Source of the DNA: Macrostomum lignano
Lineage: Eukaryota
DNA: 64,000 bases
Assembly: GCA_002269645.1 (NCBI GenBank)
Contig: NIVC01003327.1
Coordinates: 6,033 to 70,032, forward strand
Reading direction: 5' to 3'
Shown here: positions 1-64,000 of the stretch, in pieces
How the letters are laid out: each line of letters opens with the position of its first letter
Position numbering within the stretch: position 1 is the stretch's first letter
Program-made: the position numbers and the translations under genes
The notes under the pieces: model-generated
The model's database searches: none
What the model was told of the DNA's origin: nothing
Seen by the model: only the letters and a program-made list of their open reading frames with translations

Positions 1-1486
1 AATTAATTAATGCTTGAACTGTATAGTATAAACACCTTTATATGCATTATTATGTCGAGGGGGAGTCGTAGCCTACTAGTGGTCTAGCGCGGCACTAGTT
101 CTTATGATTCCAAGTGCAGTCACATTAATTTGGGGCTAAATTGGAACCTCGGCTTGGCTCTGCTCGTGCAATTGACGCCCTTTGAGGGCCAACCCCTTAG
201 GTACACTGAAGTATACATGCCTAATGATAAAAAAGGTTAGGGCCGCTGTACACTCGTGTGTGAGTGCAGGTGCCTGTGCGTATGCATGACACGCGCTTGT
301 GTGCCTTCTCACGGAAGCCGGGAGATCGACGTCGATGGACGTCGGGAACGTCGGCCAGACGTCGCCAACGTCGGATCGCTGTAATAGCTGACTGCTTTGC
401 CCAAGTACAGCTGTCAGTCAACAAGTCAAGTGTCACGATCGTAATGTCAATGTTGAACAAGGGTCTACGAGCTACGACGTTTGCCAGAGGGACGTTTGCA
501 AGCGGCAACTTGTTAAAGAATTGTGCCCTCTCTAGGCGTGCATGTACTTGCATTTGAAAACTACAACTGCAACTGCATACTGCAAACGTCGGCCGGCAAA
601 CATCGGCTGGCAAACGTCGCTATCCCGTTGAACCAAAAACAGGATATATAATGTTCAACGTTCGTTAAAATGTTGTTTGTTCAACATTGATATAGTCATC
701 TTGACACCTTAAATAACTCTATTAAGGGCTGTTCATGGTACATAGCCTAATGATGTCTACAATAATTCAGATTCTTCTTTTGCAAAAAGCATTTGACTGT
801 TGTTTTATCACTTAGCTAACTATACCGCTAGTATATAGTTCAGCACGTATGCGAACTATTCTGCTCCTTACATACATAATTTGGGTAGCCTAAAGCCAAT
901 TTTAAAATGACTACAGCTAGACTCATGATTATTACTGCGCCCATGGAACGGGCATTTGAAATGTCTCGAAACTTCTTCCTGTTATTGGAAAGGAGAGCTC
1001 AAACAGGGAGGGGTGGAATCGCGCGCTTCTTTAGAGAAGGTTGTATAGCTACTCTGATCGAACCCACTGCATTGTTTGCCTGGAAGCGCATGGAGTGGGT
1101 TGTTCGTCTCCACGCCCCTCCTCCACCTTCCCAACTCCTTATACTGTGCATTGATACTCGCGATTCTGCTGGTACCACACCTCCGCGCCATGGTGCAGTG
1201 GGCAGTCACGGGGAATTTCCCAAAAAGGTCCAAAGCTATAGACTGCAGTTCCTGAATGCATGGACGAAGTAACTTTGGTAGTGTCGAAGTCCATGCATGC
1301 AGGGAGGACGTGGAGCGGCATGGCTGAGTCTCTCTGGTCGATAGCAGCTGGTTTTTTGACTTAGGAATAATCGAAACCATTTTAAGAACCTGCAGGCTCG
1401 CCCGCAAAGCTCCCGGCTAATTCACTTCAGTTTAACTCTCCTGGTTTCTAGTGGAATATCTTAACACTAACTAAATCTTAGCAGTG

Positions 1487-2058
1487 ATGAAGCTCATCTT
1501 TCTACTAGCTATCGTGGCCGTTGCAGCCATCTGCCGTAAGTAAAATTCTATGATGATCCATGTAGTTTGCGCGTTCTACGACGCATCTCACCAAGCATTT
1601 AGTTAAGTCAAAACTTTTCTAATCTAATCTGTCTTTTAGTCGGCGAATCGGCTCCAACTAGAAACAACATGCTTGCAATGGCGACAAGCAAGAAAGCCGG
1701 CAAGAAGGGGGATGCAAAAACTAAAAAGATTGCCAAGGAGGTCGCCACGAAGGTCGCCACGAAGGTCGCCACGAAGGTCGCCAAGAAGGTCGCCAAGAAG
1801 GAATCCAAGAAGGTCGCCAAGAAGGTCGCCAAGAAGGTCGCCAAGAAGGAATCCAAGAAAGCCGCCAAGAAGGGCGGAAAGAAAGGCGCCAAGAAAGGAA
1901 AGAAGGCCAAGAAAGGAAAGAAGGCCAAGAAAGGAAAGAAGGCCAAGAAGGGAAAGAAGGCCAAGAAAGGAAAAAAGGGCAAGAAGGGAAAAAAGGGCAA
2001 GAAGGGCGGCAAGAAAGGCGGTAAAACTGCTCCTGGATGGGATTTTGATTGTGAGTAA
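1487..2058 (+). CDS. Secreted, highly basic Lys-rich repeat protein (2 exons, ~155 aa)
   Basis: Exon 1 1487-1535 encodes the signal-like MKLIFLLAIVAVAAIC and ends at a GTAAGT donor. The TTTTAG acceptor ends at 1639. Exon 2 1640-2058 joins in frame (LGESAPTRNN) to ORF 1669..2058, which has KVATKV/KVAKK and KKGKKA repeats and ends APGWDFDCE*. Confidence 0.85.
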
Positions 2059-2775
2059 TCTCTGCTGAAACATGTCCAATGAGTATATTAGCAACCACTA
2101 TAGTACATCAGCAAAAACCTTCAAATTTTAGATTAAGCCCGACAACATTCAAGCGACATCAACTCAATCTTGCCTATCAACCGTGGCCTAGAAGAAAAGC
2201 ATGCAGTTTACATTATGCCGAAAATTCTGAAAGGAACCATTGGGAACCTTTTTTAAAAGTATCAAGTACGACACTCATATTGGACGCTTTTATTTAAATT
2301 AATAGGTGAAAATTTCTTTCTATGTGGTGTTCAGTTCCTCGTTTGATAGGTAGGGATTCAATATTTGTTGAAATGATGATTTTGACGTAAAATTGTATTA
2401 ATTGAAGTCAATAAATTTAACAAAAATAAATGGAATTGGTTTTAAGAAGTTATAAAATTAAGATTGGGACCTTGGAAGCTTTAAAATCTCTCGATTGTTT
2501 GTAAACAATTTTTCGTTAAAATTTGTTTAAATATTTTTAAATCCGAAATTTTGCTTATAAGTACAGCACTTTAAAGCTCTATATGATCCTATAAGCAGGC
2601 TGTCTTATTTATTTAACATTTTCACTTTACATTCTTTCCTTACTACTCAGTAGTACGCAAGGAAAGAATCAAAATAAAAACTCGATTTTCCTCATGAAAA
2701 TTGTACCAGCGTAAGCTATGTGCACTTCTGGATTCTATATTTTTTCTATGAAATTTCTCTATCAACTTCTCCTAT

Positions 2776-2919
2776 GTGAAGCACCCATTTTACAGCTTGG
2801 GTGAGCTGAAGAAATGCAGAGGTAGGTGTCTTCCTCAAGGACACAAATTGTTCCAAGCGGGTCGAGAATCGAACCCCCGACCTTTTAGTCGTGAGTTCGA
2901 CGCTCAACTACTAGACTAT
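2776..2919 (-). mobile_element. tRNA-derived SINE (degenerate)
   Basis: Minus strand has an A-box-like TAGTCTAGTAGTTG and B-box GGTTCGATTC, then a body TGTGTCCTTGAGGAAGACAC...CACCCAAGCTGTAAAATGGGTGC resembling the conserved central domains of metazoan tRNA-SINEs (recalled, not searched). Confidence 0.55.
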
Positions 2920-3694
2920 ATTGTCAAATGGTCTAGACAACAAGTGAGACAAAACACTAAAGATTGCTATCATAGCCAGAGCACATTAATGGCTAATTAT
3001 CTGACAAAAATTACACATTGCTTATCTAATTAATTAGCATTCAAAAGGTTCGTTCTAAACCATTAATGCGTCGTCCATGGCTCAAACTGATGGGTTTGCG
3101 ACTTCATAACTTCATAAGGACACTGGAAAAGTTTCTTCTACAAGCTAAATTCGAACATTCATTCGGTCTTAATCGCTTTAAAATAATGTCGTCGACAGTC
3201 ATACTTGGGAATTCGCGACATTAATATTTAAAAGCTCTATTAGCGGTATGAAACGTTTCACCTGCCAAAGACATAAATGCATGACGTAATACAGTTGAAT
3301 TCGTTGATACATAGATAAAATAGGTACATAAAATACATTGATAGAGACATAAATAGAACAGGGACAATGAAATGTTTCTCTACAACACAAATGGGTACAT
3401 AGATTACCGGTAACCTAAACAACGTGACTTTTGCATGCCGTATCCCTCTTTGTTTTTGCATGTATACCCTACCTGTATTTTGAAGTCAGCGTTTTTACCC
3501 AGTACTGCAATTATGTGGCATTTTATACATTTGAGTATGAGAAATGTACACAAAACTACATTCTATATTCGCCTATAGTATTAATTAAGCAGAGTTATGA
3601 TCCCACTTTGACTGCGCCATCCGTCTTAAGCCCAACAAGAACTCATCACTAACAGGAGCATTTCTAAGCTGCAGTATACCCCCTTCCGACGCGC

Positions 3695-3785
3695 CCGAGA
3701 AAACGACGCGCCCGCCTCCAGTCCGGGTTGCTGTATCACAAACACCCGGCTTCTTCTGGAGGGAGCAGTCCATCGCCAACTTTCT
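3695..3785 (-). pseudogene. Relic paralog fragment of the neighbouring lectin gene
   Basis: Minus strand encodes SRRSRVFVIQQPGLEAGA versus SRRGRVFLKQQPGLEAGA in the gene at 5016-5750. A 2-nt deletion lies just upstream and no CTLD follows. Confidence 0.7.
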
Positions 3786-5015
3786 TACCTAACAGCGCCA
3801 ATTGGTATGCACATGCTGGTTAATGTCATTTGAGGCGAATCAAGCACCCGCCTTAGTGGGCGGGGACCGGTGGCGCGGCGTCATCTATTTGTGCAAACAG
3901 ACATCAAACACAGTAAAAGACACCACTAAATACGATCATATTTGAGCCGCAGTTAAGCCTGCATCTACCATCGCATGGTACAGAGGAACGATTCGATATC
4001 AGCCGTAAAACTCTAGTCCAGTTCAGTGTCACAGATACCCATCATTTGTCAAGCGATTAAAAAGTGTCAATAAAAGAATTGAAAACAGCGATGGATCCAT
4101 TTTAAGTAACTTTTTGAGAAAAATTCCAGCTCCCTATGTTATACAACTGAAAGGTAAAAGTTTAAAGCCGGCAAACTTCAATAAAAGCTTAATGGCTAGC
4201 AGTAGATTCGGTCAGTCTTTGTATGACTCGTAAGATTTCTGAGCTAAAAGTAGCGCTAATGGGCAATTGCCCGTTTCAACTGCGATCAAACGGACCCAGA
4301 TTTTATTTGATCACGCGGCGTAGTACATTTTTAAACCTCTCCATCGCTTACCCGTACAATAATTTTGGTAATTTTACAATTTTACACTATGCCGATGAGT
4401 GACGATGCTCTGTATATTAAAATTGTATTAAAAACTAACGAAGGTAATTGGTTTTAAATTCAGGGGAACAAAAAAGAGTCTGAAGAAGAAGTACCCTTTT
4501 GTCAGCGACGCGTCCATCCATGTCGGGTACGACGATTAACGTCGGAATGTTGCACGGGTTTGTACATTGGTCGAGCGATTTTCTGGCTCCTTCATGGCGA
4601 TGTGAATGAGACTTGAGTTTTAAATGCCTTGTTTTTATATGCGTCGCATGCAGTCCACATAAGGTACTAAGTCGAAAAGCATAGAAATTGCTGTTTCACC
4701 ACTGCAATACGCTCGTACCAGTCGAGATTTTGCTGGAAAATTTTTAATTTTACTAACAAATAAATCTGGAGACCAAAATAATAATGAAGAACTCGATTTT
4801 AGATTTAGCTATCCATTCTATTTATTTTCCTGGATATTTTTTTACATTTACTAGCTGCTGCACTTGTTCACTTTTTCCAACAAAAAGTTGTTCTTTAATT
4901 TAGATGTGCACACAATATTTCAAAAACCATCAAGCTATCTATTGTCATGAAAACTTAGAAAAAGGCTTTGCTCAATATCTGCTTCACACGCATGCAGATG
5001 ATGCAGTTAGTTTAG

Positions 5016-5750
5016 TCAGTTAAATGGCGACACACACTCGCACAAGGCATTCAAGGCGTAATTTTCCGGAACATCGACCAGGTTTTTTTACGTTCGGTAC
5101 GCGAGCTACAAAACTTTCACTTCCGCCACCGTTATTGGGATCAGGTTTGCACCACAGGCTGCCGTCAATGGGGATGTTGCAGCCGACCCAGTGCCAGCCT
5201 CCGGCGGGTTCAGCGCTGCCGGCTGGCTGAAACCCTCCGAGGTAGAAAGGCGCTTCAGGACTGCGCACACCATGAATCTCGTCTACGTGGCTCATCTCGG
5301 TAGCGTCCACCACATCCGCCATGATCACCAGACCGCTCTCCGACTCGCACTTCTGTCTGCTCTCTGACCAGATTCTAGTGGTGTTGTACACCTTGTACTT
5401 CACTCCGCACAGGTCGTCTCCGTAGCCAGACGGACACAGCGCGCCCGCCTCGAGTCCCGGCTGCTGCTTCAAAAACACCCGGCCTCTCCTGGAGCAGCCG
5501 CAGTCCCTCACCGACTTGCTGCACTTGTCGAACACGAACAGCTGGCACGGACCGTCAGCCAGGCTGAACGCCTGACAGCGCCGGTTTCGGTTGCACAGAG
5601 CGGCGCACCCGATCTCAGAGTGCGAGCCACCTGGAGTCTCAATGAATTAAAGTCGCTCCTGATGCACAGGTAGCCGGTGATCAGGTTGTAGGCGTCTTGC
5701 ATCGCAGCTGGAGCTTGCAGAGACAGCAGAACCAAAAGGAGCGTCATCAT
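5016..5750 (-). CDS. Secreted PAN/Apple-like + C-type lectin domain protein, interrupted by two 1-nt frameshifts (pseudogene or assembly errors)
   Basis: Signal-like MMTLLLVLLSLQAPAAMQ starts at 5750. A shift near 5645 leads into GCAALCNRNRRCQAFSLADGPCQL (PAN-like). CTLD motifs are WSESRQKC, FYLGG..GGWHW and W..PDPNNGGGSE. A second shift in a 7-A run near 5085 restores NLVDVPENYALNALCEC...*. Confidence 0.75.
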
Positions 5751-8497
5751 TGTCGGCTGATTTTCCATGCAAGAATGGCATTCTTGCACTCTTTTGCGTG
5801 CAGGAATGGATGTCTATGGTAAAATCTCACTGAAAAAGCATTAGGCGCAGAATGCATTCCTGCACGGTTTTGTGCATTCCTGCACGATGAATCATCCGAC
5901 AATGGAATTCCTTCACGTTCACTCGTGCGTGAAGGACATCGTGCACTCGTGCGCTAGCGCGCACTCGTGCAGATGTCATTCCCGCACTCGTGACCGTGCA
6001 GGAATATGATCATTGTTACATGCAGGTATGGTTTATTTGAACTTATTATCATAAACGATGCTGAAGAGTATTGCTACAGTAAGCACAAGCTGATGATGCA
6101 TCAACAAGCTGCGTGCTTGTGCATGCATTTCATGCAATATGATAAACAGTCGCTCATAGGTTGAATTGGACCGTTTATAAAAAAAGCTTTTTTATTTGTT
6201 GCATCTGCTTTTGAAGATAAATGTTGATATCAGGCAATGGGAGTTTTTATGCAGGTCCTATATGGGCGTGCTATTTTGATTGGATGCTGAGAACTTAGCT
6301 AATTCATGCATGTAAAAGTATCCTTTTTTTGCATAAGTTATGCGTATACATGTGCAGTGCTCATACAAATGGTTCCGGAGCAAATATTGTCTTCACATCT
6401 GTATACTTTGTCAATAAAGCTTTCTTGCTGCTAAGTTCGGTACACACAGCGTATATAAGGAAACTCTTTCGATGAAAAAACTTTATTATTGATGCATGCA
6501 TGTGACACGTGCGATACGTGTGAATGCAGTTAAGTTACATGTATATACGTAATTTAACGCTTAATTTTAAACCTTGGAATCAATTAGTACACAATTCTAG
6601 CACCCATATTGCTTCAGTCAGTTGCATGATTTTACTTGTATATATTATATAGCACCAAGAGTTTTCAATCTCGCCAGCTGGTAGTATTTTTATTCATTGC
6701 ATTGATTCATGATAATAAAAGTTGCACCGAATGGATTTTCAAATTCTTTACAATTGCAGTACATTCGGAAAGATATATAAGAATGAAACTTAATTTACAA
6801 TGAAAAGAGAAATAAAAGCCATCATTGGATAAAAGTACGCATTCAGATCTTTTAATCTCGATGTACGAGACAATTTATGCATGAATAGGATCAATTAAAA
6901 GGATATTTCTCATTTCTTGATTCGTCGACCTGCCAAGAGTTAATGGCATTTAGTGGCATACTCCACTTTTGATAAGAGAATCGAACTGTTTTTTAAATTA
7001 TTAACTGTACATATAATTAACAATGTACAAGTAGTCATATGCTATGAACTATATAACGTTTGTCTTATTGATGTTGTTCTGGAGGTTCATATTTTGTTAT
7101 ACGAGCTCGTATTTTTGGGGTTTTTACTAATTTAATTGTACATGTATTTTTTCATTATTTAATGTACATGAGCCAACCCCCCTCTCTCTCTGCTAACCTC
7201 ACCCCCACGTTAAATATTAATTAAAAAGGTCGTGATTTTGGTAAGCGTGCTTTTTGCTAAGTGGTGGTTTGTTTTTGTTTGCCTGCGCGAGAACGCAGAG
7301 GTATTGAAGGCTACAAACATCCGATTTTTGCCTACTTAACTATTTTTCGGTTTTGAAGAGTTACTCGATTTAACAGATGTATTCCGCCAAGCCTGTTCGA
7401 CCTACCACTGTTTGAATGTTTCCTATGCTTATGATGGAACGTGCAGGTGCCCATTTTTATATCTAAAAGCTAATTGGAAGCCTATGGGGCACATTTCTAT
7501 GAATATTCGTTATATCACGCCGATTTTGGCGTTATCGAGATACTGTATCAAATTAAACATTTCAACAGTTTGCGCGAATTTAACTTGCTTTGATGTTGGC
7601 AATTTTAATTAATTTTTCAGTCGGGGCCATTGCGTGTTAAACTTTACTTCTGACTGAAGCAGTTTACCGAACGTGTTAAGTTTGCTTCTGTTTGCACTCC
7701 ATTTTCATATTGAACTTTTAACTGCTTCTTTAAACTTCGAACTTATAACTTCAAACAAAATGTAAGTTTGAAGTATGTGAACAAGTAATAATGTAAAAAG
7801 CAAGCTTTATCATGAGTACTCTAATTTGCTATGCGCATTTTGAAAATTCGAAACAGATTAAACGAATGTATAATTTGAGTTATTAGGTGAAATAGCAGAT
7901 ACTTTAATTTTAATTGGGTAATATTTGATAGTATAGTATATACTGTATAGATTTAGCATTCAGGGTTTAAGCCAATCACCATTGAGACTAAGATTTTTTA
8001 CTACTAGCTGTAAAGTTTTGGCTAGATCTTATAGTACACCTTTCTATATATATAACTATGTAAGGATGAATAAATTTAGGTATTTTTTACAAATCAATAT
8101 ACACATACAGTTAAATATATAGTTATTGAAAAAAATCATGATGTATCTAGCTAGGGGCCTAGTACTCGTATTAATGTATTTGAACAATCAGGAACTGGAT
8201 TTATTGTTTCTTTTCAACTAAAGCCAATAAGCATATGTTTATTTGAATTGCATGATACTAATAAAATGCCTATAGAAACTTCTTTTTATCTAAAACCCTT
8301 GGTTAGATTTCAATTTCTTAAAAATCTTTGTTTCCAGTCAAATTTTTGCTTTTTTACTAAAATTCAGCTCTAGACTACTAGTAAAATATATTAGTGTTAA
8401 AAATTTAAGTTAAATTAAATTTGGACTTAACATTTTAATTAGAAAATTTTGCTACTCTTCATTGATTTTAAAACTTCAACTTTTCAGAGTTGTTTAT

Positions 8498-11400
8498 ATG
8501 GCGCACAAAGATGCCTTAGACCTGAAGCTCACAAAGGAGTTACAAGACATTCTCAGCAATAAGCCATATAAGCTTTCAAAAGAGTTCAGTCAAGATGATC
8601 TGGCAATTGACAATAAATTCTTAGGTAATTCAACATTTACTTGATAACCTTGATTGTACTTTAGATTACAATTAATTTACATATATATATTATATATATA
8701 TTAAGACGCAGAGAGGAGGCCCCTTCCACGCACGCGTTCGCAGAACAGGCGGGAGGGGCAGGCAGCAGCAGCCTGAGGGGTCAGCTCAAGCGCCTGCAGG
8801 TCCGCAATGAGGCAGTTCATTAGGGTGGCAGTGCGAGCCTGGCCACGGCGCAATTGTTCGGTCGGCCGGTGCAGCATGGCCAGGGCCAGAGGGACGGGCG
8901 CGCCGCGACCCAGGGTCCGTAGGCAGTGGCCCAGCAGCATCTGGCGGCGCCGGCGCAGTATGGCACTCAGGGGCGGAGTTCCGGCGCGGGCCATCAGAGC
9001 GTTGGTCGGCAGGCGATCCGGATAGTGCACGCCCAGCGCGTAGCGCAGCAGCGATCGGTAAAGCGCGTCCAGGGCTCGCTCTCGCGTTTCGGTCAGCGGC
9101 ACAGCCTCCATGCCGTACAGAAGAATCGGCTCGACGGCCGTGCGAAACAGGCGCACCTTCAGGTCGTCTCTGGCAGCTGAATTAAAAACGTTCCTGAGGA
9201 GGTGAGCGGCGCGCCAGGCCTGATTCCTCCTGTCGGAGACAATCGCATCGGGGCTCATCACCAGGGCGCCGAGGTACCGGAAGTCCTCGCACACCGCGAT
9301 GCGATCTCCATTGGGCAGCGTTAGAGTTGGGGCGGTATTCGTGCCCATGTGCAGCGCCTCCGTCTTGCGAGCATTCACCAGCAGCCCAACACGGGCGCCC
9401 TCGTCGCACAGCCTTGTGAGAGCGCGCTGGGCCGCAGCTGGGTCGCGGCAGAGCAGCGCGATGTCGTCAGCATACGCGAGAGCGGGAAGCGAAACATCAG
9501 GGTGTCTGGAGCTTCGGCGTGGGACCAGCAAGTAGCTGTCATCCTCGCGGAGGGACCGACGAAGCACGTAGTCCACAACCACGAGGAAGAGCAGAGGAGC
9601 CAGCGTGTCACCCTGAAGAACGCCTAAGCTGGTGCCGAACTCTTCTGTGGGGCCGTCGCTCGACATGACAAAAGCCCTGGAGTCGCGGTAGAGGTCCATC
9701 ACCGCACTCACCAGCGCAGCAGGCACGCCATATTGCGATAGAAGCCACGCGATCGCAGGCCTGGACACCGAGTCAAACGCCTTGCGAAAGTCGACGAAGA
9801 TGATTGACACGGAGCGCTGGCGGGTCTTGCAGGCCTCGATGACAGAGCGGATGGTGGCAACCTGCTCGGTGGTGGACCTACCCGGGCGGAAGCCGCTTTG
9901 GAGGCTCAGCAGCAGCGGGTTGAGGCCGGGCAGCAGGCGGTTGCGCAGAATTGCGTTCAGCAGCTTCAGCGTTGTGCATTCCAGTGCGATGCCCCGCTGG
10001 TTGTCCAGGCTGGTGGAGGCGCCTTTCTTCGGGATGGAGACGATCTTGGAGGTGCGCCATTGCTGAGGAGCTGAGGCGGTCTCGTTGCCTCCAAGGCTGC
10101 AGTGTTTGTTCAGCAGGCTGGTGATGGTTGGGGTGAGTTCGGGCAGCTTCAGGACCCTGGGAGGGATGGCGTCCACCCCAGCGGCGGCATCAGCTCGCAT
10201 GGTCCTCAGTGCTCGGTCAACCTCGCCTGCAGTGATGGGGCCGGTGTTGAAGGCGCTCGGCTGGGCTGGAGTGAAGTCCGGGATTGGCAGAAGAGGCGCA
10301 GTTGGAGCGGGCGCGTTGAGCACCTCGCGGTAGTGGGCGGCCAGTAGAGCCTTGCGGTGCTCGGTGGAATCGGCGCCGACGATGGTGCTGGGCCTGGGTT
10401 TCCTGCCTGTCAGCTGGTTGATGGCCCTCCAGGCAGCGCTATGGCGGCAGTTGTCAGTGGCGAGTTGGATTTCGCTCACAACCTCTTCGATGAAGGCTTC
10501 AGTCCGTCGGGCGTAGATGCGCTGCAGCTCGTCCCTGGCAGCACTGGACTGGTCGCTGTCATGGCCGTGGAGTGCAGCAGTGCTCTGCACATGCCGCCTT
10601 GCCTGGGAGATGACGGGATCGCGGTCCCACAGTGTCTTTGGATGGTTTGCCTGTCTCCGTGGGAGAAGCGCTGCAGCATCCTCAACAGCGTGATGGAAAG
10701 ACTCGAAGGACTCGGCTGGAGCAGGAGTGGCGGCAAGCAGCTTGCGAAGGAAGGCCTGCCGCGTGTCCGGGTTTCTCAGGTCGGCCCAGAGCGGGTGAGG
10801 TGGCGCAGGCCGGAGCTTTTGCCAGTGCAGGTCGAAGTCGCATGCCACCAGGCGGTGATCAGATTGAACGCAGTCGGGGCGGATATTGAGGACTCTGCGC
10901 ACCCTGGACCTCAGACCAATTGGGCAGAGAATCCAGTCCAGCCGAGTGGTTCGCCCGTTGGGACCAGAGAAAGTTGGGAGCTTGCTGAAGCGCTGTCGCA
11001 AGGGGCCGTTGACAGTTATCAGATCTCTGGCCTGGATAAAACTAGATAGAAAAGGAGAGTTGGCATTGGGGGTGCCACAGCTGTTCTTTACCAAGCGGCC
11101 GTCAGCTGGCAGTGGCGAGTTGAAGTCACCAGCGACAATGACAGAATCACGAGCAGGGATGGAATCAAGCGTGCAGCCCAGGGTGTCGTAAAGGGCTTCT
11201 GTCTCAGATGGATCTTCGCTGGTCCGAGGGGCCGTTGGGGCATAGACGCAGATGACTTGCAGATGAATTGCAGACGCAATTTACATAGCTACCTTGTATT
11301 TCAAGCATACTACATTTGTTAAACAATTACTGCTAAAAATTTCAAGAAAATTATACTGTAATTTAACGAGTGTCACATTTTCACGGTCAGGTCTAGACCA

Positions 11401-14400
11401 CGACATTCCAAAGCTGGGTCGCAGCAAAGCTGTGATCGTTTCTGGCATAGCATTCTCTGCCAACTGCGACGTTGCAATGATCCAGGAGGCCAAACCATCT
11501 GCCCGAGGCCTCTGGTACCTGCCGGCTGGCAGACTCGAACTTAATGAGTCATTGGAAGTAAGCAATAACTGCAATAGTTATTTACCATTATTTTAAATGA
11601 TCTGCAAACATTGATCTTTAAAAAGTAAAGCATTAGTGTGCATTCAAGAGAATCATCTTGCCTATCTGAAACACTGTTTGTGTCCCTGAAAATATTGTTT
11701 AATAAACTTTTTTTACCTAAAGGGCCAGATACAGAATCTAGCACAGGACTGCGGGCCAGAGGGGAGAGGAAAGGGAAGAGAAAAGAGACGAGAGACGAGA
11801 GAGAAGAGAAAAGATATGAGATTTGAAAGAGAGCTGAGAAGAGACACAAACCTCGAGCGGACCGGATTGCTATTGTGAAATTTCAAAGTACCCGAGGGCC
11901 GGATAGAGAGGCTTGGCGGGCCGGAGTTTCTCGACCCTTGGTTTAAAGCATGCAAATCTTTAATCCTTTGAATAAATCCTTTCATAATTTATTCAAACCA
12001 AAACACTGGTACATCCCAGACCAATGAATCACATTTCCAAACGCTTTGGCATTTGGAACACCAAAAAAGTAGACAACTTGGAGTATTTCGACTAAAACAG
12101 CCAGATGGATGCAGGATGAAGATGTTACCGTGACTAGAGGGTTACAGAGTCGCAGTTTTAGAAACGCGTCTAAAAAGACTCTCAGACCAAAAACCGACGC
12201 TAAAACAGCGCTAATTTTTCTTACGGTATAAAAAATTCCTGCCATTTCGTCTGTTTTCTAGGACGCGGTCAAGCGCGAATTCCTCGAAGAGGTTGGACTG
12301 CAATTCGAGCCACGCCTATTAGTCAGCATCGAATGCCGCGACTGTCATTGGATTCGCGTCAACTTTCTTGGCGAAATTGTCGGCGGAAAGTTGAAGGCAA
12401 GTTTGCTGTTTTTTTCTTCTAGTCAATTATTTGGCCACAAAACCATCTTCAGTGTATATTTATTTAAGTTAAAAACTTGATTTGCATGTTGACTCTGATA
12501 GATTTCTTGTTAATAATTTAACAAGGAATTATATTTTGCGTTCGCCAACCACACTGCACTGGTCAGACGACCTATTAAATTTTGACGCTTGAGGTTGGAG
12601 ACTAGCTTTGCTTTGGTAGAGGTTGTTGATTAGAGGTTAGTTTTGGCCTTGACCTTTAGAAGTTGGCGTTACTTTATACGAGCTACGAGCGTAACACTTG
12701 GACGCTGACAGACTCGCTCGAATAGCAACAGGTCTGATTCGTCTAAGCGTCTAAGCGACCCTTTGAAAACGTTACCGTGACAAGAATCGCAAAAGAGTCA
12801 TTGCAAACAACTCACTAGTGAGTGCCTCTGACGACTCTTGTGACTTTTTTACCGACTCAAATGACTGTAGAAGCGACTGTTGAGCCACGAGCGCATGGTT
12901 GTAGAATCGTAAAATGATTCGCGAAAAAGTTGTCCAAAAGTCGTGTTAGCGCTTATCTTTCTACTACCTCCAGTAAGACTAAATTAGAGTTGTTATACAT
13001 GTAAATGCGAAATGCGATTCTATAATTCATAAAGTGATGCAGACGCGCTTTTAGACTCCTAGGATACGAATCTACGGCTCCAGAGTCATTACAGAAGTGC
13101 ACCAAAGTCACTCGCGTCACCCCAGTGTTGTTTCAGAGTCGCAAACAATAAAACGCCTCAAACTGACTCTTAGGCGAATCTTTGAAGACTTTTTGGCGAC
13201 TTTTATCGTGACATTTCGTCGTTTCAGAGTTGTCTAGAGTTGCACATCTTTCCTATTTTGCCTGTGTTATCACAAGAGCTCAGGGACGACGCAAGTGACT
13301 CTGGGATGCTTCTTGGCCTAAGTAACCGTTTTCATCGGGCCGTATGGACCAGGAGGTGCTGCTTTTGACTGCAGGCGCTCCAATGCAGAGGACGGGCACT
13401 CGCTCGGCGTTTTGTCGATTTTCAGTCTATCTTAATCTTATTTTATGCTATCTCTATCTTAACCAGTCTGTCAGCAAATATGAGCACTATCACGATGCTG
13501 TTTGAGATACTTATTTATAAATTATTTATATCATACAACCGCAATTTCAACTGCAGAACAAACCGGACGAAGAGTCTCTATGCGCCAAGTGGATCCCGTT
13601 GAAAGACGTTATTGGGTAAGTTGATTAAGAATGTATAATTACATGTCTACTAGAAGTAGTATGCATTCTTTAAATTGTGCACGAAGAAAGTATGTTTAGA
13701 AGTTACATGTAACTATTAAATTATTTCAGAGCGCGCATTGAACTTCGGTGAGTTATCAAATTTTGTCTTTAAAAATGTCACACACTTCAAATATCTTACA
13801 TTACTTCTGCATAGCTAATAAACTAACCAAATTCAGTTCAGCAGACATAATACCAATGTTAGTATTGGCTAATCATTTGGACACTCGCCGGAAGAAGCCA
13901 TCGATTCCGCGTCTGCCGTTAGCAGTCAGCTGGTCGGCGTGTCACGTGCGGCTGTTCATACATTGTCCGGGTGGCGCTGTCAGCAGCGATACGGATTCGT
14001 CTGTGTCGAAGGTGCTCTGTCGAGTGCTGCCAGATGGCGCCGGTGCCCGGCTGCCTGTGGTGCGAATGCAGCACCCGGGTAGCTTCGGGGTCCTTGCCGG
14101 CACTCTGACTGAAAAGGTGACGTACTAACTATAGTTTCTTAATGATTTTTTAGCATTTTAGACCACCGCTTGTCAATATCGAATTTTTAGACAAGTCAAT
14201 TAGCACTGACATTGTCATCCGAAGGCACTAAAAGACAAAAATATTCAATTAGTAGTAGTATGATATAAAGGTCTGAGCCACACTTATTGCTCGGGCGCAG
14301 TGCGCGCCAGCTCGCTGGATGACTCAGCCCCTTATATCACACTACTACTACCAGGAGGTCAGAGTTGCAAGGTGTCTGAGATAAATATATAATATATATA

Positions 14401-17400
14401 TATATATATTGTGTGAGGGTGTTGAGGGTGAGGGCATGTGTGGGCATTGGCATGTGGAATATTTCGCAGAACACAGATTTTTCAGAATTTTTATACTTTT
14501 AAAAAAGGAGGGCGCCCTCGCCCTCATGCCCTCACTCATTTTTAAAATCACAAAAATAAGTGAAAAATGACTAAAAACAGGTGAAAATGGTCTGAAAACA
14601 GCGATTTTTGTGTTTTTCAAATATTTTGAAAAGGTGCAATTTTCACGATTCCAGCTCTAAAACCATGAGAAAAGTTGGATTCACGGGTCAATTCAATGCA
14701 ATTTCAGGTATATACAATATGAAAGTGTCATCCAATTTAACGATAGTAAATTTTAAATACATAAAATGGCCTTCAGTAAACCATTATTTCTAGGAAATGC
14801 TTTAGATATTCAGTCAGCTATAACAAAACTACCACCCATCTTCTGCACGATACTTTTACTGGGTCTTCTGTTTGCAATTCATTCAGATTGTGTGCATGCA
14901 TGTGTAATGTTCGTCATTTTTGTCTATTTTTAGTAACAGAAAAATAGACGAACTGGAGAGAAAGAATTGGTTGCCAAAATCCAAAACCAAAACCAAAGCT
15001 AAAACTTTTTTGGTCGGATGATTTGGTCGCGAGTATTGGTCAGATTGAAATGTTGAGTGGGTGAGCGGGGGTAGAACCTCTACAGTATCTATTGAAGTGG
15101 CAAGTCTACGGGGGTCAGACAATAGCTGGCCATATTGTTGCGGTGTGAGCTTGTTTGTGTGTAGCGCGAATAGAAGCCCGAATTCCTGTGTTAGTCATCA
15201 GACTGTGTCTGCGACCCTTCGGGGCGATCGAGTGAAGTTTGCCTACTTGCTTTGCTATAGCCGACCATATTGTTGCAATGCAAACTTGTTTATGTGTAGC
15301 GCGAATAGAACCCCGAATTCCTGTGTCAATGCAATCAGAATGTCTGCGACCCTTCGGGGCAATTGAGTGAAGTTTGCCTACTCTGCCAAAAAACAACTCT
15401 GAGTCAAAATGTAAGCAAAGAGGTCATGCTAGTTTCCAAATATTCAAAAAATACTTTGTGACTTGAAAAATGAAAACTACATGGCTAAATTTTTCCTAGA
15501 AAAAATGGAAGCTAATAACCCAAGTGTACGAAATGCTCTACCAAAAAATACTATGATTCTATTATATCATTTTCTCAAATTAAAACCCACACTCGAAAGT
15601 CTCGACTAATTGCAGAAATTGATAAAGCTTACGATGAATATAAAGCTGAAATATTAAAACACACCGATTGTAAATGTCCCCCCTTATTTGTATTCATTCA
15701 GAGTATATCTTGCACATGTTGATAAATGGGCATTGATTTCGAGACAGCACATAAGGAATGATGAATTTTTCGTCATGCTGAAATTGAACATTTTCAAACT
15801 CCCCATAACCTTTGAGAAGTACATTAAAACCGATAAAATATATCGTTGAATTTATTTTTAATAAAATGGAACGAAAAAATCAAAACGATTCAAGTGTCTC
15901 TCCTGTGATCGTACAGGATCCGCTTCAAAACCATGATGCACCACCACCACCAAGATTGACAAATTTAAAACAAACAAAATCGTACGATAAACTAATTAAT
16001 CTCTATGGAGAACGTAATTTTAGATTCGGAAATTGCAGTATAACATAGAATAGTAAAACAAAGAAAAAAATACCGTCAGGTATGCCAACCAAAGCAGATA
16101 GGAATTCAACCTCCCCACCATTTCAACCAGAGGTAGACAACATGATTTGGATAGATACTCGAAATTCAAATATAACCATAATCGATATTGATAATGCTGA
16201 CCTATGCCCTGAGTTGAATGAACTGTGTATGACTCATTGTGATTGGATTGTTCAGACAAACAAGGGTCACCACTTTTACTTTAACAAGGTAGATGGATTA
16301 AAAGTAACGATTCAACAAAGTGTGGGTTTTGATATTCCGGCTTTAGTATTTGCTCCACCAGGTTTCTATTATGTCGATGGTGAAATGAAGGAATACAAAC
16401 ATATAGCCCGAAGGGTTAATTGACATGCCATATGTAATTCTTGAGGAGATAAATAGATTAATTAAGCCACAGGATAAAACAGAAAACCAAGAACCCGATA
16501 AACAAGCACTAAAAAGCACCGTTCCACCACCCACTTGTGAAGGAGTTTCAAGGTTGTTAAGTATAATTCAACACAAAAATCAAGACTATGATTCTTGGTA
16601 CAAGGTAGCACTCATACTCCGCGACATAGACAGTGGTGATGAAATGTACAAAGTATTCACTGATTGGTCAAAAGTAAATTATGATAAGTTCGATTCCGAG
16701 TCATGTAAAAGGGTGTGGAATAGCACCCGTGCCAGCTCTGCTGATGCACAGGACAGACTTACTATCGGTACGTTGAAGAAATGGGCTAGTGAAGAAAACT
16801 ATGGTAAATATAAGGAATGGAAAAGCAAATATGATTATTATGGTAGGATTTAGTATCTTGATGATAATTTCACTGACGTTAACATACCAACGTTGTTTAT
16901 GAATATAAGAAGAATAATATAATTTACAATAGCGATGGTATTTACTATTTTGATGATGATAAGTGGAGAGAACTAAGTAGTATAAATGACATATTTCTTA
17001 AAATATCACACCTTGTTAGCAGTGGGTTAAACCACCGAAAGACTAGACTTGAAATTGCAATTAAGAAGGCTGATGATAAAGAGAAGTTAAAAGCACTTGA
17101 AAAGAAACTAAAGAACACAATGAAGAATATAAATTCAATACAAGGAGCCAACAAACTCAAACAGGTAACTACTTTGTTCAAAGAGAGGTTTACTAACAAT
17201 GAAATTGAATTCGACATGAAATGGAATTTGCTAGGGTTTAACGATGGAGTATATGATCTCGCTACAGGTGAGTTTCGCTAGTATAGATATGAAGATTACG
17301 TTACTAAATCGGTGGGATATAATTACTCCGATGTACTTAGAGTTAGTGATGACGACTATGGCTTCATTGTTAATCTGCATAACCAAATCCATCCAGATCC

Positions 17401-20400
17401 AGAGAACAGAAAAAGTTGGGAATCCGTTATAGCCACAGCTCTAATGGGTAAGAATGTTGAAAACTTTATAATGTTTGATGGCGCTGGTGGAAATGGCAAG
17501 GGGGTTGAGGACAACCTACTTCTTAGAACTCTAGAATCTGATTATGCAGCACCACTGAGTCCTGATGTTTTGAATTCACCAATAAGAATAGACAGGCCAC
17601 AACCAGCCCTAGCACAAATTAATAAAAAGAGGTGGTTATCAGTCAAAAAGTAAGCGGTGTCTTGAACAATGCATTAATAAAATTACTAACTGGTGGTGGG
17701 GTTATCCAAGCTAGAAATTTACATTCAAGCCAGTGTAATGTCGTTTTACACGCAACTCTGATAGTCGAATGCAACAACAAGCCTGACTTCAGACAAAATA
17801 TTGGAGATGCAGAGAAGAGGAGAATTATCAATATTAATTACCCGTGCAAATATACAACAGATAACGAAATCATTAATTGATCCTGAGAAACACACTTACA
17901 AGGCCGATCCATATTTGAAAAGTGAGGAGTTTGCAGAGATGAAACACCTACTAGAAATTTTATAAAACCGAATGCTTCTGACATGAGAATGTATGACTCT
18001 GTTGAATTGACTTCATGAACTATTTGACCTCCAGCAACATTGAGATTATTAGTGCTACCTGGTGTTGGCGAAATCTTGATATAGTCTTCTTTCTTTTCGA
18101 AAAAACTAAAAGTTTTGTCCTCATATAGGTTCAGTATATACTTTTTGTTTTCAATTTTTGTACGAGAAATTTTAACTAAGCTTCGTGAGGTCTAAGAATT
18201 ATCCCATTACCCTGTTTCTCCTTTTCAACTTTAAACATCTTTAGCAGCCACTTGACTTCTTCGCTGGGTACTTGTTCGACTCTTTTAGCCGCATCAACTA
18301 ATACTCCGCTCCCTTGAGCCTTTTTCAACTCTTCTAGTTTTTTGTCGTTCAATGCTTTCTATTGTCTTATTATGCTTAGCATTGTTGGCTGTATTAACAT
18401 TTTTTGCAATCATTGTACCAACTCCGGAGGCTGCTCCGATACCACCCAAAATTGCTGGTAGCAAGCCCAATAGAGGAATTATTCCACCTTCATGTTCTTT
18501 CTGTTTGTCTTGCAATTCTCGAATCTTCTCTTTAGAAAGATACTGCTTTTGCTTATTTACAGTAACATACCTTGGTTTCCCCTCTCGAACATATCGATTG
18601 AGTCTGGCTTCAGTGTTTTTGTCGCTCATTTTTAAGGTCAGAATTTCTTCAAACCATTGCCTTGTCTCAAAGACACTTGAGACTGTTCTGCTGATCCTAG
18701 AGCCTTTTTAACAATGTCTTGAATGGCCTTGTTTGATTGAGAAGCTATCTGTTGCTCTTCTTCCATTCTTTTCTTTGCTTCTTTATCTCTACGTTTCTTT
18801 TTAATATATTCCAGTTCCTCACCTGCTTTAGACATGTCACTGTAGGTTTTCTTTGCGTCGAATATGTTTTTAGCTGCTGTTGCTGTTTTACCTATGGCAT
18901 CAGCTCCACTCACAATTTTACTTCCATGATTTGATAAAAAGTTTGTGACACCACTGATCATATCACCAATTCCTTCACCCTCTTTATCAACTAGTAGTTG
19001 TGAATCAGACGTTTCAATCTGACCTTTCGCCCGTTTGCAGTTTGTTCGATAGGCGCTCATTTTTAGTTGAAAAATTTGCTGGTAGAAGCTGGGATTTGTA
19101 AAATGATCCAATAATTTCTTCTCCATTCTCATCCTCAATAATGTAAGTTATGGGATTTGAGTACACAAATTTCTTAATCGTAAAAACCTCTGAAATTTTC
19201 CAATAACCCTTTCGACCCTTTTCAAAGTGCTCTTTGAATCTATAGATATGAACTTTGTCACCTACTTTAAAGTTTGGTTTCTCATTTGAAACCTCGAAGT
19301 AAGGCTTTGGTACTCGCTCAGGATGTTTAGATGCTTCTGAAGGAGTTATCAGAATCTCAGAATGGATTGTGTTGTACTTATCAACAATAGCTGGCAATAT
19401 GTGGAGCCACTTCTGGTTTCCTTGTAGATCAAATTCAAACCATAGTTTCTTTGTGAGAGTACGATTGAACCTCTCAATCATTGCATTCTTAGACTCGCCA
19501 TAAATTGAAAACATCTTGTTAATATACTCCCCGTTTTCATCTTTCTTTCTTATGTTGTCTTTTGAAAACGAGTATAGCTTGTACATATGCTAATTATAAA
19601 ACTCCTTGCCTTCATCTACACAAAGTCTCTCTGATCGTCTTCCTGATTCCTTAAATACTTTTTGGAAAGCTTCTGCAACTTCCGCTCCCGTCTTTGTTTT
19701 CAAAGGTACTGCCCAGGCGTCACGTGTAAAACCATCTATGATAGTGAGTGCATATTTGTAACCTCTTTTAGGAGGAAGGATTATTATGTCTGCATGCCAA
19801 ATTGTGTCTTTTGCATAGTGAATCATTTTTCTAAACAGTCTTGGTTTTCTGTATTCCCTATGCAGCTTCACAGCATCTTCATAGCTAAGACCCTTTCCAT
19901 AAATGGTTAGACAGTCTATACAATTGTTGGGGTTGTGAGTATGAATGCCTAATCCAAACCGAACTTTAGCCTTGATAATACGCTTTACTAGATTTCTAAT
20001 GAGTCTCTCTTTCACAGACAAGTCACTGGTTGGAATAGCATCTAAATCAGTTATCATTTTTTCATCAGCAATATGCTTCTTTGCTAGGGCTTCCTCTGGA
20101 GTTGAAGACGTTTTTTCAGCATCTCTATAGTTTTTGTCATGATAGTAAGCAGTCCAATCTATTGGTTTAATTGGTAGACTGTCATACCGAGGCCAGTCTG
20201 TAATTGGATTGAGTCTTTTGTCTAAATTTGTATCAGGCAGTTGTCCCTCAATCTTTCGAAAGAGGCTGGACTTTATCTTAAGGCTTCATCAGGATTAACC
20301 AGATCCTTCAGCCCCAACCCCATTAAGTCTCTGAACCTTCTCCATATCCTTGTCAACTGGGTCGGACGTACCTATGGTACTCGAACTTCTTTCGGACTTG

Positions 20401-21789
20401 TCCGTGTTATCAGAAGATTTAAGCTCTAATGCAATCTTTCAGTCAACGTGAACAAGGTCAATCTTTTTTACCTTCTCGAATCCAAAATAATTTTCTGCTA
20501 ATATTTCATATAGTCTGCCTAGTCTCATTTGAATAACTTTAATCTTGTGTGAAATCTTTAACTCTTCTTGAAAAAGATCATGAAGAATTTGATCATGCCC
20601 AACCTTATCATCAATTAGTTTCAGAAGGATTTTTCGAATTGTTTGCTCCATTTTTACTTTAGAAAAGTTAACAAGTGCTTATTCTATGACTAGCAAGGAT
20701 ATTGACTTCCTCACTCAGGCCACAACGTAACCTGCGAAAGAATACCCTGGAATTTGAAATTCGCCAGGATATTTTCCAGTGGAGAAGCTGGGTGGTAGTT
20801 TTGTTATAGCTGACTGAAAATCTAATGCAGAACCTAGAAATAATGGTTTACTGAAGGCCATTTTATGTATTTAAAATTTACTATCGTTAAATTGGATGAC
20901 ACTTTCATATTGTATATACCTGAAATTGCATTGAATTGACCCGTGAATCCAACTTTTCTCATGGTTTTAGAGATGGAATCGTGAAAATTGCACATTTTCA
21001 AAATCGCTGTTTTCAGACCATTTTCACCTGTTTTTAGTCATTTTTCACTTATTTTTTTGTGATTTTCAAAATGAGTGAGGGCATGAGGGTGAGGGCACTC
21101 TCCCTTTTAAAAAGTATAAAAATTCTCAAAAATCTGTGTTCTGCGAAATATTCCACATGCCAATACCCACACATGCCCTCGCCCTTAAGCACCCTCACAC
21201 AATATATAAATATATATATATATATATATAAATTTTTACATATTTATATACTCATCACACCACCTTGCAACTCTGACCTCCTGGTAGTAGTAGTGTGATA
21301 TAAGGGGCGAGTCATCCAGCGAGCTGGCGCGCACTGCGCCCGAGCAATAAGTGTGGCTCAGACCTTTATATCACACTACTACTTCAATTCTTTATAAATT
21401 GTTCTATAAACGTCTACTGCTTATGCTCAGGTATTTTAACGTCATTTTTTTATATTTCATTCGATTTTCAGTTAACAGGCCGTAAGGTGCAATTTAGAGC
21501 GGTGCTTCACAGCGAATTCCTTTCGGCTAACAACGCCAACTGCGGAATATTTCTCACTCTGCTGTGCCGTCTGTTGCCATGGCAACAGCAGTCCGCCTCG
21601 GCAACCGCAAAGCAACCTCCAGCGTTGCATCAGAACTTTGCTTGGCTTCCGTGTCCTCAGCTAGCTGACCCGCTGGTTTTGCCGGACGAGTTTGAGCAGA
21701 CTCTGTCGAACTCTGCCAAACTGAACGAACATTGCAGCCACCTGTGCCTGCTAGGAGCCTGCAGTCATTCTGATTTTCGGCTCAATTGA
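8498..21789 (+). CDS. NUDT18: Nudix hydrolase 18-like (8-oxo-dGDP phosphatase), 7 exons, ~367 aa
   Basis: Exons 8498-8624, 11391-11557, 12262-12396 (GC donor AG|GCAAGT), 13557-13615, 13730-13747 (18 nt), 13837-14116 and 21472-21789 are phase-consistent and total 1104 nt. They give [40 protein letters not shown] (Nudix box) and a C-terminal CGIFLTLL...PPALHQNFAW, both similar to NUDT18. Confidence 0.88.
8684..11277 (-). mobile_element. 5'-truncated APE-RT non-LTR retrotransposon (RTE-like) in NUDT18 intron 1
   Basis: TSD AATTTACATA at 8674-8683 and 11278-11287. A (TA)n tail at 8684-8700 directly abuts the ORF stop codon. Confidence 0.9.
8701..11277 (-). CDS. LINE ORF2: partial AP endonuclease + reverse transcriptase
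   Basis: The frame stays open upstream of the listed 11094 start. APE motifs: VYAPT, GDFN, LDWIL, SDH. RT motifs: QSGFRPGRST, FVDFRKAFDSV, GVLQGDTLAPLLF, YADD, FRYLG. Confidence 0.93.
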   Translation of the reverse strand, partial: ASAIHLQVICVYAPTAPRTSEDPSETEALYDTLGCTLDSIPARDSVIVAGDFNSPLPADGRLVKNSCGTPNANSPFLSSFIQARDLITVNGPLRQRFSKLPTFSGPNGRTTRLDWILCPIGLRSRVRRVLNIRPDCVQSDHRLVACDFDLHWQKLRPAPPHPLWADLRNPDTRQAFLRKLLAATPAPAESFESFHHAVEDAAALLPRRQANHPKTLWDRDPVISQARRHVQSTAALHGHDSDQSSAARDELQRIYARRTEAFIEEVVSEIQLATDNCRHSAAWRAINQLTGRKPRPSTIVGADSTEHRKALLAAHYREVLNAPAPTAPLLPIPDFTPAQPSAFNTGPITAGEVDRALRTMRADAAAGVDAIPPRVLKLPELTPTITSLLNKHCSLGGNETASAPQQWRTSKIVSIPKKGASTSLDNQRGIALECTTLKLLNAILRNRLLPGLNPLLLSLQSGFRPGRSTTEQVATIRSVIEACKTRQRSVSIIFVDFRKAFDSVSRPAIAWLLSQYGVPAALVSAVMDLYRDSRAFVMSSDGPTEEFGTSLGVLQGDTLAPLLFLVVVDYVLRRSLREDDSYLLVPRRSSRHPDVSLPALAYADDIALLCRDPAAAQRALTRLCDEGARVGLLVNARKTEALHMGTNTAPTLTLPNGDRIAVCEDFRYLGALVMSPDAIVSDRRNQAWRAAHLLRNVFNSAARDDLKVRLFRTAVEPILLYGMEAVPLTETRERALDALYRSLLRYALGVHYPDRLPTNALMARAGTPPLSAILRRRRQMLLGHCLRTLGRGAPVPLALAMLHRPTEQLRRGQARTATLMNCLIADLQALELTPQAAAACPSRLFCERVRGRGLLSAS
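11720..11940. mobile_element. hAT (Charlie-like) MITE end fragment
   Basis: Ends GGCGGGCCGGAGTTTCTCGACCCTTG with upstream GGGCC(A/G)GA motifs typical of hAT subterminal regions. The partner end and TSD were not found. Confidence 0.3.
14251..14845 (+). repeat. Left terminal inverted repeat of the Polinton-like element
   Basis: Reverse complement of ~20784-21383 with scattered substitutions and a ~19-bp indel. The first 99 nt are self-complementary at their ends. Confidence 0.92.
15130..15382 (+). repeat. Two diverged 135-bp direct repeats with predicted hairpins
   Basis: Copies start at 15130 and 15265. Both keep GTAGCGCGAA...TTTGCCTAC, CAGA-loop-TCTG and CCC-TTCG-GGG. Confidence 0.85.
15520..15850 (+). 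pseudogene. Possible small viral ORF of unknown function (start lost)
   Basis: Stop-free frame of ~108 codons, PKCTKCSTKKYYDS...KHTDCKCPPYLY...KTDKIYR*, directly upstream of the primase. No family was recognised. Confidence 0.25.
15866..17965 (+). pseudogene. Prim-Pol + PriCT-2 + D5-like SF3 primase-helicase (disrupted)
   Basis: Prim-Pol motifs IIDID, TNKGHHFYF and LVFAPPG. PriCT-2 motifs DYDSWYKV, FTDWS and TIGTLKKWA. D5_N motif LLGFNDGVYDLATGEFR. Walker A GAGGNGKG, motif C ECNNKP, arginine finger EKRR. In-frame TAG at 16046 and 17279, and frameshifts near 16405, 16850-16915, 17645 and 17878. Confidence 0.9.
17960..18140 (-). pseudogene. N-terminal remnant of a Polinton-type major capsid protein
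   Basis: The minus frame ILNLYEDKTFSFFEKKEDYIKISPTPGSTNNLNVAGGQIVHEVNSTESYILMSEAF resembles my recollection of Polinton MCP N-termini. It runs into the 3' end of the convergent helicase. Not in the ORF track. Confidence 0.5.
18176..18629 (-). CDS. Adenovirus pX/mu-like core protein (one frameshift)
   Basis: Basic N-terminus followed by GGIIPLLGLLPAILGGIGAASGV, similar to the adenoviral pX GG(I/F)LPLLIP motif. Removing one A from the run near 18340 extends it to LEELKKAQGSG...QGNGIILRPHEA*. Confidence 0.6.
18638..19060 (-). CDS. Polinton-type small virion protein with G-x-G-x-G motif and amphipathic helix
   Basis: MSAYRT...EGEGIGDMISGVTNFLSNHGSKIVSGADAIGKTATAAKNIFDA followed by a K/E-rich coiled coil. 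The ORF is intact (track 18638..19138; the ATG at 19060 is the likely start). Confidence 0.6.
   Translation of the reverse strand: MSAYRTNCKRAKGQIETSDSQLLVDKEGEGIGDMISGVTNFLSNHGSKIVSGADAIGKTATAAKNIFDAKKTYSDMSKAGEELEYIKKKRRDKEAKKRMEEEQQIASQSNKAIQDIVKKALGSAEQSQVSLRQGNGLKKF
19014..20285 (-). pseudogene. Parvovirus-type PLA2-like domain fused to an rve DDE integrase (one premature stop)
   Basis: The frame is open from 20285: LPDTNLDKRL...PIDWTAYYHDKNY...KHIADEKM (HD plus D). Integrase catalytic residues lie in WHAD, LCVDEGKEF and MIERFNRT, with a C-terminal PITYIIEDENGEEIIGSFY. ORFs 19590..20057 and 19014..19586 share one frame, separated by a single TAG. Confidence 0.88.
20390..20651 (-). pseudogene. 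PD-(D/E)xK restriction-endonuclease-like ORF (disrupted)
   Basis: QMRLGRLYEIL...GFEKVKKIDLVHVD*KIALELKSSDNTD when read through one TGA, giving a D...ELK nuclease-like motif. Confidence 0.5.
20784..21383 (-). repeat. Right terminal inverted repeat of the Polinton-like element
   Basis: Inverted copy of 14251-14845. 21286-21383 can fold on itself. Confidence 0.92.
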
Positions 21790-21852
21790 TGTTCTTTACT
21801 AAAGGGAAAATACTGTTCTCTTTGGTCGAGAAAAGAAAGGGTTTGAAGCTCC

Positions 21853-21939
21853 CTGATTGGTCAGGTTGTAGAATTTTTTGGAGTTATCTGATTGGTTAGA
21901 GGAAGAAAAGAAAAGAAGGCTTCCGGGTAATCTGATTGG
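21853..21939. promoter_or_regulatory. Cluster of three CCAAT boxes plus an ETS-like site
   Basis: CTGATTGG at 21853, 21888 and 21932, and CTTCCGG near 21920. No target gene was identified. Confidence 0.3.
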
Positions 21940-22217
21940 CCATTGATGGTACATGTAACTTTTATTAGAAAAAAAACGGGCGTTTTGTTATTTAAAAATC
22001 GACCAATTTTCTGACAGCTTTGAAACAATTCAGTTTAAAGTGCTACATGTATTTCGCTTGTTCGATTTTTTTTCTGATGCTTATTGCAACAATCGGTTTA
22101 TTTTCCTACCAAAATTAAATTCTTTCTAACTAAAAAATTTAATATTTATCAAATCATTTCTTCCCAGTTATTCTGCGTTACAGCAAATTTTTATCGCATG
22201 CACCGTGTACACTTGTC

Positions 22218-23150
22218 GGGTTGCTTTCACAAACGCGAAATTTCACAACCGCTAAATCACCTACTTTCATAAACGCGAAACTTCACAACCGCGAAACTTC
22301 ACAACCGCTAAATCACCTACTTTCATAAGCGCTAAATTTCACAACCGCGAAACTTCACAACCGCTAACTTTTTTGCAGTCACTTTCATAAACGCGAAACT
22401 TCACAACCGCGAAACTTCACAACCGCTAAATCACCTACTTTCATAAGCGCTAAATTTCATAAACGCGAAACTTCACAACCGCTAATTTTTTTGCAGTCAC
22501 TTTCACAAACGCGAAACTTCACAACCGCTAAATGCCATCTACTTTCACAACCGCTAAATGTCATCTACTTTCACAACCGCTAAATGTCATCTACTTTCAC
22601 AACCGCTAAATGTCGTCTACTTTCACAACCGCTAAATGTCATCTACTTTCACAACCGCTAAATGTCGTCCACTTTCGCAACCGCTAAATGTCATCTACTT
22701 TCACAACCGCTAAATGTCATCTACTTTCACAACCGCTAAATGTCGTCTACTTTCACAACCGCTAAATGTCGTCTACTTTCACAACCGCTAAATGTCATCT
22801 ACTTTCACAACCGCTAAATGTCGTCTATTTTCACAACCGCTAAATGTCATCTACTTTCACAACCGCTAAATGTCGTCTATTTTCACAACCGCTAAATGTC
22901 ATCTACTTTCACAACCGCTAAATGTCGTCTACTTTCACAACCGCTAAATGTCGTCTACTTTCACAACCGCTAAATGTCATCTACTTTCACAACCGCTAAA
23001 TGTCGTCTATTTTCACAACCGCTAAATGTCATCTACTTTCACAACCGCTAAATGTCGTCTATTTTCACAACCGCTAAATGTCATCTACTTTCACAACTGC
23101 TAAATGTCGTCTGCGCGAAACTTTACAATCGCCAAATATGTCATCTACTT
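22218..23150 (+). repeat. Left foldback TIR: 26-bp tandem array (TTTCACAACCGCTAAATGTCATCTAC)
   Basis: Directly visible; inverted partner at 29615-30360. Confidence 0.95.
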
Positions 23151-24725
23151 TCTTATTATAGTAGAGTTCCATTGCCAATTGAGCACAGATACCGAGTGGT
23201 AGGTGTTACGTTCTGTAACAGTGACGTCAATAATTACTCTCAGTTAAGTTAAGGCAGATACTCGTACATTTTGCATATGTAATGAAGCTATTATACATTC
23301 GTCTTCTCGGTGGGGGCTTCATAAGACCAAAATTTCCTAATGTTTGAACTGTAAAGTACAGGGCAGTACTTAAGACACGGAAATTTAGGAATTATACAGA
23401 AATTATAGAGTAGTCTGAATATATTAATAATAAAACAGTATATAATTATACAGATTTAGGACTCGGAACTCGGAACAGAGGAGGGTTTTTTGACCGTGTC
23501 TTTAATGAAAGAACACTTGTTTCCCATTCGGGAAGAGAGCATACTCGTACTGTTTTATTTTCCTGGCCCTTGTGCCTTCCTCAATTCTCACCAGCCATAG
23601 CAGGTTCCGGCTCTACATTGATGGGGTAGCGGGGAAACGCGGGTACAAACTGCCAGAGTCTAGAGGTTGTATGACTCTGCGGACACATGTCTCACACTTT
23701 TTACGTTATACTGAAACGCAGTCACAACACATGAGACAGAAAATTTCACAACGTCATAATACTGTACTATCCTACTTAGCGTCTCAGTTTTTTTACTGTT
23801 TCTTTTTCTTCACTCACACGTGTTGGAAACAGAAAGAAAAAGACAAATTGTTTGCTGTAAGTTTTCACTGTACTCAATGATGTTGTAGTATCCATGCTCC
23901 ATGGTTTTCCACTTCGATTTCGACCTTTTGTATTATTCAACTTTGACAAACGGCAAGATAGCAACAACAAAACTGAAAAATGTGCAGGAAACTTGTGGGC
24001 ACTAAATTATACATTTAAATCCTGCTATATCTTTTAGAGGCTTTGCACCTTGAGTACACGGTTTATAGAACAAACGATGGAAAGCTTATGAACCGTAACT
24101 TGTTGTAACTTGAGAAAAAAGTGCGAATGCCACGTTCTTTAAAAAAGAAACCTAGATACTGCTATTTTAGAAGGATAAATGCTATAACAATGCGAACGAA
24201 CTCTAATTTTATTATAATATTTACTTTGATAATGGGACATTATTAGGCATTAGATAATAAGACTATGGGCCTAGTCTGAAGTACTTTTTCCTTGCGATTT
24301 TCTCTCGTATTGTTCATTATGATTATTCACATTGCTCACAGTTTTCTCTCTGGCCACTGGATTCCTATGCCCTATGGAATTTGTCAAGGTGCCACCCTCA
24401 TAAGTTTTGGCTAGCAATGCCGTCTCACAGGCCACTCTCACGAATTCTCCGTTTGTATCTTAACCAGATTTATGCACCGGGTACATGATAGCTGCTTATT
24501 GCTCGCAATAATATTTACGTTACTTCGAATCATATTTGTTGTTAATTCTTATTACTAACCTCTCCCCGTCCTTTTTAACTTCTACGCTGAGAGCCTATCG
24601 TCCTTTTCTGCACTTAATTCTTATTTTCAATCTGTTCAATCTGAATGCAGACTCTGCTTCCGCCATATATTCCTGTGGTCACGTCCTGCGGCCCTGTGGC
24701 CCTTTTCTATTACGAAACGTCATTG

Positions 24726-26870
24726 CTAGAAAAAAATAGGAATGAACATCACACAATCGCCTCGACACACAGGGCACTGCAGTAGTCTGATCTGAATATT
24801 CTCTGAACAGATGGTACAAACAACGTGACCACAGGGATATGTGGCGGAAGCAGAGTCTAAGTTTTCTAGACATACGGGGCATCGTCGTTCGCCGCCGCCA
24901 AGGCCCTGGTCGACGGTGTCATCTTGCGGCTGCCCACCAGCACCGCCAAGGGCCGGCTGGGCGATGACTTGCGGCTGCCCACCAGCGCCGCCAAGGGCCG
25001 GCTGGGCGACGTCTTGCGGCTGCCCACCAGCACCACCAAGGGCCGGCTGGGCGATGACTTGCGGCTGCCCACCAGCGCCGTCAAAGGCCGGCTGGGCAAC
25101 GTCGTCTTGTGGCTGCCCACCGGCGCCGCCAAGGGCCGGCTGGGCGATGACTTGCGGCTGCCCACCAGCGCCGTCAAGGGCCGGCTGGGCGACGTCGTCT
25201 TGTGGCTGCCCACCGGCGCCGCCAAGGGCCGGCTGGGCGACGTCTTGCGGCTGCTCACCAGCGCCGCCAAGGGCCGGCTGGGCGACGTCTTGCGGCTGCC
25301 CACCAGCACCGCCAAGGGCCGGCTGGGCGATGACTTGCGGCTGCCCACCAGCGCCGCCAAGGGCCGGCTGGGCGACGTCGTCTTGTGGCTGCCCACCGGC
25401 GCCGCCAAGGGCCGGCTGGGCGACGTCTGGCAACTGACCTACAGCCAGTTCAGCAGCATCATGTGGGTCGTCTAGAGGGAGACCAGCTGATGCACTCAAA
25501 TTGCGTAGAACCTCCAGAGGAGTTGCCCGTCCACTGCTTAACAGGTCATACTGCTGCCGAATGCGGATACTTTTTAGTACACTGCGCTTTCCTCGCGCTC
25601 GGCGGATTGGAACACCACGTTTTAGCCTATTTAGGTCAGCTGCATAGGTTGAACAAATGCTTCTTTTCGTTGAGGAATAAAGCGCTACAATGAAATCCCA
25701 CATATTGGGATGAGCGGTCTCTACAAAGGTCCTCCATTGACTATGGTAGGATTCCTGCTTACTATTGGTCCTGTCTTCGCAGTTGTGCACAGAGAGGATG
25801 GCTGCACCAACCCTCTCGAGCCAGTAGGTCCGGATGTACGTGTAGGCTCGATGCAGTGCTTCCATCTTGTCATTGGCAAGTGTTGTAACAAATGTCTCAG
25901 GTCGCAGGACAGCATGAAGTGCAGCAAGGTGTTGCGCAGGAAGCAGAGGCAAGCACAAAAGCAGTCTCACATAGCTTCGAACGTCAGTGTTGCGGCACAC
26001 TTCACTCCATAGTCCAAGCTTTTTTAGCTTCGTGAGGACAGCTTGCGTGTAGTGAAACCAACATCCATGAGCGGTTGATGTCGGAAATGCTTCCAGCAGC
26101 GAATCTCGCAGCGCAATTTCGTAATCCGTCATGACACTCAGTGGCTCGAAGGCAGGAAACAGCTGCTTTACCTTCGACCACACTAAATGGTAGAGGGCCT
26201 TTGTCTTGCCAGTAAGTAGCGCAAAAAAGCAAGGAAAAAAGAAACCTTGTTTAACGATTCCAATGGTCACTAATTGAAAAAACAGGCGAGGCACAACTCG
26301 GAATGTGCCATCAACGAAAATGTTGTTTGCATTTTGAAGCTCAGCCAGGAGTTCAGGGTGAGCAAAAAAAACAGCAGCATGCTGGTCAACTTGACTGCTT
26401 CCCTGGAAAACTTTCTTGCCATCTGCTCCGCAGTTTTGCAGATGCATGTCCACGTCATGCAGAAGTTCAACAGCCTCATCAACAGATGTTGGGATTCGAG
26501 GCTGTACAGCTCGTCTTGCTCGCCACATGCGGAGCTCCACTTCTGGAAATCCAACATCTGGCCCAGCTGCTTCATCATTTGTTATTTCGTCAAAAACTAC
26601 TCGTAGGCGCTTTTCTGGCTGTCTTGTCGCAGCTTCATTTAGTCGTCGCTTTAACTTCATCTTTCCAATTTCTTCATCAGGGATTGGACCATGGTTATGA
26701 ATCCCACTGTGTGTGGCAGTCTCACCACTCAGCATAACTTTGGCGAAGCAGTCTTCATTACGACATGTAAAATAGTGCTTCTCGTTCAATGTTCTTTTGC
26801 ACCTGTATGCATGCTGGTCTATTAGGAGAAGCCTTGAGCCCCTACGGCCTTCAACAAATTCAAATGGCAT
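24726..26870 (-). CDS. FLYWCH-MULE transposase with 15/16-aa repeat linker and C-terminal C3HC4 RING (714 aa, intact)
   Basis: FLYWCH-like N-terminus (G..LLLIDQHAY...YFTC...C.A...H.H). MULE motifs FVDGTF, VMTDYE, CWFHY and RTNSKQESYH. Eleven PQ(D/V)..AQPALGGAGGQ units precede the RING CPVC...PCGH..C..C...CPVCRG. Confidence 0.93.
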   Translation of the reverse strand: MPFEFVEGRRGSRLLLIDQHAYRCKRTLNEKHYFTCRNEDCFAKVMLSGETATHSGIHNHGPIPDEEIGKMKLKRRLNEAATRQPEKRLRVVFDEITNDEAAGPDVGFPEVELRMWRARRAVQPRIPTSVDEAVELLHDVDMHLQNCGADGKKVFQGSSQVDQHAAVFFAHPELLAELQNANNIFVDGTFRVVPRLFFQLVTIGIVKQGFFFPCFFALLTGKTKALYHLVWSKVKQLFPAFEPLSVMTDYEIALRDSLLEAFPTSTAHGCWFHYTQAVLTKLKKLGLWSEVCRNTDVRSYVRLLLCLPLLPAQHLAALHAVLRPETFVTTLANDKMEALHRAYTYIRTYWLERVGAAILSVHNCEDRTNSKQESYHSQWRTFVETAHPNMWDFIVALYSSTKRSICSTYAADLNRLKRGVPIRRARGKRSVLKSIRIRQQYDLLSSGRATPLEVLRNLSASAGLPLDDPHDAAELAVGQLPDVAQPALGGAGGQPQDDVAQPALGGAGGQPQVIAQPALGGAGGQPQDVAQPALGGAGEQPQDVAQPALGGAGGQPQDDVAQPALDGAGGQPQVIAQPALGGAGGQPQDDVAQPAFDGAGGQPQVIAQPALGGAGGQPQDVAQPALGGAGGQPQVIAQPALGGAGGQPQDDTVDQGLGGGERRCPVCLENLDSASATYPCGHVVCTICSENIQIRLLQCPVCRGDCVMFIPIFF

Positions 26871-27856
26871 TTGTGGTATCGTTTATTTGATGAAGATAGC
26901 GTACTGAAAGAGGAAAATTTTGAAAGGTAATATCCATTTGATTACATTGTTCATAAAAATACAACTAAGTGTATGTACAACCACTTAAAATATGATCCTA
27001 TTACACTTCCAAATATTCTAAATCTATTACTATTTGTAGATAGAAATCTAAACTATAGCATATGGGCAACTCTGCTAAAAAATTATTGTATTGCTAAGTT
27101 GGCAAGACAATCCCAGTTTTGTCTTTTTTGACATCACTTCTATATTTTTGGTACTAAATGTAAAAGTGAAAATCCTCCATTGAAGAAGAATAGGGATAGA
27201 ACTCCCATTGCCAGAATTCCATTCCCTGAAATTCATCAGCTCAATAATCCCATGACCAGAATTCATCTTTCAAATCCTCTCCAAATCCACAATGAAACCT
27301 TTGAAATATCATATCTTGTTTTCCCTGTTTGGAAAAATTGGCTGTCATTGTCTCCAGACCAAGACTCTCCTTTCTCCCCTCTCTTCTTTGCTCTTTCATC
27401 TCTAATCTCTCATCTCTGCACTCTCTTTTTTATTATATTCTAGCTCTTATTTTTCGTCTCTACTCTCTTATTTCTCCTCTTTACTTTTCAATGTAAGCAT
27501 ATTGGCAAGTCACGGTCACGGGACCCTCACTGAAGTCCCTACTTAAGTATACCATACGGCATAGGTCATAAAATTGTGAGTCAGAAATCATCTATTAAAA
27601 TTTCTATAAGATTCTAGTCGAATCAGAGTATAATGCCATAAGCTATACAGTTTTAGTTAGCTTAGTAGCGAGTTATAGAAAAAAATCATTTTATAATATA
27701 GCTGTTTTGTAGAAAACTAAGTAGCTAAAAATAAAATTTAATATTAACTTGGAGACTAAGAAGCCATGGGCCTGTATAATAAAAAGAGGACCATAAATAA
27801 AAGGTACAAAATTCTATTATTATTAATACATACATGTATATAAAGCTGAGCTGAAC

Positions 27857-27889
27857 CATGGACTTCTATACTTAGTATAGAAGTCCATG
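27857..27889. mobile_element. 33-bp perfect-hairpin mini-element (P-like ends)
   Basis: CATGGACTTCTATAC-TTA-GTATAGAAGTCCATG flanked by the 7-bp direct repeat GCTGAAC (27850-27856 and 27890-27896). Confidence 0.7.
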
Positions 27890-27940
27890 GCTGAACCAAT
27901 AGGCAGCTCTGCTCTAAAAACGCAGATATCATGGTTTAGC

Positions 27941-29422
27941 CATAGAACTCTAGATAATATGGAAGCGAAGGCTTTTTTGGACCTTTACATAACCGGGCCG
28001 ACTTGAAAGTAACGTGAGCATAGGATTTCCATTGAATCTTATTCCTGATTCTTGATTATTTTAAAAATCTATCAGGTTTCCTTACAGTACAGATTACAAA
28101 TGCTGGTTCGGACGGTACACTTGAGCCTCCTCGGTCAATCTGTAAACGTTGAAGAGCGAAAGCCTTTGAAGCTGGCTTCAAAGTTGACTTGCAGCATGAT
28201 TGATCAAAAAAGCGTTTAAAAAATCAAAATCAAGGCAAGCAGTGGAATGAGACAGCAATTTTGTTCGATCCATTGTTCCACCCTGGCATGTTCATAACGT
28301 GAGGACGAGCACAATCGATAGGCACAGGAAAGATTGCAGCCGAGATCAAGTCAGATCAGATATGGACTGGCAGCTATGCCATCTTACTGATGTAGAAAAA
28401 AACTACGTGCGCGACTGGAAAATCTGTAAAAGCAGTTCAGTGGAGTTGCGCCTCAGGATATTCAGTACCTACCTTGCAGTGGAATCATCAAGCAGCACCC
28501 GAGGCATAGATGAAGAAGTCAAGGAATTCGTTCGCGAACTGGAGGCAGTGGGTGAATTGTGAGATGCTGATGACATCGTCACTTTCTATGTCGCAGGCAA
28601 GTTTGCCAAGTCGATTTCAATGCAAAAAAAACTGTCGAGCGAGCCTGTGCCGAACTGCTGGTTGCTGTTGAAGATAAAGGAGGCGTTAACGAAGCCCCTT
28701 CTACGTTCCTGTGAAAGATTAATCGAGGAAGCTTGACGGTACCGTCTGGACCAGAGCTTGCAATCTGTAAGGAGCCTGGCAGATTTTGAAGCTCTTGTGT
28801 GACTGAAACCTGCTATGATAAAAACAGAGCTGCTCTTTTCTCTGGCAACTCCTGTAAGTTTTCTTATATCTTACCAACACAACAAAGACTTGCGTATATA
28901 CGAGCTAGCTCGTAACTGTACAGTTTATTTCTCTTACCCGCATCCCCTCCTGCCCCGCCATGGTCCCGCGTTTCTTTTTGCAGAGGGTAGCGAGTAGCTA
29001 TACAGTTAACTGTTTATAGAAAGGGTTTTTTTTGAATCCCCAAGCACATTATACAGCCATCACCCGTTCTTTGTCAGTTTAACTTGACGTGAGAATGACT
29101 GAAACTACACACCAAGTTTTCTTATTGCACTCAAATGGCAGTTATCACTATCTTTACAATATTCCCATAACCTAACCCTAAACCCTAAAAAGTTGTTTCG
29201 GACCCATGTACAACGGCTCAGTGCTCATATTCTAGTATCCACATTTCATTGGCCCTCAGCCCCTCACTCAATACCCCTTTTATGGAATGGGAAGCAACGG
29301 CCCAGTTTTGTCAAAGCCAAAGGGAATAAGAAAAAACAGTCGGCCAGCTCAGGGCCCGGTTATTTAAAAATTTTCAAACCCTTGTTAAAAGACTTCACTT
29401 CCATATTATCTATAATTCTATG
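27941..29422 (+). mobile_element. Non-autonomous P-superfamily-like DNA transposon nested in the MULE
   Basis: ~30-bp TIRs CATAGAA(CTC/TTA)TAGATAATATGGAAG and TSD GTTTAGC (27934-27940 and 29423-29429). Confidence 0.85.
28300..28800 (+). pseudogene. Degenerate P/THAP9-like transposase C-terminal fragment
   Basis: Across frameshifts and stops it reads FYVAGKFAK...C..CAELL...STFL*KINRGSLTVPS, similar to the Y(I/V)AG...CxxC...RGGL..PS motif of P-type transposases. Confidence 0.5.
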
Positions 29423-29614
29423 GTTTAGCTTAGCACATCAGTTGTGGCTTGTAATGTAAGTAGGTAGCTTTTTCAAAACGTCCTTTAAAAAATTATAACC
29501 GCAGTCTATGGGCTGTGCGCCGCGTTGTACAGCCTGCAGTGTCGTGTAGTTTTTTCAATACGATTTGTGTTAAAAATAATTTCATAAACCGCAGAAACCT
29601 GCAAAAATGATAAC

Positions 29615-30360
29615 TTGAAGGACATTTGGCCGTTGTAAAGTTTCGCAGTTGTGAAAGTAGATGACATTTAGCGGTTGTGAAAATAGACGACATTTAGCGG
29701 TTGTGAAAGTAGACGACATTTAGCGGTTGTGAAAGTAGATGACATTTAGCGGTTGTGAAAGTAGATGACATTTAGCGGTTGTGAAAGTAGATAACATTTA
29801 GCGGTTGTGAAAGTAGATGACATTTAGCGGTTGTGAAAGTAGACGACATTTAGCGGTTGTGAAAGTAGACGACATTTAGCGGTTGTGAAAGTAGATGACA
29901 TTTAGCGGTTGTGAAAGTAGACGACATTTAGCGGTTGTGAAAGTAGATAACATTTAGCGGTTGTGAAAGTAGATGACATTTAGCGGTTGTGAAAGTAGAT
30001 GACATTTAGCGGTTGTGAAAGTAGATGACATTTAGCGGTTGTGAAAGTAGATGACATTTAGCGGTTGTGAAAGTAGATAACATTTAGCGGTTGTGAAAGT
30101 AGACGACATTTAGCGGTTGTGAAAGTTAGATAACATTTAGCGCGTTGTGAAAGTAGACGACATTTAGCGGTTGTGAAGTTTCGCGGTTGTGAAATTTAGC
30201 GCTTATGAAAGTAGGTGATTTAGCGGTTGTGAAGTTTCGCGGTTGTGAAGTTTCGCGTTTATGAAAGTGACTGCAAAAAAGTTAGCGGTTGTGAAGTTTC
30301 GCGTTTATGAAAGCAAGTGCTTTTAGCGGTTATGAAATTTCGCGTTTGTGAAACCCACCC
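29615..30360 (-). repeat. Right foldback TIR: inverted 26-bp tandem array
   Basis: (GTAGATGACATTTAGCGGTTGTGAAA)n, directly visible. Confidence 0.95.
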
Positions 30361-30570
30361 CACTTGTCTGAATATTAAATATGAATAATATATTTTCACA
30401 GTGACCGGTTCGTGTGTTTCAACTTCCGGAATTTTCATTTGGTTTTCAACTTGAAGAAAACAATTACTTTTACAAAATTCAGTAAAACAAAAAAGGTTAG
30501 AGTTTGGTTTAGGGACACAGCAGCGTCTGACTCTCGCGCCACTCATAAAATTGGCTCCCGCCGAGGTCTG

Positions 30571-30756
30571 CCCGCGGGGTTTTTCCTGTCGGAATTCCAA
30601 GTCAAATCCAATTGGATTTGAAATCTAATCTAGTCTAGTTTTTAATCTACTCCAGTTTATGTCTAGTCTAGCCTAGTCTATTCTAGTTCTAGTCTAGTCC
30701 AGCATTGTCTATAGACTGGATTTGACTTGAAATTCCTACCGGAAAACCCCTGCGGG
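30571..30756. mobile_element. Small MITE-like element with ~40-bp imperfect inverted ends and an internal (CTAGT)n tract
   Basis: CCCGCGGGGTTTTTCCTGTCGGAATTCCAAGTCAAATCCA is inverted at 30717-30756. No TSD was seen. Confidence 0.5.
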
Positions 30757-31133
30757 TGCTCGCAAGTGAGAGCTTATTAATTTTTATTTAAGCCTCAAAG
30801 AGTAACTTCTTGCTTAGTTTAACGAAAGGTTGATATATAATCTTTCGCATTCGAGATGCTTCCCTTGTTAAATTTTCATTTGGATGGTAACACATTCAAA
30901 GTAGGATATGGGAACTTCAGTATCAGTTCAGGACTATAAGCTGATGAAATATATAATCTAGAAACGTTTTGACCACTTGACTTTGAATTTGACAGAAACT
31001 CTAAGTGGATTCGTGTACTACCCGTGTAAAAAGAAGTGTGTGGCATACCGGTGTGAAGATTTTGTATCATTTTTTAATATTTGTTTTCTGGTTTTCACCG
31101 CTGAGCTACGAACTCTCTAGATCAGGAAAATAC

Positions 31134-32442
31134 TAGGCATTCCAATCCCGGGATTTAGCCTCAAAACACGGGATTTCAATCCCGGGATTTTTTGGGACTT
31201 GAAATTTCGGGATTTATGATCCTCGGGATTACAACAGTGCGGGATTGGGATCCCGGGATTTAGCCTCAAGGGATTTCAATTACTTGAATCCCTCTGGGTG
31301 CGGGATTGGGATTTTAGCCTCAAAACATGGGATTTCAAACTGATTTCGGGATTTAATTCTTACAACAGTTTTCCCGGGATTGTAAGGCTTAAAATATTCA
31401 TGTAAAATTTGAAAAAAAAGATTCTACTTTAAAAATTATTTCGTAGAGGATACTTCTGTCTATTCAAATCCCACTGCTGTTACCAAGTTGTCGTAGGTGT
31501 ACTTAAATTATTCCTTGAATTATCCTACTGATGCCACCTAGTTGTGGTAAATTTATAATATCTATCACTCTAGTGTACGACTTCAGTCATTTATTATTCC
31601 TAGGAAAACACTAAGTCCAGAATCTTAGTCTAAGGACTCCTTGAAATTATGCAAGTAGTCCTGGTAGCAGTGTCGAGCGGCAAACACTGATCTAATGCAT
31701 TAATTTCTACTCCTAATTTCCAGTCATAGAGCGGCTACCCTGGGAAGGAGTTGCCCAACTAAGCGACCGTTGGTTTGCTTCTTTCTTACTGGCTTCTCAC
31801 AGCTTATTCTTCTGGCTTCTTACAGCTTCTCTCTCCTTTCTGCTTTCCAAGTGAACTGAGCCAACACGATTTGCTTTCTTAACCGAATCGGAGAATCGGC
31901 GGGCGGAGAAAAAGTTGCCCGAAAACGCTTGTATTTATAGGTTCTACTAGGGGAGAATGGGTGCGCGGGTTTGTGAATAACAAATTTCTTTTATCAATTT
32001 AAACAAATAATTTCCCTAAATATAAAATCATTCGTTAAAACAAATACATCATTTAAACAAAAATTCGTAGTTAAGCAAATTATTTGGCGTAGGTTTAAAA
32101 TAGAATATACGTTTAAACTCAATTATGAAATAATACAACTACAGCCTGCATTTCTGTATCGAAATCACACATAAAAGCAGCAAAATTTGTTAGATCAGTT
32201 TGTTAAGCAGAAATTTAATTTTTTTTTCGTTTTCGTAAGGTGTAATTTAATTTCACATGTTCGTCAGTTGCGTGATGTCTAACACTGTAACGTGGCATTA
32301 AACATGACATTCACTTTGATAATTTACATTGATACTGCATTAGCTAGCTATATTAGTGATCCCAGGATTTTAAACCATCGGGATTTCAGGATTTCTCAAT
32401 CCCGGGATTTCAGGATAAATTGTCGGGATTTTGGAATCCCTA
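31134..32442. mobile_element. Non-autonomous hAT-type element, 1309 bp
   Basis: Ends TAGGCATTCCAATCCCG and CGGGATTTTGGAATCCCTA, many subterminal GGGATT motifs, and 8-bp TSD GAAAATAC (31126-31133 and 32443-32450). Confidence 0.85.
31465..32145 (-). mobile_element. Possible LTR-retrotransposon 5' LTR + PBS fragment inside the hAT element
   Basis: The minus strand reads ...CCTACGACA-ACT-TGGTAACAGCAGTGGGAT, complementary to a tRNA-Leu/Ser-like 3' end with CCA. A TATA-like CTATAAATAC lies near 31935. The far boundary is uncertain. Confidence 0.35.
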
Positions 32443-32494
32443 GAAAATACTTTCAAAGTTAGATACTGCAAATTTCACGAACGTTGCTTGATTA

Positions 32495-35400
32495 TCATCT
32501 CAGAGCGGGCAGCAGGTAGTTGCAGGCGAGGCGCACCCAGCCGGGCATGCCGTCGCCGCTGCGGCAGCCGATGCGGTTCAAAGTGACGGCGAATGACGGC
32601 GCGCCCAGCCAGAGGGCGCGGATCGGCGCCAGCAGCGCGTGCGACACGGCGTGCGGCAGGCAGTCGATGTAGCAGGAGGCGAGAACGCCGTCAATAGCGA
32701 TGCAGCCGGTCAGGGTGAACGGAGCCAGCAGGCCTTGGCGAGTGACGCCTCGCTGAACTTCGACCACCGTCTCGAGCCGCGGCTGTCGTCCAGCTTCGTC
32801 CAGCAGTTGCACGGCGAGTCCCGGCCGGATGTCGCGCGCAGGCACGGCGGACAGACGGGTCGCCCGACCGTCGGGCTGAGCCGAGGTGAACAGCAGATGG
32901 CCGGAGCTGAGCGTCAGCTGGGCGCTCGTGGTCGACACCGTCACAAAGTCGGACGACCAAGCAGTCTCGTCACGGTGGCCCCACATGAAGACGGGCGAAA
33001 AGGCGGGCCGGCCGTCCTGCAGGCTGAGTACTGGCTGCCCCGCAGAGAGCTCGGAGAGGCGGACCCGGCCGTGCGGAGTCATCACCGTCGCGTCCAAGGG
33101 GAAGCACTTTCCTCTGCTGAGAACGGTAAGTTCAAGTTTTTTTAATTTATCACATTTTCCTGCGACAGACTACTTTTCAGTAGCAATATTGATGTAAAGA
33201 GTGCGCCTGTCGTGTTAATTGTGGCCAGCAAAAACCCCTCCGCGGAGGAAACCTTCCTATGGGGAAACTTCCTGCGAGGTTACTTCCTGCGAGGTTACTT
33301 CCTGCGAGGTTACTTCCTGCGGGGTAATTTCCTGCGGGGAAACCATTTGCGATTTACTTCCTGGGAGGAAACTTCCTGCGAGGTTACTTCCTGCGAGGAA
33401 ACTTCCTGCGAGGTTACTTCCTGGGAGGAAACTTCCTGCGAGGTTACTTCCTGGGAGGAAACTTCCTGCGAGGTTACTTCCTGCGAGGTTACTTCCTGCA
33501 GGGAAACTTTCTGCGGGGAAACTTCCTGCGGGGAAACTTCCTGCGGGGAAACTTCCTGCGGGGAAACTTGTTAGTGGCTCGCACTGACATATCGGTATAA
33601 GACATACATGTATTAAAGGAAACAATAAGAAATCTCCATCGATTTACTCTATCATTACCGACCCAATCTGAGCAGCCATTTCGTTAGCAACTCTGTCCAT
33701 CTCTGTACTCATTGCCGCATCGCGTCTCGTTCGAAACTCTTCTCGAACTCGATCGCGCTCTCGCTCCTGCAAGTTGCGCAACCGCTCGTCCTCTTGCCGA
33801 TTCAACTCCTTCGTGGCTTTCTGCAGCTCCAATTGCGCAAATACGAAATATTCGTTGGTGTAAGTCGCTCGGAAACTGGAAGACTCAGCTTCGGAATTGA
33901 TTCTAGCCAAGTGATCGACACTGCACACCAGGTTGTAGACTTGCTCGGCCTGCGTTGCTGCACTGCGATTGCGGCTGTTGTCCAGCATGGTGATTCTGTT
34001 ACCGCATCTCGTTATTAAGGAATCCAGCGCGCTGAGCTGTCGACGAGCGTTCTGCACCTCCTGGTAGAAGCGCAAGTCGCTGTTATCGAACGCATCGCCG
34101 TGTGTGTATGCGATAATTGCGTACCTGTGAATAGAAATCGATTAAGACACTTTTCAAAGACCGATAGGGGGTGTAACAGGACGTAAAACTTGAAGTTGTT
34201 TCACGAGAACAATGCACAAGGCTGGCAGTGTTTCCATGGACTCGAAGACATCTCACCAAGCTGGTAGTGTTCCCCTGGACTCGGAGACATGTCACCAAGC
34301 TGGTAGTGTTCCCCTGGACTCGGAGACGTGTCACCAAGCTGGTAGTGTTCCATTGGACACGGAGACATCTCACCAAGCTGGTAGTGTTCCCCTGGACTCG
34401 GAAACATCTCACTAAGCTGGTAGTGTTCCCCTGGACTCGGAGACATCTCACCAAGCTGGTAGTGTTCCCCTGGACTCGGAGACATGTCACTAAGCTGGTA
34501 GTGTTCCCCTGAACTCGGAGACGTGTCACCAAGCTGGTAGTGTTCCATTGGACACGGAGACATCTCACCAAGCTGGTAGTGTTCCCCTGGACTCGGAGAC
34601 GTGTCACCAAGCTGGTAGTGTTCCATTGGACACGGAGACATCTCACCAAGCTGGTAGTGTTCCCCTGGACTCGGAGACGTGTCACCAAGCTGGTAGTGTT
34701 CCATTGGACACGGAGACATCTCACCAAGCTGGTAGTGTTCCCCTGGACTCGGAAACATCTCACTAAGCTGGTAGTGTTTCCCTGGACTCGGAGACATCTC
34801 ACCAAGCTGGTAGTGTTCCCCTGGACTCGGAGACATGTCACTAAGCTGGTAGTGTTCCTCTGGACTCGGAGACATGTCACCAAGCTTTTAATGTTCCCCT
34901 GGACTCAGAAAAATCTCATCAAGCTGGTAGTGTTCCCCTCGACTCGGAAACATCTCACTAAGCTGGTAGTGTTCCCCTGGACTCGGAGACATGTCACCAA
35001 GATTTTAATGTTCCCCTGGACTCGGAAACATCTCACTAAGCTGGTAGTGTTCCCCTGGACTCGGAAACATCTCACTAAGCTGGTAGTGTTCCCCTGGACT
35101 CGGAAACATCTCACTAAGCTGGTAGTGTTCCCCTGGACTCGGAAACATCTCACTAAGCTGGTAGTGTTCCCCTGGACTCGGAAACATCTCACTAAGCTGG
35201 TAGTGTTTCACTGGACTCAGAAACATCTCTCGCACTGCCTATCCTCGGCGTGAAAATTTGGATGTGTTACATTTCCGCTTTAGCCCAACTCTGTGACATT
35301 CGTGTGTAAAATTTGACTAAGCCCACAACAGTTGGCACTGGCTCACAATGACTCACTTATAGAACATCTCTCCAAACAGCTCCTCAAGCTTCTCCACAGC

Positions 35401-35739
35401 TTTCCGCTCTTCGTCAGTGAACTTCACGTCCAACCGCAGTGTGATCACAAATGCGTGAACTCCGCCTTCGGCAAACATAGCGATGGCGTGACAGATTTGT
35501 CTGAGGGCAGCTTCCGGGTTGCTGGTGTCCATTGTGCCGGGAGTGTCGACCACGGTTAGGTACCGACCCCTCACTAGTCTGGTCTCCTTTTTGCAGACGC
35601 TTGTTTGCGAGACCAGACTGCCCGGCTCGCTGGTTAGGAACGGTCCGGGCGTGCCTAGCAACGCGTTGCCAAGGGAACTTTTGCCGCTGCCGCTTTTACC
35701 TAGGAGCATCATCCTCAGCTCGCCGCCGGGTGGGAAGTT
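32495..35739 (-). CDS. AIG1/GIMAP GTPase - coiled coil - hedgehog-type Hint/Hog fusion protein (>=3 exons, ~488 aa)
   Basis: Exons 35739-35357, 34124-33663 and 33116-32495 are phase-consistent, although the middle donor GG|GTCGGT is weak. GTPase motifs: GKSGSGKS, DTPG, KFTDEE, THGD. Hint motifs: K|CFPLDATV, LTLSSGHLL, GLLAPFTLTGCIAIDGVLASCY. An SRR-like tail reads HAVSHALLAPIRALW. A 5' exon may be missing. Confidence 0.85.
33240..33570. repeat. 15-bp minisatellite (GAGGAAACTTCCTGC / GAGGTTACTTCCTGC), intronic
   Basis: Directly visible. Confidence 0.9.
34210..35225. repeat. 39-bp minisatellite (AAGCTGGTAGTGTTCCCCTGGACTCGGAGACATCTCACC), intronic
   Basis: Directly visible; the 13-aa periodicity of the overlapping ORFs confirms the unit length. 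Confidence 0.95.
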
Positions 35740-37104
35740 CTGCGTGTTTTTTAGGGAGAAAAGTAAGATCTGTATTGATTGTTTAACCTGTTAGAATGTA
35801 AGACGTGTATTGATTGTTTCACCTGTTGTAATATAAGCACTGTTTTCACTGAAAATCAGTGCCTTTATAATAATTCCAAAAGTTACCTGAGATCCTGCGT
35901 CCATTGCTTGCGAGCCTTTTTTGAGCCAGAAACCAAAAAACGGCAGTTAAAGCTGGAGGACTTTAGTCCCTGTCTCACAGTTTATACCTGTAGAGCACCT
36001 ACTGCTAAACTGTAAATGAAAAGAGTACAACAATAAGGTACTTCTTGAGCACAGAAGAGCCATTCGTCTATTGATGCTACTTTCAATACAAGAGCTCAGA
36101 ATTTTTTGAGCACAAAATCTAACCCTGTCCCATTGTCTCATTCTTTCTTTCTGCCCAGAGGTGTACGGGGGTCCTGGGTTGCCTTTTCTTCAGAGATAAC
36201 TACAATGTTGCTGGTGTCTTGGATGGCAATTAGGGCTAACTTGAAGAATTCAAGCATTGCATGCACATTGTTAGTTAGGTCTTGGAAAAAATAATGCGCA
36301 GCAGGGTCTCTGCGGGTATTCTGGGCCTCAGGTCATCTGGGCCTCAGGTCCTCTGGGCCTCAGGTCCTCTGGGCCTCAGTTCGCAGCTTTGAGCGGCATT
36401 ATACTCAAGCAGAAAATGGTTAACACCAAGCCGTCATCAAATATTCGATACTCGTATATCAACGGAATCTTTGTGTCTGCATGCAGTTTTGCAGTTTCCA
36501 AAAAGTGTGACACTTCTCTCCGCGGTTTGCGAACCCCTGCAATAAAATTCATTCCTCAATTCCATTGAGCACTTGCCGAACGGAGGCACTGCGAGTAGTT
36601 CGGGATGATGATAAAGGATGACTGCAGGCTGCAAGAGCATATCCCCAATAACCCCCCCCCATACCTGTTTAATCCGAGGCGATAAAACTTTATTGCGGAA
36701 TTGCTATTGACTGCGTCACGCACACTGGCCCCAGATTCCTGCCACCGACAGGCAGCGCAGGAGGCTGGCAAACAACAATTTTTCGGGATTAAGGATCTCC
36801 ATCAGTAGCGGTCTAGGCGGTCCCCTACACAGTTAGTTGTCTGGTCCGTGCCGTGTTTTTTTATTTTTCATTTCGAAGTATCGGCAGAATAATTATCAAG
36901 TTTGCATGCCGGGGCCGATTGCGTGTCGCTATGGCGAATTCTGTTGAACTGTACACGGCGACTGCAGACAGAGTGGCATCGAGACAGGAAGAGCAGATCA
37001 CGGACGTTGACAAGGGGAGGGGTTGGATCTTTAATTCTTTAATTGATTGTTTTCTAGCTTTGCTGTTTATGACATTTTTTTCATCTGCTCTCATTCTGTT
37101 GGCC

Positions 37105-38760
37105 TGATCTTCTATCCCACTCTTCTTCTACCCACTCTCCCTCTACCCACTCTCCCTCTACCCACTCTCCCTCTACCCACTCTCCCTCTACCCACTCTCC
37201 CTCTACCCACTCTCTCTCTACCCACTCTCCCTCTACCCACTCTCCCTCTACCCACTCTCCCTCTACCCACTCTCCCTCTACCCACTCTCCCTCTACCCAC
37301 TCTCCCTCTACCAACTCTCCCTCTACCCACTCTCCCTCTACCCACTCTCCCTCTACCCACTCTCCCTCTACCCACTCTCCCTCTACCCACTCTCCCTCTA
37401 CCCACTCTCCCTCTACCCACTCTCCCTCTACCCACTCTCGATCTACCCACTCTCCCTCTACCCACTCTCCCTCTACCCACTCTCCCTCTACCCACTCTCC
37501 CTCTACCCACTCTCTCTCTACCCACTCTCCCTCTACCCACTCTCCCTCTACCCACTCTCCCTCTACCCACTCTCTCTCTACCCACTCTCCCTCTACCCAC
37601 TCTCCCTCTACCCACTCTCCCTCTACCCACTCTCCCTCTACCCACTCTCGATCTACCCACTCTCCCTCTACCCACTCTCCCTCTACCCACTCTCCCTCTA
37701 CCCACTCTCCCTCTACCCACTCTCCCTCTACCCACTCTCCCTCTACCCACTCTCCCTCTACCCACTCTCCCTCTACCCACTCTCCCTCTACCCACTCTCG
37801 ATCTACTCACTCTCCCTCTACCCACTCTCCCTCTACCCACTCTCCCTCTACCCACTCTCTCTCTACCCACTCTCCCTCTACCCACTCTCCCTCTACCCAC
37901 TCTCCCTCTACCCACTCTCCCTCTACCCACTCTCCCTCTACCCACTCTCCCTCTACCCACTCTCCCTCTACCCACTCTCCCTCTACCCACTCTCGATCTA
38001 CCCACTCTCCCTCTACCCACTCTCCCTCTACCCACTCTCCCTCTACCCACTCTCTCTCTACCCACTCTCCCTCTACCCACTCTCCCTCTACCCACTCTCC
38101 CTCTACCCACTCTCCCTCTACCCACTCTCCCTCTCCCCACTCTCCCTCCACCCACTCTTCCTCTACCCACTCTTCCTCTACCCACTCTCCCTCCACCTAC
38201 TCTCCCTCTACCCACTCTCCCTCTACCCACTCTCCCTCTACCCACTCTTCCTCTACCCACTCTCCCTCTACCCACTCTCCCTCTACCCACTCTTCCTCTA
38301 CCCACTCTTCCTCTACCCACTCTTCCTCTACCCACTCTCCCTCTACCCACTCTCCCTCTACCCACTCTCCCTCTACCCACTCTCCCTCTACCCACTCTCC
38401 CTCTCCCCACTCTCCCTCCACCCACTCTTCCTCTACCCACTCTTCCTCTACCCACTCTCCCTCCACCTACTCTCCCTCTACCCACTCTCCCTCTACCCAC
38501 TCTCCCTCTACCCACTCTTCCTCTACCCACTCTCCCTCTACCCACTCTCCCTCTACCCACTCTCCCTCTACCCACTCTTCCTCTACCCACTCTTTCTCTA
38601 CCCACTCTCCCTCTACCCACTCTTCCTCTACCCACTCTCCCTCTACCCACTCTCCCTCTACCCACTCTCCTCTACCCACTCTTCCTCTACCCACTCTCCT
38701 CTACCCACTCTCCCTCTACCCACTCTCCCTCTACCCACTCTCTCTCTACCCTACACTCCC
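37105..38760. repeat. 15-bp pyrimidine-rich minisatellite (CTCTACCCACTCTCC)n
   Basis: Directly visible; produces the spurious LPTLP and GRVGR ORFs. Confidence 0.97.
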
Positions 38761-39149
38761 TCTATATCCACTGTATCTCTCCTTCACTCCTCTCATTCGC
38801 GTCAAAATTATCTAATTAAAAGGAAGATTTGAGTTCATTTCCTAAAAAAATATTTAGCAGTTGGTGAAAGCATCAAAATGTCACGACTCGCTGCTGCACC
38901 AGCCGGCACACTCGCTGTCACATTCGCTTCTTTGCCTCCTCTACCCACCCGCCTATACTCAATGAGTAGTTATTTAACTTGGAAAAGATCCCTGTTGAAA
39001 TTTGTCATTAGTGCAAGCTTTTCAATAAAAAAATGATAAATTATTTTACTCAAACAAAATTGTCTCAACAAAATAATGCTCGTACGTACATAACAACTGT
39101 GGTTTATTAGAAATATCATTGACATTGCAGTAGTACGAGTCACAGTTGG

Positions 39150-39600
<451 letters not shown>

Positions 39601-40254
39601 TAGTTGGAGGCGTTACCGTTGAGATACTCGGGCCAGCTCGAAGTGTCATGCTCTGCCCCCGTGCCACAAACCCGGTAAAAGGAGATATATTGGTTATTCC
39701 AGCCCGCTAATACAGTGCGACCCGCAGACAAGCTGGTTAGCAAAGATCAACACCAGGGGCAGCATGACCCCCCCTCACGGGGCCAGCCGAGAGACAGATA
39801 GAAGTATGCCGGAGCAGTTTTAAGCGCTGCTGCAAGGAACGTGACAATTCCTTGATGCCTGAGCAAAAATGCCGGGACAGAGTTCCCCTCACTTGTTTGC
39901 TGAGCGAGTAATCAAAAAAACCACGCGACTGAGGCCTCATCCTCCAGCATTGCCGCTGCTGTAAAAAATGAGCTCAAGGCACAGGCAAATATGCACGAGT
40001 GTCAGTTTGTGGGATTCCGCTGGTTTTCGCGATCTTGGTTTGGCCTGTCAGGTGAAGATTCTGATCTGGGACAGTTGCTGCTGGGAAAGATCGGTGCCTG
40101 CCACTGCCACCTCTGCTGACCTGTTGAGCTCATGAGCACGAATTGCTGAGCTGGGGGGCAAGTGCGATAAAATAAATAGATGGAAGTACGGGGATAGATT
40201 GACTGAAATAGAGGCACCAAGGCAACGGCATAGAAAGACACTCGGACAGACAGG

Positions 40255-40822
<568 letters not shown>

Positions 40823-41315
40823 GAGTCGCTTAGACAGACCAGCCTGAACCGGCAACATCAGAGTTCTTCCCCCGAGCAACCTCTGTTTGCACAGGGAGCG
40901 CACAGGCGTCGCCACGAGCAGGCCGTGTGGCCGGTGCGGCCGCCAAAAGTGGATGATGGAGAACCAACCGCCCAACTGATGCGATATCGAAATTTGAAAC
41001 CTGAGAGTCAAGAGGAGCGCGGTGTGCTTGGGCTGGTGGCTGGCGCCCCCTCCCACGATCTCAGGATCAGGTTTCACTTTTAGTATAAGCGACTATCGAG
41101 CTGCAGTTCAATGTAAAGGCTTGCGAGGAATTCAGAAAGATTGAAACGGATCAACAGTAAGAGTTTGCATGAACGAGTTATCTTCAAATTTTTGTTATAA
41201 TAATCTTTGTTTAACTTATCTACTCAATTTTTATTGGCACACGTGTGAGGTGTTTGGTTGGCTATTCATATGCAGAAGTTGAGAGTATGTTAAATGAACC
41301 TGCGTCACTTCTCAT

Positions 41316-42571
41316 CTGAGTAGAGTGCCATTTATAATTTGAGTAGAGTGCCATTTCTAATCTGAGTAGAGTGCCATTTCTAATTTGAGTAGAGTGCCAC
41401 TTCTAATCTGAGTAGAGTGCCATTTATAATTTGAGTAGAGTGCCATTTCTAATCTGAGTAGAGTGCCATTTCTAATCTGAGTAGAGTGCCATTTATAATT
41501 TGAGTAGAGTGCCATTTCTAATTTGAGTAGAGTGCCATTTATAATTTGAGTAGAGTGCCATTTATAATTTGAGTAGAGTGCCATTTCTAATTTGAGTAGA
41601 GTGCCATTTCTAATTTGAGTAGAGTGCCATTTCTAATCTGAGTAGAGTGCCGTTTATAATTTGAGTAGAGTGCCATTTCTAATTTGAGTAGAGTGCCATT
41701 TCCAATCTGAGTAGAGTGCCATTTCTAATTTGAGTAGAGTGCCATTTATAATTTGAGTAGAGTGCCATTTATCATTTGAGTAGAGTGCCATTTCCAATCT
41801 GAGTAGAGTGCCATTTCTAATTTGAGTAGAGTGCCATTTCTAATTTGAGTAGAGTGCCATTTCTAATTTGAGTAGAGTGCCATTTCTAATTTGAGTAGAG
41901 TGCCATTTCTAATTTGAGTAGAGTGCCATTTATAATTTGAGTAGAGTGCCATTTAATTTGAGTAGAGTGCCATTTCCAATTTGAGTAGAGTGCCATCTCT
42001 CATTTGAGTAGAGTGCCATTTCCAATCTGAGTAGAGTGCCATTTCTAATTTGAGTAGAGTGCCATTTCTAATTTGAGTAGAGTGCCATTTCTAATTTGAG
42101 TAGAGTGCCATTTCTAATTTGAGTAGAGTGCCATTTCTAATTTGAGTAGAGTGCCATTTCTAATTTGAGTAGAGTGCCATTTCTAATTTGAGTAGAGTGC
42201 CATTTATAATTTGAGTAGAGTGCCATTTCTAATTTGAGTAGAGTGCCATTTCTAATCTGAGTAGAGTGCCATTTCTAATTTGAGTAGAGTGCCATTTATA
42301 ATTTGAGTAGAGTGCCATTTCTAATTTGAGTAGAGTGCCATTTATAATTTGAGTAGAGTGCCATTTCTAATTTGAGTAGAGTGCCATTTCTAATTTGAGT
42401 AAAGTGCCATTTCCAATCTGAGTAGAGTGCCATTTCTAATTTGAGTAGAGTGCCATTTCTAATTTGAGTAAAGTGCCATTTCCAATCTGAGTAGAGTGCC
42501 ATTTCTAATTTGAGTAGAGTGCCATTTCCAATCTGAGTAGAGTGCCATTTTTAATCTGAGTAGAGTGCCAT
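41316..42571. repeat. 23-bp minisatellite (GAGTAGAGTGCCATTTCTAATTT)n
   Basis: Directly visible; its reverse complement contains AAATGGCACTCT. Confidence 0.95.
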
Positions 42572-42806
42572 TCCTAATGACACTCTTATCCATGAGTGCA
42601 TATATATTTGTGAGAAAGAGTGTAAAGACCATCATATTGAATTTATTTGTCATTCCTTGAATTCGCTAATTCGGTATATAGTACAAAGCCACAGGTGAGA
42701 ATACAGTGTGCAGTGTGTTTAACGATCCACAACAAGTATAACTAACTAAGCATCATCAATATATATTAGTTTGTTTAGATTTTTCACCACCTAAGAATGT
42801 AAACAA

Positions 42807-44054
42807 TCAACTGTCATGACAGCTGGACATCAAATGGTTGAGCATGTGCTCCTCGAATGCGGCTTGACTGACTTGGTGACCGCCGCACACTTCGCATTGC
42901 CACTGCTCACCAGCCCCGGCTGTCCCGGAGTTTCCGCAGCCGCCCTGCTGGTGCTTGCGCAGATAGGCCGACCGCTTGAACCCGCGGCCGCAGCTCCTGC
43001 ACGCAAACTGCTTGTTCGCGGCCTCCTTGGTTTTGACCGCCCGACAGTCGGGCCGCAGGATGGCGTCGATGCTGAACTGCAGACCGCTGCTGCTGCTGCA
43101 CTTCCTGCCGCTTATGGCGACGTCAGGCTTCGGCTTGTGCCAGCGTCGGTGGCTGGCCAGGTTGGCGGAGCAGTTGAACAGCTTGCCGCAGTCGGAGCAC
43201 CTGTACTCCTCGTACTCGATGCACGGGCACCGATGCTGAGCCAGCTGGAACGCGTCGCCGAAGGTCACCCAGCACAGCTGGCAGACGAAATCGCCAATCC
43301 GATTGACAATTTTTGACAGCGCAGCCTCGGCCTCGGGCGTCACTTCGACGAAGTTAAATGTGGTCACAATGTCCAGCTGGTCGGCTTGGCTTGTCGGGCG
43401 AGCGCGACGGCTTCTTGTGGACTTCGACAGAGCGCGGATGATTGTGCCGCTGACTGGGCTGGCCTTCTGGCTGAGGCAGCACCTCTGAGCTGGCGGACTC
43501 GGCTTGCTGATGACGCCGCTTGGCTTGGCCTTCGGCGTTGAGACTGTCGGACGAGGAGGCGTCGAAGGCGGCGGCGGCGCTGGAGCTGTTGACTTGGCCA
43601 AATCGACCTCTTTGCCGGTGCCGCCCACAGCAGCAGGCTGACCGGTGCAAACCAGTGGCGGCTGCACCGGCTGCATGGCAGCAACAAACTGAAGGTATTG
43701 CTGCTGGATTTGCTGCTGGATCTGCTGCTGGATCTTCAGCGACTCAAGAAACGATACGGCGTTTACAGCGGCTGAGCAGTGAGGAAAAAATCCACCAAAG
43801 TCTGGTACTGTTGCAGGAGACGGCAGCTGAGGTTGCTGGGGCAGCATCTGATGCAGCATCTGAGCTCGAATGGCAGCTGGGAGAGCGAAGCCTCCATCAT
43901 AAAACTTGTACGGGTTGAAGTTCGGATCGTTCGCCTCCATGCGGTGTCTCCGGGGAGTTCTTACTTTCGACAGGTAAAGCTCGGGTTTGCTATTGAGAGC
44001 AGCGAATTGAGGACTCAACCTGATAAGCGAAGGGAGTTTTTTGTGCTCGCACAA
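42807..44054 (-). CDS. INSM1: INSM1/nerfin/EGL-46-like C2H2 zinc-finger transcription factor (intronless)
   Basis: FVEVTPEAEAALSKIVNRIGDFVCQLC...DAFQLAQHRC..I...EYRCSDCGKLFNCSANLASHRRWHKP is the INSM family signature, followed by further fingers. The start may be the ATG at 43940. Confidence 0.9.
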   Translation of the reverse strand: MCEHKKLPSLIRLSPQFAALNSKPELYLSKVRTPRRHRMEANDPNFNPYKFYDGGFALPAAIRAQMLHQMLPQQPQLPSPATVPDFGGFFPHCSAAVNAVSFLESLKIQQQIQQQIQQQYLQFVAAMQPVQPPLVCTGQPAAVGGTGKEVDLAKSTAPAPPPPSTPPRPTVSTPKAKPSGVISKPSPPAQRCCLSQKASPVSGTIIRALSKSTRSRRARPTSQADQLDIVTTFNFVEVTPEAEAALSKIVNRIGDFVCQLCWVTFGDAFQLAQHRCPCIEYEEYRCSDCGKLFNCSANLASHRRWHKPKPDVAISGRKCSSSSGLQFSIDAILRPDCRAVKTKEAANKQFACRSCGRGFKRSAYLRKHQQGGCGNSGTAGAGEQWQCEVCGGHQVSQAAFEEHMLNHLMSSCHDS

Positions 44055-44384
44055 TCAGCAGAATCCATCCTCAGCTTCAGCCTCAGCCTCCTCCGGAATC
44101 CTTGCAAGCAGGCGCGCGAGCCAGCCAACCGCCGGCTCTCATTCCCTCACTCTGCCTCCAGGCCCGCCAGCATTCCTTCGTTCTTCATCTCTCTCTCCTG
44201 ACTGCAGGCAGAATCTCATTGGCTGGGAGGCGGACTCGGACCTGGTGGGGGTGGGGGGAGGGCTACCGGAGCAACTCTCCTATTTTCCCCATCATTGTCT
44301 TCTCCATTACGCTGTCTTTCGGCGCTATAGATTCTCATCAGACCTTCATTTGAGATCCCACAACTTGAGCTGTGAGATCCCAAA

Positions 44385-44805
44385 GCTTGAAGATTTCATT
44401 ATTTCAAAGCTTGAAAATCCCAAAGCTTGAAAATCCCAAAGCTTGAAAATCCCAAAGCTTGAAAATCCCAAAGCTTGAAAATCCCAAAGCTTGAAAATCC
44501 CAAAGCTTGAAAATCCCAAAGCTTGAAAATCCCAAAGCTTGAAAATCCCAAAGCTTGAAAATCCCAAAGCTTGAAAATCCCAAAGCTTGAAAATCCCAAA
44601 GCTTGAAAATCCCAAAGCTTGAAAAAGCTTAAAATTCTCAGAGCTTGAAAATCCCAAAGCTTAAAGATCCTAAAGCTTGAAAATCCCAAAGCTTAAAGAT
44701 CCCAAAGCTTAAAGATCCCAAAGCTTAAAGATCCCAAAGCTTAAAGATCCCAAAGCTTAAAGATCCTAAAGCTTAAAGATCCCAAAGCTTAAAGATCCCA
44801 AGGCT
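44385..44805. repeat. 16-bp minisatellite (AAAGCTTGAAAATCCC)n
   Basis: Directly visible. Confidence 0.93.
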
Positions 44806-45989
44806 TCAATCGAGATCCCTATCTAAAGCTTTAATCCTAGCAAATTTTAAGCTTCAAGATTTCAAACACATCATTATCGTTTCTAGGATTCAAGACAATT
44901 TGATAGAACAGATATTTTTGCATGTACGCTCGTAAGAGCTGGGTAAATAGGATGCCTATACATTCGTGTCTCGCACACATCATCAGACAATCGAATTGAA
45001 TTCTACTTAGCAGTATATACATGTATGCTCGATCCACATATGCACTAGCTTTGACTAGCCTACTTGTTAAATGCTCGTTTATTGCCTGTACACAAGTGGC
45101 ATATATATATGGTCAATCCATCATATTTTTACACAGCTCAGCAATCGTATACAAGCACGGGGGCCACTATGTACAGGCATTCGTTCACGGTCTCATTATA
45201 CCTGTGCACACATTGCCAATTCTGATGGCAGTATAATATGGTAGTAGTATAGTTAGTAGCAGTGCCAACAGCCAAATATATTATAGCATCAAGCGAGCCT
45301 TTATAACATCGGATTCTGATTGATTCAAATTTATATTGTGTAGCCACCCAAACGAGAGCTGAACAAACTGATACTGCAGGTATAAGGGCTGCTCTGTATA
45401 CAGGGGGGGGGAGAGCTTGATACACATGCATGCAGATAGATAGAGATTGAGAGATGCTGCTTGCTTGCATGGCTGCTGTGGCTGCTGCATTGGCGCAGAT
45501 TAAATTCCTCAAACAGTGAGGGTCTCCATAGCCCCACATGCGGCCTGTGCTCAACCAGCATAGGTCAGTGAGCCTTGGAAGCTCATATCCGCTCTCCGTC
45601 ATCTCCCTCTCTCTCGCTCCCAGCTTCCCTAACCCCCCACTTGTTAGAGGAAGGATCATAGAGCTCTGTAGTCGATTTCCTAATTTTTCATTAAGCAAAG
45701 ACCCCCTCACAGTTGGGCCCGAAATCACGGCTGAGTAGAGTCTGAGAGGAAATTGAAATATTAACAGCGGTGCGCAGACACATGCTATATCAAAGAGCCC
45801 CAATTTCCCGAGCAAGTTTAACATTTTTCCTCTGACTCCTCCTTAATTTGGTGCGAGTAATTTCTTTTGGGAATCAATCCGAAGCGTGAGAAATCATAAA
45901 CTGAAAGGATTGCAGGCCTGTAATGTATACTGATGCCTGAGAATGGCTATAATTTAAACAGGCGCTTGTGCATTTGCCATGATATGAGT

Positions 45990-46310
45990 AACCAGGGGCT
46001 TTAGCACCAGGGGCTTTAGCAACCAGGGGCTTTAGCACCAGGGGCTTTAGAACCAGGGGATTTAGCACCAGGGGCTTTAGCACCAGGGGCTTTAGCACCA
46101 GGGGCTTTAGAACCAGGGGCTTTAGAACCAGGGGCTTTAGAACCAGGGGCTTTAGCACCAGAGGCTTTAGCACCAGGGGCTTTAGCACCAGGGGATTTAA
46201 CACCAGGGGCTTTAGAACCAGGGGATTTAGAACCAGGGGCTTTAGCACCAGGGGCTTTAGAACCAGGGGCTTTAGAACCAGGGGATTTAGCACCAGGGGA
46301 TTTAGCACCA
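45990..46310. repeat. 15-bp minisatellite (GGGGCTTTAGCACCA)n
   Basis: Directly visible. Confidence 0.93.
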
Positions 46311-47144
46311 CAGGGCCGCTGAGATACTGCAGGGGTTCCGAAACGCAGCATCATAATCATTGAAAAAAGTAATAAAAATTTCAGTTCAAAGTCGTATTGT
46401 CAACATGCAAGGTTTTGTCGATCCTAATACCATTTTAATCCTAACTAAATAGTCAAAGAAGCATTTTCCAATTTCCAAACTAAATCCTAAGCGTCTTTGC
46501 AGTGTGAGAAAAAAAGAATTTCTTAGTGTTAATTCAGAGTCGCCCTGCCCATCCATCTCTTAGAAAGGATTACAGCAATGCGGCAGCAGTATTAAGACAG
46601 CTTTCTTCAGACACAGAATCTGCTTCCGACTCAATAACAATTGTCTTTGCCAGCCTGTGTTGCAGATTTTAATTATCTGCACACAGAACTGATTCTCTCG
46701 CATCAATCGGCCCAACTAATCTCCCGCACCCGCACAGGTAGGGGGATGCGGCATGAAGGATGGGATGGAATCCTGTGCAGTAAAGCTACAGCCGGTCAAG
46801 CTACAGCATGCGCCTCCGGGCGGAGCGAGCCATGGTAAACCGCGCTCGAGCATTCTATCAGATCTGCAGCCACTTGAGCATGTCCCGGCTTTTTTTACCA
46901 ACAGACCATGCGCACAGAATATCTGGTAAAGGAATAAATTCTGACTCTCAATTGAATACCGAATTGCAATCCGATACCCCGGCAGAGGCTCTCCAAGGAT
47001 TTTGCCAACCGTGCGCGGCTTTCTCTCCGGCTGGGAGTGCAGGAATACGACAGGTGCGCACGGCTGATCCGAGGGCCAGAGGGGCGGCTGCGGGTCAGGG
47101 AGACCGATGGGAGAAACGGGATGACAGCAGGGAGGAGGGTCAGT

Positions 47145-48115
47145 GAGAGGGAGATGGGGAATGAGAGTGAAAAGGGAAGTGAGATCGGAAGTGAGAGTGA
47201 GAGTGAGATGGAGAGTGAGAGTGAGATGGGGAGCGAGAGGGAGATGGGGAGTGAGAGAGATGGAGAGTGAGATTGGGAGTGAGATGGAGACTGAGATAGG
47301 GGGTTAGGGTGAGATGGAGAATGAGATGGGGAGCGAGAGTGAGATGGGGAGTGAGAGTGAGATGGGGAGCGAGAGTGAGATGGGGAGCGAGAGTGAGATG
47401 GGGAGCGAGAGTGAGATGGGGAGTGAGATTGGGAGTGAGTTTGGGAGTGAAATGGGGAGCGAGAGTGAGATGGGGAGCGAGAGTGAGATGGGGAGTGAGA
47501 GTGAGATGGGGAGCGAGAGTGAGATGGGGAGCGAGAGTGAGATGGGGAGCGAGAGTGAGATGGGGAGTGAGATTGGGAGTGAGTTTGGGAGTGAAATGGG
47601 GAGCGAGAGTGAGATGGGGAGCGAGAGTGAGATGGGGAGTGAGATTGGGAGAGAGTTTCGGAGTGAGATTGAGATGGAGAGTGAGATTGGGAGTAAGATT
47701 GGGAGTGAGAGTAAGATTGGTAGTGAGATTGGGAGTGAGATTGGGAGTGAGAGTGAGATGGAGAGTGAGGGTGAGATGGAGAGTTGGTGAGATGGAGAAT
47801 GAGATGGAGAGCGAGAGTGGTATGGGAGTGAGATTGGGAGCGGGAGTGAGATGGGGAGTGAGAGTGAGTTGGAGAGTGAGGGTGAGATGGAGAGTTGGTG
47901 AGATGGAGAATGAGATGGAGAGCGAGAGTGGTATGGGAGTGAGATTGGGAGCGGGAGTGAGATGGGGAGTGAGAGTGAGATGGAGACTGAGATGGGGAGT
48001 GAGATTGGGAGTGAGAGTGAGATGGAGACTGAGATGGGGAGTGAGATTGGGAGTGAGAGTGAGATGGAGACTGAGATGGGGAATGAGGGTGAGATGGAGG
48101 GTGAGATGGAGGGTG
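47145..48115. repeat. GA-rich compound repeat (GAGTGAGATGGG-based units)
   Basis: Directly visible. Confidence 0.9.
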
Positions 48116-48639
48116 CTGGTCTTCCTAGCACAGCCAGTTCGCCCAACCTTCGACAAAGTCATAAATAAATAAACAAGGTCTTCGTGCCCGAGAAACACAC
48201 CGATTTCTCGTACGCCAAGCGCTGGCAGACACGAAAGCTTCATTCAGACATCAACGAAACGCGGTACGCGGAAGCGACGCCTCGGTCATCCGGAAAGGAT
48301 GCCAGTTAAGGGAGTGGTTGGAGATTCCCCAATTCCCGTTGATATTTACCCGACAAAAAAGTAACCCAAGTCAAATCTGCGTCAATAATTAATTTATTAT
48401 TTGAAAATACAATTTTATTTGAGGCAAAAATTAAGCACATTAATTATTCATATTGCGGAGACAAAACTACAAACTCAAGAAAATTCCATATCAAGATATT
48501 TATCTGCATAACACTGTGATGAGAGAATTTACAGCATTCCTGCGTTAGCTGAATAAGAATACTTTGCTTCTTTTTAATAGTAAACTGCGGTTCACCGCGT
48601 ATTGATTCACTCTTAGCGTTTCAGGTTATTTTAACCTTG

Positions 48640-48682
48640 CTACCTATCCACCCATCTATCTATCTGTCTATCTATCTGTCTG

Positions 48683-48717
<35 letters not shown>

Positions 48718-48814
48718 GTCTATCTATCTGTCTGTCTATCTATCTGTCTGTCTATCTATCTATCTATCTATCTATCTGTCTATCTATTTGTCTATCTATC
48801 TGTCTATCTATCTG

Positions 48815-48869
<55 letters not shown>

Positions 48870-48870
48870 G

Positions 48871-48909
<39 letters not shown>

Positions 48910-49050
48910 GTCTATCTATCTGTCTGTCTATCTATCTATCTATCTATCTATCTGTCTATCTATTTGTCTATCTATCTGTCTATCTATCTATCTGTCTATC
49001 TATCTATCTATCTACCCATCTATCTATCTATCTATCTGTCTATCTATCTG

Positions 49051-49089
<39 letters not shown>

Positions 49090-49345
49090 GTCTATCTATT
49101 TGTCTATCTATCTGTCTATCTATCTGTCTATATATATATCTATCTGTCTATCTATCTGTCTATATATCTATCTATCTGTCTATCTATCTATCTGTCTATC
49201 TGTCTATCTATCTGTCTATCTATCTGTCTATCTATCTGTCTATCTATCTATCTATCTATCTATCTATGTCTATCTATCTATCTATCTGTCTATCTATCTG
49301 TCTATCTATCTGTCTATCTATTTGTCTATCTATCTATCTATCTCT
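48640..49345. repeat. (TCTA/TCTG)n microsatellite
   Basis: Directly visible. Confidence 0.95.
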
Positions 49346-49417
49346 CTATCGAACAAATTGTTGATAAACTTGACCTTCTTTCCCTAGAAGAATATTGATG
49401 TACCCCTCATAGCAGAG

Positions 49418-51116
49418 TCAAGCCAATCCAGAAGTCTGCCGCTTCTTCTGCAGCAGCTCCGGCTCGGTGGACATCCAAGCCTGCAGCATCTTGATGTCGA
49501 GCAGCATAAGCCGCAGCGCCATAGTCCAACGTTCGTCCTTATTTCCAGCCCGAACAATTGCGAATCTCTGGCCGGAGTCTTCAATCTCTTTAGGCGGGTG
49601 CAGCGGATATGGCGCCAGCCGGTCTTTGCCGTAGCGATCGCGAACGAAGGCCAGCAGCTCAGTGACGCAGCTGAGGTAGGCGGACATGCCCGAGTCGAAT
49701 GCCGAGTCTGAGAACAAGCGGCCGTGGCTCGAATAGAGCGGCAGCGATCTGAGGGGAGTGCGATTGAGGGCTAGGATTAGGGGCAGGTGATCCCCAAGGC
49801 TTCGAGTGAGCATGATTGATGGGGGAAAGCTCGAATCTTCTCAAGCTCGAATCTTCCCAAGCTCGAATCTTCTCAAGCTCATATCTTCCCATGCTCGAAT
49901 CTTTAGAAGCTCTAATCTTTAGAAGCTCGAATCTTCTCAAGCTCGAATCTTCTCAAGCTCGAATATTATTAAGCTCGAATTTTTTAAAGCTCGAATCTTC
50001 TCAAGCTCGAATCTTCCCAAGCTCGAATCTTCTCAAGTCATATCTTCCCAAGCTAGAATCTTCTCAAGTCATATCTTCCCAAGCTCGAATCTTCTCAAGC
50101 TCATATCTTCCCAAGCTCGAATCTTCTCAAGTTCGAACCTTCCCAAGCTCGAATCTTCCCAAGCTCGAATCTTCCCAAGCTCGAATCTTCTCAAGTTCGA
50201 ACCTTCCCAAGCTCGAATCTTCCCAAGCTAGAATCTTCCCAAGCTAGAATCTTCCCAAGCTCGAATCTTCTCAAGCTCATATCTTCCCAAGCTCGAATCT
50301 TCTCAAGCTCGAATCTTCTCAAGTTCGAACCTTCCCAAGCTCGAATCTTGAAATGGTTCAAACTAATTCTTCAGGATGATGTAAAATTTCCAGCTTGTCA
50401 AAGTAACCCTATGAACGATTAGAAAGTCAGAGCCGCTGTATACATGAAAAAAGTTTTAATTTGCATACAACACTACTGAACTGAATTTCCTGAGTAGAAA
50501 AATACGGACATGATGAAGTAAAACGCAAAAAATAAGTAAAACATTTTGAATTTCTGCACCTTCCCGTAGCTAAGAGTCGCATCTCGGACTGGCTGGCGCA
50601 GGGCACAACGGTGTACACAGTTGAGGCGAAGCCCAGCCTGTGGGACACGGCCTGCAGCAGCAGGGCGCACTGGCCCCAGCCGGCATTCAGCTCGGCCCAG
50701 TCGATCTGTCCACCCGCCGGCCGGCCCATTCGGAAGCCGCCAATGCTGGCAATGTGAGCGTCGTACCAGATGTGAAACGCCGCCCCGAGTACGCTGGTGT
50801 TCTGCAGCCTGTTCAGCTCCGACTCTGCGTAGGCCTGAGCCATGCATAGAGAGAAGGGGTGGGGTTGCTCAACCGCGAATTCAACCCTTTGAACCCTAGC
50901 ATTCAAAGTTTACTACGATACATATCGGTGATGGAACAAAGTCCCGCTATAGACAGACAGACAGAAAGAAAGACAGACAGACAGACAGACAGACCGACAG
51001 ACACACAGACAGACAGACAGAGAGACAGACAGAGAGACAGACAGACAGACAGACAGAGACAGACAGACAGACAGAGACAGACAGACAGACACACAGACAG
51101 ACAGACAGACAGACAC

Positions 51117-51191
<75 letters not shown>

Positions 51192-51258
51192 CACAGACAG
51201 ACAGACACACAGACAGAAAGACAGACAGACACACAGACAGACAGACAGACAGACAGAC

Positions 51259-51291
<33 letters not shown>

Positions 51292-51344
51292 CACAGGCAG
51301 ACAGACACACAGACAGACAGACACACAGGCAGACAGACAGACAC

Positions 51345-51377
<33 letters not shown>

Positions 51378-53131
51378 TAGACAGACAGACAGACAGACAG
51401 ACACACAGGCAGACAGACACACAGGCAGACAGACACACAGACAGACACACAGACAGACCTGCTGGTTCCTGGTAGCGGACAGCTCCTCATCCAGCAGGAA
51501 CAGCTGCCGCTTGAGCTCAGAGTAAGCGTGCTGCAGCTGCTGGTGCTCGGCCGTCAGAGCGGATTTCTTTGCCTCCTCGGCGTCGGCTTCGGCTCGAACT
51601 TCTGCCAGCTCGGCTCCGGTGGACTCGAGCTCGGCGCGTAGCTCAGCCTCCTCTGCCTCCAGCCGGGCCAGCGCCGCCTCTTCATCGTCGTGGTCGGTGT
51701 CGGCGTCGTCGGCGGGATCGGCCGACACCTCCGAGGCGTCGTTGTCGAACCGACGGTTTCGTCCGTCGGTGCCGGCCAGTGTCAGGTGCTCCAGGTAGCG
51801 GCGCATGCAGGCCAGCTCCTCTTCTAGCTGGCGTACTCGGTCGGCCTGTGAGGTGAGCAGTGAGGGAGGACTGTTTCTTAGAAACGAGTTTAAATCTTAG
51901 GGTTTAGATTAGGGTTTAGACTAGGGTTTAGATTAGGGTTTAGATTAGGGTTTAGACTAGGGTTTAGATTAGGGTTTAGACTAGGGTTTAGATTAGGGTT
52001 TAGATTAGGGTTTAGACTAGGGTTTAGATTAGGGTTTAGATTAGGGTTTAGACTAGGGTTTAGATTAGGGTTTAGATTAGGGTTTAGACTAGGGTTTAGA
52101 TTAGGGTTTAGATTAGGGTTTAGATTAGGGTTTAGACTAGGGTTTAGATTAGGGTTTAGACTAGGGTTTAGATTAGGGTTTAGACTAGGGTTTAGACTAG
52201 GGTTTAGATTAGGGTTTAGACTAGGGTTTAGATTAGGGTTTAGACTAGGGTTTAGACTAGGGTTTAGATTAGGGTTTAGACTAGGGTTTAGACTAGGGTT
52301 TAGATTAGGGTTTAGATTAGGGTTTAGACTAGGGTTTAGATTAGGGTTTAGACTAGGGTTTAGATTAGGGTTTAGACTAGGGTTTAGACTAGGGTTTAGA
52401 CTAGGGTTTAGATTAGGGTTTAGACTAGGGTTTAGACTAGGGTTTAGATTAGGGTTTAGACTAGGGTTTAGATTAGGGTTTAGACTAGGGTTTAGACTAG
52501 GGTTTAGATTAGGGTTTAGACTAGGGTTTAGACTAGGGTTTAGATTAGACCCGATTGATAATTAGATTAGAATAAACAATCGAAGTCCCCAACCTGCAGC
52601 TCAGCAAGAACATCGGCGCAGTCGGTGCACAGCGGGTGGTCAGCCGCGCAGTTGGCGTTCAAAAATTCAAATAGGCGTTCGAATACCGCCAATCGAGTGC
52701 TCAAATTCTGGCTAATGCTGGGCGCGCTGTCTAGCAGCAGGAAGTCGTGACTTGCGGACTCTGAGTCGCAGCTGGCAGACATTGTTGTGCACTGTTGCTG
52801 CTGCTGCTGTTGCTGTTGCTGCTGCGAGTCGCCACTCTGTTCTGAGTCAGCCTGAGGCATTGTTGACGCAATAATGCAAAATCTGAATTAAGATTTTGCA
52901 CAAGTATTTCATGCAGAGGAAATTTTTGGCCAGACTCACCATAGCAACCGATCGACTTTGAAACGTATTGATTGTCGCCTGCACGGCCTCCCTGTCGAGG
53001 CCTCGCAGAGTGGCGTTTAGGTTCAGACGGACGCAGCAGCGCTGACAGCGGAATGACGACTGCAGCAGAGCCTTGGCGGCCGTGGCTGGCGAGTCCTTGC
53101 TGACTGGCGACTGGCGACCGCTGGAGTCCAT
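49418..53131 (-). CDS. BECN1: Beclin-1 / Atg6, 5 exons, ~480 aa
   Basis: Exons 53131-52940, 52851-52594, 51845-51459, 50834-50560 and 49748-49418 are phase-consistent and total 1443 nt. Motifs: [14 protein letters not shown], coiled coil, [44 protein letters not shown] and [16 protein letters not shown]. Confidence 0.92.
49830..50350. repeat. 16-bp minisatellite (AAGCTCGAATCTTC[T/C]C)n in Beclin intron 4
   Basis: Directly visible. Confidence 0.9.
50950..51457. repeat. (GACA)n microsatellite in Beclin intron 3
   Basis: Directly visible; runs right up to the splice donor. Confidence 0.95.
51896..52548. repeat. Telomere-like 12-bp array ([T/C]TAGGGTTTAGA)n in Beclin intron 2
   Basis: Directly visible; contains TTAGGG. 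Confidence 0.95.
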
Positions 53132-53149
53132 GGCTGAAATTGCGTCAAC

Positions 53150-53765
53150 TGGTTCTGTAGCTGACTGGTTCTGTAACTGACTGATTCTGTAACTGACTGA
53201 TTCGGTAACTGACTGATTCTGTAACTGACAGGTTCTGTAACTGACTGATTCTGTAACTGACTGATTCTGTATCTGACTGATTCTGTAACTGACTGATTCT
53301 GTAACTGACTGATTCTGTAACTGACTGATTCGGTAACTGACAGATTCTGTAACTGACAGGTTCTGTAACTGACTGATTCTGTAACTGACTGATTCTGTAA
53401 CTGACAGGTTCTGTAACTGACTGATTCTGTAACTGACTGATTCTGTAACTGACAGGTTCTGTAACTGACTGATTCTGTAACTGACTGATTCTGTAACTGA
53501 CTGATTCTGTAACTGACTGATTCGGTAACTGACTGATTCTGTAACTGACTGATTCTGTAACTGACTGATTCTGTAACTGACTGGTTCTGTAACTGACAGG
53601 CTGTAACTGACAGGTTCTGTAACTGACTGATTCTGTAACTGACTGATTCTGTAACTGACTGATTCTGTAACTGACTGGTTCTGTAACTGACAGGTTCTGT
53701 AACTGACTGATTCTGTAACTGACTGATTCTGTAACTGACTGTTCTGTAACTGACTGGTTCTGTAA
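53150..53765. repeat. 16-bp minisatellite (CTGTAACTGACTGATT)n just upstream of the Beclin start
   Basis: Directly visible. Confidence 0.93.
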
Positions 53766-54424
53766 CAGGCTACTGTAATTTTTTAACAGTGTACAACAAC
53801 CTAAAGATGCACAAAAGCAGCAAAAGCAGAACATCTTTCAGAAACTGTAGTTTGTATATGTGACGACATGATGTGACAAATAATATTAACATAACAATAT
53901 AGCACAATAGCCACAGCTTTTTACATCATACAAAGAGCAAATTACTGTACAAAATACTTGCGGGTCAAAAAAAATTTGCAGACGATAAGCATAACAAAAA
54001 CTTTATAAAGAACCTATCACGATATTTATAGAAAATGTTAATAAACATAGAGTTGATAACAGGGTAAACACAAAGATAATATCAGCGATAATTTAAAACT
54101 GACATACAAATGTCATACGGTTTGCATTATTACGACACAAAATAAAGTGACTAGCAAGTTTTGATACAGCAAAACTACACAAAAGGTAAACAATGAAGGA
54201 GCGTTAAAGTGCAATGACCAATTGGTGTATGCAAAATAAAAAATTTAATGATTTATTGATAGCAAAAACAATCAAGATAAGCTCAGCCGTTTTGATTGAC
54301 AGGAGTTGACAGTAATATAAACAAGAGTTAGCAACTCTGCCCACTTGTAAATTCAATTTTTATATCTATTTTTAAAAGTTCTCGTTCGTCAAGGTTATAT
54401 GCCTAAGAATTTTTAAAGCATCAA

Positions 54425-55290
54425 TTCCACTTCCGGTTTCTTAATTGCGCTTCTACCTCACTTCCGGTTTCTTAATTTGGATTGTATCTCACTTAAGGAT
54501 GCATAATTAGGCTTTTATCTCACTTCCGGTTGCATAACTAAGCTTCTATCTCACTTCCGGTTTATTAATTTGGATTTTATCTCACTTAAGGATGCATAAT
54601 TAGGCTTTTATCTCACTTCCGGTTGCATAACTAAGCTTCTATCTCACTTCCGGTTTATTAATTTGGATTTTATCTCACTTAAGGATGCATAATTAGGCTT
54701 TTATCTCACTTCCGGTTGCATAACTAAGCTTCTATCTCACTTCCGGTTTCTTAATTTGGATTTTATCTCACTTAAGGATGCATAATTAGGCTTTTATCTC
54801 ACTTCCGGTTGCATAATTAAGCTTTTATCTCACTTACAGTTGCATAATTAGGCTTTTATCTCACTTCCGGTTGCATAACTAAGCTTCTATCTCACTTCCG
54901 GTTGCACAATTAGGCTTCTATCTCACTTTCGGTTGCACAGTTAGGCTTCCATCTCACTTAAAGTTACATAATTAAGCCTTTATCCCACTTACAGTTGCAT
55001 AATTATGCTTTTATCTTACTTCTGGTTGCATAATTAGGCTTCTACCTCACTTCCGGTTGCATAGTTAAGCTTCTACCTCACTTCCGGTTGTATAGTTTAG
55101 CTTCTGTCTCACTTCCGGTTGCAAAATTAAGCTTCCATCTTACTTCCGGTTACAAAAATTCAGCTTATGTCTTACTTCCGATTGCATAATTGAGCCTCTA
55201 TTTCACTTCTGGTTGCACAATTAGACTTTCATCTTACTTGCGGTTGCATAATTTAGCTTCAATCTTACTTCCGGTTGTATAGTTAAGCTT
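54425..55290. repeat. ~31-bp minisatellite containing CACTTCCGGTT
   Basis: Directly visible; unit approximately TTTTATCTCACTTCCGGTTGCATAATTAGGC. Confidence 0.9.
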
Positions 55291-55452
55291 CTATTCCACC
55301 TTTGCTCGTCTCAATTATAACTAAATAATCGTATTTAACCAACAGAATAAAAACACAGAAAATTCCTACTTTTCATGCGCATTTAGGACTAGACTAGACT
55401 AAAAAGACGAACATAAAAGACAAACAAACAATCTTCTGTCCGACAATGAAAT

Positions 55453-57322
55453 TCAAGAGAACCCGGACGGTCCAGCATCGGCTCCGGCGGTCGCGTCTGC
55501 CGACCCGTCGATTGCCCAGTCCGGACCGCCAGGCGGCGGCGCTCGCCGACTTGACAAGACCAGCTGTTGCCGACGTCTGGCCAGCAGCTGCGCGGCAAGC
55601 CGGCGTCGCTCATCCGGGTCGGCCAAATTGTCGGCATAGGTGGCGTCGAGTTTCTCTTTGAATCCGCGCAGCTCGGCCGACTCCCAGGCTAGCGGGCGCG
55701 GCAGGGCGACCTCGCAGTCGCCGTTATTGGTCAATTCTTCGTCGTCGCCGCCATCGTCAGAGCTGGTGAAGTCCGCAGTCAGGGCGGCGGCGTAACGGCT
55801 GGCGGATTGAGGGTCCAGGCTGGGGCGGAGGAACTCGAAACTGCGGAGACGGCGCTGCAGCTTCTGGTGATGGAGACGGACTTGATATGCATCAGCTGGT
55901 CTCTAGAGAGCATCTATCAACTCGTGTCTAGAGAGCATCTATCAACCCGTGTCTAGAGAGCATCTATCAACCCGTGTCTAGAGAGCATCTATCAACTCGT
56001 GTCTAGAGAGCATCTATCAACCCGTGTCTAGAGAGCATCTATCAACCCGTGTCTAGAGAACATCTATCAACCCATGTCTAGAGAGCATCTATCAACCCGT
56101 GTCTAGAGAACATCTATCAACCCGTGTCTAGAGAACATCTATCAACCCGTGTCTAGAGAGCATCTATCAACCCGTGTCTAGAGAACATCTATCAACTCGT
56201 GTCAAGAGAGCATCTATCAACTCGTGTCTAGAGAGCATCTATCAACCGTGTCAGAGAGCATCTATCAACTCGTGTCTAGAGAGCATCTATCAACTCGTGT
56301 CTAGAGAGCATCTATCAACTCGTGTCTAGAGAGCATCTATCAACTCGTGTCTAGAGAGCATCTATCAACTCGTGTCTAGAGAGCATCTATCAACTCGTGT
56401 CTAGAGAGCATCTATCAATGAGTCTAAGAGAGCATCTATCAATGAGTCTACAGAGCATCTATCAATGAGTCTACAGAGCATCTATCAATGAGTCTACAGA
56501 GCATCTATCAATAATCAGCCATCAAAGAGCCACTCACCTGCGGCACTGCAGTATCATTATTAGTCCTAGCCGTGGCCCGCTGTATCAGGCTGGCAAATTG
56601 CATTTCCCTATTGGTTCGTTTCATATTCGGCTTCAGGTAGCAGCTGTACCAGACTCGCATGTACTGGACTGCCGATTCTGAAAATAAATTTTGCTTATTC
56701 ATTAGGTTGATCAGTGAGAATTTAAGAGAAAGAAGCCGCAATTCCGAGTGTTAAATGCAAAGATGAACATTGGGTCTGCCTCCTATCGAAAAAAACAATA
56801 ATAATTTTTGTGCTGAAAATCTTCCTAGCGCATTTTTCTGCTAAAATCAGCCGCCTTAACTTTTTTCTAAGGAGGAGTTGTCCTTGCTTAAACCCTTAAA
56901 CTCCTTACAGAACCTCTACCCCTGTCCTGCAGATCAATTTTTATTAGCTTACTTCGTTGTTCCAGCCAAAAGCTGCCATGTACATTTCAGTGGACTGGCT
57001 AATGTACATTATTGCTGAACCAATTAGCAAGCTGCTTATGCCTGCAAGCTATGGGCTTCTAAACTTATCTATAGTTATTCTAGTATATGTAGTTTTAATT
57101 GAAAAGGTAGCGTTCTTTACAGTATAAAATTCAATTTTCAACAAGGCCACTCACTATTCCAGTCGTCCGGATGGCAGGGCAGATGCCGGCCAGCTGTTTG
57201 GCTCGATCGATCACTCGATCGGCCGCCGTCAGGTTAACTCGAGCGCTGAATGGCAGAGTGAAGTCGAATAGATCGCTTGACAGCTCGTCTTTGAGGGTCC
57301 GGTAGGCGCGGCGGAGAAGAGC
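55453..57322 (-). CDS. C14orf93-like uncharacterised protein, partial (3' exons)
   Basis: Exons 57322-57155, 56677-56538 and 55902-55453. The last encodes KLQRRLR...DFTSSDD..DDE...RPLAWESAEL..F..KLD...SSRRAPP...PDWAI, a motif pattern I associate with the C14orf93-like family. The phase between the first two exons is unresolved and the 5' exons were not found. Confidence 0.55.
55905..56508. repeat. 25-bp minisatellite (TCTAGAGAGCATCTATCAACCCGTG)n, intronic
   Basis: Directly visible. Confidence 0.93.
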
Positions 57323-57384
57323 CTGAAAAATGAAAATATTTCGAAATTTTCATTTGTTTTAATGAGACTACCGCTGGGGCACTA

Positions 57385-60300
57385 AACATGGCACTAAGGT
57401 ATTCAAAATGGCACCCTGATATTCAAAATGGCACTCTGATATTAAAAATGGCACTCTGATATTCAAAATGGCACTATGGTATTCAAAATGGCACCCTGAT
57501 ATTCAAAATGGCACTCTGGTACTCAAAATGGCACTCTGATATTCAAAATGGCACTATGCTATTAAAATGGCACTATGGTATTCAAAATGGCACTCTGATA
57601 TTCAAAATGGCACTCTGATATTCAAAATGGCACTCTGATATTCAAAATGGCACTATGGTATTAAAATGGCACTCTGATATTCAAAATGGCACTCTGATAT
57701 TCAAAATGGCACTCTGATATTCAAAATGGCACTCTGATATTCAAAATGGCACTATGGTATTAAAATGGCACTCTGATATTCAAAATGGCACTCTGATATT
57801 CAAAATGGCACTCTGACATTCAAAATGGCACTCTGATATTCAAAATGGCACTCTGATATTCAAAATGGCACTATGCTATTAAAATGGCACTCTGGAATTC
57901 GAAATGGCACTCTGATATTCAAAATGGCACTCTGATATTCAAAATGGAACTGGTATTCAAAATGGCACTCTGATATTCAAAATGGCACTCTGGAATTCGA
58001 AATGGAACTGGTATTCAAAATGGCACTCTGATATTCAAAATGGCACTCTGATATTCAAAATGGAACTGGTATTCAAAATGGCACTCTGATATTCAAAATG
58101 GAACTGGTATTCAAAATGGCACTCTGATATTCAAAATGGAACTGGTATTCAAAATGGCACTCTGATATTCAAAATGGCACTCTGGAATTCGAAATGGAAC
58201 TGGTATTCAAAATGGCACTCTGATATTCAAAATGGCACTCTGATATTCAAAATGGAACTGGTATTCAAAATAGCACTCTGATATTCAAAATGGCACTCTG
58301 ATATTCAAAATGGAACTGGTATTCAAAATAGCACTCTGATATTCAAAATGGAACTGGTATTCAAAATAGCACTCTGATATTCAAAATGGAACTGGTATTC
58401 AAAATAGCACTCTGATATTCAAAATGGAACTGGTATTCAAAATAGCACTCTGATATTCAAAATGGAACTGGTATTCAAAATGGCACTCTGATATTCAAAA
58501 TGGCACTCTGATATTCAAAATGCACTCTGATATTCAAAATGGAACTGGTATTCCAAATGGCACTCTGATATTCAAAATGGCACTCTGGAATTCGAAATGG
58601 AACTGGTATTCAAAATGGCACTCTGATATTCAAAATGGCACTCTGATATTCAAAATGGAACTGGTATTCAAAATGGCACTCTGATATTCAAAATGGAACT
58701 GGTATTCAAAATGGCACTCTGATATTCAAAATGGCACTCTGGAATTCGAAATGGAACTGGTATTCAAAATGGCACTCTGATATTCAAAATGGCACTCTGA
58801 TATTCAAAATGGCACTCTGATATTCAAAATGGCACTCTGATATTCAAAATGGCACTCTGATATTCAAAATGGCACTCTGATATTCAAAATGGAACTGGTA
58901 TTCAAAATAGCACTCTGATATTCAAAATGGCACTCTGATATTCAAAATGGAACTGGTATTCAAAATGGCACTCTGATATTCAAAATGGAACTGGTATTCA
59001 AAATGGCACTCTGATATTCAAAATGGCACTCTGGAATTCGAAATGGAACTGGTATTCAAAATGGCACTCTGATATTCAAAATGGCACTCTGATATTCAAA
59101 ATGGCACTCTGATATTCAAAATGGAACTGGTATTCAAAATAGCACTCTGATATTCAAAATAGCACTCTGATATTCAAAATGGAACTGGTATTCAAAATGG
59201 CACTCTGATATTCAAAATGGCACTCTGGAATTCGAAATGGAACTGGTATTCAAAATGGCACTCTGATATTCAAAATGGCACTCTGATATTCAAAATGGAA
59301 CTGGTATTCAAAATGGCACTCTGATATTCAAAATGGCACTCTGGAATTCGAAATGGAACTGGTATTCAAAATGGCACTCTGATATTCAAAATGGCACTCT
59401 GATATTCAAAATGGAACTGGTATTCAAAATGGCACTCTGATATTCAAAATGGCACTTTGATATTCAAAATAGCACTCTGATATTCAAAATGGAACTGGTA
59501 TTCAAAATGGCACTCTGATATTCAAAATGGCACTCTGGAATTCGAAATGAAACTGGTATTCAAAATGGCACTCTGATATTCAAAATGGCACTCTGATATT
59601 CAAAATGGAACTGGTATTCAAAATGGCACTCTGATATTCAAAATGGAACTGGTATTCAAAATGGCACTCTGATATTCAAAATGGCACTCTGGAATTCGAA
59701 ATGGAATGGTATTCAAAATGGCACTCTGATATTCAAAATGGCACTCTGATATTCAAAATGGCACTTTGATATTCAAAATGGCACTATGCTATTAAAATGG
59801 CACTCTGGAATTAGAAATGGCACTCTGATATTCAAAATGGCACTCTGATATTCAAAATGGAACTGGTATTCAAATGGCACTCTGATATTCAAAATGGAAC
59901 TGGTATTCAAAATGGCACTCTGATATTCAAAATGGCACTCTGGAATTTGAAATGGAACTGGTATTCAAAATGGCACTCTGATATTCAAAATGGCACTCTG
60001 ATATTCAAAATGGAACTGGTATTCAAAATGGCACTCTGATATTCAAAATGGAACTGGTATTCAAATGGCACTCTGATATTCAAAATGGCACTCTGGAATT
60101 CGAAATGAACTGGTATTCAAAATGGCACTCTGATATTCAAAATGGCACTCTGATATTCAAAATGGAACTGGTATTCAAAATAGCACTCTGATATTCAAAA
60201 TGGCACTCTGATATTCAAAATGGAACTGGTATTCAAAATAGCACTCTGATATTCAAAATGGAACTGGTATTCAAAATGGCACTCTGATATTCAAAATGGC

Positions 60301-63300
60301 ACTCTGGAATTCGAAATGGAACTGGTATTCAAAATGGCACTCTGATATTCAAAATGGAACTGGTATTCAAAATAGCACTCTGATATTCAAAATGGAACTG
60401 GTATTCAAAATAGCACTCTGATATTCAAAATGGAACTGGTATTCAAAATAGCACTCTGATATTCAAAATGGAACTGGTATTCAAAATGGCACTCTGATAT
60501 TTAAAATGGCACTCTGATATTCAAAATAGCACTCTGATATTCAAAATGGAACTGGTATTCCAAATGGCACTCTGATATTCAAAATGGCACTCTGGAATTC
60601 GAAATGGAACTGGTATTCAAAATGGCACTCTGATATTCAAAATGGCACTCTGATATTCAAAATGGAACTGGTATTCAAAATGGCACTCTGATATTCAAAA
60701 TGGAACTGGTATTCAAAATGGCACTCTGATATTCAAAATGGCACTCTGGAATTCGAAATGGAACTGGTATTCAAAATGGCACTCTGATATTCAAAATGGC
60801 ACTCTGATATTCAAAATGGCACTCTGATATTCAAAATGGAACTGGTATTCAAAATGGCACTCTGATATTCAAAATGGAACTGGTATTCAAAATGGCACTC
60901 TGATATTCAAAATGGCACTCTGGAATTCGAAATGGAACTGGTATTCAAAATGGCACTCTGATATTCAAAATGGCACTCTGATATTCAAAATGGAACTGGT
61001 ATTCAAAATGGCACTCTGATATTCAAAATGGCACTCTGATATTCAAAATAGCACTCTGATATTCAAAATGGAACTGGTATTCAAAATGGCACTCTGATAT
61101 TCAAAATGGCACTCTGGAATTCGAAATGGAACTGGTATTCAAAATGGCACTCTGATATTCAAAATGGCACTCTGATATTCAAAATGGAACTGGTATTCAA
61201 AATGGCACTCTGATATTCAAAATGGAACTGGTATTCAAAATGGCACTCTGATATTCAAAATGGCACTCTGGAATTCGAAATGGAACTGGTATTCAAAATG
61301 GCACTCTGATATTCAAAATGGCACTCTGATATTCAAAATGGAACTGGTATTCAAAATAGCACTCTGATATTCAAAATGGCACTCTGATATTCAAAATGGA
61401 ACTGGTATTCAAAATAGCACTCTGATATTCAAAATGGAACTGGTATTCAAAATAGCACTCTGATATTCAAAATGGAACTGGTATTCAAAATAGCACTCTG
61501 ATATTCAAAATGGAACTGGTATTCAAAATAGCACTCTGATATTCAAAATGGAACTGGTATTCAAAATGGCACTCTGATATTCAAATGGCACTCTGATATT
61601 CAAAATAGCACTCTGATATTCAAAATGGAACTGGTATTCAAAATGGCACTCTGATATTCAAAATGGCACTCTGGAAGTCGAAATGGAACTGGTATTCAAA
61701 ATGGCACTCTGATATTCAAAATGGCACTCTGATATTCAAAATGGAACTGGTATTCAAAATGGCACTCTGATATTAAAATGGAACTGGTATTCAAAATGGC
61801 ACTCTGATATTCAAAATGGCACTCTGATATTCAAAATGGAACTGGTATTCAAAATGGCACTCTGATATTCAAATGGAACTGGTATTCAAAATGGCACTCT
61901 GATATTCAAAATGGCACTCTGATATTCGAAATGGAACTGGTATTCAAAATGGCACTCTGATATTCAAAATGGCACTCTGATATTCAAAATGGAACTGGTA
62001 TTCAAAATAGCACTCTGATATTCAAAATGGCACTCTGATATTCAAAATGGAACTGGTATTCAAAATAGCACTCTGATATTCAAAATGGAACTGGTATTCA
62101 AAATAGCACTCTGATATTCAAAATGGAACTGGTATTCAAAATAGCACTCTGATATTCAAAATGGAACTGGTATTCAAAATAGCACTCTGATATTCAAAAT
62201 GGAACTGGTATTCAAAAATGGCACTCTGATATTCAAAATGGCACTCTGATATTCAAATAGCACTCTGATATTCAAAATGGAACTGGTATTCAAAATGGCA
62301 CTCTGATATTCAAAATGGCACTCTGGAAGTCGAAATGGAACTGGTATTCAAAATGGCACTCTGATATTCAAAATGGCACTCTGATATTCAAAATGGAACT
62401 GGTATTCAAAATGGCACTCTGATATTAAAAATGGAACTGGTATTCAAAATGGCACTCTGATATTCAAAATGGCACTCTGGAATTCGAAATGGAACTGGTA
62501 TTCAAAATGGCACTCTGATATTCAAATGGCACTCTGATATTCAAAATGGAACTGGTATTCAAAATAGCACTCTGATATTCAAAATGGCACTCTGGAATTC
62601 GAAATGGAACTGGTATTCAAAATGGCACTCTGATATTCAAAATGGCACTCTGATATTCAAAATGGCACTTTGATATTCAAAATGGCACTATGCTATTAAA
62701 ATGGCACTCTGGAATTAGAAATGGCACTCTGATATTTAAAATGGCACTCTGATATTCAAAATGGAACTGGTATTCAAAATGGCACTCTGATATTCAAAAT
62801 GGCACTCTGGAATTCGAAATGGAACTGGTATTCAAAATGGCACTCTGATATTCAAAATGGCACTCTGATATTCAAAATGGAACTGGTATTCAAAATGGCA
62901 CTCTGATATTCAAAATGGAACTGGTATTCAAAATGGCACTCTGATATTCAAAATGGCACTCTGGAATTCGAAATGGAACTGGTATTCAAAATGGCACTCT
63001 GATATTCAAAATGGCACTCTGATATTCAAAATGGAACTGGTATTCAAAATAGCACTCTGATATTCAAAATGGCACTCTGATATTCAAAATGGCACTCTGA
63101 TATTCAAAATGGAACTGGTATTCAAAATGGCACACTGACATTCAAAATGGAACTGATATTGAAAATGGCACTCTGGAATTTGAAATGGCACTCTGATATT
63201 CAAAATGGAACTGGTATTCAAAATAGCACTCTGATATTCAAAATGAACTGGTATTCAAAATGGCACTCTGATATTCAAGATGGCACTCTGATATTCAAAA

Positions 63301-63905
63301 TGGCACTCTGATATTCAAAATGGAACTGGTATTCAAATGGCACTCTGGAATTCAAAATGGCACTCTGATATTCAAAATGGAACTGGTATTCAAAATAGCA
63401 CTCTGATTTTCAAAATGGAACTGGTATTCAAAATGGCACTCTGATATTCAAAGTGGCACTCTGATATTCAAAATCGCACTTGATATTCAAAATCGCACTT
63501 GATATTCAAAATGGCACTCTGATATTCAAGATGACACTCTGATATTCAAAATGGCACTCTGATATTCAAAATGGCACTCTGATATTCAAAATGGCACTCT
63601 GATATTCAAAATGGCACTCTGATATTCAAAATGGCACTCTGATATTCAAAATGGCACTCTGATATTCAAAATGGCACTCTGATATTCAAAATGGCACTCT
63701 GATATTCAAAATGGCACTCTGATATTCAAAATGGCACTATGGTATTCAAATGTCACTATGTATTCAAAATCGCACTTTGATATTCAAAATCGCACTTTGA
63801 TATTCAAAATGGCACTCTGATATTCAAAAATGGCACTTTGATATTCAAAATGGCACTTTAATATTTAAAATGGCACTCTGATATTCAAAAATGGCACTTT
63901 GATAT
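57385..63905. repeat. 6.5-kb satellite of 20-bp (AAAATGGCACTCTGATATTC) and 18-bp (AAAATGGAACTGGTATTC) units with recurrent variants
   Basis: Directly visible; variants GGAATTCGAAATGG and AAAATAGCAC recur in ordered blocks. Confidence 0.98.
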
Positions 63906-64000
63906 TCAAGTGCGCACAGTTTTAGAATTCAAAAATTCACTGAACAAGATATTAAAAAATGGTGCCCAGAAAGTATGAAAACAAAATGGCATTAAATATC

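What the first reader, a model, noticed from the sequence alone, without database searches (positions are those of the whole stretch)
14245..21389. Compact Polinton-like endogenous virus in an animal intron with an unusual gene set
Seen: AGTAGT termini, ~600-bp TIRs and a 6-bp TSD enclose 7.1 kb. A plus-strand primase-helicase converges on a minus-strand cluster: nuclease-like, PLA2-integrase, amphipathic protein, pX-like, capsid-like stub. Established: animal Polintons are typically 15-20 kb and are defined by protein-primed PolB, packaging ATPase, protease and capsids. None of PolB, ATPase, protease or minor capsid is visible here. Inference: either a deletion derivative of a primase-helicase-based integrating virus lineage, or a satellite element dependent on a helper Polinton for capsids.
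Basis: partly seen in the sequence, partly recalled or inferred. Interest (0 to 1): 0.87.

Follow-up and report, generated by a model that had tools for sequence, protein, structure and literature searches.

The report
Decayed, gutted Maverick/Polinton virus fossil
This is a dead, internally deleted copy of a Maverick/Polinton-type virus lodged in a repeat-rich, probably invertebrate genome; its kind is already known, but its integrase gene carries a lipase domain and is interrupted by a self-splicing intron, which is uncommon.

Summary
A 7,133-bp element lies at window 14251-21383. It has AGTAGT...ACTACT termini, ~600-bp terminal inverted repeats (95.7% identical) and a 6-bp target duplication, TCAATT.

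- **Plus strand:** an AEP-primase/PriCT-2/D5_N/SF3-helicase gene.
- **Minus strand:** a PLA2-rve integrase, two small genes (one pX-like) and the first 69 codons of a double-jelly-roll capsid gene.
- **Junction:** the capsid stub and the 3'-truncated helicase gene abut, so one deletion or recombination event removed the whole capsid-assembly block.
- **Decay:** every gene but one is broken, so the element is a fossil.
- **Closest relative:** a metagenome scaffold (79% integrase identity) is collinear up to the capsid gene. More distant relatives on long contigs are ordinary pPolB Polintons.
- **Primase-helicase origin:** I could not show whether it was native to the parent. [quoted passage not shown]
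- **Not supported:** nothing supports the satellite reading or the "intron" location.
- **New here:** the "nuclease-like" ORF lies inside a group I intron that splits the PLA2 domain of the integrase. That intron scores above the Rfam threshold in the relative and is a dead remnant in the window. Both this element and its relative end in hairpin-forming palindromes.

The parts
14245..14250 (.). Left copy of the 6-bp target-site duplication, TCAATT
   Evidence: Read directly. Identical hexamer at 21384-21389.
14251..14848 (+). Left terminal inverted repeat. It starts AGTAGTAGT. Its inner edge holds a copy of the start of integrase exon 1, from 14766.
   Evidence: 95.7% identity to the right repeat over 577 aligned bases, with 6 gap events. 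Leader copy.
14251..14349 (.). Left terminal palindrome. The terminal 21-mer is repeated in inverted orientation about 57 nt inward.
   Evidence: Folds as single-stranded DNA at -22.6 kcal/mol, z = -4.6, with 0 of 200 shuffles as good.
15122..15382 (.). 135-bp direct tandem repeat (1.9 copies) in the ~1-kb non-coding stretch between the left repeat and the primase-helicase gene
   Evidence: Function not tested. No similarity to the flanks of primase-helicase relatives.
15866..17962 (+). Primase-helicase pseudogene (AEP/Prim-Pol-like, PriCT-2, D5_N, SF3 helicase). It has at least 4 frameshifts and 3 in-frame stops, and its C-terminal part is missing.
   Evidence: Pfam and PHROGs. Exhaustive HMMER search: 3,974 hits, best 44-47% identity. 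Aligns to residues 101-788 of the 966-aa relative P0123. Weak extension in a further frame.
17949..18155 (-). Stub of the double-jelly-roll major capsid gene: first 69 codons only. The codon aligned to the relative's start is not ATG.
   Evidence: 71% identity to residues 1-69 of L001 gene 3595-4851, which matches DJR-like_dom at 7e-12. Also matches the capsid N-terminus of L003.
18176..18629 (-). pX-like small gene, with 1 frameshift
   Evidence: 63% identity to L001 gene 3124-3567, which matches Adeno_PX at 6.8e-5, below Pfam's cut-off.
18638..19060 (-). It is the only gene without a break.
   Evidence: 68% identity over all 143 residues of L001 gene 2684-3115, with no stop or frameshift. 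Only weak SAD_SRA similarity. Function unknown.
19014..20861 (-). PLA2-rve integrase pseudogene. Exon 1 is 20861-20730, the intron remnant 20729-20238 and exon 2 20237-19014. It has 1 in-frame stop and one substitution in the calcium-loop motif, and its intron is no longer intact.
   Evidence: 79% identity to P0001 and 74% to P0002. Many homologs combine PF08398 and PF00665. Alignment A1 shows the conserved D, D, E and HD..Y residues. Bounds.
20238..20729 (-). Remnant of a group I intron inserted in the calcium-loop codons of the PLA2 domain. About 340 nt are missing relative to L001, including most of the ribozyme core.
   Evidence: RF00028 scores 30.5 bits, E = 1e-4, in the window and 65.3 bits, E = 2e-14, in L001:1187-1519, above the gathering score of 50. 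Boundaries come from the intron-less relative L007.
20301..20651 (-). Remnant of the intron-encoded nuclease-like ORF (Eco47II-like). It has 1 in-frame stop and about 100 codons deleted.
   Evidence: 56% identity to L001 gene 776-1477, with 127 of 233 residues aligned. That gene matches RE_Eco47II at 6e-4. Homologs in L002 and L005 have recorded PF09553 hits.
20779..21383 (-). Right terminal inverted repeat. It ends ACTACTACT and contains the start codon and first ~27 codons of integrase exon 1.
21286..21383 (.). Right terminal palindrome
   Evidence: Folds at -24.2 kcal/mol, z = -4.9.
21384..21389 (.). Right copy of the 6-bp target-site duplication, TCAATT
   Evidence: Read directly

Best explanation
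The element is an endogenous fossil of a Maverick/Polinton-class virus (Polintoviricetes in the broad sense, closest to the 'group 2' or adintovirus-like kind).

**How it got there.** The parent virus was inserted by its own retrovirus-type (rve, DDE) integrase. That accounts for the AG...CT termini, the long inverted repeats and the 6-bp duplication. This step is inferred from established knowledge of Polinton integration.

**Inferred parent layout.** At one end sat an integration and virion-core block: a PLA2-integrase split by a group I intron that carries a nuclease ORF, then two small genes. Next came the capsid-assembly block: major capsid protein, penton, packaging ATPase and others. 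At the far end, pointing inward, sat the replication gene. Here that gene is an AEP-primase/SF3-helicase rather than a protein-primed polymerase.

**What happened to it.** A single internal deletion removed everything from codon 70 of the capsid gene to the 3' part of the replication gene. The ends, the replication gene and the integration block were left. The copy then decayed neutrally. It cannot replicate, integrate or make particles.

**Shown:** the ends, the gene identities, collinearity with L001, the double truncation at one junction, the breaks, and the intron.

**Inferred:**
- The primase-helicase was already the replication gene of the parent virus.
- The timing of the deletion, before or after insertion.
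- In intact relatives the PLA2-integrase is a virion component whose lipase helps entry.
- The intron spreads by homing through its nuclease.
For: - **Ends:** TSD, termini and inverted repeats.
- **Collinearity:** L001:559-3793 matches window 20864-17957 at 72% DNA identity. The match runs from inside the repeat through the integrase and two small genes into the capsid gene, and stops after 69 codons.
- **Relatives' layout:** L003, L004 and L005 show the order integrase, small gene, DJR capsid, about 195 aa, A32-like ATPase and so on. In L003 the replication gene sits at the far end on the opposite strand.
- **Truncated replication gene:** it aligns to residues 101-788 of a 966-aa relative and ends where the capsid stub ends.
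- **No sign of a second element:** there is no pPolB remnant, and no secondary inverted repeat or duplication around the primase-helicase segment.
- **Shared composition:** by tetranucleotide distance, none of 106 host windows is closer to the replication half than the integrase half is. Only 3 of 106 are closer to the integrase half than the replication half is. Both halves share a CpG depletion of 0.53-0.66, also seen in L001 and L007, while the host flanks are about 1.0-1.1.
- **Decay:** every gene but one is broken, in keeping with 4.3% divergence between the two repeats.
[quoted passage not shown] A replicon-turnover model exists for PLVs.
Against: - No full-length relative was found that combines this primase-helicase with this integrase and capsid block.
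- The relatives of the integrase lineage that sit on long contigs carry pPolB (L003, L005) or unidentified large genes (L002, L004).
- The four close primase-helicase relatives lie on 3-5.5-kb contigs. These share upstream genes with each other but nothing with this element.
- A more distant primase-helicase relative sits in a virophage.
- The primase-helicase is only 37-47% identical to its best relatives, while the integrase side is 72-79% identical to L001. The two halves are therefore not equally well anchored.
- With one copy, a deletion in place cannot be told from insertion of an already deleted genome.
Confidence: 0.6

Rival explanations
1. Non-autonomous mini-element. The deletion arose in a replicating virus genome before this insertion. 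The 7.1-kb form, with ends, replication gene and integrase but no capsid genes, spread as such, relying on a full-length relative for particles.
For: - Complete, matched ends with a clean 6-bp duplication.
- What survives is exactly the two end modules, which carry the cis-acting ends plus the replication and integration genes. That is the pattern expected of a defective but mobilisable genome.
- Its size and long repeats recall capsid-less linear elements such as transpovirons.
Against: - Only one copy is seen. The window holds no other fragment of the family, and none of ten window ORFs looked up (nine from the element, one from the neighbouring MULE) occurs anywhere in the protein collection.
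- The junction cuts through both the capsid gene and the replication gene, so the event damaged the replication gene itself.
- There are no clean gene boundaries of the kind expected in a lineage selected as a satellite.
- The terminal motif is absent from IMG/VR.
Confidence: 0.2
2. Chimera. The primase-helicase half comes from an unrelated element of the virophage/PLV gene pool. It was joined to a pPolB-type Polinton by illegitimate recombination or by a nested insertion followed by deletion, so the parent lineage never used this gene for replication.
For: - Relatives of the integrase lineage on long contigs have pPolB.
- Primase-helicase relatives share no other gene with this element and have their own conserved upstream genes.
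- A distant relative is encoded by a virophage.
- The primase-helicase carries more breaks per kb than the integrase side.
Against: - No pPolB remnant, and no internal inverted repeat or duplication bracketing the segment.
- The left inverted repeat continues straight into the primase-helicase side, so a recombinant would still need a matching second end.
- The two halves have similar tetranucleotide composition and CpG depletion.
- The gene occupies the position and orientation of the replication gene in L003.
- Replicon swaps within one capsid lineage are reported as frequent, which blurs the line between 'chimera' and 'native'.
Confidence: 0.17
3. Chance or assembly artefact. The repeats and duplication are coincidental, or two unrelated contigs were joined.
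For: None found. Only one assembly could be read.
Against: - About 600 bp of inverted repeat at 95.7% identity and a 21-mer terminal motif with 0 expected by chance.
- An independent metagenome scaffold shows the same terminus type and gene order.
Confidence: 0.02

Closest known systems
Maverick/Polinton elements and adintoviruses (class Polintoviricetes), especially the 'group 2' Maverick-Polintons of bioRxiv 10.64898/2026.06.19.733378
   Same: - AG...CT termini, inverted repeats of several hundred bp and a 6-bp duplication.
- An rve integrase.
- A double-jelly-roll capsid gene next to a pX-like gene and, in relatives, an A32-like ATPase.
- A parvovirus-type PLA2 domain.
- A replication gene that may be an AEP-primase/SF3 helicase instead of pPolB.
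   Different: - Only 7.1 kb, with no capsid-assembly block and no pPolB.
- PLA2 is fused to the integrase. The PLA2 genes described in the papers I could read stand alone (CAP, PLA2X).
- The integrase gene is split by a group I intron.
- The ends are hairpin-forming palindromes.
- Membership in group 2 by capsid or ATPase phylogeny could not be tested.
Metagenome scaffold L001 (ENA ERZ28573525, BUSI22-1_SAMN19433717_METAG-scaffold_64596)
   Same: 72% DNA identity and the same gene order from the inner repeat to capsid codon 69. It has the same AGTAGTAG terminus with a terminal palindrome and the same intron at the same codon.
   Different: Its genes are intact, its intron is complete (65.3 bits) and its capsid gene continues for at least 419 codons. 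The contig ends there, so its replication gene is unknown.
Group I introns with homing-endonuclease ORFs in viruses, including the RF00028 hits reported in protist Polinton-like viruses (PMC12220804)
   Same: - A full-length RF00028 match.
- The 5' exon ends in U and the intron ends in G.
- A guide sequence near the intron's 5' end can pair with the exon end.
- An ORF extends into the ribozyme core.
- Close relatives differ in whether the intron is present.
   Different: - It sits in the PLA2 calcium-loop codons of an integrase gene. In the cryptophyte PLVs the introns are reported in a short gene upstream of the capsid gene.
- Its ORF is Eco47II-like, a restriction-endonuclease-type nuclease rather than one of the classical homing-endonuclease families such as GIY-YIG and HNH. 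That assignment rests on weak Pfam hits.
- The window copy is a dead remnant inside a nuclear genome.
D5-like AEP-primase/SF3-helicase replication genes of virophages, PLVs and nucleocytoviruses
   Same: The domain order Prim-Pol-like, PriCT-2, D5_N, SF3 helicase. A distant relative is encoded by a virophage. PLVs associated with entomopoxviruses use D5-like primase-helicases.
   Different: Only four close relatives exist in 1.8 billion representative proteins, at 44-47% identity. No sequence match to any solved structure. Here the gene is paired with an rve integrase, not a tyrosine recombinase.
Transpovirons (~7-kb linear plasmid-like elements of mimiviruses)
   Same: Similar size, long inverted repeats, a helicase gene and no capsid genes.
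   Different: - Transpovirons encode an SF1 helicase and no rve integrase.
- They are not known as chromosomal insertions with 6-bp duplications.
- Here the lack of capsid genes is due to a deletion that left a capsid stub.

Membership tests
Maverick/Polinton (Polintoviricetes) | Terminal inverted repeats of hundreds of bp with 5'-AG...CT-3' termini | tested here: met
   Repeats 14251-14848 and 20779-21383, 95.7% identical, with AGTAGT...ACTACT termini.
Maverick/Polinton (Polintoviricetes) | 6-bp target-site duplication | tested here: met
   TCAATT on both sides.
Maverick/Polinton (Polintoviricetes) | Retrovirus-type (rve, DDE) integrase | tested here: met
   PF00665 at 1e-9. 1,359 homologs. 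The conserved D, D and E columns are present. Relatives match retroviral integrase cores in the PDB. The window copy is a pseudogene.
Maverick/Polinton (Polintoviricetes) | Protein-primed family B DNA polymerase | tested here: not met
   No PF03175 hit in the frames scanned. No tblastx match to the pPolB genes of L003 or L005. An AEP-primase/SF3-helicase sits in its place.
Maverick/Polinton (Polintoviricetes) | Double-jelly-roll major capsid protein | tested here: inconclusive
   Only a 69-codon stub survives. It is homologous to the N-terminus of genes that match DJR-like_dom in L001, L003, L004 and L005. The stub itself holds no jelly roll.
Maverick/Polinton (Polintoviricetes) | Packaging ATPase, maturation protease, penton | tested here: not met
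   Absent from the window element. An A32-like ATPase is present, on faint recorded hits, in L002-L005. I identified no protease in any relative.
Group 2 Maverick-Polintons (bioRxiv 10.64898/2026.06.19.733378) | [quoted passage not shown] | not testable with these tools
   The authors' profiles are not available here, and the window lacks both genes. The capsid and ATPase genes of relatives could not be submitted to the large searches.
Group 2 Maverick-Polintons (bioRxiv 10.64898/2026.06.19.733378) | Variable replication module (SF1/SF3 helicase fused to a polymerase or AEP primase), rve integrase, frequent phospholipase domain | tested here: met
   Prim-Pol-like, PriCT-2, D5_N and SF3 helicase, plus rve and PF08398 in the gene family.
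Group I intron (Rfam RF00028) | Covariance-model score at or above the gathering score (50 bits) | tested here: met
   L001:1187-1519 scores 65.3 bits, E = 2e-14, with the full-length model. The window copy scores 30.5 bits, below the threshold, because about 340 nt including most of the core are missing. It qualifies only as a remnant, by homology to L001.
Group I intron (Rfam RF00028) | Exact insertion defined by an intron-less homolog; 5' exon ends in U, intron ends in G; a guide sequence pairs with the exon end | tested here: met
   Comparison with the contiguous L007 places the boundaries after ...GGT and after ...CTG, which leaves the reading frame intact. GCCTG at intron positions 9-13 can pair with the exon end CAGGT (U·G at the splice site) in both L001 and the window. 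Splicing itself was not observed.
Parvovirus-type phospholipase A2 domain (PF08398) | Calcium-loop motif (Y.G.G type) and catalytic HD..Y motif | tested here: inconclusive
   Both motifs are present in relatives P0002 and P0005-P0012, with recorded PF08398 hits. The window keeps HD..Y. Its calcium loop has one substitution and is split by the dead intron. No enzyme activity was tested.
Transpoviron | SF1 helicase, no integrase, association with a giant virus | tested here: not met
   The helicase is D5-like SF3. An rve integrase and a chromosomal duplication are present.
Virophage (Maveriviricetes) | Sputnik-type major and minor capsid proteins | tested here: not met
   The capsid stub is homologous to DJR-like_dom genes of Polinton-like loci, not to the Sputnik_MCP or V18-19 genes seen in L014.

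The most novel reading that the evidence does not exclude
The element and L001 may represent a Maverick-Polinton lineage with three linked departures from the textbook type:
1. The integrase is made as a fusion with a parvovirus-type phospholipase. This implies that it travels in the particle and takes part in entry.
2. That gene hosts a mobile group I intron with a restriction-enzyme-like nuclease, possibly in an animal-infecting virus.
3. Protein-primed replication has been replaced by a primase-helicase, together with hairpin-forming terminal palindromes. That would mean a different way of copying the genome ends.

On this reading the 7.1-kb form would be a capsid-less replicon-plus-integrase mini-element, not a mere wreck.
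Probability: 0.12. Interest if true: 0.75.

Novelty: new member of a known kind. Interest (0 to 1): 0.48.

Why it matters
The 7.1-kb copy is an inactive fossil and matters little by itself. Its value is as a pointer to a poorly sampled lineage of Maverick/Polinton viruses.

- **Replicon exchange.** It adds a chromosomal example of an rve-integrase Polinton-type element carrying a primase-helicase instead of pPolB. That bears on how freely replication modules are exchanged among these viruses.
- **PLA2-integrase fusion.** PLA2 fused to the integrase is widespread in metagenomes: more than 50 of the top 120 homologs have that architecture. I found no description of it in the papers available here.
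- **Intron mobility.** It gives a clear case of a group I intron, with a nuclease ORF, present or absent among close relatives of one viral gene. In L003 and L005 the homologous nuclease gene lies free-standing upstream of the integrase gene. That arrangement is what the published model of mobile-intron formation by capture of a free-standing nuclease gene would predict.
- **Genome ends.** Terminal palindromes conserved in structure but not in sequence raise the question of how the ends of such genomes are replicated or recognised.

Tried and rejected
- **Indexed protein search with the helicase frame:** no hit. The exhaustive search found only four close relatives.
- **Context of the primase-helicase relatives:** five contigs of 3-5.5 kb, none with a capsid, integrase or matching ends. 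IMG/VR holds no relative.
- **Further copies or relatives through the terminal motif, a conserved intron block and the nuclease protein in IMG/VR:** nothing.
- **Exact look-up of ten window ORFs in the protein collection:** none present.
- **Other fragments of the family elsewhere in the window:** none.
- **Spliceosomal-intron reading of the split integrase:** considered because GT follows the break. Rejected because no AG lies at the homology boundary, because the group I boundaries (U, then G) give an exact in-frame junction, and because RF00028 matches.
- **Nested-transposon reading of the primase-helicase segment:** no bracketing repeats.
- **Replication genes of L002 and L004:** the large ORFs match neither Pfam nor PHROGs families for polymerases, primases or helicases.
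- **Sequence searches of solved structures:** nothing useful for the L001 capsid and nuclease genes or for P0123.
- **Rfam miRNA-like and frameshift-element hits in the repeats:** far below threshold, dismissed.
- **Structure prediction:** not used. The only intact window protein would have had to be folded without an alignment, and the intact relatives' genes from fetched loci may not be submitted.
Full report
**1. Observation**

The element occupies window 14251-21383 (7,133 bp). It begins AGTAGTAGT and ends ACTACTACT. The hexamer TCAATT flanks it on both sides, at 14245-14250 and 21384-21389.

The inverted repeats are 14251-14848 and 20779-21383. A gapped alignment gives 552 matches in 577 aligned positions (95.7%) and 6 gap events.

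The terminal 21-mer (AGTAGTAGTRTGATATAARGG) occurs four times in the 64-kb window: at each tip, and again in inverted orientation about 57 nt inward. Shuffled sequence gives none.

**2. Coding content**

*Plus strand.* The gene at 15866-17962 matches Prim-Pol (weakly), PriCT_2 (4e-13) and D5_N (9e-9). The part carrying the nucleotide-binding loop matches phage 'DNA primase' families.

An exhaustive HMMER search of 1.8 billion representative proteins gave 3,974 hits. Only four scored below 1e-30, at 44-47% identity. They have the architecture PriCT-2, D5_N, helicase. More distant hits add Prim-Pol and DUF5906.

The 966-aa relative P0123 aligns over its residues 101-788. Two other relatives extend the match weakly in a further frame, up to about 17959. 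The C-terminal part of the protein has no counterpart.

*Minus strand.* The integrase frame has 1,359 homologs. The best is 79% identical, and many combine PF08398 (the parvovirus VP1 N-terminal PLA2 domain) with rve. Some also have a chromodomain.

Alignment A1 shows the calcium-loop and HD..Y motifs in relatives. It also shows the conserved D, D and E residues of the integrase core.

**3. The closest relative and the capsid stub**

L001 is a 4,853-bp metagenome scaffold. It aligns to window 20864-17957 (minus strand) at 72% DNA identity. Its genes are:
- an Eco47II-like nuclease ORF (6e-4);
- the integrase;
- a 143-aa gene;
- a 147-aa gene matching adenovirus protein X (6.8e-5, just under Pfam's cut-off);
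- a gene of at least 419 codons matching the double-jelly-roll domain (7e-12).

The window follows L001 up to codon 69 of that capsid gene, at 71% identity with no stop, and then stops.

L001 itself begins with about 200 bp of unrelated DNA. An AGTAGTAG terminus and a ~165-bp terminal palindrome follow. It is therefore also an integrated copy with the same kind of end.

Relatives at 42-54% integrase identity on long contigs show the classic order:
- L003, L004 and L005 have integrase, small gene, DJR capsid, a gene of about 195 aa, A32-like ATPase and so on.
- L003 has pPolB at the far end on the opposite strand.
- L005 has pPolB upstream of the integrase.

**4. State of the genes**

Counts only.

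| Gene | Breaks |
|---|---|
| Primase-helicase | At least 4 frameshifts, 3 in-frame stops, C-terminal part missing |
| Capsid | Only 69 codons left; the codon aligned to the relative's start is not ATG |
| pX-like | 1 frameshift |
| 140-codon gene | Intact |
| PLA2-integrase | 1 in-frame stop, 1 substitution in the calcium loop |
| Intron and its nuclease ORF | 1 internal deletion of about 340 nt (about 100 codons and most of the ribozyme core), 1 in-frame stop |

With 4.3% divergence between the two repeats, this amount of damage is what neutral decay after insertion would give. That estimate is my inference. The single intact short gene is not evidence of selection.

**5. The junction**

The capsid stub (17949-18155, minus strand) and the end of the primase-helicase gene (17962, plus strand) abut within about ten bases. 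Two convergent genes, each truncated, meeting at one point indicate a single deletion or a single illegitimate recombination.

In L003 the replication gene sits at the far end pointing inward. A deletion running from just inside the capsid gene to just inside the replication gene would produce exactly the layout seen here.

**6. Is the primase-helicase native?**

For:
- There is no pPolB remnant, and no internal repeat or duplication brackets the segment.
- The two halves resemble each other in tetranucleotide composition. None of 106 host windows is closer to the replication half than the integrase half is. Only 3 of 106 are closer to the integrase half than the replication half is.
- Both halves share CpG depletion (0.53-0.66). 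This is also a property of L001 and L007 (0.47-0.51), whereas the host flanks are about 1.0-1.1.
- A 2026 preprint reports that group 2 Maverick-Polintons of animals often replace pPolB with SF1/SF3 helicases fused to an AEP primase and often carry a phospholipase.
- Chimeric 'MELD' viruses and a replicon-turnover model are also described.

Against:
- No full-length relative combines the two halves.
- The close primase-helicase relatives sit on short contigs with their own conserved upstream genes.
- A distant relative is encoded by a virophage.

I rate 'native replicon, internal deletion, fossil' at 0.6, a trans-mobilised mini-element at 0.2 and a chimera at 0.17.

**7. The split integrase: a group I intron**

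In L007 (74% identity in the alignment) the PLA2 N-terminus is contiguous with the integrase. In L001 and in the window the first 44 codons are separated from the rest. The intervening segment is about 835 nt in L001 (694-1528) and 492 nt in the window (20729-20238). It holds the nuclease-like ORF.

Rfam's group I intron model matches L001:1187-1519 at 65.3 bits (gathering score 50, E = 2e-14, full-length model). It matches the window at 30.5 bits.

The boundaries that restore the L007 reading frame are the canonical ones: the 5' exon ends in U and the intron ends in G. GCCUG at intron positions 9-13 can pair with the exon end CAGGU, placing U·G at the splice site, in both copies.

No such intron is found in L002-L007. 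In L003 and L005 the homologous nuclease-like gene lies free-standing upstream of the integrase gene, which is unsplit in L003. Presence or absence among close relatives is the usual mark of a mobile intron.

Group I introns have been reported in protist PLVs, in a different gene. I found no report of one in an integrase gene, or in Maverick-Polintons of animals, in the library available.

The window copy has lost most of its ribozyme core and cannot be functional.

**8. Ends**

Each tip of the element is a ~99-bp palindrome. As single-stranded DNA these fold at -22.6 and -24.2 kcal/mol (z = -4.6 and -4.9). L001 has a longer and nearly perfect one (z = -12.8). Apart from AGTAGTAG, the sequences differ between the two elements, so it is the structure that is conserved.

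It may provide paired integrase-binding sites, or a fold-back that helps copy the ends of a genome lacking a terminal-protein-primed polymerase. I could not test either idea. I do not know L001's replication gene.

The start codon and first ~27 codons of the integrase lie inside the right repeat, so a copy of them sits in the left repeat.

**9. Host and location**

The window is repeat-rich eukaryotic DNA. It contains:
- a LINE with an endonuclease/phosphatase-type (Exo_endo_phos) nuclease and reverse-transcriptase domains (8704-11280);
- a MULE/FLYWCH/RING transposase (24726-26870);
- a Hint-module exon (32498-33169);
- an AIG1/GIMAP-type exon (35356-35790);
- a C2H2 zinc-finger ORF;
- many minisatellites.

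This content, together with CpG near expectation, is compatible with an invertebrate animal and unlike a vertebrate. It is not proof. No exon flanks the element within several kilobases, so 'in an intron' cannot be judged.

**10. Comparison and verdict**

The element works like, and is a remnant of, a Maverick/Polinton-class virus. It meets the tests for ends, duplication and integrase. It fails the pPolB test and has lost the capsid-assembly genes.

Its gene combination fits what is now described for group 2 Maverick-Polintons, though membership by capsid or ATPase phylogeny could not be tested. It is not a transpoviron or a virophage.

I classify it as a new member of a known kind.

The group I intron in a PLA2-integrase fusion gene and the terminal palindromes are the parts most worth following up.

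Noticed in passing
window 20238-20729 (-); L001:694-1528: A group I intron with an Eco47II-like nuclease ORF interrupts the calcium-loop codons of the PLA2 domain of the integrase. It scores above the Rfam threshold in L001 and is a dead remnant in the window. The close relative L007 lacks it.
   Followed up: yes
window 14251-14349 and 21286-21383; L001:200-364: Both tips of the element, and the tip of its relative, are hairpin-forming palindromes. The terminal motif is repeated in inverted orientation. The structure is conserved but the sequence is not, apart from AGTAGTAG.
   Followed up: partly
window 20779-20861 (-) and 14766-14848 (+): The start codon and first ~27 codons of the integrase lie inside the right inverted repeat, so the left repeat holds a silent copy of them.
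   Followed up: partly
protein family of P0002 and P0005-P0012; L003:10001-11356: A parvovirus-type PLA2 domain fused to the N-terminus of an rve integrase is widespread among metagenome proteins. In L003 it sits in an otherwise ordinary pPolB Polinton-like locus. In L004 the PLA2 is a separate 117-aa gene just upstream of the integrase. I found no description of the fusion in the papers available.
   Followed up: partly
window 15122-15382: A 135-bp tandem duplication (85% matches by Tandem Repeats Finder) lies in the ~1-kb non-coding stretch upstream of the primase-helicase gene. It could be a regulatory or origin-like repeat.
   Followed up: no
window 14251-21383 versus flanks 11300-14244 and 21390-24700: CpG observed/expected is 0.63 in the element and 1.05-1.12 in the flanks. 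The depletion is also seen in relatives L001 and L007, so it looks like a property of the virus family rather than of the host.
   Followed up: partly
window 22226-23112 and 29641-30312, around 24726-26870: Two arrays of the same 26-bp minisatellite in opposite orientation bracket a MULE/FLYWCH/RING transposase ORF of 714 aa. This may be one large Mutator-like or foldback element with repeat-built ends. It starts about 840 bp from the Polinton-type element.
   Followed up: no
window 8704-11280 (-): An open frame of 859 codons with an endonuclease/phosphatase-type (Exo_endo_phos) nuclease domain and a reverse-transcriptase domain, in a GC-rich (63%) island: a LINE-type retrotransposon.
   Followed up: no
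window 32498-33169 (-) and 35356-35790 (-): A Hint-module exon (4e-31) and an AIG1/GIMAP-type GTPase exon (6e-23), separated by a 39-bp coding-looking tandem array (34221-35229). These are the only host-like coding features recognised.
   Followed up: no
window 51897-52548 and 57388-63909: A telomere-like 12-bp repeat (TTAGGGTTTAGA, 54 copies) and a 6.5-kb satellite with a 20-bp unit. The right half of the window is mostly minisatellites.
   Followed up: no
L014:4459-6951, with L014:10081-14015: A distant relative of the primase-helicase (PriCT-2, D5_N, DUF5906) is encoded by a ~25-kb virophage-like contig carrying Sputnik-type capsid genes.
   Followed up: partly
L008:3826-5182: Downstream of the closest full-length primase-helicase gene lies about 1.4 kb of repeated palindromic units with no called gene of any size. 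This may be the end of that element.
   Followed up: no

What the first reader, a model, noticed from the sequence alone, without database searches (positions are those of the whole stretch)
15866..17965. PrimPol-PriCT2-D5 helicase as the apparent sole replication gene
Seen: all domain motifs occur in order across two stops and about four frameshifts (~690 codons). Established: this architecture is typical of NCLDV D5-like proteins, some Polinton-like viruses/virophages and phage or plasmid replicons, not of canonical animal Polintons. Inference: a replication-module swap or an independent viral lineage integrated in an animal germline.
Basis: partly seen in the sequence, partly recalled or inferred. 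Interest (0 to 1): 0.75.

Follow-up and report, generated by a model that had tools for sequence, protein, structure and literature searches.

The report
Two-replicase Polinton with group I intron
This is a broken, internally deleted copy of a virus-like transposon (Polinton) in an animal genome: its full-length sisters carry the primase-helicase next to a DNA polymerase that has lost its proofreading motifs, so it is not the only replication gene, and the family's integrase gene also holds a group I ribozyme intron, predicted to splice itself, of a kind rarely reported from animal nuclear DNA.

Summary
The gene is real: Prim-Pol-like AEP, PriCT-2, D5_N and SF3 helicase at 15866-17961, broken by 3 stops and 4 frameshifts and cut short by a 9.5-kb deletion. 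'Sole replication gene' is refuted: the window holds a 7.1-kb remnant of an ~18-kb Polinton; two alleles of the same insertion keep the end of pPolB, and pPolB lies beside D5 on 33 of 40 D5-bearing contigs. What remains: this family's pPolB lacks Exo I/III but keeps Pol A/B/C; both genes are under purifying selection; all 25 such pPolBs sit beside D5, none of 66 other pPolBs does; a sister with the same capsid/integrase block has a proofreading pPolB, no D5 and no terminal hairpin. So a module swap occurred, but of a pPolB+primase-helicase pair. AEP-SF3 genes in Polintons are published. Unexpected: a group I intron (Rfam 88.9 bits in intact copies; broken here, 20238-20729) interrupts the PLA2-integrase gene and encodes a restriction-enzyme-like nuclease; two further intron lineages occupy the same site in other Polintons of this genome (over 90 copies), with compensatory P7 changes. 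Splicing is not shown. No earlier scan note on this was found.

The parts
14245..14250 (+). 6-bp target-site duplication TCAATT (second copy 21384-21389)
   Evidence: sequence
14251..14848 (+). left terminal inverted repeat, begins AGTAGTAGT
   Evidence: 24 substitutions in 578 aligned bases against the right TIR
14251..14349 (.). terminal 99-nt palindrome (25-bp stem in most sisters; arms mismatched here)
   Evidence: fold z -4.6/-7.5; co-varying arms among sister ends
15122..15382 (+). two ~135-bp direct repeats upstream of the D5 gene, role unknown
   Evidence: no Rfam match
15866..17961 (+). broken AEP(Prim-Pol)-PriCT2-D5_N-SF3 helicase gene; 3 stops, 4 frameshifts, 3' end deleted
16139..16339 (+). 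Prim-Pol stretch (DID and KGHH motifs)
   Evidence: PF09250 E 0.0017, below cut-off; Atlas on sister
16548..16787 (+). PriCT-2
   Evidence: PF08707 E 6.9e-13
16901..17392 (+). D5_N
   Evidence: PF08706 E 1e-13
17957..17961 (.). deletion joint (microhomology ATTTT) that removed ~9.5 kb: D5 3' end, pPolB, membrane ORF, fibre, protease, penton-position ORF, ATPase, most of MCP
17957..18155 (-). 5' remnant of the major capsid protein gene
   Evidence: 85% to sister MCP, sister is PF21738
18294..19147 (-). two small basic ORFs (core-protein position; label recalled, no Pfam match)
19014..20237 (-). exon 2 of PLA2-like/RVE integrase gene (one stop)
   Evidence: rve E 3.2e-9
20238..20729 (-). group I intron, 492 nt here (836-895 nt in sisters); P4 region deleted in this copy
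   Evidence: Rfam RF00028 30.5 bits here, 82.6-88.9 in sisters; U|...G| ends; P1 with U.G at the splice site
20394..20651 (-). remnant of the intron ORF, a PD-(D/E)XK nuclease
20730..20861 (-). exon 1 of the integrase gene (starts inside the TIR)
20779..21383 (-). right terminal inverted repeat with terminal palindrome 21286-21383
11387..11557 (+). host NUDT18-like exon upstream; the element probably sits in an intron of this gene (inferred)

Best explanation
The stretch is a dead primase-helicase gene in a deleted copy of an animal Polinton whose full-length copies carry it tail-to-tail with a protein-primed polymerase that lacks Exo I and Exo III but keeps its polymerase motifs; the two likely work together, the polymerase likely starting at the AGTAGT ends and the hexameric AEP-SF3 protein likely unwinding the template and possibly priming at the terminal palindrome. 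Shown: gene content, linkage, motif state, purifying selection on both genes, post-insertion deletion here. Inferred: division of labour, role of the palindrome, capture of the gene from an environmental NCLDV/PLV-type donor. Separately, the integrase gene carries a group I intron that is predicted to self-splice from viral mRNA and likely spreads by homing through its restriction-enzyme-like nuclease.
For: pPolB beside D5 on 23 of 40 contigs by coordinates and 10 more on fetched DNA; same-site alleles keep pPolB 926-1027. Exo I reads YAILDY instead of Y(A/C)DFE in 12 of 13 family loci scanned, the span holding Exo III is 45 aa instead of 120, Pol A/B/C and vOTU Cys/His are kept; 99 of 102 long homologs keep Exo I D-x-E and the polymerase is sister (100/97) to a proofreading pPolB of another family in this genome, so the loss is derived. 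25 of 25 family pPolB places have D5 beside them, 0 of 66 other pPolB places have a D5 hit within 25 kb; all 35 D5_N hits in the genome are at this family's places. dN/dS: D5 0.29 (AEP 0.38, SF3 0.18), pPolB 0.16, INT 0.14, MCP 0.21. Sister C2071: same INT/capsid block, intact Exo motifs, no D5, no terminal stem. Published rule that exonuclease loss goes with helicase gain (PMC11161782, passages). Intron.
Against: The linkage is one evolutionary event counted many times (copies are kin; several are the same insertion on duplicated contigs), so it cannot show functional coupling. Only 92 of 1172 pPolB candidates were scored. One copy (C543) has D5 beside a fragment of an unrelated pPolB. The hairpin contrast rests on one D5-less lineage. 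Prim-Pol stays under the Pfam cut-off and the AEP part of the model is low-confidence. No activity, expression or splicing was shown. dN/dS pairs are not independent.
Confidence: 0.8

Rival explanations
1. One reading: the primase-helicase is the only replicase of an independent, pPolB-free lineage.
For: No pPolB in the window remnant; AEP-SF3 replacing pPolB is described for group 2 Maverick-Polintons and PLVs (10.64898/2026.06.19.733378, passages; PMC11296320).
Against: Same-site alleles keep a pPolB end; 33 of 40 D5 contigs have pPolB beside D5; of the other 7, one is the window, one has another pPolB fragment, three are fragments or interrupted (C843, C1884, C947) and two lie at contig ends and were not fetched further.
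Confidence: 0.02
2. Replicase turnover caught midway: the AEP-SF3 protein has taken over replication, using the terminal palindrome as origin, and pPolB is being lost.
For: pPolB has lost its exonuclease; multi-replicase intermediates and end-module turnover are proposed in print (10.64898/2026.10.13.758929 section 13; PMC11296320); palindrome only in the D5 lineage so far.
Against: pPolB is more constrained than D5 (dN/dS 0.16 vs 0.29; polymerase part 0.17, TP-vOTU 0.19) and keeps all catalytic motifs; ends keep the AGTAGT of protein-primed elements.
Confidence: 0.1
3. The D5 gene is a passenger (mobile or accessory cargo) and the exonuclease loss is unrelated to it.
For: AEP-SF3 genes may be mobile on their own; a single acquisition explains the perfect linkage; closest relatives are at most 36% identical environmental proteins.
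Against: All D5 domains are under purifying selection; D5 and pPolB invert together as one block in two arrangements; D5 never occurs outside this family in the genome.
Confidence: 0.1

Closest known systems
Animal Maverick/Polintons (Polintoviricetes; 'adintoviruses', PMC8502044)
   Same: TIRs starting AGT, 6-bp TSD, pPolB with TP/vOTU and EndoVII insert (hit to Parasteatoda adintovirus PolB), RVE integrase, A32 ATPase, DJR MCP, protease, PLA2-like domain
   Different: Exonuclease-deficient pPolB plus a separate AEP-PriCT2-D5 gene; terminal palindrome; PLA2-like domain fused to the integrase and interrupted by a group I intron. PMC10748475 (passages) reports conserved exonuclease motifs across the pPolBs it collected
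Mavirus virophage replication module (PMC11161782, passages)
   Same: pPolB with remnant exonuclease plus a separately encoded SF3 helicase and RVE integrase
   Different: Here the helicase is fused to AEP and PriCT-2, the capsid is Polinton-type, and the polymerase is nested among proofreading animal Polinton pPolBs: an independent case
AEP-SF3 replicases of PLVs, group 2 Maverick-Polintons and NCLDV D5/ASFV PrimPol (PMC4405056, PMC11296320, 10.64898/2026.06.19.733378, 10.64898/2026.10.13.758929)
   Same: Domain order and fold
   Different: Usually described as replacing pPolB and pairing with tyrosine recombinase; here it coexists with a constrained pPolB and RVE integrase. Multi-replicase genomes are noted
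Group I introns of protist PLVs (PMC12220804, passages) and of giant viruses
   Same: RF00028 ribozyme in a small dsDNA virus gene; similar cores (75-78% over P6-P9) in environmental viral contigs
   Different: Animal host nuclear genome; insertion in the PLA2-integrase gene; three intron lineages at one site; ORF folds like type II restriction enzymes EcoO109I/AvaII, not one of the four eukaryotic homing-nuclease families listed in PMC10964413

Membership tests
Maverick/Polinton | Long TIRs and 6-bp TSD | tested here: met
Maverick/Polinton | pPolB gene | tested here: met
   deleted in the window; present in same-site alleles (end) and full copies
Maverick/Polinton | RVE integrase | tested here: met
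   PF00665
Maverick/Polinton | DJR MCP, A32 ATPase, protease | tested here: met
   PF21738, PF04665 in sisters; protease by tblastn to a PF00770 match; MCP 5' remnant in window
Maverick/Polinton | Minor capsid protein (penton) | tested here: inconclusive
   272-aa ORF in the usual position, no Pfam match; label recalled
Maverick/Polinton | Group 1 vs group 2 placement by MCP/ATPase tree | not tested
   no labelled reference set was used
pPolB-free PLV / AEP-SF3-only replicon | AEP-SF3 as the only replicase, often with tyrosine recombinase | tested here: not met
D5-like primase-helicase | AEP, PriCT, D5_N, SF3 in order, with catalytic motifs | tested here: met
   AEP below Pfam cut-off
D5-like primase-helicase | Primase and helicase activity | not testable with these tools
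   needs assay
Proofreading pPolB | Exo I D-x-E, Exo II, Exo III | tested here: not met
   Exo I acidic pair lost, Exo III region deleted, Exo II N..D kept
Group I intron | Covariance-model score above Rfam cut-off | tested here: met
   28 genome matches at 72.7-91 bits vs 50; window copy 30.5 bits, broken; third lineage 41.6 bits, E 3.1e-9, under cut-off
Group I intron | U before 5' splice site paired with G in P1; terminal G; clean presence/absence restoring the reading frame | tested here: met
   27 intron-bearing and 18 intron-less loci (one terminal G offset by an indel); P1 folds. 9 of 13 second-lineage copies end in A
Group I intron | Conserved P3/P4/P7 with covariation | tested here: met
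   5 double changes, 3 in P7, all from one divergent row of 6
Group I intron | Self-splicing | tested here: inconclusive
   contigs only, RNA status guessed
Group I intron | Subgroup (IC1-like by recalled resemblance to the Tetrahymena core) | not tested
   recalled, no subgroup models run
Homing endonuclease | Intron-borne nuclease under selection that cuts the intron-less allele | tested here: inconclusive
   PD-(D/E)XK fold, dN/dS 0.37, 228-aa ORF whole in 11 of 27 copies; cleavage untested

The most novel reading that the evidence does not exclude
Polintons have carried active group I ribozymes into an animal's nuclear genome: at least three intron lineages (over 90 copies) compete for one site in the PLA2-integrase gene, one spreading with a homing nuclease drawn from the type II restriction-enzyme family that would cut a GGNCC-type core across the exon junction, with the surviving intron-less alleles resistant; and the same family shows the mavirus-type swap of proofreading for a primase-helicase arising independently in an animal virus.
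Probability: 0.55. Interest if true: 0.85.

Novelty: new variant of a known kind. Interest (0 to 1): 0.66.

Why it matters
The D5 gene gives a within-genome natural experiment: the same capsid/integrase block with either a proofreading pPolB or an exonuclease-deficient pPolB plus primase-helicase, which makes the proposed exonuclease-helicase trade-off (PMC11161782) testable with two closely related enzymes and bears on how NCLDV-type replication could arise from Polintons (PMC4405056). The intron matters more: a review states group I introns are absent from metazoans apart from non-bilaterian lineages and five sharks (PMC10964413, passage), and PLV group I introns were reported only from protist hosts (PMC12220804). 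If these splice, an animal nucleus hosts self-splicing protein-gene introns with a new source of homing nuclease, and Polinton integrase annotation is affected.

Tried and rejected
Sole-replicase reading: rejected. A mobile D5+integrase mini-element: considered because C3326 and C184 also lack most of pPolB, rejected because all three share the same flanks. Expression/splicing: no RNA holder on record; four runs were contigs only, RNA status guessed; X14's junction carried the intron-less allele; X16 had one contig (depth 3.26) joining an intron-type exon end to exon 2 with 4 other letters, and no such DNA allele was found in the assembly: a weak hint, not evidence. PDB sequence searches for D5 and pPolB found nothing significant. 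No pPolB, integrase or MCP of this family beside 82 viral D5 relatives (tblastn plus pPolB profile; two weak ATPase hits). No group I intron at cut-off beside 12 of 59 viral nuclease relatives scanned; no nuclease, PLA2 or rve in 245 environmental loci holding the intron motif. The intron-ORF dN/dS used a wrong frame and was replaced; splice boundaries are printed one base off. Flip/flop terminal isomers: none among 40 of 196 scored TIR candidates. Literature searches for group I introns in animal Polintons found none; the library lacks most subscription papers and no supplements were read. Scan look-ups returned nothing on this.
Full report
Observation. The window encodes, at 15866-17961 (+), AEP/Prim-Pol, PriCT-2, D5_N and an SF3 ATPase in that order. 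PriCT_2 (E 6.9e-13) and D5_N (E 1e-13) pass Pfam cut-offs; Prim-Pol scores 19.3 bits against 22.8. An open-frame natural sister has the AEP motifs DID and KGHH, hits Prim-Pol clusters in 30 of 30 Atlas rows, a PHROG primase over 101-667, and its model matches ASFV PrimPol and poxvirus E5 (the AEP part is low-confidence). The window copy has three in-frame stops, four frame-changing indels and is cut at 17961.

The element. TIRs at 14251-14848 and 20779-21383, a TCAATT duplication, 7133 bp in all. The host is an animal: INSM1-like, Hint and Beclin domains, and a NUDT18-like exon upstream; the phylum was not determined. At 17957-17961 the D5 gene abuts the 5' end of the MCP gene on the other strand through a 5-base microhomology; about 9.5 kb are missing relative to a sister, and sisters measure 17.8-18.7 kb.

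Not the sole replicase. The genome holds D5 matches on 40 contigs (as listed). Full copies carry pPolB tail-to-tail after D5, then a membrane ORF, fibre, protease, ATPase, MCP and integrase. By coordinates 23 of 40 have the family pPolB within 2.5 kb; fetched DNA adds 10. Contigs C3326 and C184 have the same flanks as the window and keep pPolB residues 926-1027, so the polymerase was lost from this insertion after it landed. Of the remaining 7, one is the window, C543 has a fragment of another pPolB, three show none in the stretch fetched, and two lie at contig ends and were not fetched further.

The polymerase. It is adintovirus-type pPolB. Against 12 homologs, Exo I has lost its acidic pair and the region holding Exo III is deleted, while TP-side, vOTU Cys/His and Pol A, B, C are kept. 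The Exo I change is in 12 of 13 family loci scanned, the short span in 9. 99 of 102 homologs of 1000 aa or more keep D-x-E, and in a 31-row tree the polymerase is sister (100/97) to a proofreading pPolB from another Polinton family of this genome: a derived loss. All 25 family pPolB places have D5 beside them; none of 66 other pPolB places has a D5 hit within 25 kb (92 of 1172 candidates scored), and all 35 D5_N matches are this family's. Pairwise dN/dS is 0.29 for D5 (AEP 0.38, SF3 0.18), 0.16 for pPolB, 0.14 integrase, 0.21 MCP (pairs not independent). Sisters C2071 and C25 share the integrase/capsid block at 95% but have a pPolB with intact Exo motifs; no D5 lies in the C2071 element. The D5 family's ends form a 99-nt palindrome (z -4.6 to -9.9) whose arms change together in several variants and are mismatched in a few, the window among them; C2071's end, shared by four more contigs, has no such stem. 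The D5-pPolB block occurs in two orientations.

Mechanism. Shown: gene content, linkage, motif state, selection. Inferred: pPolB primes from its terminal protein at the AGT repeats; the AEP-SF3 hexamer unwinds and may prime, perhaps at the palindrome. This follows the published observation that exonuclease loss accompanies helicase gain in mavirus and PLVs (PMC11161782, passages). The linkage is one event, so a passenger reading stays open. Nearest D5 relatives are unnamed environmental proteins at up to 36% and viral contigs, many from giant-virus bins; none of 82 had this family's pPolB, integrase or MCP nearby.

What is known. D5-like primase-helicases in some polintoviruses (PMC4405056, passages), AEP-SF3 in group 2 Maverick-Polintons (10.64898/2026.06.19.733378, passages), in insect PLVs (PMC11296320, passages) and multi-replicase genomes (10.64898/2026.10.13.758929, passages and section 13) are in print; pPolB swaps in nematodes too (PMC10748475, passages). 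PMC8502044 and PMC11131425 passages do not mention primase.

The intron. An Rfam scan of the element gave a group I match at 20247-20495 (-) (30.5 bits); sisters score 82.6-88.9 (4 of 5 loci; the fifth has no intron) and the genome holds 28 matches above cut-off (28 candidates scored). Of 49 loci examined, 27 have the intron, 18 lack it, 4 do not cover the site; every intron-bearing exon 1 ends GCAGGT, every intron-less one ACTGGC, and removal point matches the intron-less frame G|PGT in the PLA2-like domain. P1 pairs the splice-site U with G. The window intron is 20238-20729 and lacks its P4 region. The ORF is whole at 228 aa in 11 of 27 copies, dN/dS 0.37, and folds like EcoO109I and AvaII (pLDDT 81.6; Eco47II Pfam E 1e-4); relatives are unnamed metagenome proteins, some reading on into ribozyme-like sequence, and giant-virus contigs. 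A second, ORF-less intron sits at the same site in another Polinton family (65.9 bits; 40 of 40 scored matches) and a third (E 3.1e-9; 24 long matches). Between lineages 1 and 2 five pairs change on both sides, three in P7 (one divergent row). That the nuclease cuts a GGNCC-type core at the junction is inference from recalled recognition sites. Splicing is not shown. Group I introns are reported in protist PLVs (PMC12220804, passages); reviews list animal cases as non-bilaterian or rare (PMC10964413, PMC9240083, passages); seven searches found none in animal Polintons. Supplements of these papers were not read and may bear on this.

Verdict. The finding as worded is refuted; the D5 gene is one half of a two-gene replication module in a true Polinton, a new variant of a known kind. 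The intron in the same element is the more surprising part.

Noticed in passing
window 20238-20729 (-); L041:964-1843; L266:7877-8178; L273:944-1270: Group I introns of three lineages at one site of Polinton PLA2-integrase genes, over 90 copies; the first encodes a restriction-enzyme-like nuclease.
   Followed up: yes
L276, L278-L285: 9 of 13 second-lineage introns end in A instead of the terminal G.
   Followed up: no
alignment A5: A 15-37-nt GTCCGA..GGTACGTC-like segment appears at three different peripheral positions of the intron in different copies.
   Followed up: no
window 14251-14349 and 21286-21383: Terminal palindrome with co-varying arms, absent from the D5-less sister's ends.
   Followed up: partly
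L041-L046, L051-L060 vs L021-L035: The D5-pPolB-membrane ORF block occurs in two orientations relative to the capsid block.
   Followed up: partly
L048-L050 (C543): Chimeric copy: this family's TIR and D5 joined to a different Polinton's pPolB end, protease, ATPase and MCP.
   Followed up: partly
window 15122-15382: Two ~135-bp repeats seen only in the window and its two same-site alleles among the loci mapped; no Rfam match.
   Followed up: no
window 22518-30126: MULE transposon with tandem-repeat TIRs and a 718-aa FLYWCH-MULE-RING ORF at 24726-26882.
   Followed up: no
window 8701-11280 (-): Non-LTR retrotransposon ORF with endonuclease and RT.
   Followed up: no
window 32495-33169 (-): Hint module exon.
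   Followed up: no
L021:8079-9503: Fibre-position ORF carries two F5/8 type C (discoidin) domains.
   Followed up: no

What the first reader, a model, noticed from the sequence alone, without database searches (positions are those of the whole stretch)
32495..35739. GIMAP/AIG1 immune GTPase fused to a self-processing hedgehog Hog domain
Seen: three exons join an AIG1 GTPase, a coiled coil and a full Hint domain with the nucleophile Cys (RGK|CFP), a His in SSGH and an SRR-like amphipathic tail. The hedgehog cholesterol-activating Asp (Drosophila FMDRN) appears to be His here (WGHRD), the TxxH Thr is Ser, and the -1 residue is Lys rather than Gly. Established: Hog domains autocleave and attach cholesterol; an IAN-GTPase/Hint fusion (GmGIN1) is known from the mycorrhizal fungus Glomus mosseae. 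Inference: a cytosolic GTPase that autoprocesses and may lipidate itself with a sterol or another nucleophile for membrane targeting. It may have come by horizontal transfer or convergent fusion.
Basis: partly seen in the sequence, partly recalled or inferred. Interest (0 to 1): 0.75.

Follow-up and report, generated by a model that had tools for sequence, protein, structure and literature searches.

The report
Flatworm GIMAP GTPase fused to Hog domain
This is a real, already annotated gene of the flatworm Macrostomum lignano that joins an immune-type GTPase to a hedgehog-style self-cleaving domain; this domain combination is already reported from corals, snails, lancelets and a fungus, and its chemistry has not been tested in any paper I could search.

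Summary
On the minus strand, four coding exons (35904-35887, 35739-35357, 34124-33648, 33116-32495) encode a 499-aa protein. It has an AIG1/GIMAP GTPase (Pfam E 1.3e-36), the GIMAP helical extension and a full hedgehog-type Hog domain (Hint E 6.4e-31, with an SRR-like tail).

The protein is identical to GenBank PAA88525.1 (Macrostomum lignano Mlig029920), whose annotation was built from RNA-seq transcripts. A paralog encodes the GTPase, helices and Hog domain in one uninterrupted exon, so the fusion is not a splicing artefact.

None of them is unusual. His at the D303 position occurs in 135 of the 150 closest Hog relatives, Asp in only 12. Ser/Thr alternate, and the -1 residue varies freely.

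Thirty-one of those 150 relatives also carry AIG1 (abalone, snails, a mussel, a brachiopod, lancelets). The literature already reports AIG1+Hint in Glomus, Acropora, Biomphalaria and amphioxus. Recent horizontal transfer is not supported.

Most likely mechanism, inferred only: a thioester forms at Lys296-Cys297, and the roughly 33-kDa GTPase is then released with a C-terminal lipid (probably sterol) anchor. Verdict: a new member of a known kind, of modest interest.

The parts
35887..35904 (-). Coding exon 1: Met1-Gln6, donor CAG|GTAAC
   Evidence: An in-frame TAA lies 15 codons upstream. The model is identical to the public one, P0001/PAA88525.1.
35357..35739 (-). Coding exon 2: the N-terminal half of the AIG1 GTPase. 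It holds the P-loop GKSGSGKS (35700-35677), DTPG (35547-35536) and the GIMAP conserved box. Lys112 (35424-35422) sits at the GIMAP7 Arg-finger position.
34125..35356 (-). Intron 2 (GTGAGT..CAG, phase 2). It is mostly a 39-bp minisatellite, about 26 copies at 34221-35229.
   Evidence: Copy number differs between gene copies g1 and g3.
33648..34124 (-). Coding exon 3: the second half of AIG1 (G4 motif THGD at 34105-34094) and the GIMAP helical extension. It has two alternative in-frame donors, at 33663|33662 and 33648|33647.
33117..33647 (-). Intron 3 (GTAAAT..CAG, phase 2), with a 15/30-bp minisatellite at 33245-33569. If the intron is retained, the protein stops at once (..SVMIE*, TAA at 33646-33644).
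32495..33116 (-). Coding exon 4: the complete Hog domain plus the stop codon. Key residues are the scissile bond Lys296|Cys297 (Cys at 33106-33104), His340 (32977-32975, at the D303 position), Ser363-x-x-His366 (32908-32897) and Cys441 of SCY (32674-32672, at the C400 position). The SRR-like tail carries HxLLAPxR (32641-32618) and GMPGW (32551-32537). TGA is at 32497-32495.

Best explanation
The locus is the g3 copy of Macrostomum lignano gene Mlig029920. It encodes a 499-aa protein without a signal peptide, so it is probably cytosolic. The protein has an AIG1/GIMAP GTPase with its helical extension (aa 1-293), followed directly by a hedgehog-type Hog autoprocessing domain (Hint fold plus short SRR-like tail, aa 297-499). 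It belongs to an old, patchily retained animal family of AIG1-Hog proteins, whose fungal counterpart is GmGIN1.

Proposed mechanism, inferred from the hedgehog paradigm:
1. Cys297, helped by Ser363/His366, attacks the Lys296 carbonyl and forms a thioester.
2. His340, the natural equivalent of the Drosophila D303H 'general base swap', activates a hydroxyl nucleophile held by the SRR-like helices. A membrane sterol is the most likely nucleophile.
3. The roughly 33-kDa GTPase fragment is released with a C-terminal ester-linked lipid.
4. That lipid fixes the GTPase on a cytosolic membrane face. It would do the job that hydrophobic C-terminal anchors do for other GIMAP/AIG proteins.

Shown here: gene structure, domain identity, fold, conservation of catalytic residues, family distribution. 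Inferred: that cleavage happens, what the nucleophile is, and the membrane-anchoring role.
For: **Gene and fusion are real.**
- My four-exon model equals GenBank PAA88525.1 residue for residue.
- That annotation comes from a genome-guided RNA-seq transcriptome (PMC5730564).
- Paralog Mlig016153 encodes aa 14-509 (AIG1, helices and Hog) in one open exon.

**Domains and fold.**
- Pfam finds AIG1 and Hint well above their cut-offs.
- The AlphaFold model has mean pLDDT 89.6.
- Foldseek matches GIMAP7 (TM 0.84-0.86) and Drosophila HhC 1at0/6tyy (TM 0.90, rmsd 1.7-1.9 A).

**Catalytic set.**
- Cys297, His340, Ser363, His366 and Cys441 align with C258, D303, T326, H329 and C400.
- Across the 31 AIG1-Hog proteins, His366 is invariant, and Cys297, His340, Cys441, His452, Pro457 and Arg459 are at least 90% conserved.
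- Drosophila D303H keeps cholesterolysis and accepts a wider range of sterols (PMC9163320).

**Tail and localisation.**
- The tail aligns with both SRR helices of true hedgehogs.
- There is no signal peptide. The only hydrophobic peak lies in Hint beta-strands.
- Some Biomphalaria AIG proteins have predicted transmembrane domains, read by the authors as a sign of membrane association (PMC7053062).
Against: - No biochemical data exist for any animal AIG1-Hog protein in the literature I could search.
- Hedgehog cholesterolysis occurs in the secretory pathway, whereas this protein is probably cytosolic.
- The hedgehog 'HWY' motif of the second SRR helix, whose His is reported to contact cholesterol, is 'PGW' here and 'GxPxW' across the family. 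Sterol specificity is therefore uncertain.
- The -1 residue is Lys rather than Gly, which may slow the acyl shift.
- The GIMAP7 arginine-finger position is Lys here.
- Transcript support is indirect. It rests on how the public annotation was made; I did not inspect reads.
Confidence: 0.6

Rival explanations
1. The Hog domain works as a plain autoprotease. The thioester is resolved by water or a small thiol, and an unlipidated GTPase fragment is released, for example as a regulated activation or release step in a stress or immune pathway.
For: The catalytic residues for thioester formation are conserved. The second SRR helix differs from hedgehog, PGW instead of HWY. D303A hedgehog still cleaves with DTT (PMC9163320), so cleavage and lipidation can be separated.
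Against: The general-base position (His340) and both SRR-like helices, including HxLLxPxR, are conserved across the family. Simple hydrolysis would not need them.
Confidence: 0.22
2. The Hog domain no longer cleaves. It serves as a permanent C-terminal module for membrane or sterol binding or for oligomerisation of the full-length GTPase.
For: The -1 residue is Lys, not Gly, and no experiment has been done. The amphipathic tail could bind membranes on its own.
Against: The nucleophile Cys, S/TxxH, His340 and SCY are kept over the long divergence between flatworm, molluscs, brachiopod and lancelets. That is hard to explain without catalysis. The -1 residue varies across the whole family, as it does in inteins.
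Confidence: 0.1
3. The fusion is an annotation or assembly artefact, two neighbouring genes joined by a false intron, or a recent horizontal acquisition of a fungal GIN1-like gene.
For: The Hint exon has higher G+C (0.69, GC3 0.83) than the AIG1 exons (0.52-0.56). The introns are full of minisatellites.
Against: - The paralog has all domains in one exon and shows the same G+C step (0.56 to 0.68) inside that exon.
- Three gene copies share the structure.
- The public model is transcript-based.
- Thirty-one AIG1-Hog proteins from several animal phyla cluster with it.
- The gene has spliceosomal introns in a typical repeat-rich flatworm context.
Confidence: 0.03

Closest known systems
Animal AIG1/GIMAP-Hint fusion proteins (Acropora millepora, Biomphalaria glabrata, Branchiostoma; database examples from Haliotis, Physella, Bulinus, Potamilus, Lingula)
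   Same: The order is the same: AIG1 GTPase, helical region, C-terminal Hog domain. There is no signal peptide. These proteins have His at the D303 position, an S/TxxH motif, an SCY motif and the GxPxW tail motif (PMC3723955, PMC7053062, PMC12373286).
   Different: The flatworm protein is the minimal form: one AIG1 domain, no CARD, death or kinase domains, and no long coiled-coil insert. It has Lys at the Arg-finger position. I found no flatworm member described in a paper.
GmGIN1 of the mycorrhizal fungus Glomus mosseae (Requena et al. 2002, as discussed in PMC2362128)
   Same: An AIG1/IAN-like GTPase sits N-terminal to a bona fide Hog domain, with no signal peptide.
   Different: It is fungal. 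I had no GmGIN1 sequence to align here. Four intronless AIG1-Hog proteins from unnamed metagenome eukaryotes form a separate Hog cluster, so the link between the fungal and animal fusions is open.
Hedgehog C-terminal autoprocessing domain (Drosophila HhC 1at0; D303H mutant 6tyy; human SHH)
   Same: The Hint fold matches (TM 0.90, 33% identity). Also shared are the Cys nucleophile, the T/SxxH motif, the SCY cysteine and a two-helix SRR-like tail with AHxxxxPxR.
   Different: There is no Hedge signalling domain and no secretion signal. The general base is His, not Asp. The -1 residue is Lys, not Gly. The HWY motif is replaced by PGW, and the tail is shorter.
Vertebrate GIMAPs (GIMAP7 3zjc, GIMAP2, GIMAP5)
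   Same: The G domain, conserved box and folded-back helical extension match (TM 0.76-0.86, E 5e-24).
   Different: Vertebrate GIMAPs end in hydrophobic anchors or nothing, never in a Hog domain.

Membership tests
AIG1/GIMAP (IAN) GTPases | AIG1 Pfam domain above the gathering score | tested here: met
   PF04548, 126.4 bits against a cut-off of 27, aa 15-214
AIG1/GIMAP (IAN) GTPases | G1 P-loop, G3 DxxG and G4 motif, plus the conserved box between G3 and G4 | tested here: met
   GKSGSGKS (20-27), DTPG (71-74), THGD (141-144) and GGVHAFVITLRL align with GIMAP7
AIG1/GIMAP (IAN) GTPases | GIMAP fold with C-terminal helical extension | tested here: met
   Foldseek against 3zjc: TM 0.84-0.86 over about 280 columns. 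Helices at 189-213, 225-250 and 254-293.
AIG1/GIMAP (IAN) GTPases | GTP binding and hydrolysis | not testable with these tools
   The motifs are intact, but the GIMAP7 Arg-finger position is Lys112. A biochemical assay is needed.
Hog (Hint + SRR/ARR) autoprocessing domains | Hint fold | tested here: met
   PF01079, 108 bits against 29.7. Foldseek against 1at0/6tyy: TM 0.90, rmsd 1.7-1.9 A.
Hog (Hint + SRR/ARR) autoprocessing domains | Cys nucleophile as first residue, and the T/SxxH motif | tested here: met
   Cys297 aligns with C258, Ser363 with T326 and His366 with H329. Ser occurs in 21 of the 31 family members.
Hog (Hint + SRR/ARR) autoprocessing domains | Titratable general base at the D303 position (Asp or His) and the SCY cysteine (C400) | tested here: met
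   His340 and Cys441. D303H is active in Drosophila HhC. C400 is named with D303 as a hedgehog Hint residue that inteins lack (PMC9163320).
Hog (Hint + SRR/ARR) autoprocessing domains | C-terminal sterol/adduct recognition region | tested here: inconclusive
   Helix 1 (SHALLAPIR) aligns with hedgehog AHxxFxPxR. Helix 2 aligns, but with GMPGW in place of G[IV]HWY.
Hog (Hint + SRR/ARR) autoprocessing domains | Autocleavage at the X-Cys bond with transfer to a nucleophile | not testable with these tools
   Needs recombinant protein, a Cys297Ala control and mass spectrometry
True Hedgehog proteins | N-terminal Hedge signalling domain, signal peptide, Gly-Cys scissile bond, Asp303 | tested here: not met
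   The N-terminus is an AIG1 GTPase with no signal peptide. The scissile bond is Lys-Cys, and His sits at the 303 position. This is a Hog protein, not a Hedgehog.
AIG1-Hog fusion family (GmGIN1-like / animal GIMAP-Hint) | AIG1 and Hog in one polypeptide, in that order | tested here: met
   Spliced model, transcript-based public CDS and single-exon paralog. Thirty-one of 31 compared members carry both Pfam domains.

The most novel reading that the evidence does not exclude
AIG1-Hog proteins could be a cytosolic self-lipidating switch. On this reading the Hog domain, with its native His general base and a tail unlike hedgehog's, couples the GTPase to a membrane by esterifying it to a lipid other than host cholesterol, for instance a dietary, symbiont or pathogen sterol. 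Cleavage would then work as a lipid-sensing step in innate defence. The two alternative donors, 15 nt apart, would tune the five residues just before the scissile bond.
Probability: 0.12. Interest if true: 0.75.

Novelty: new member of a known kind. Interest (0 to 1): 0.3.

Why it matters
Hedgehog is the only protein family for which covalent sterol attachment is well established, and that reaction takes place in the secretory pathway. A conserved family of probably cytosolic GTPases with an intact Hog domain suggests that autocatalytic lipidation may be used more widely, here as a way to anchor immune-type GTPases to membranes.

The flatworm gene adds a compact member in a species where transgenesis is established, so it is a practical test case for what non-hedgehog Hog domains attach. 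As a genome-scan finding it is a correct reading of a known architecture. It is not a discovery.

Tried and rejected
- Two homologous-protein searches, with the full protein and with the Hint exon, timed out. A third, with the AIG1 exon, gave one uninformative hit.
- **A wrong first reading of mine.** It is in frame (GG|GTCGGT donor) and is used in the public g2 model.
- **Foreign origin from G+C.** I considered this for the G+C-rich Hint exon and rejected it. The paralog shows the same composition step inside a single exon.
- **dN/dS between gene copies.** Not informative. Copies g1 and g3 differ by one synonymous site in exon 4, and g2 is a low-quality contig with many indels and a frameshift.
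- **Other copies in the window.** There is no second AIG1 or Hint copy.
- **Literature gaps.** No paper mentions Mlig029920 or Mlig016153. The Zhao et al. 2019 paper itself was not held, so D303H is cited through the review PMC9163320.
Full report
**1. What is in the sequence.**
The minus strand between 35904 and 32495 carries a gene with four coding exons and canonical GT..AG introns:

| Exon | Coordinates | Splice signals |
|---|---|---|
| 1 | 35904-35887 | ATG .. CAG\|GTAAC |
| 2 | 35739-35357 | .. TATAA\|GTGAGT |
| 3 | 34124-33648 | cacAG\|GTACGC .. ATAGA\|GTAAAT |
| 4 | 33116-32495 | ctcAG\|CAGAGG .. TGA |

The spliced CDS is 1500 nt and encodes 499 aa. An in-frame TAA lies 15 codons upstream of the ATG.

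Introns 2 and 3 are largely minisatellites: a 39-bp unit in about 26 copies at 34221-35229, and a 15/30-bp unit at 33245-33569. No other AIG1 or Hint copy lies in the window.

**2. Domain identity.**
- Pfam gives AIG1 at aa 15-214 (E 1.3e-36) and Hint PF01079 at aa 289-461 (E 6.4e-31). Both are far above their gathering scores.
- The best solved relatives by sequence are human GIMAP7, 4, 2, 1 and 5 for the N-terminal part, and Sonic and Drosophila hedgehog C-domains for the C-terminal part.
- An AlphaFold model built on a 31-sequence family alignment is confident (mean pLDDT 89.6, pTM 0.70).
- Foldseek superposes the N-terminal 280-290 residues on GIMAP7 (TM 0.84-0.86). It superposes residues from 297 on Drosophila HhC 1at0 and its D46H mutant 6tyy (TM 0.90, rmsd 1.7-1.9 A, 33% identity).
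- The 'coiled coil' is thus the helical extension that GIMAPs already have. The last helix (254-293) ends three residues before the scissile bond.

**3. Whose gene it is.**
- A search of 1.8 billion cluster representatives with the Hint exon returned a 499-aa protein identical to my model. It is GenBank PAA88525.1, BOX15_Mlig029920g1, of the free-living flatworm Macrostomum lignano.
- The gene region of the window is 100% identical to contig NIVC01003327.1, which is copy g3. Copy g1 differs by one synonymous site in exon 4 and by minisatellite copy number.
- The GenBank annotation of this assembly was derived from a genome-guided RNA-seq transcriptome (StringTie/TACO plus de novo transcripts, ORFs by TransDecoder) (PMC5730564). 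The exon junctions therefore have indirect transcript support.
- The partial g2 model joins ..AAQIG to RGKC. Models g1 and g3 join ..SVMID to RGKC at 33648/33116. The genomic sequence at the site is the same in g2. Two in-frame 5' splice sites 15 nt apart are thus annotated. They change five residues just upstream of the cleavage site.

**4. The fusion is genuine.**
- A paralog, Mlig016153 (509 aa, 41% identical), has the same small first exon. Residues 14-509, meaning the GTPase, helices and Hog domain, then lie in one uninterrupted exon. No splicing decision is needed to join the domains there.
- The higher G+C of the Hog exon (0.69 against 0.52-0.56) recurs inside that single exon (0.68 against 0.56). 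It is a property of the domain, not a sign of foreign DNA.

**5. The catalytic residues, and how unusual they are.**
HMMER alignments to Drosophila Hh give these correspondences:

| Drosophila Hh | This protein |
|---|---|
| C258 | Cys297 |
| D303 | His340 |
| T326 | Ser363 |
| H329 | His366 |
| C400 (SCY motif) | Cys441 |

- Among the 150 closest Hog relatives, the D303 column is His in 135 and Asp in only 12. Eight of those 12 group with Drosophila Hh in the tree.
- Across those 150 relatives, the T326 column is Ser in 75 and Thr in 73.
- The -1 residue is Gly in only 27 of 150, and in 3 of the 31 AIG1-linked proteins.
- His at this position is a working general base. The Drosophila D303H variant keeps its structure and cholesterolysis activity and accepts more sterols (PMC9163320). 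Its crystal structure 6tyy scores better against this protein than the wild type does (42.8 against 38.6 bits).
- In the 31-member family alignment His366 is invariant. Cys297, His340, Cys441, His452, Pro457 and Arg459 are at least 90% conserved.
- The C-terminal 55 residues form helices that align with both helices of the hedgehog sterol-recognition region. The first motif is kept: SHALLAPIR against AHxxFxPxR. The second reads GMPGW where hedgehogs have G[IV]HWY. A review reports that the His of HWY contacts cholesterol in simulations. The adduct specificity is therefore open.

**6. Distribution and origin.**
- Thirty-one of the 150 closest Hog representatives also carry an AIG1 domain. The named ones come from Haliotis, Physella, Bulinus, Bradybaena, Potamilus, Lingula and Branchiostoma.
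- The literature already reports AIG1+Hint proteins in Glomus mosseae (PMC2362128), Acropora millepora (PMC3723955), Biomphalaria glabrata (PMC7053062) and amphioxus (PMC12373286). The amphioxus paper describes its recurrent N-terminal CARD and C-terminal HINT architectures as unique to amphioxus among animals. The present data and the coral and snail papers show that AIG1+Hint itself is wider than that.
- In a neighbour-joining tree of Hog domains, 27 of the 31 AIG1-linked domains, including both flatworm paralogs, fall in one region of the tree. They are interspersed with short or unnamed sequences that show no AIG1 match. Four from unnamed metagenome eukaryotes form a second group.
- Pairwise distances of the AIG1 and Hog domains across 23 fusion proteins are correlated (r = 0.66, Mantel p <= 2e-4). 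That is what co-inheritance as one unit predicts, although shared species history alone would also contribute.
- An old fusion with patchy retention fits better than recent transfer or a flatworm-specific convergent fusion. Whether the fungal and animal fusions share one origin was not resolved.

**7. Mechanism.**
- Shown here: an intact GTPase, an intact Hog fold, a conserved catalytic set, and no signal peptide or transmembrane segment. The only Kyte-Doolittle peak, 1.65, lies in Hint beta-strands.
- Inferred from the hedgehog paradigm (PMC9163320):
  - an N-to-S acyl shift at Lys296-Cys297;
  - attack on the thioester by a hydroxyl nucleophile activated by His340 and positioned by the SRR-like helices;
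  - release of a roughly 33-kDa GTPase fragment carrying a C-terminal lipid ester, which would anchor it on a cytosolic membrane face.
- That role would match the membrane association suggested for other AIG/GIMAP proteins. Some snail members have predicted transmembrane domains.
- I give about 0.7 that the domain self-cleaves and about 0.35-0.4 that the adduct is a sterol.
- Rivals are hydrolytic release without lipidation, and a non-cleaving binding module. An annotation artefact or recent transfer is essentially excluded.

**8. Verdict.**
The architecture and the plausibility of autoprocessing stand. The claimed peculiarities and the transfer/convergence idea do not.
- The gene is already in GenBank and UniProt, and the architecture has been published several times. 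No paper I could search names this flatworm gene or tests any animal AIG1-Hog protein biochemically.
- It is a new member of a known kind, of modest interest.

Noticed in passing
window 22226-30312: A 714-aa ORF with FLYWCH, MULE transposase and RING domains (24726-26870, minus strand) is flanked by two roughly 600-bp arrays of a 26-bp tandem repeat (22518-23112 and 29641-30177). The repeat units are reverse complements of each other. This looks like an intact Mutator-like element of about 8 kb whose terminal inverted repeats are built from tandem repeats.
   Followed up: partly
window 16082-20057: ORFs with Prim-Pol and PriCT-2 primase domains lie on the plus strand (16082-16853). An rve integrase ORF lies on the minus strand (19590-20057). 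This is probably a remnant of a large DNA element, Maverick/Polinton-like or virus-derived.
   Followed up: partly
window 33117-33647 and 34125-35356: Both internal introns of the AIG1-Hog gene consist mostly of minisatellites, and their copy number differs between gene copies. The paralog Mlig016153 has no intron at either position. These may be gained or expanded introns.
   Followed up: partly
window 33648-33663: Two in-frame alternative 5' splice sites lie 15 nt apart. They give ..AAQIG|RGKC or ..AAQIGSVMID|RGKC, and so change the residues just before the predicted self-cleavage site. Both are used in public transcript-based models of different gene copies.
   Followed up: partly
window 35422-35424: The position aligned with the catalytic arginine finger of human GIMAP7 ('LGRYT') is Lys112 ('DVKFT') here, while the AIG1-Hog family consensus is Arg. 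That this GIMAP7 Arg is the arginine finger is from my own knowledge, not from a tool result. This may affect dimer-stimulated GTP hydrolysis.
   Followed up: no
window 50427-51806: A Beclin/Atg6 gene fragment is present (APG6 BARA domain, E 2e-22). An (AGAC)n array at 50951-51458 runs through the upstream reading frame. A TTAGGG-containing 12-mer array lies next to it at 51897-52548.
   Followed up: no
window 8701-11094; 37111-38764; 57388-63909: A 797-aa ORF with a reverse transcriptase domain, probably a non-LTR retrotransposon (8701-11094, minus strand). A 15-bp repeat in 110 copies (37111-38764). A 6.5-kb satellite of a 20-bp unit at the window end (57388-63909). Together they show how repeat-rich this flatworm contig is.
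   Followed up: no
L005 (NIVC01003326.1), gene copy g2: Copy g2 lies at a contig end. It has many small indels relative to g3 (39 gaps in 2.7 kb) and a 1-nt deletion in the Hint exon that truncates the public model. This is an assembly error or a decaying copy.
   Followed up: partly
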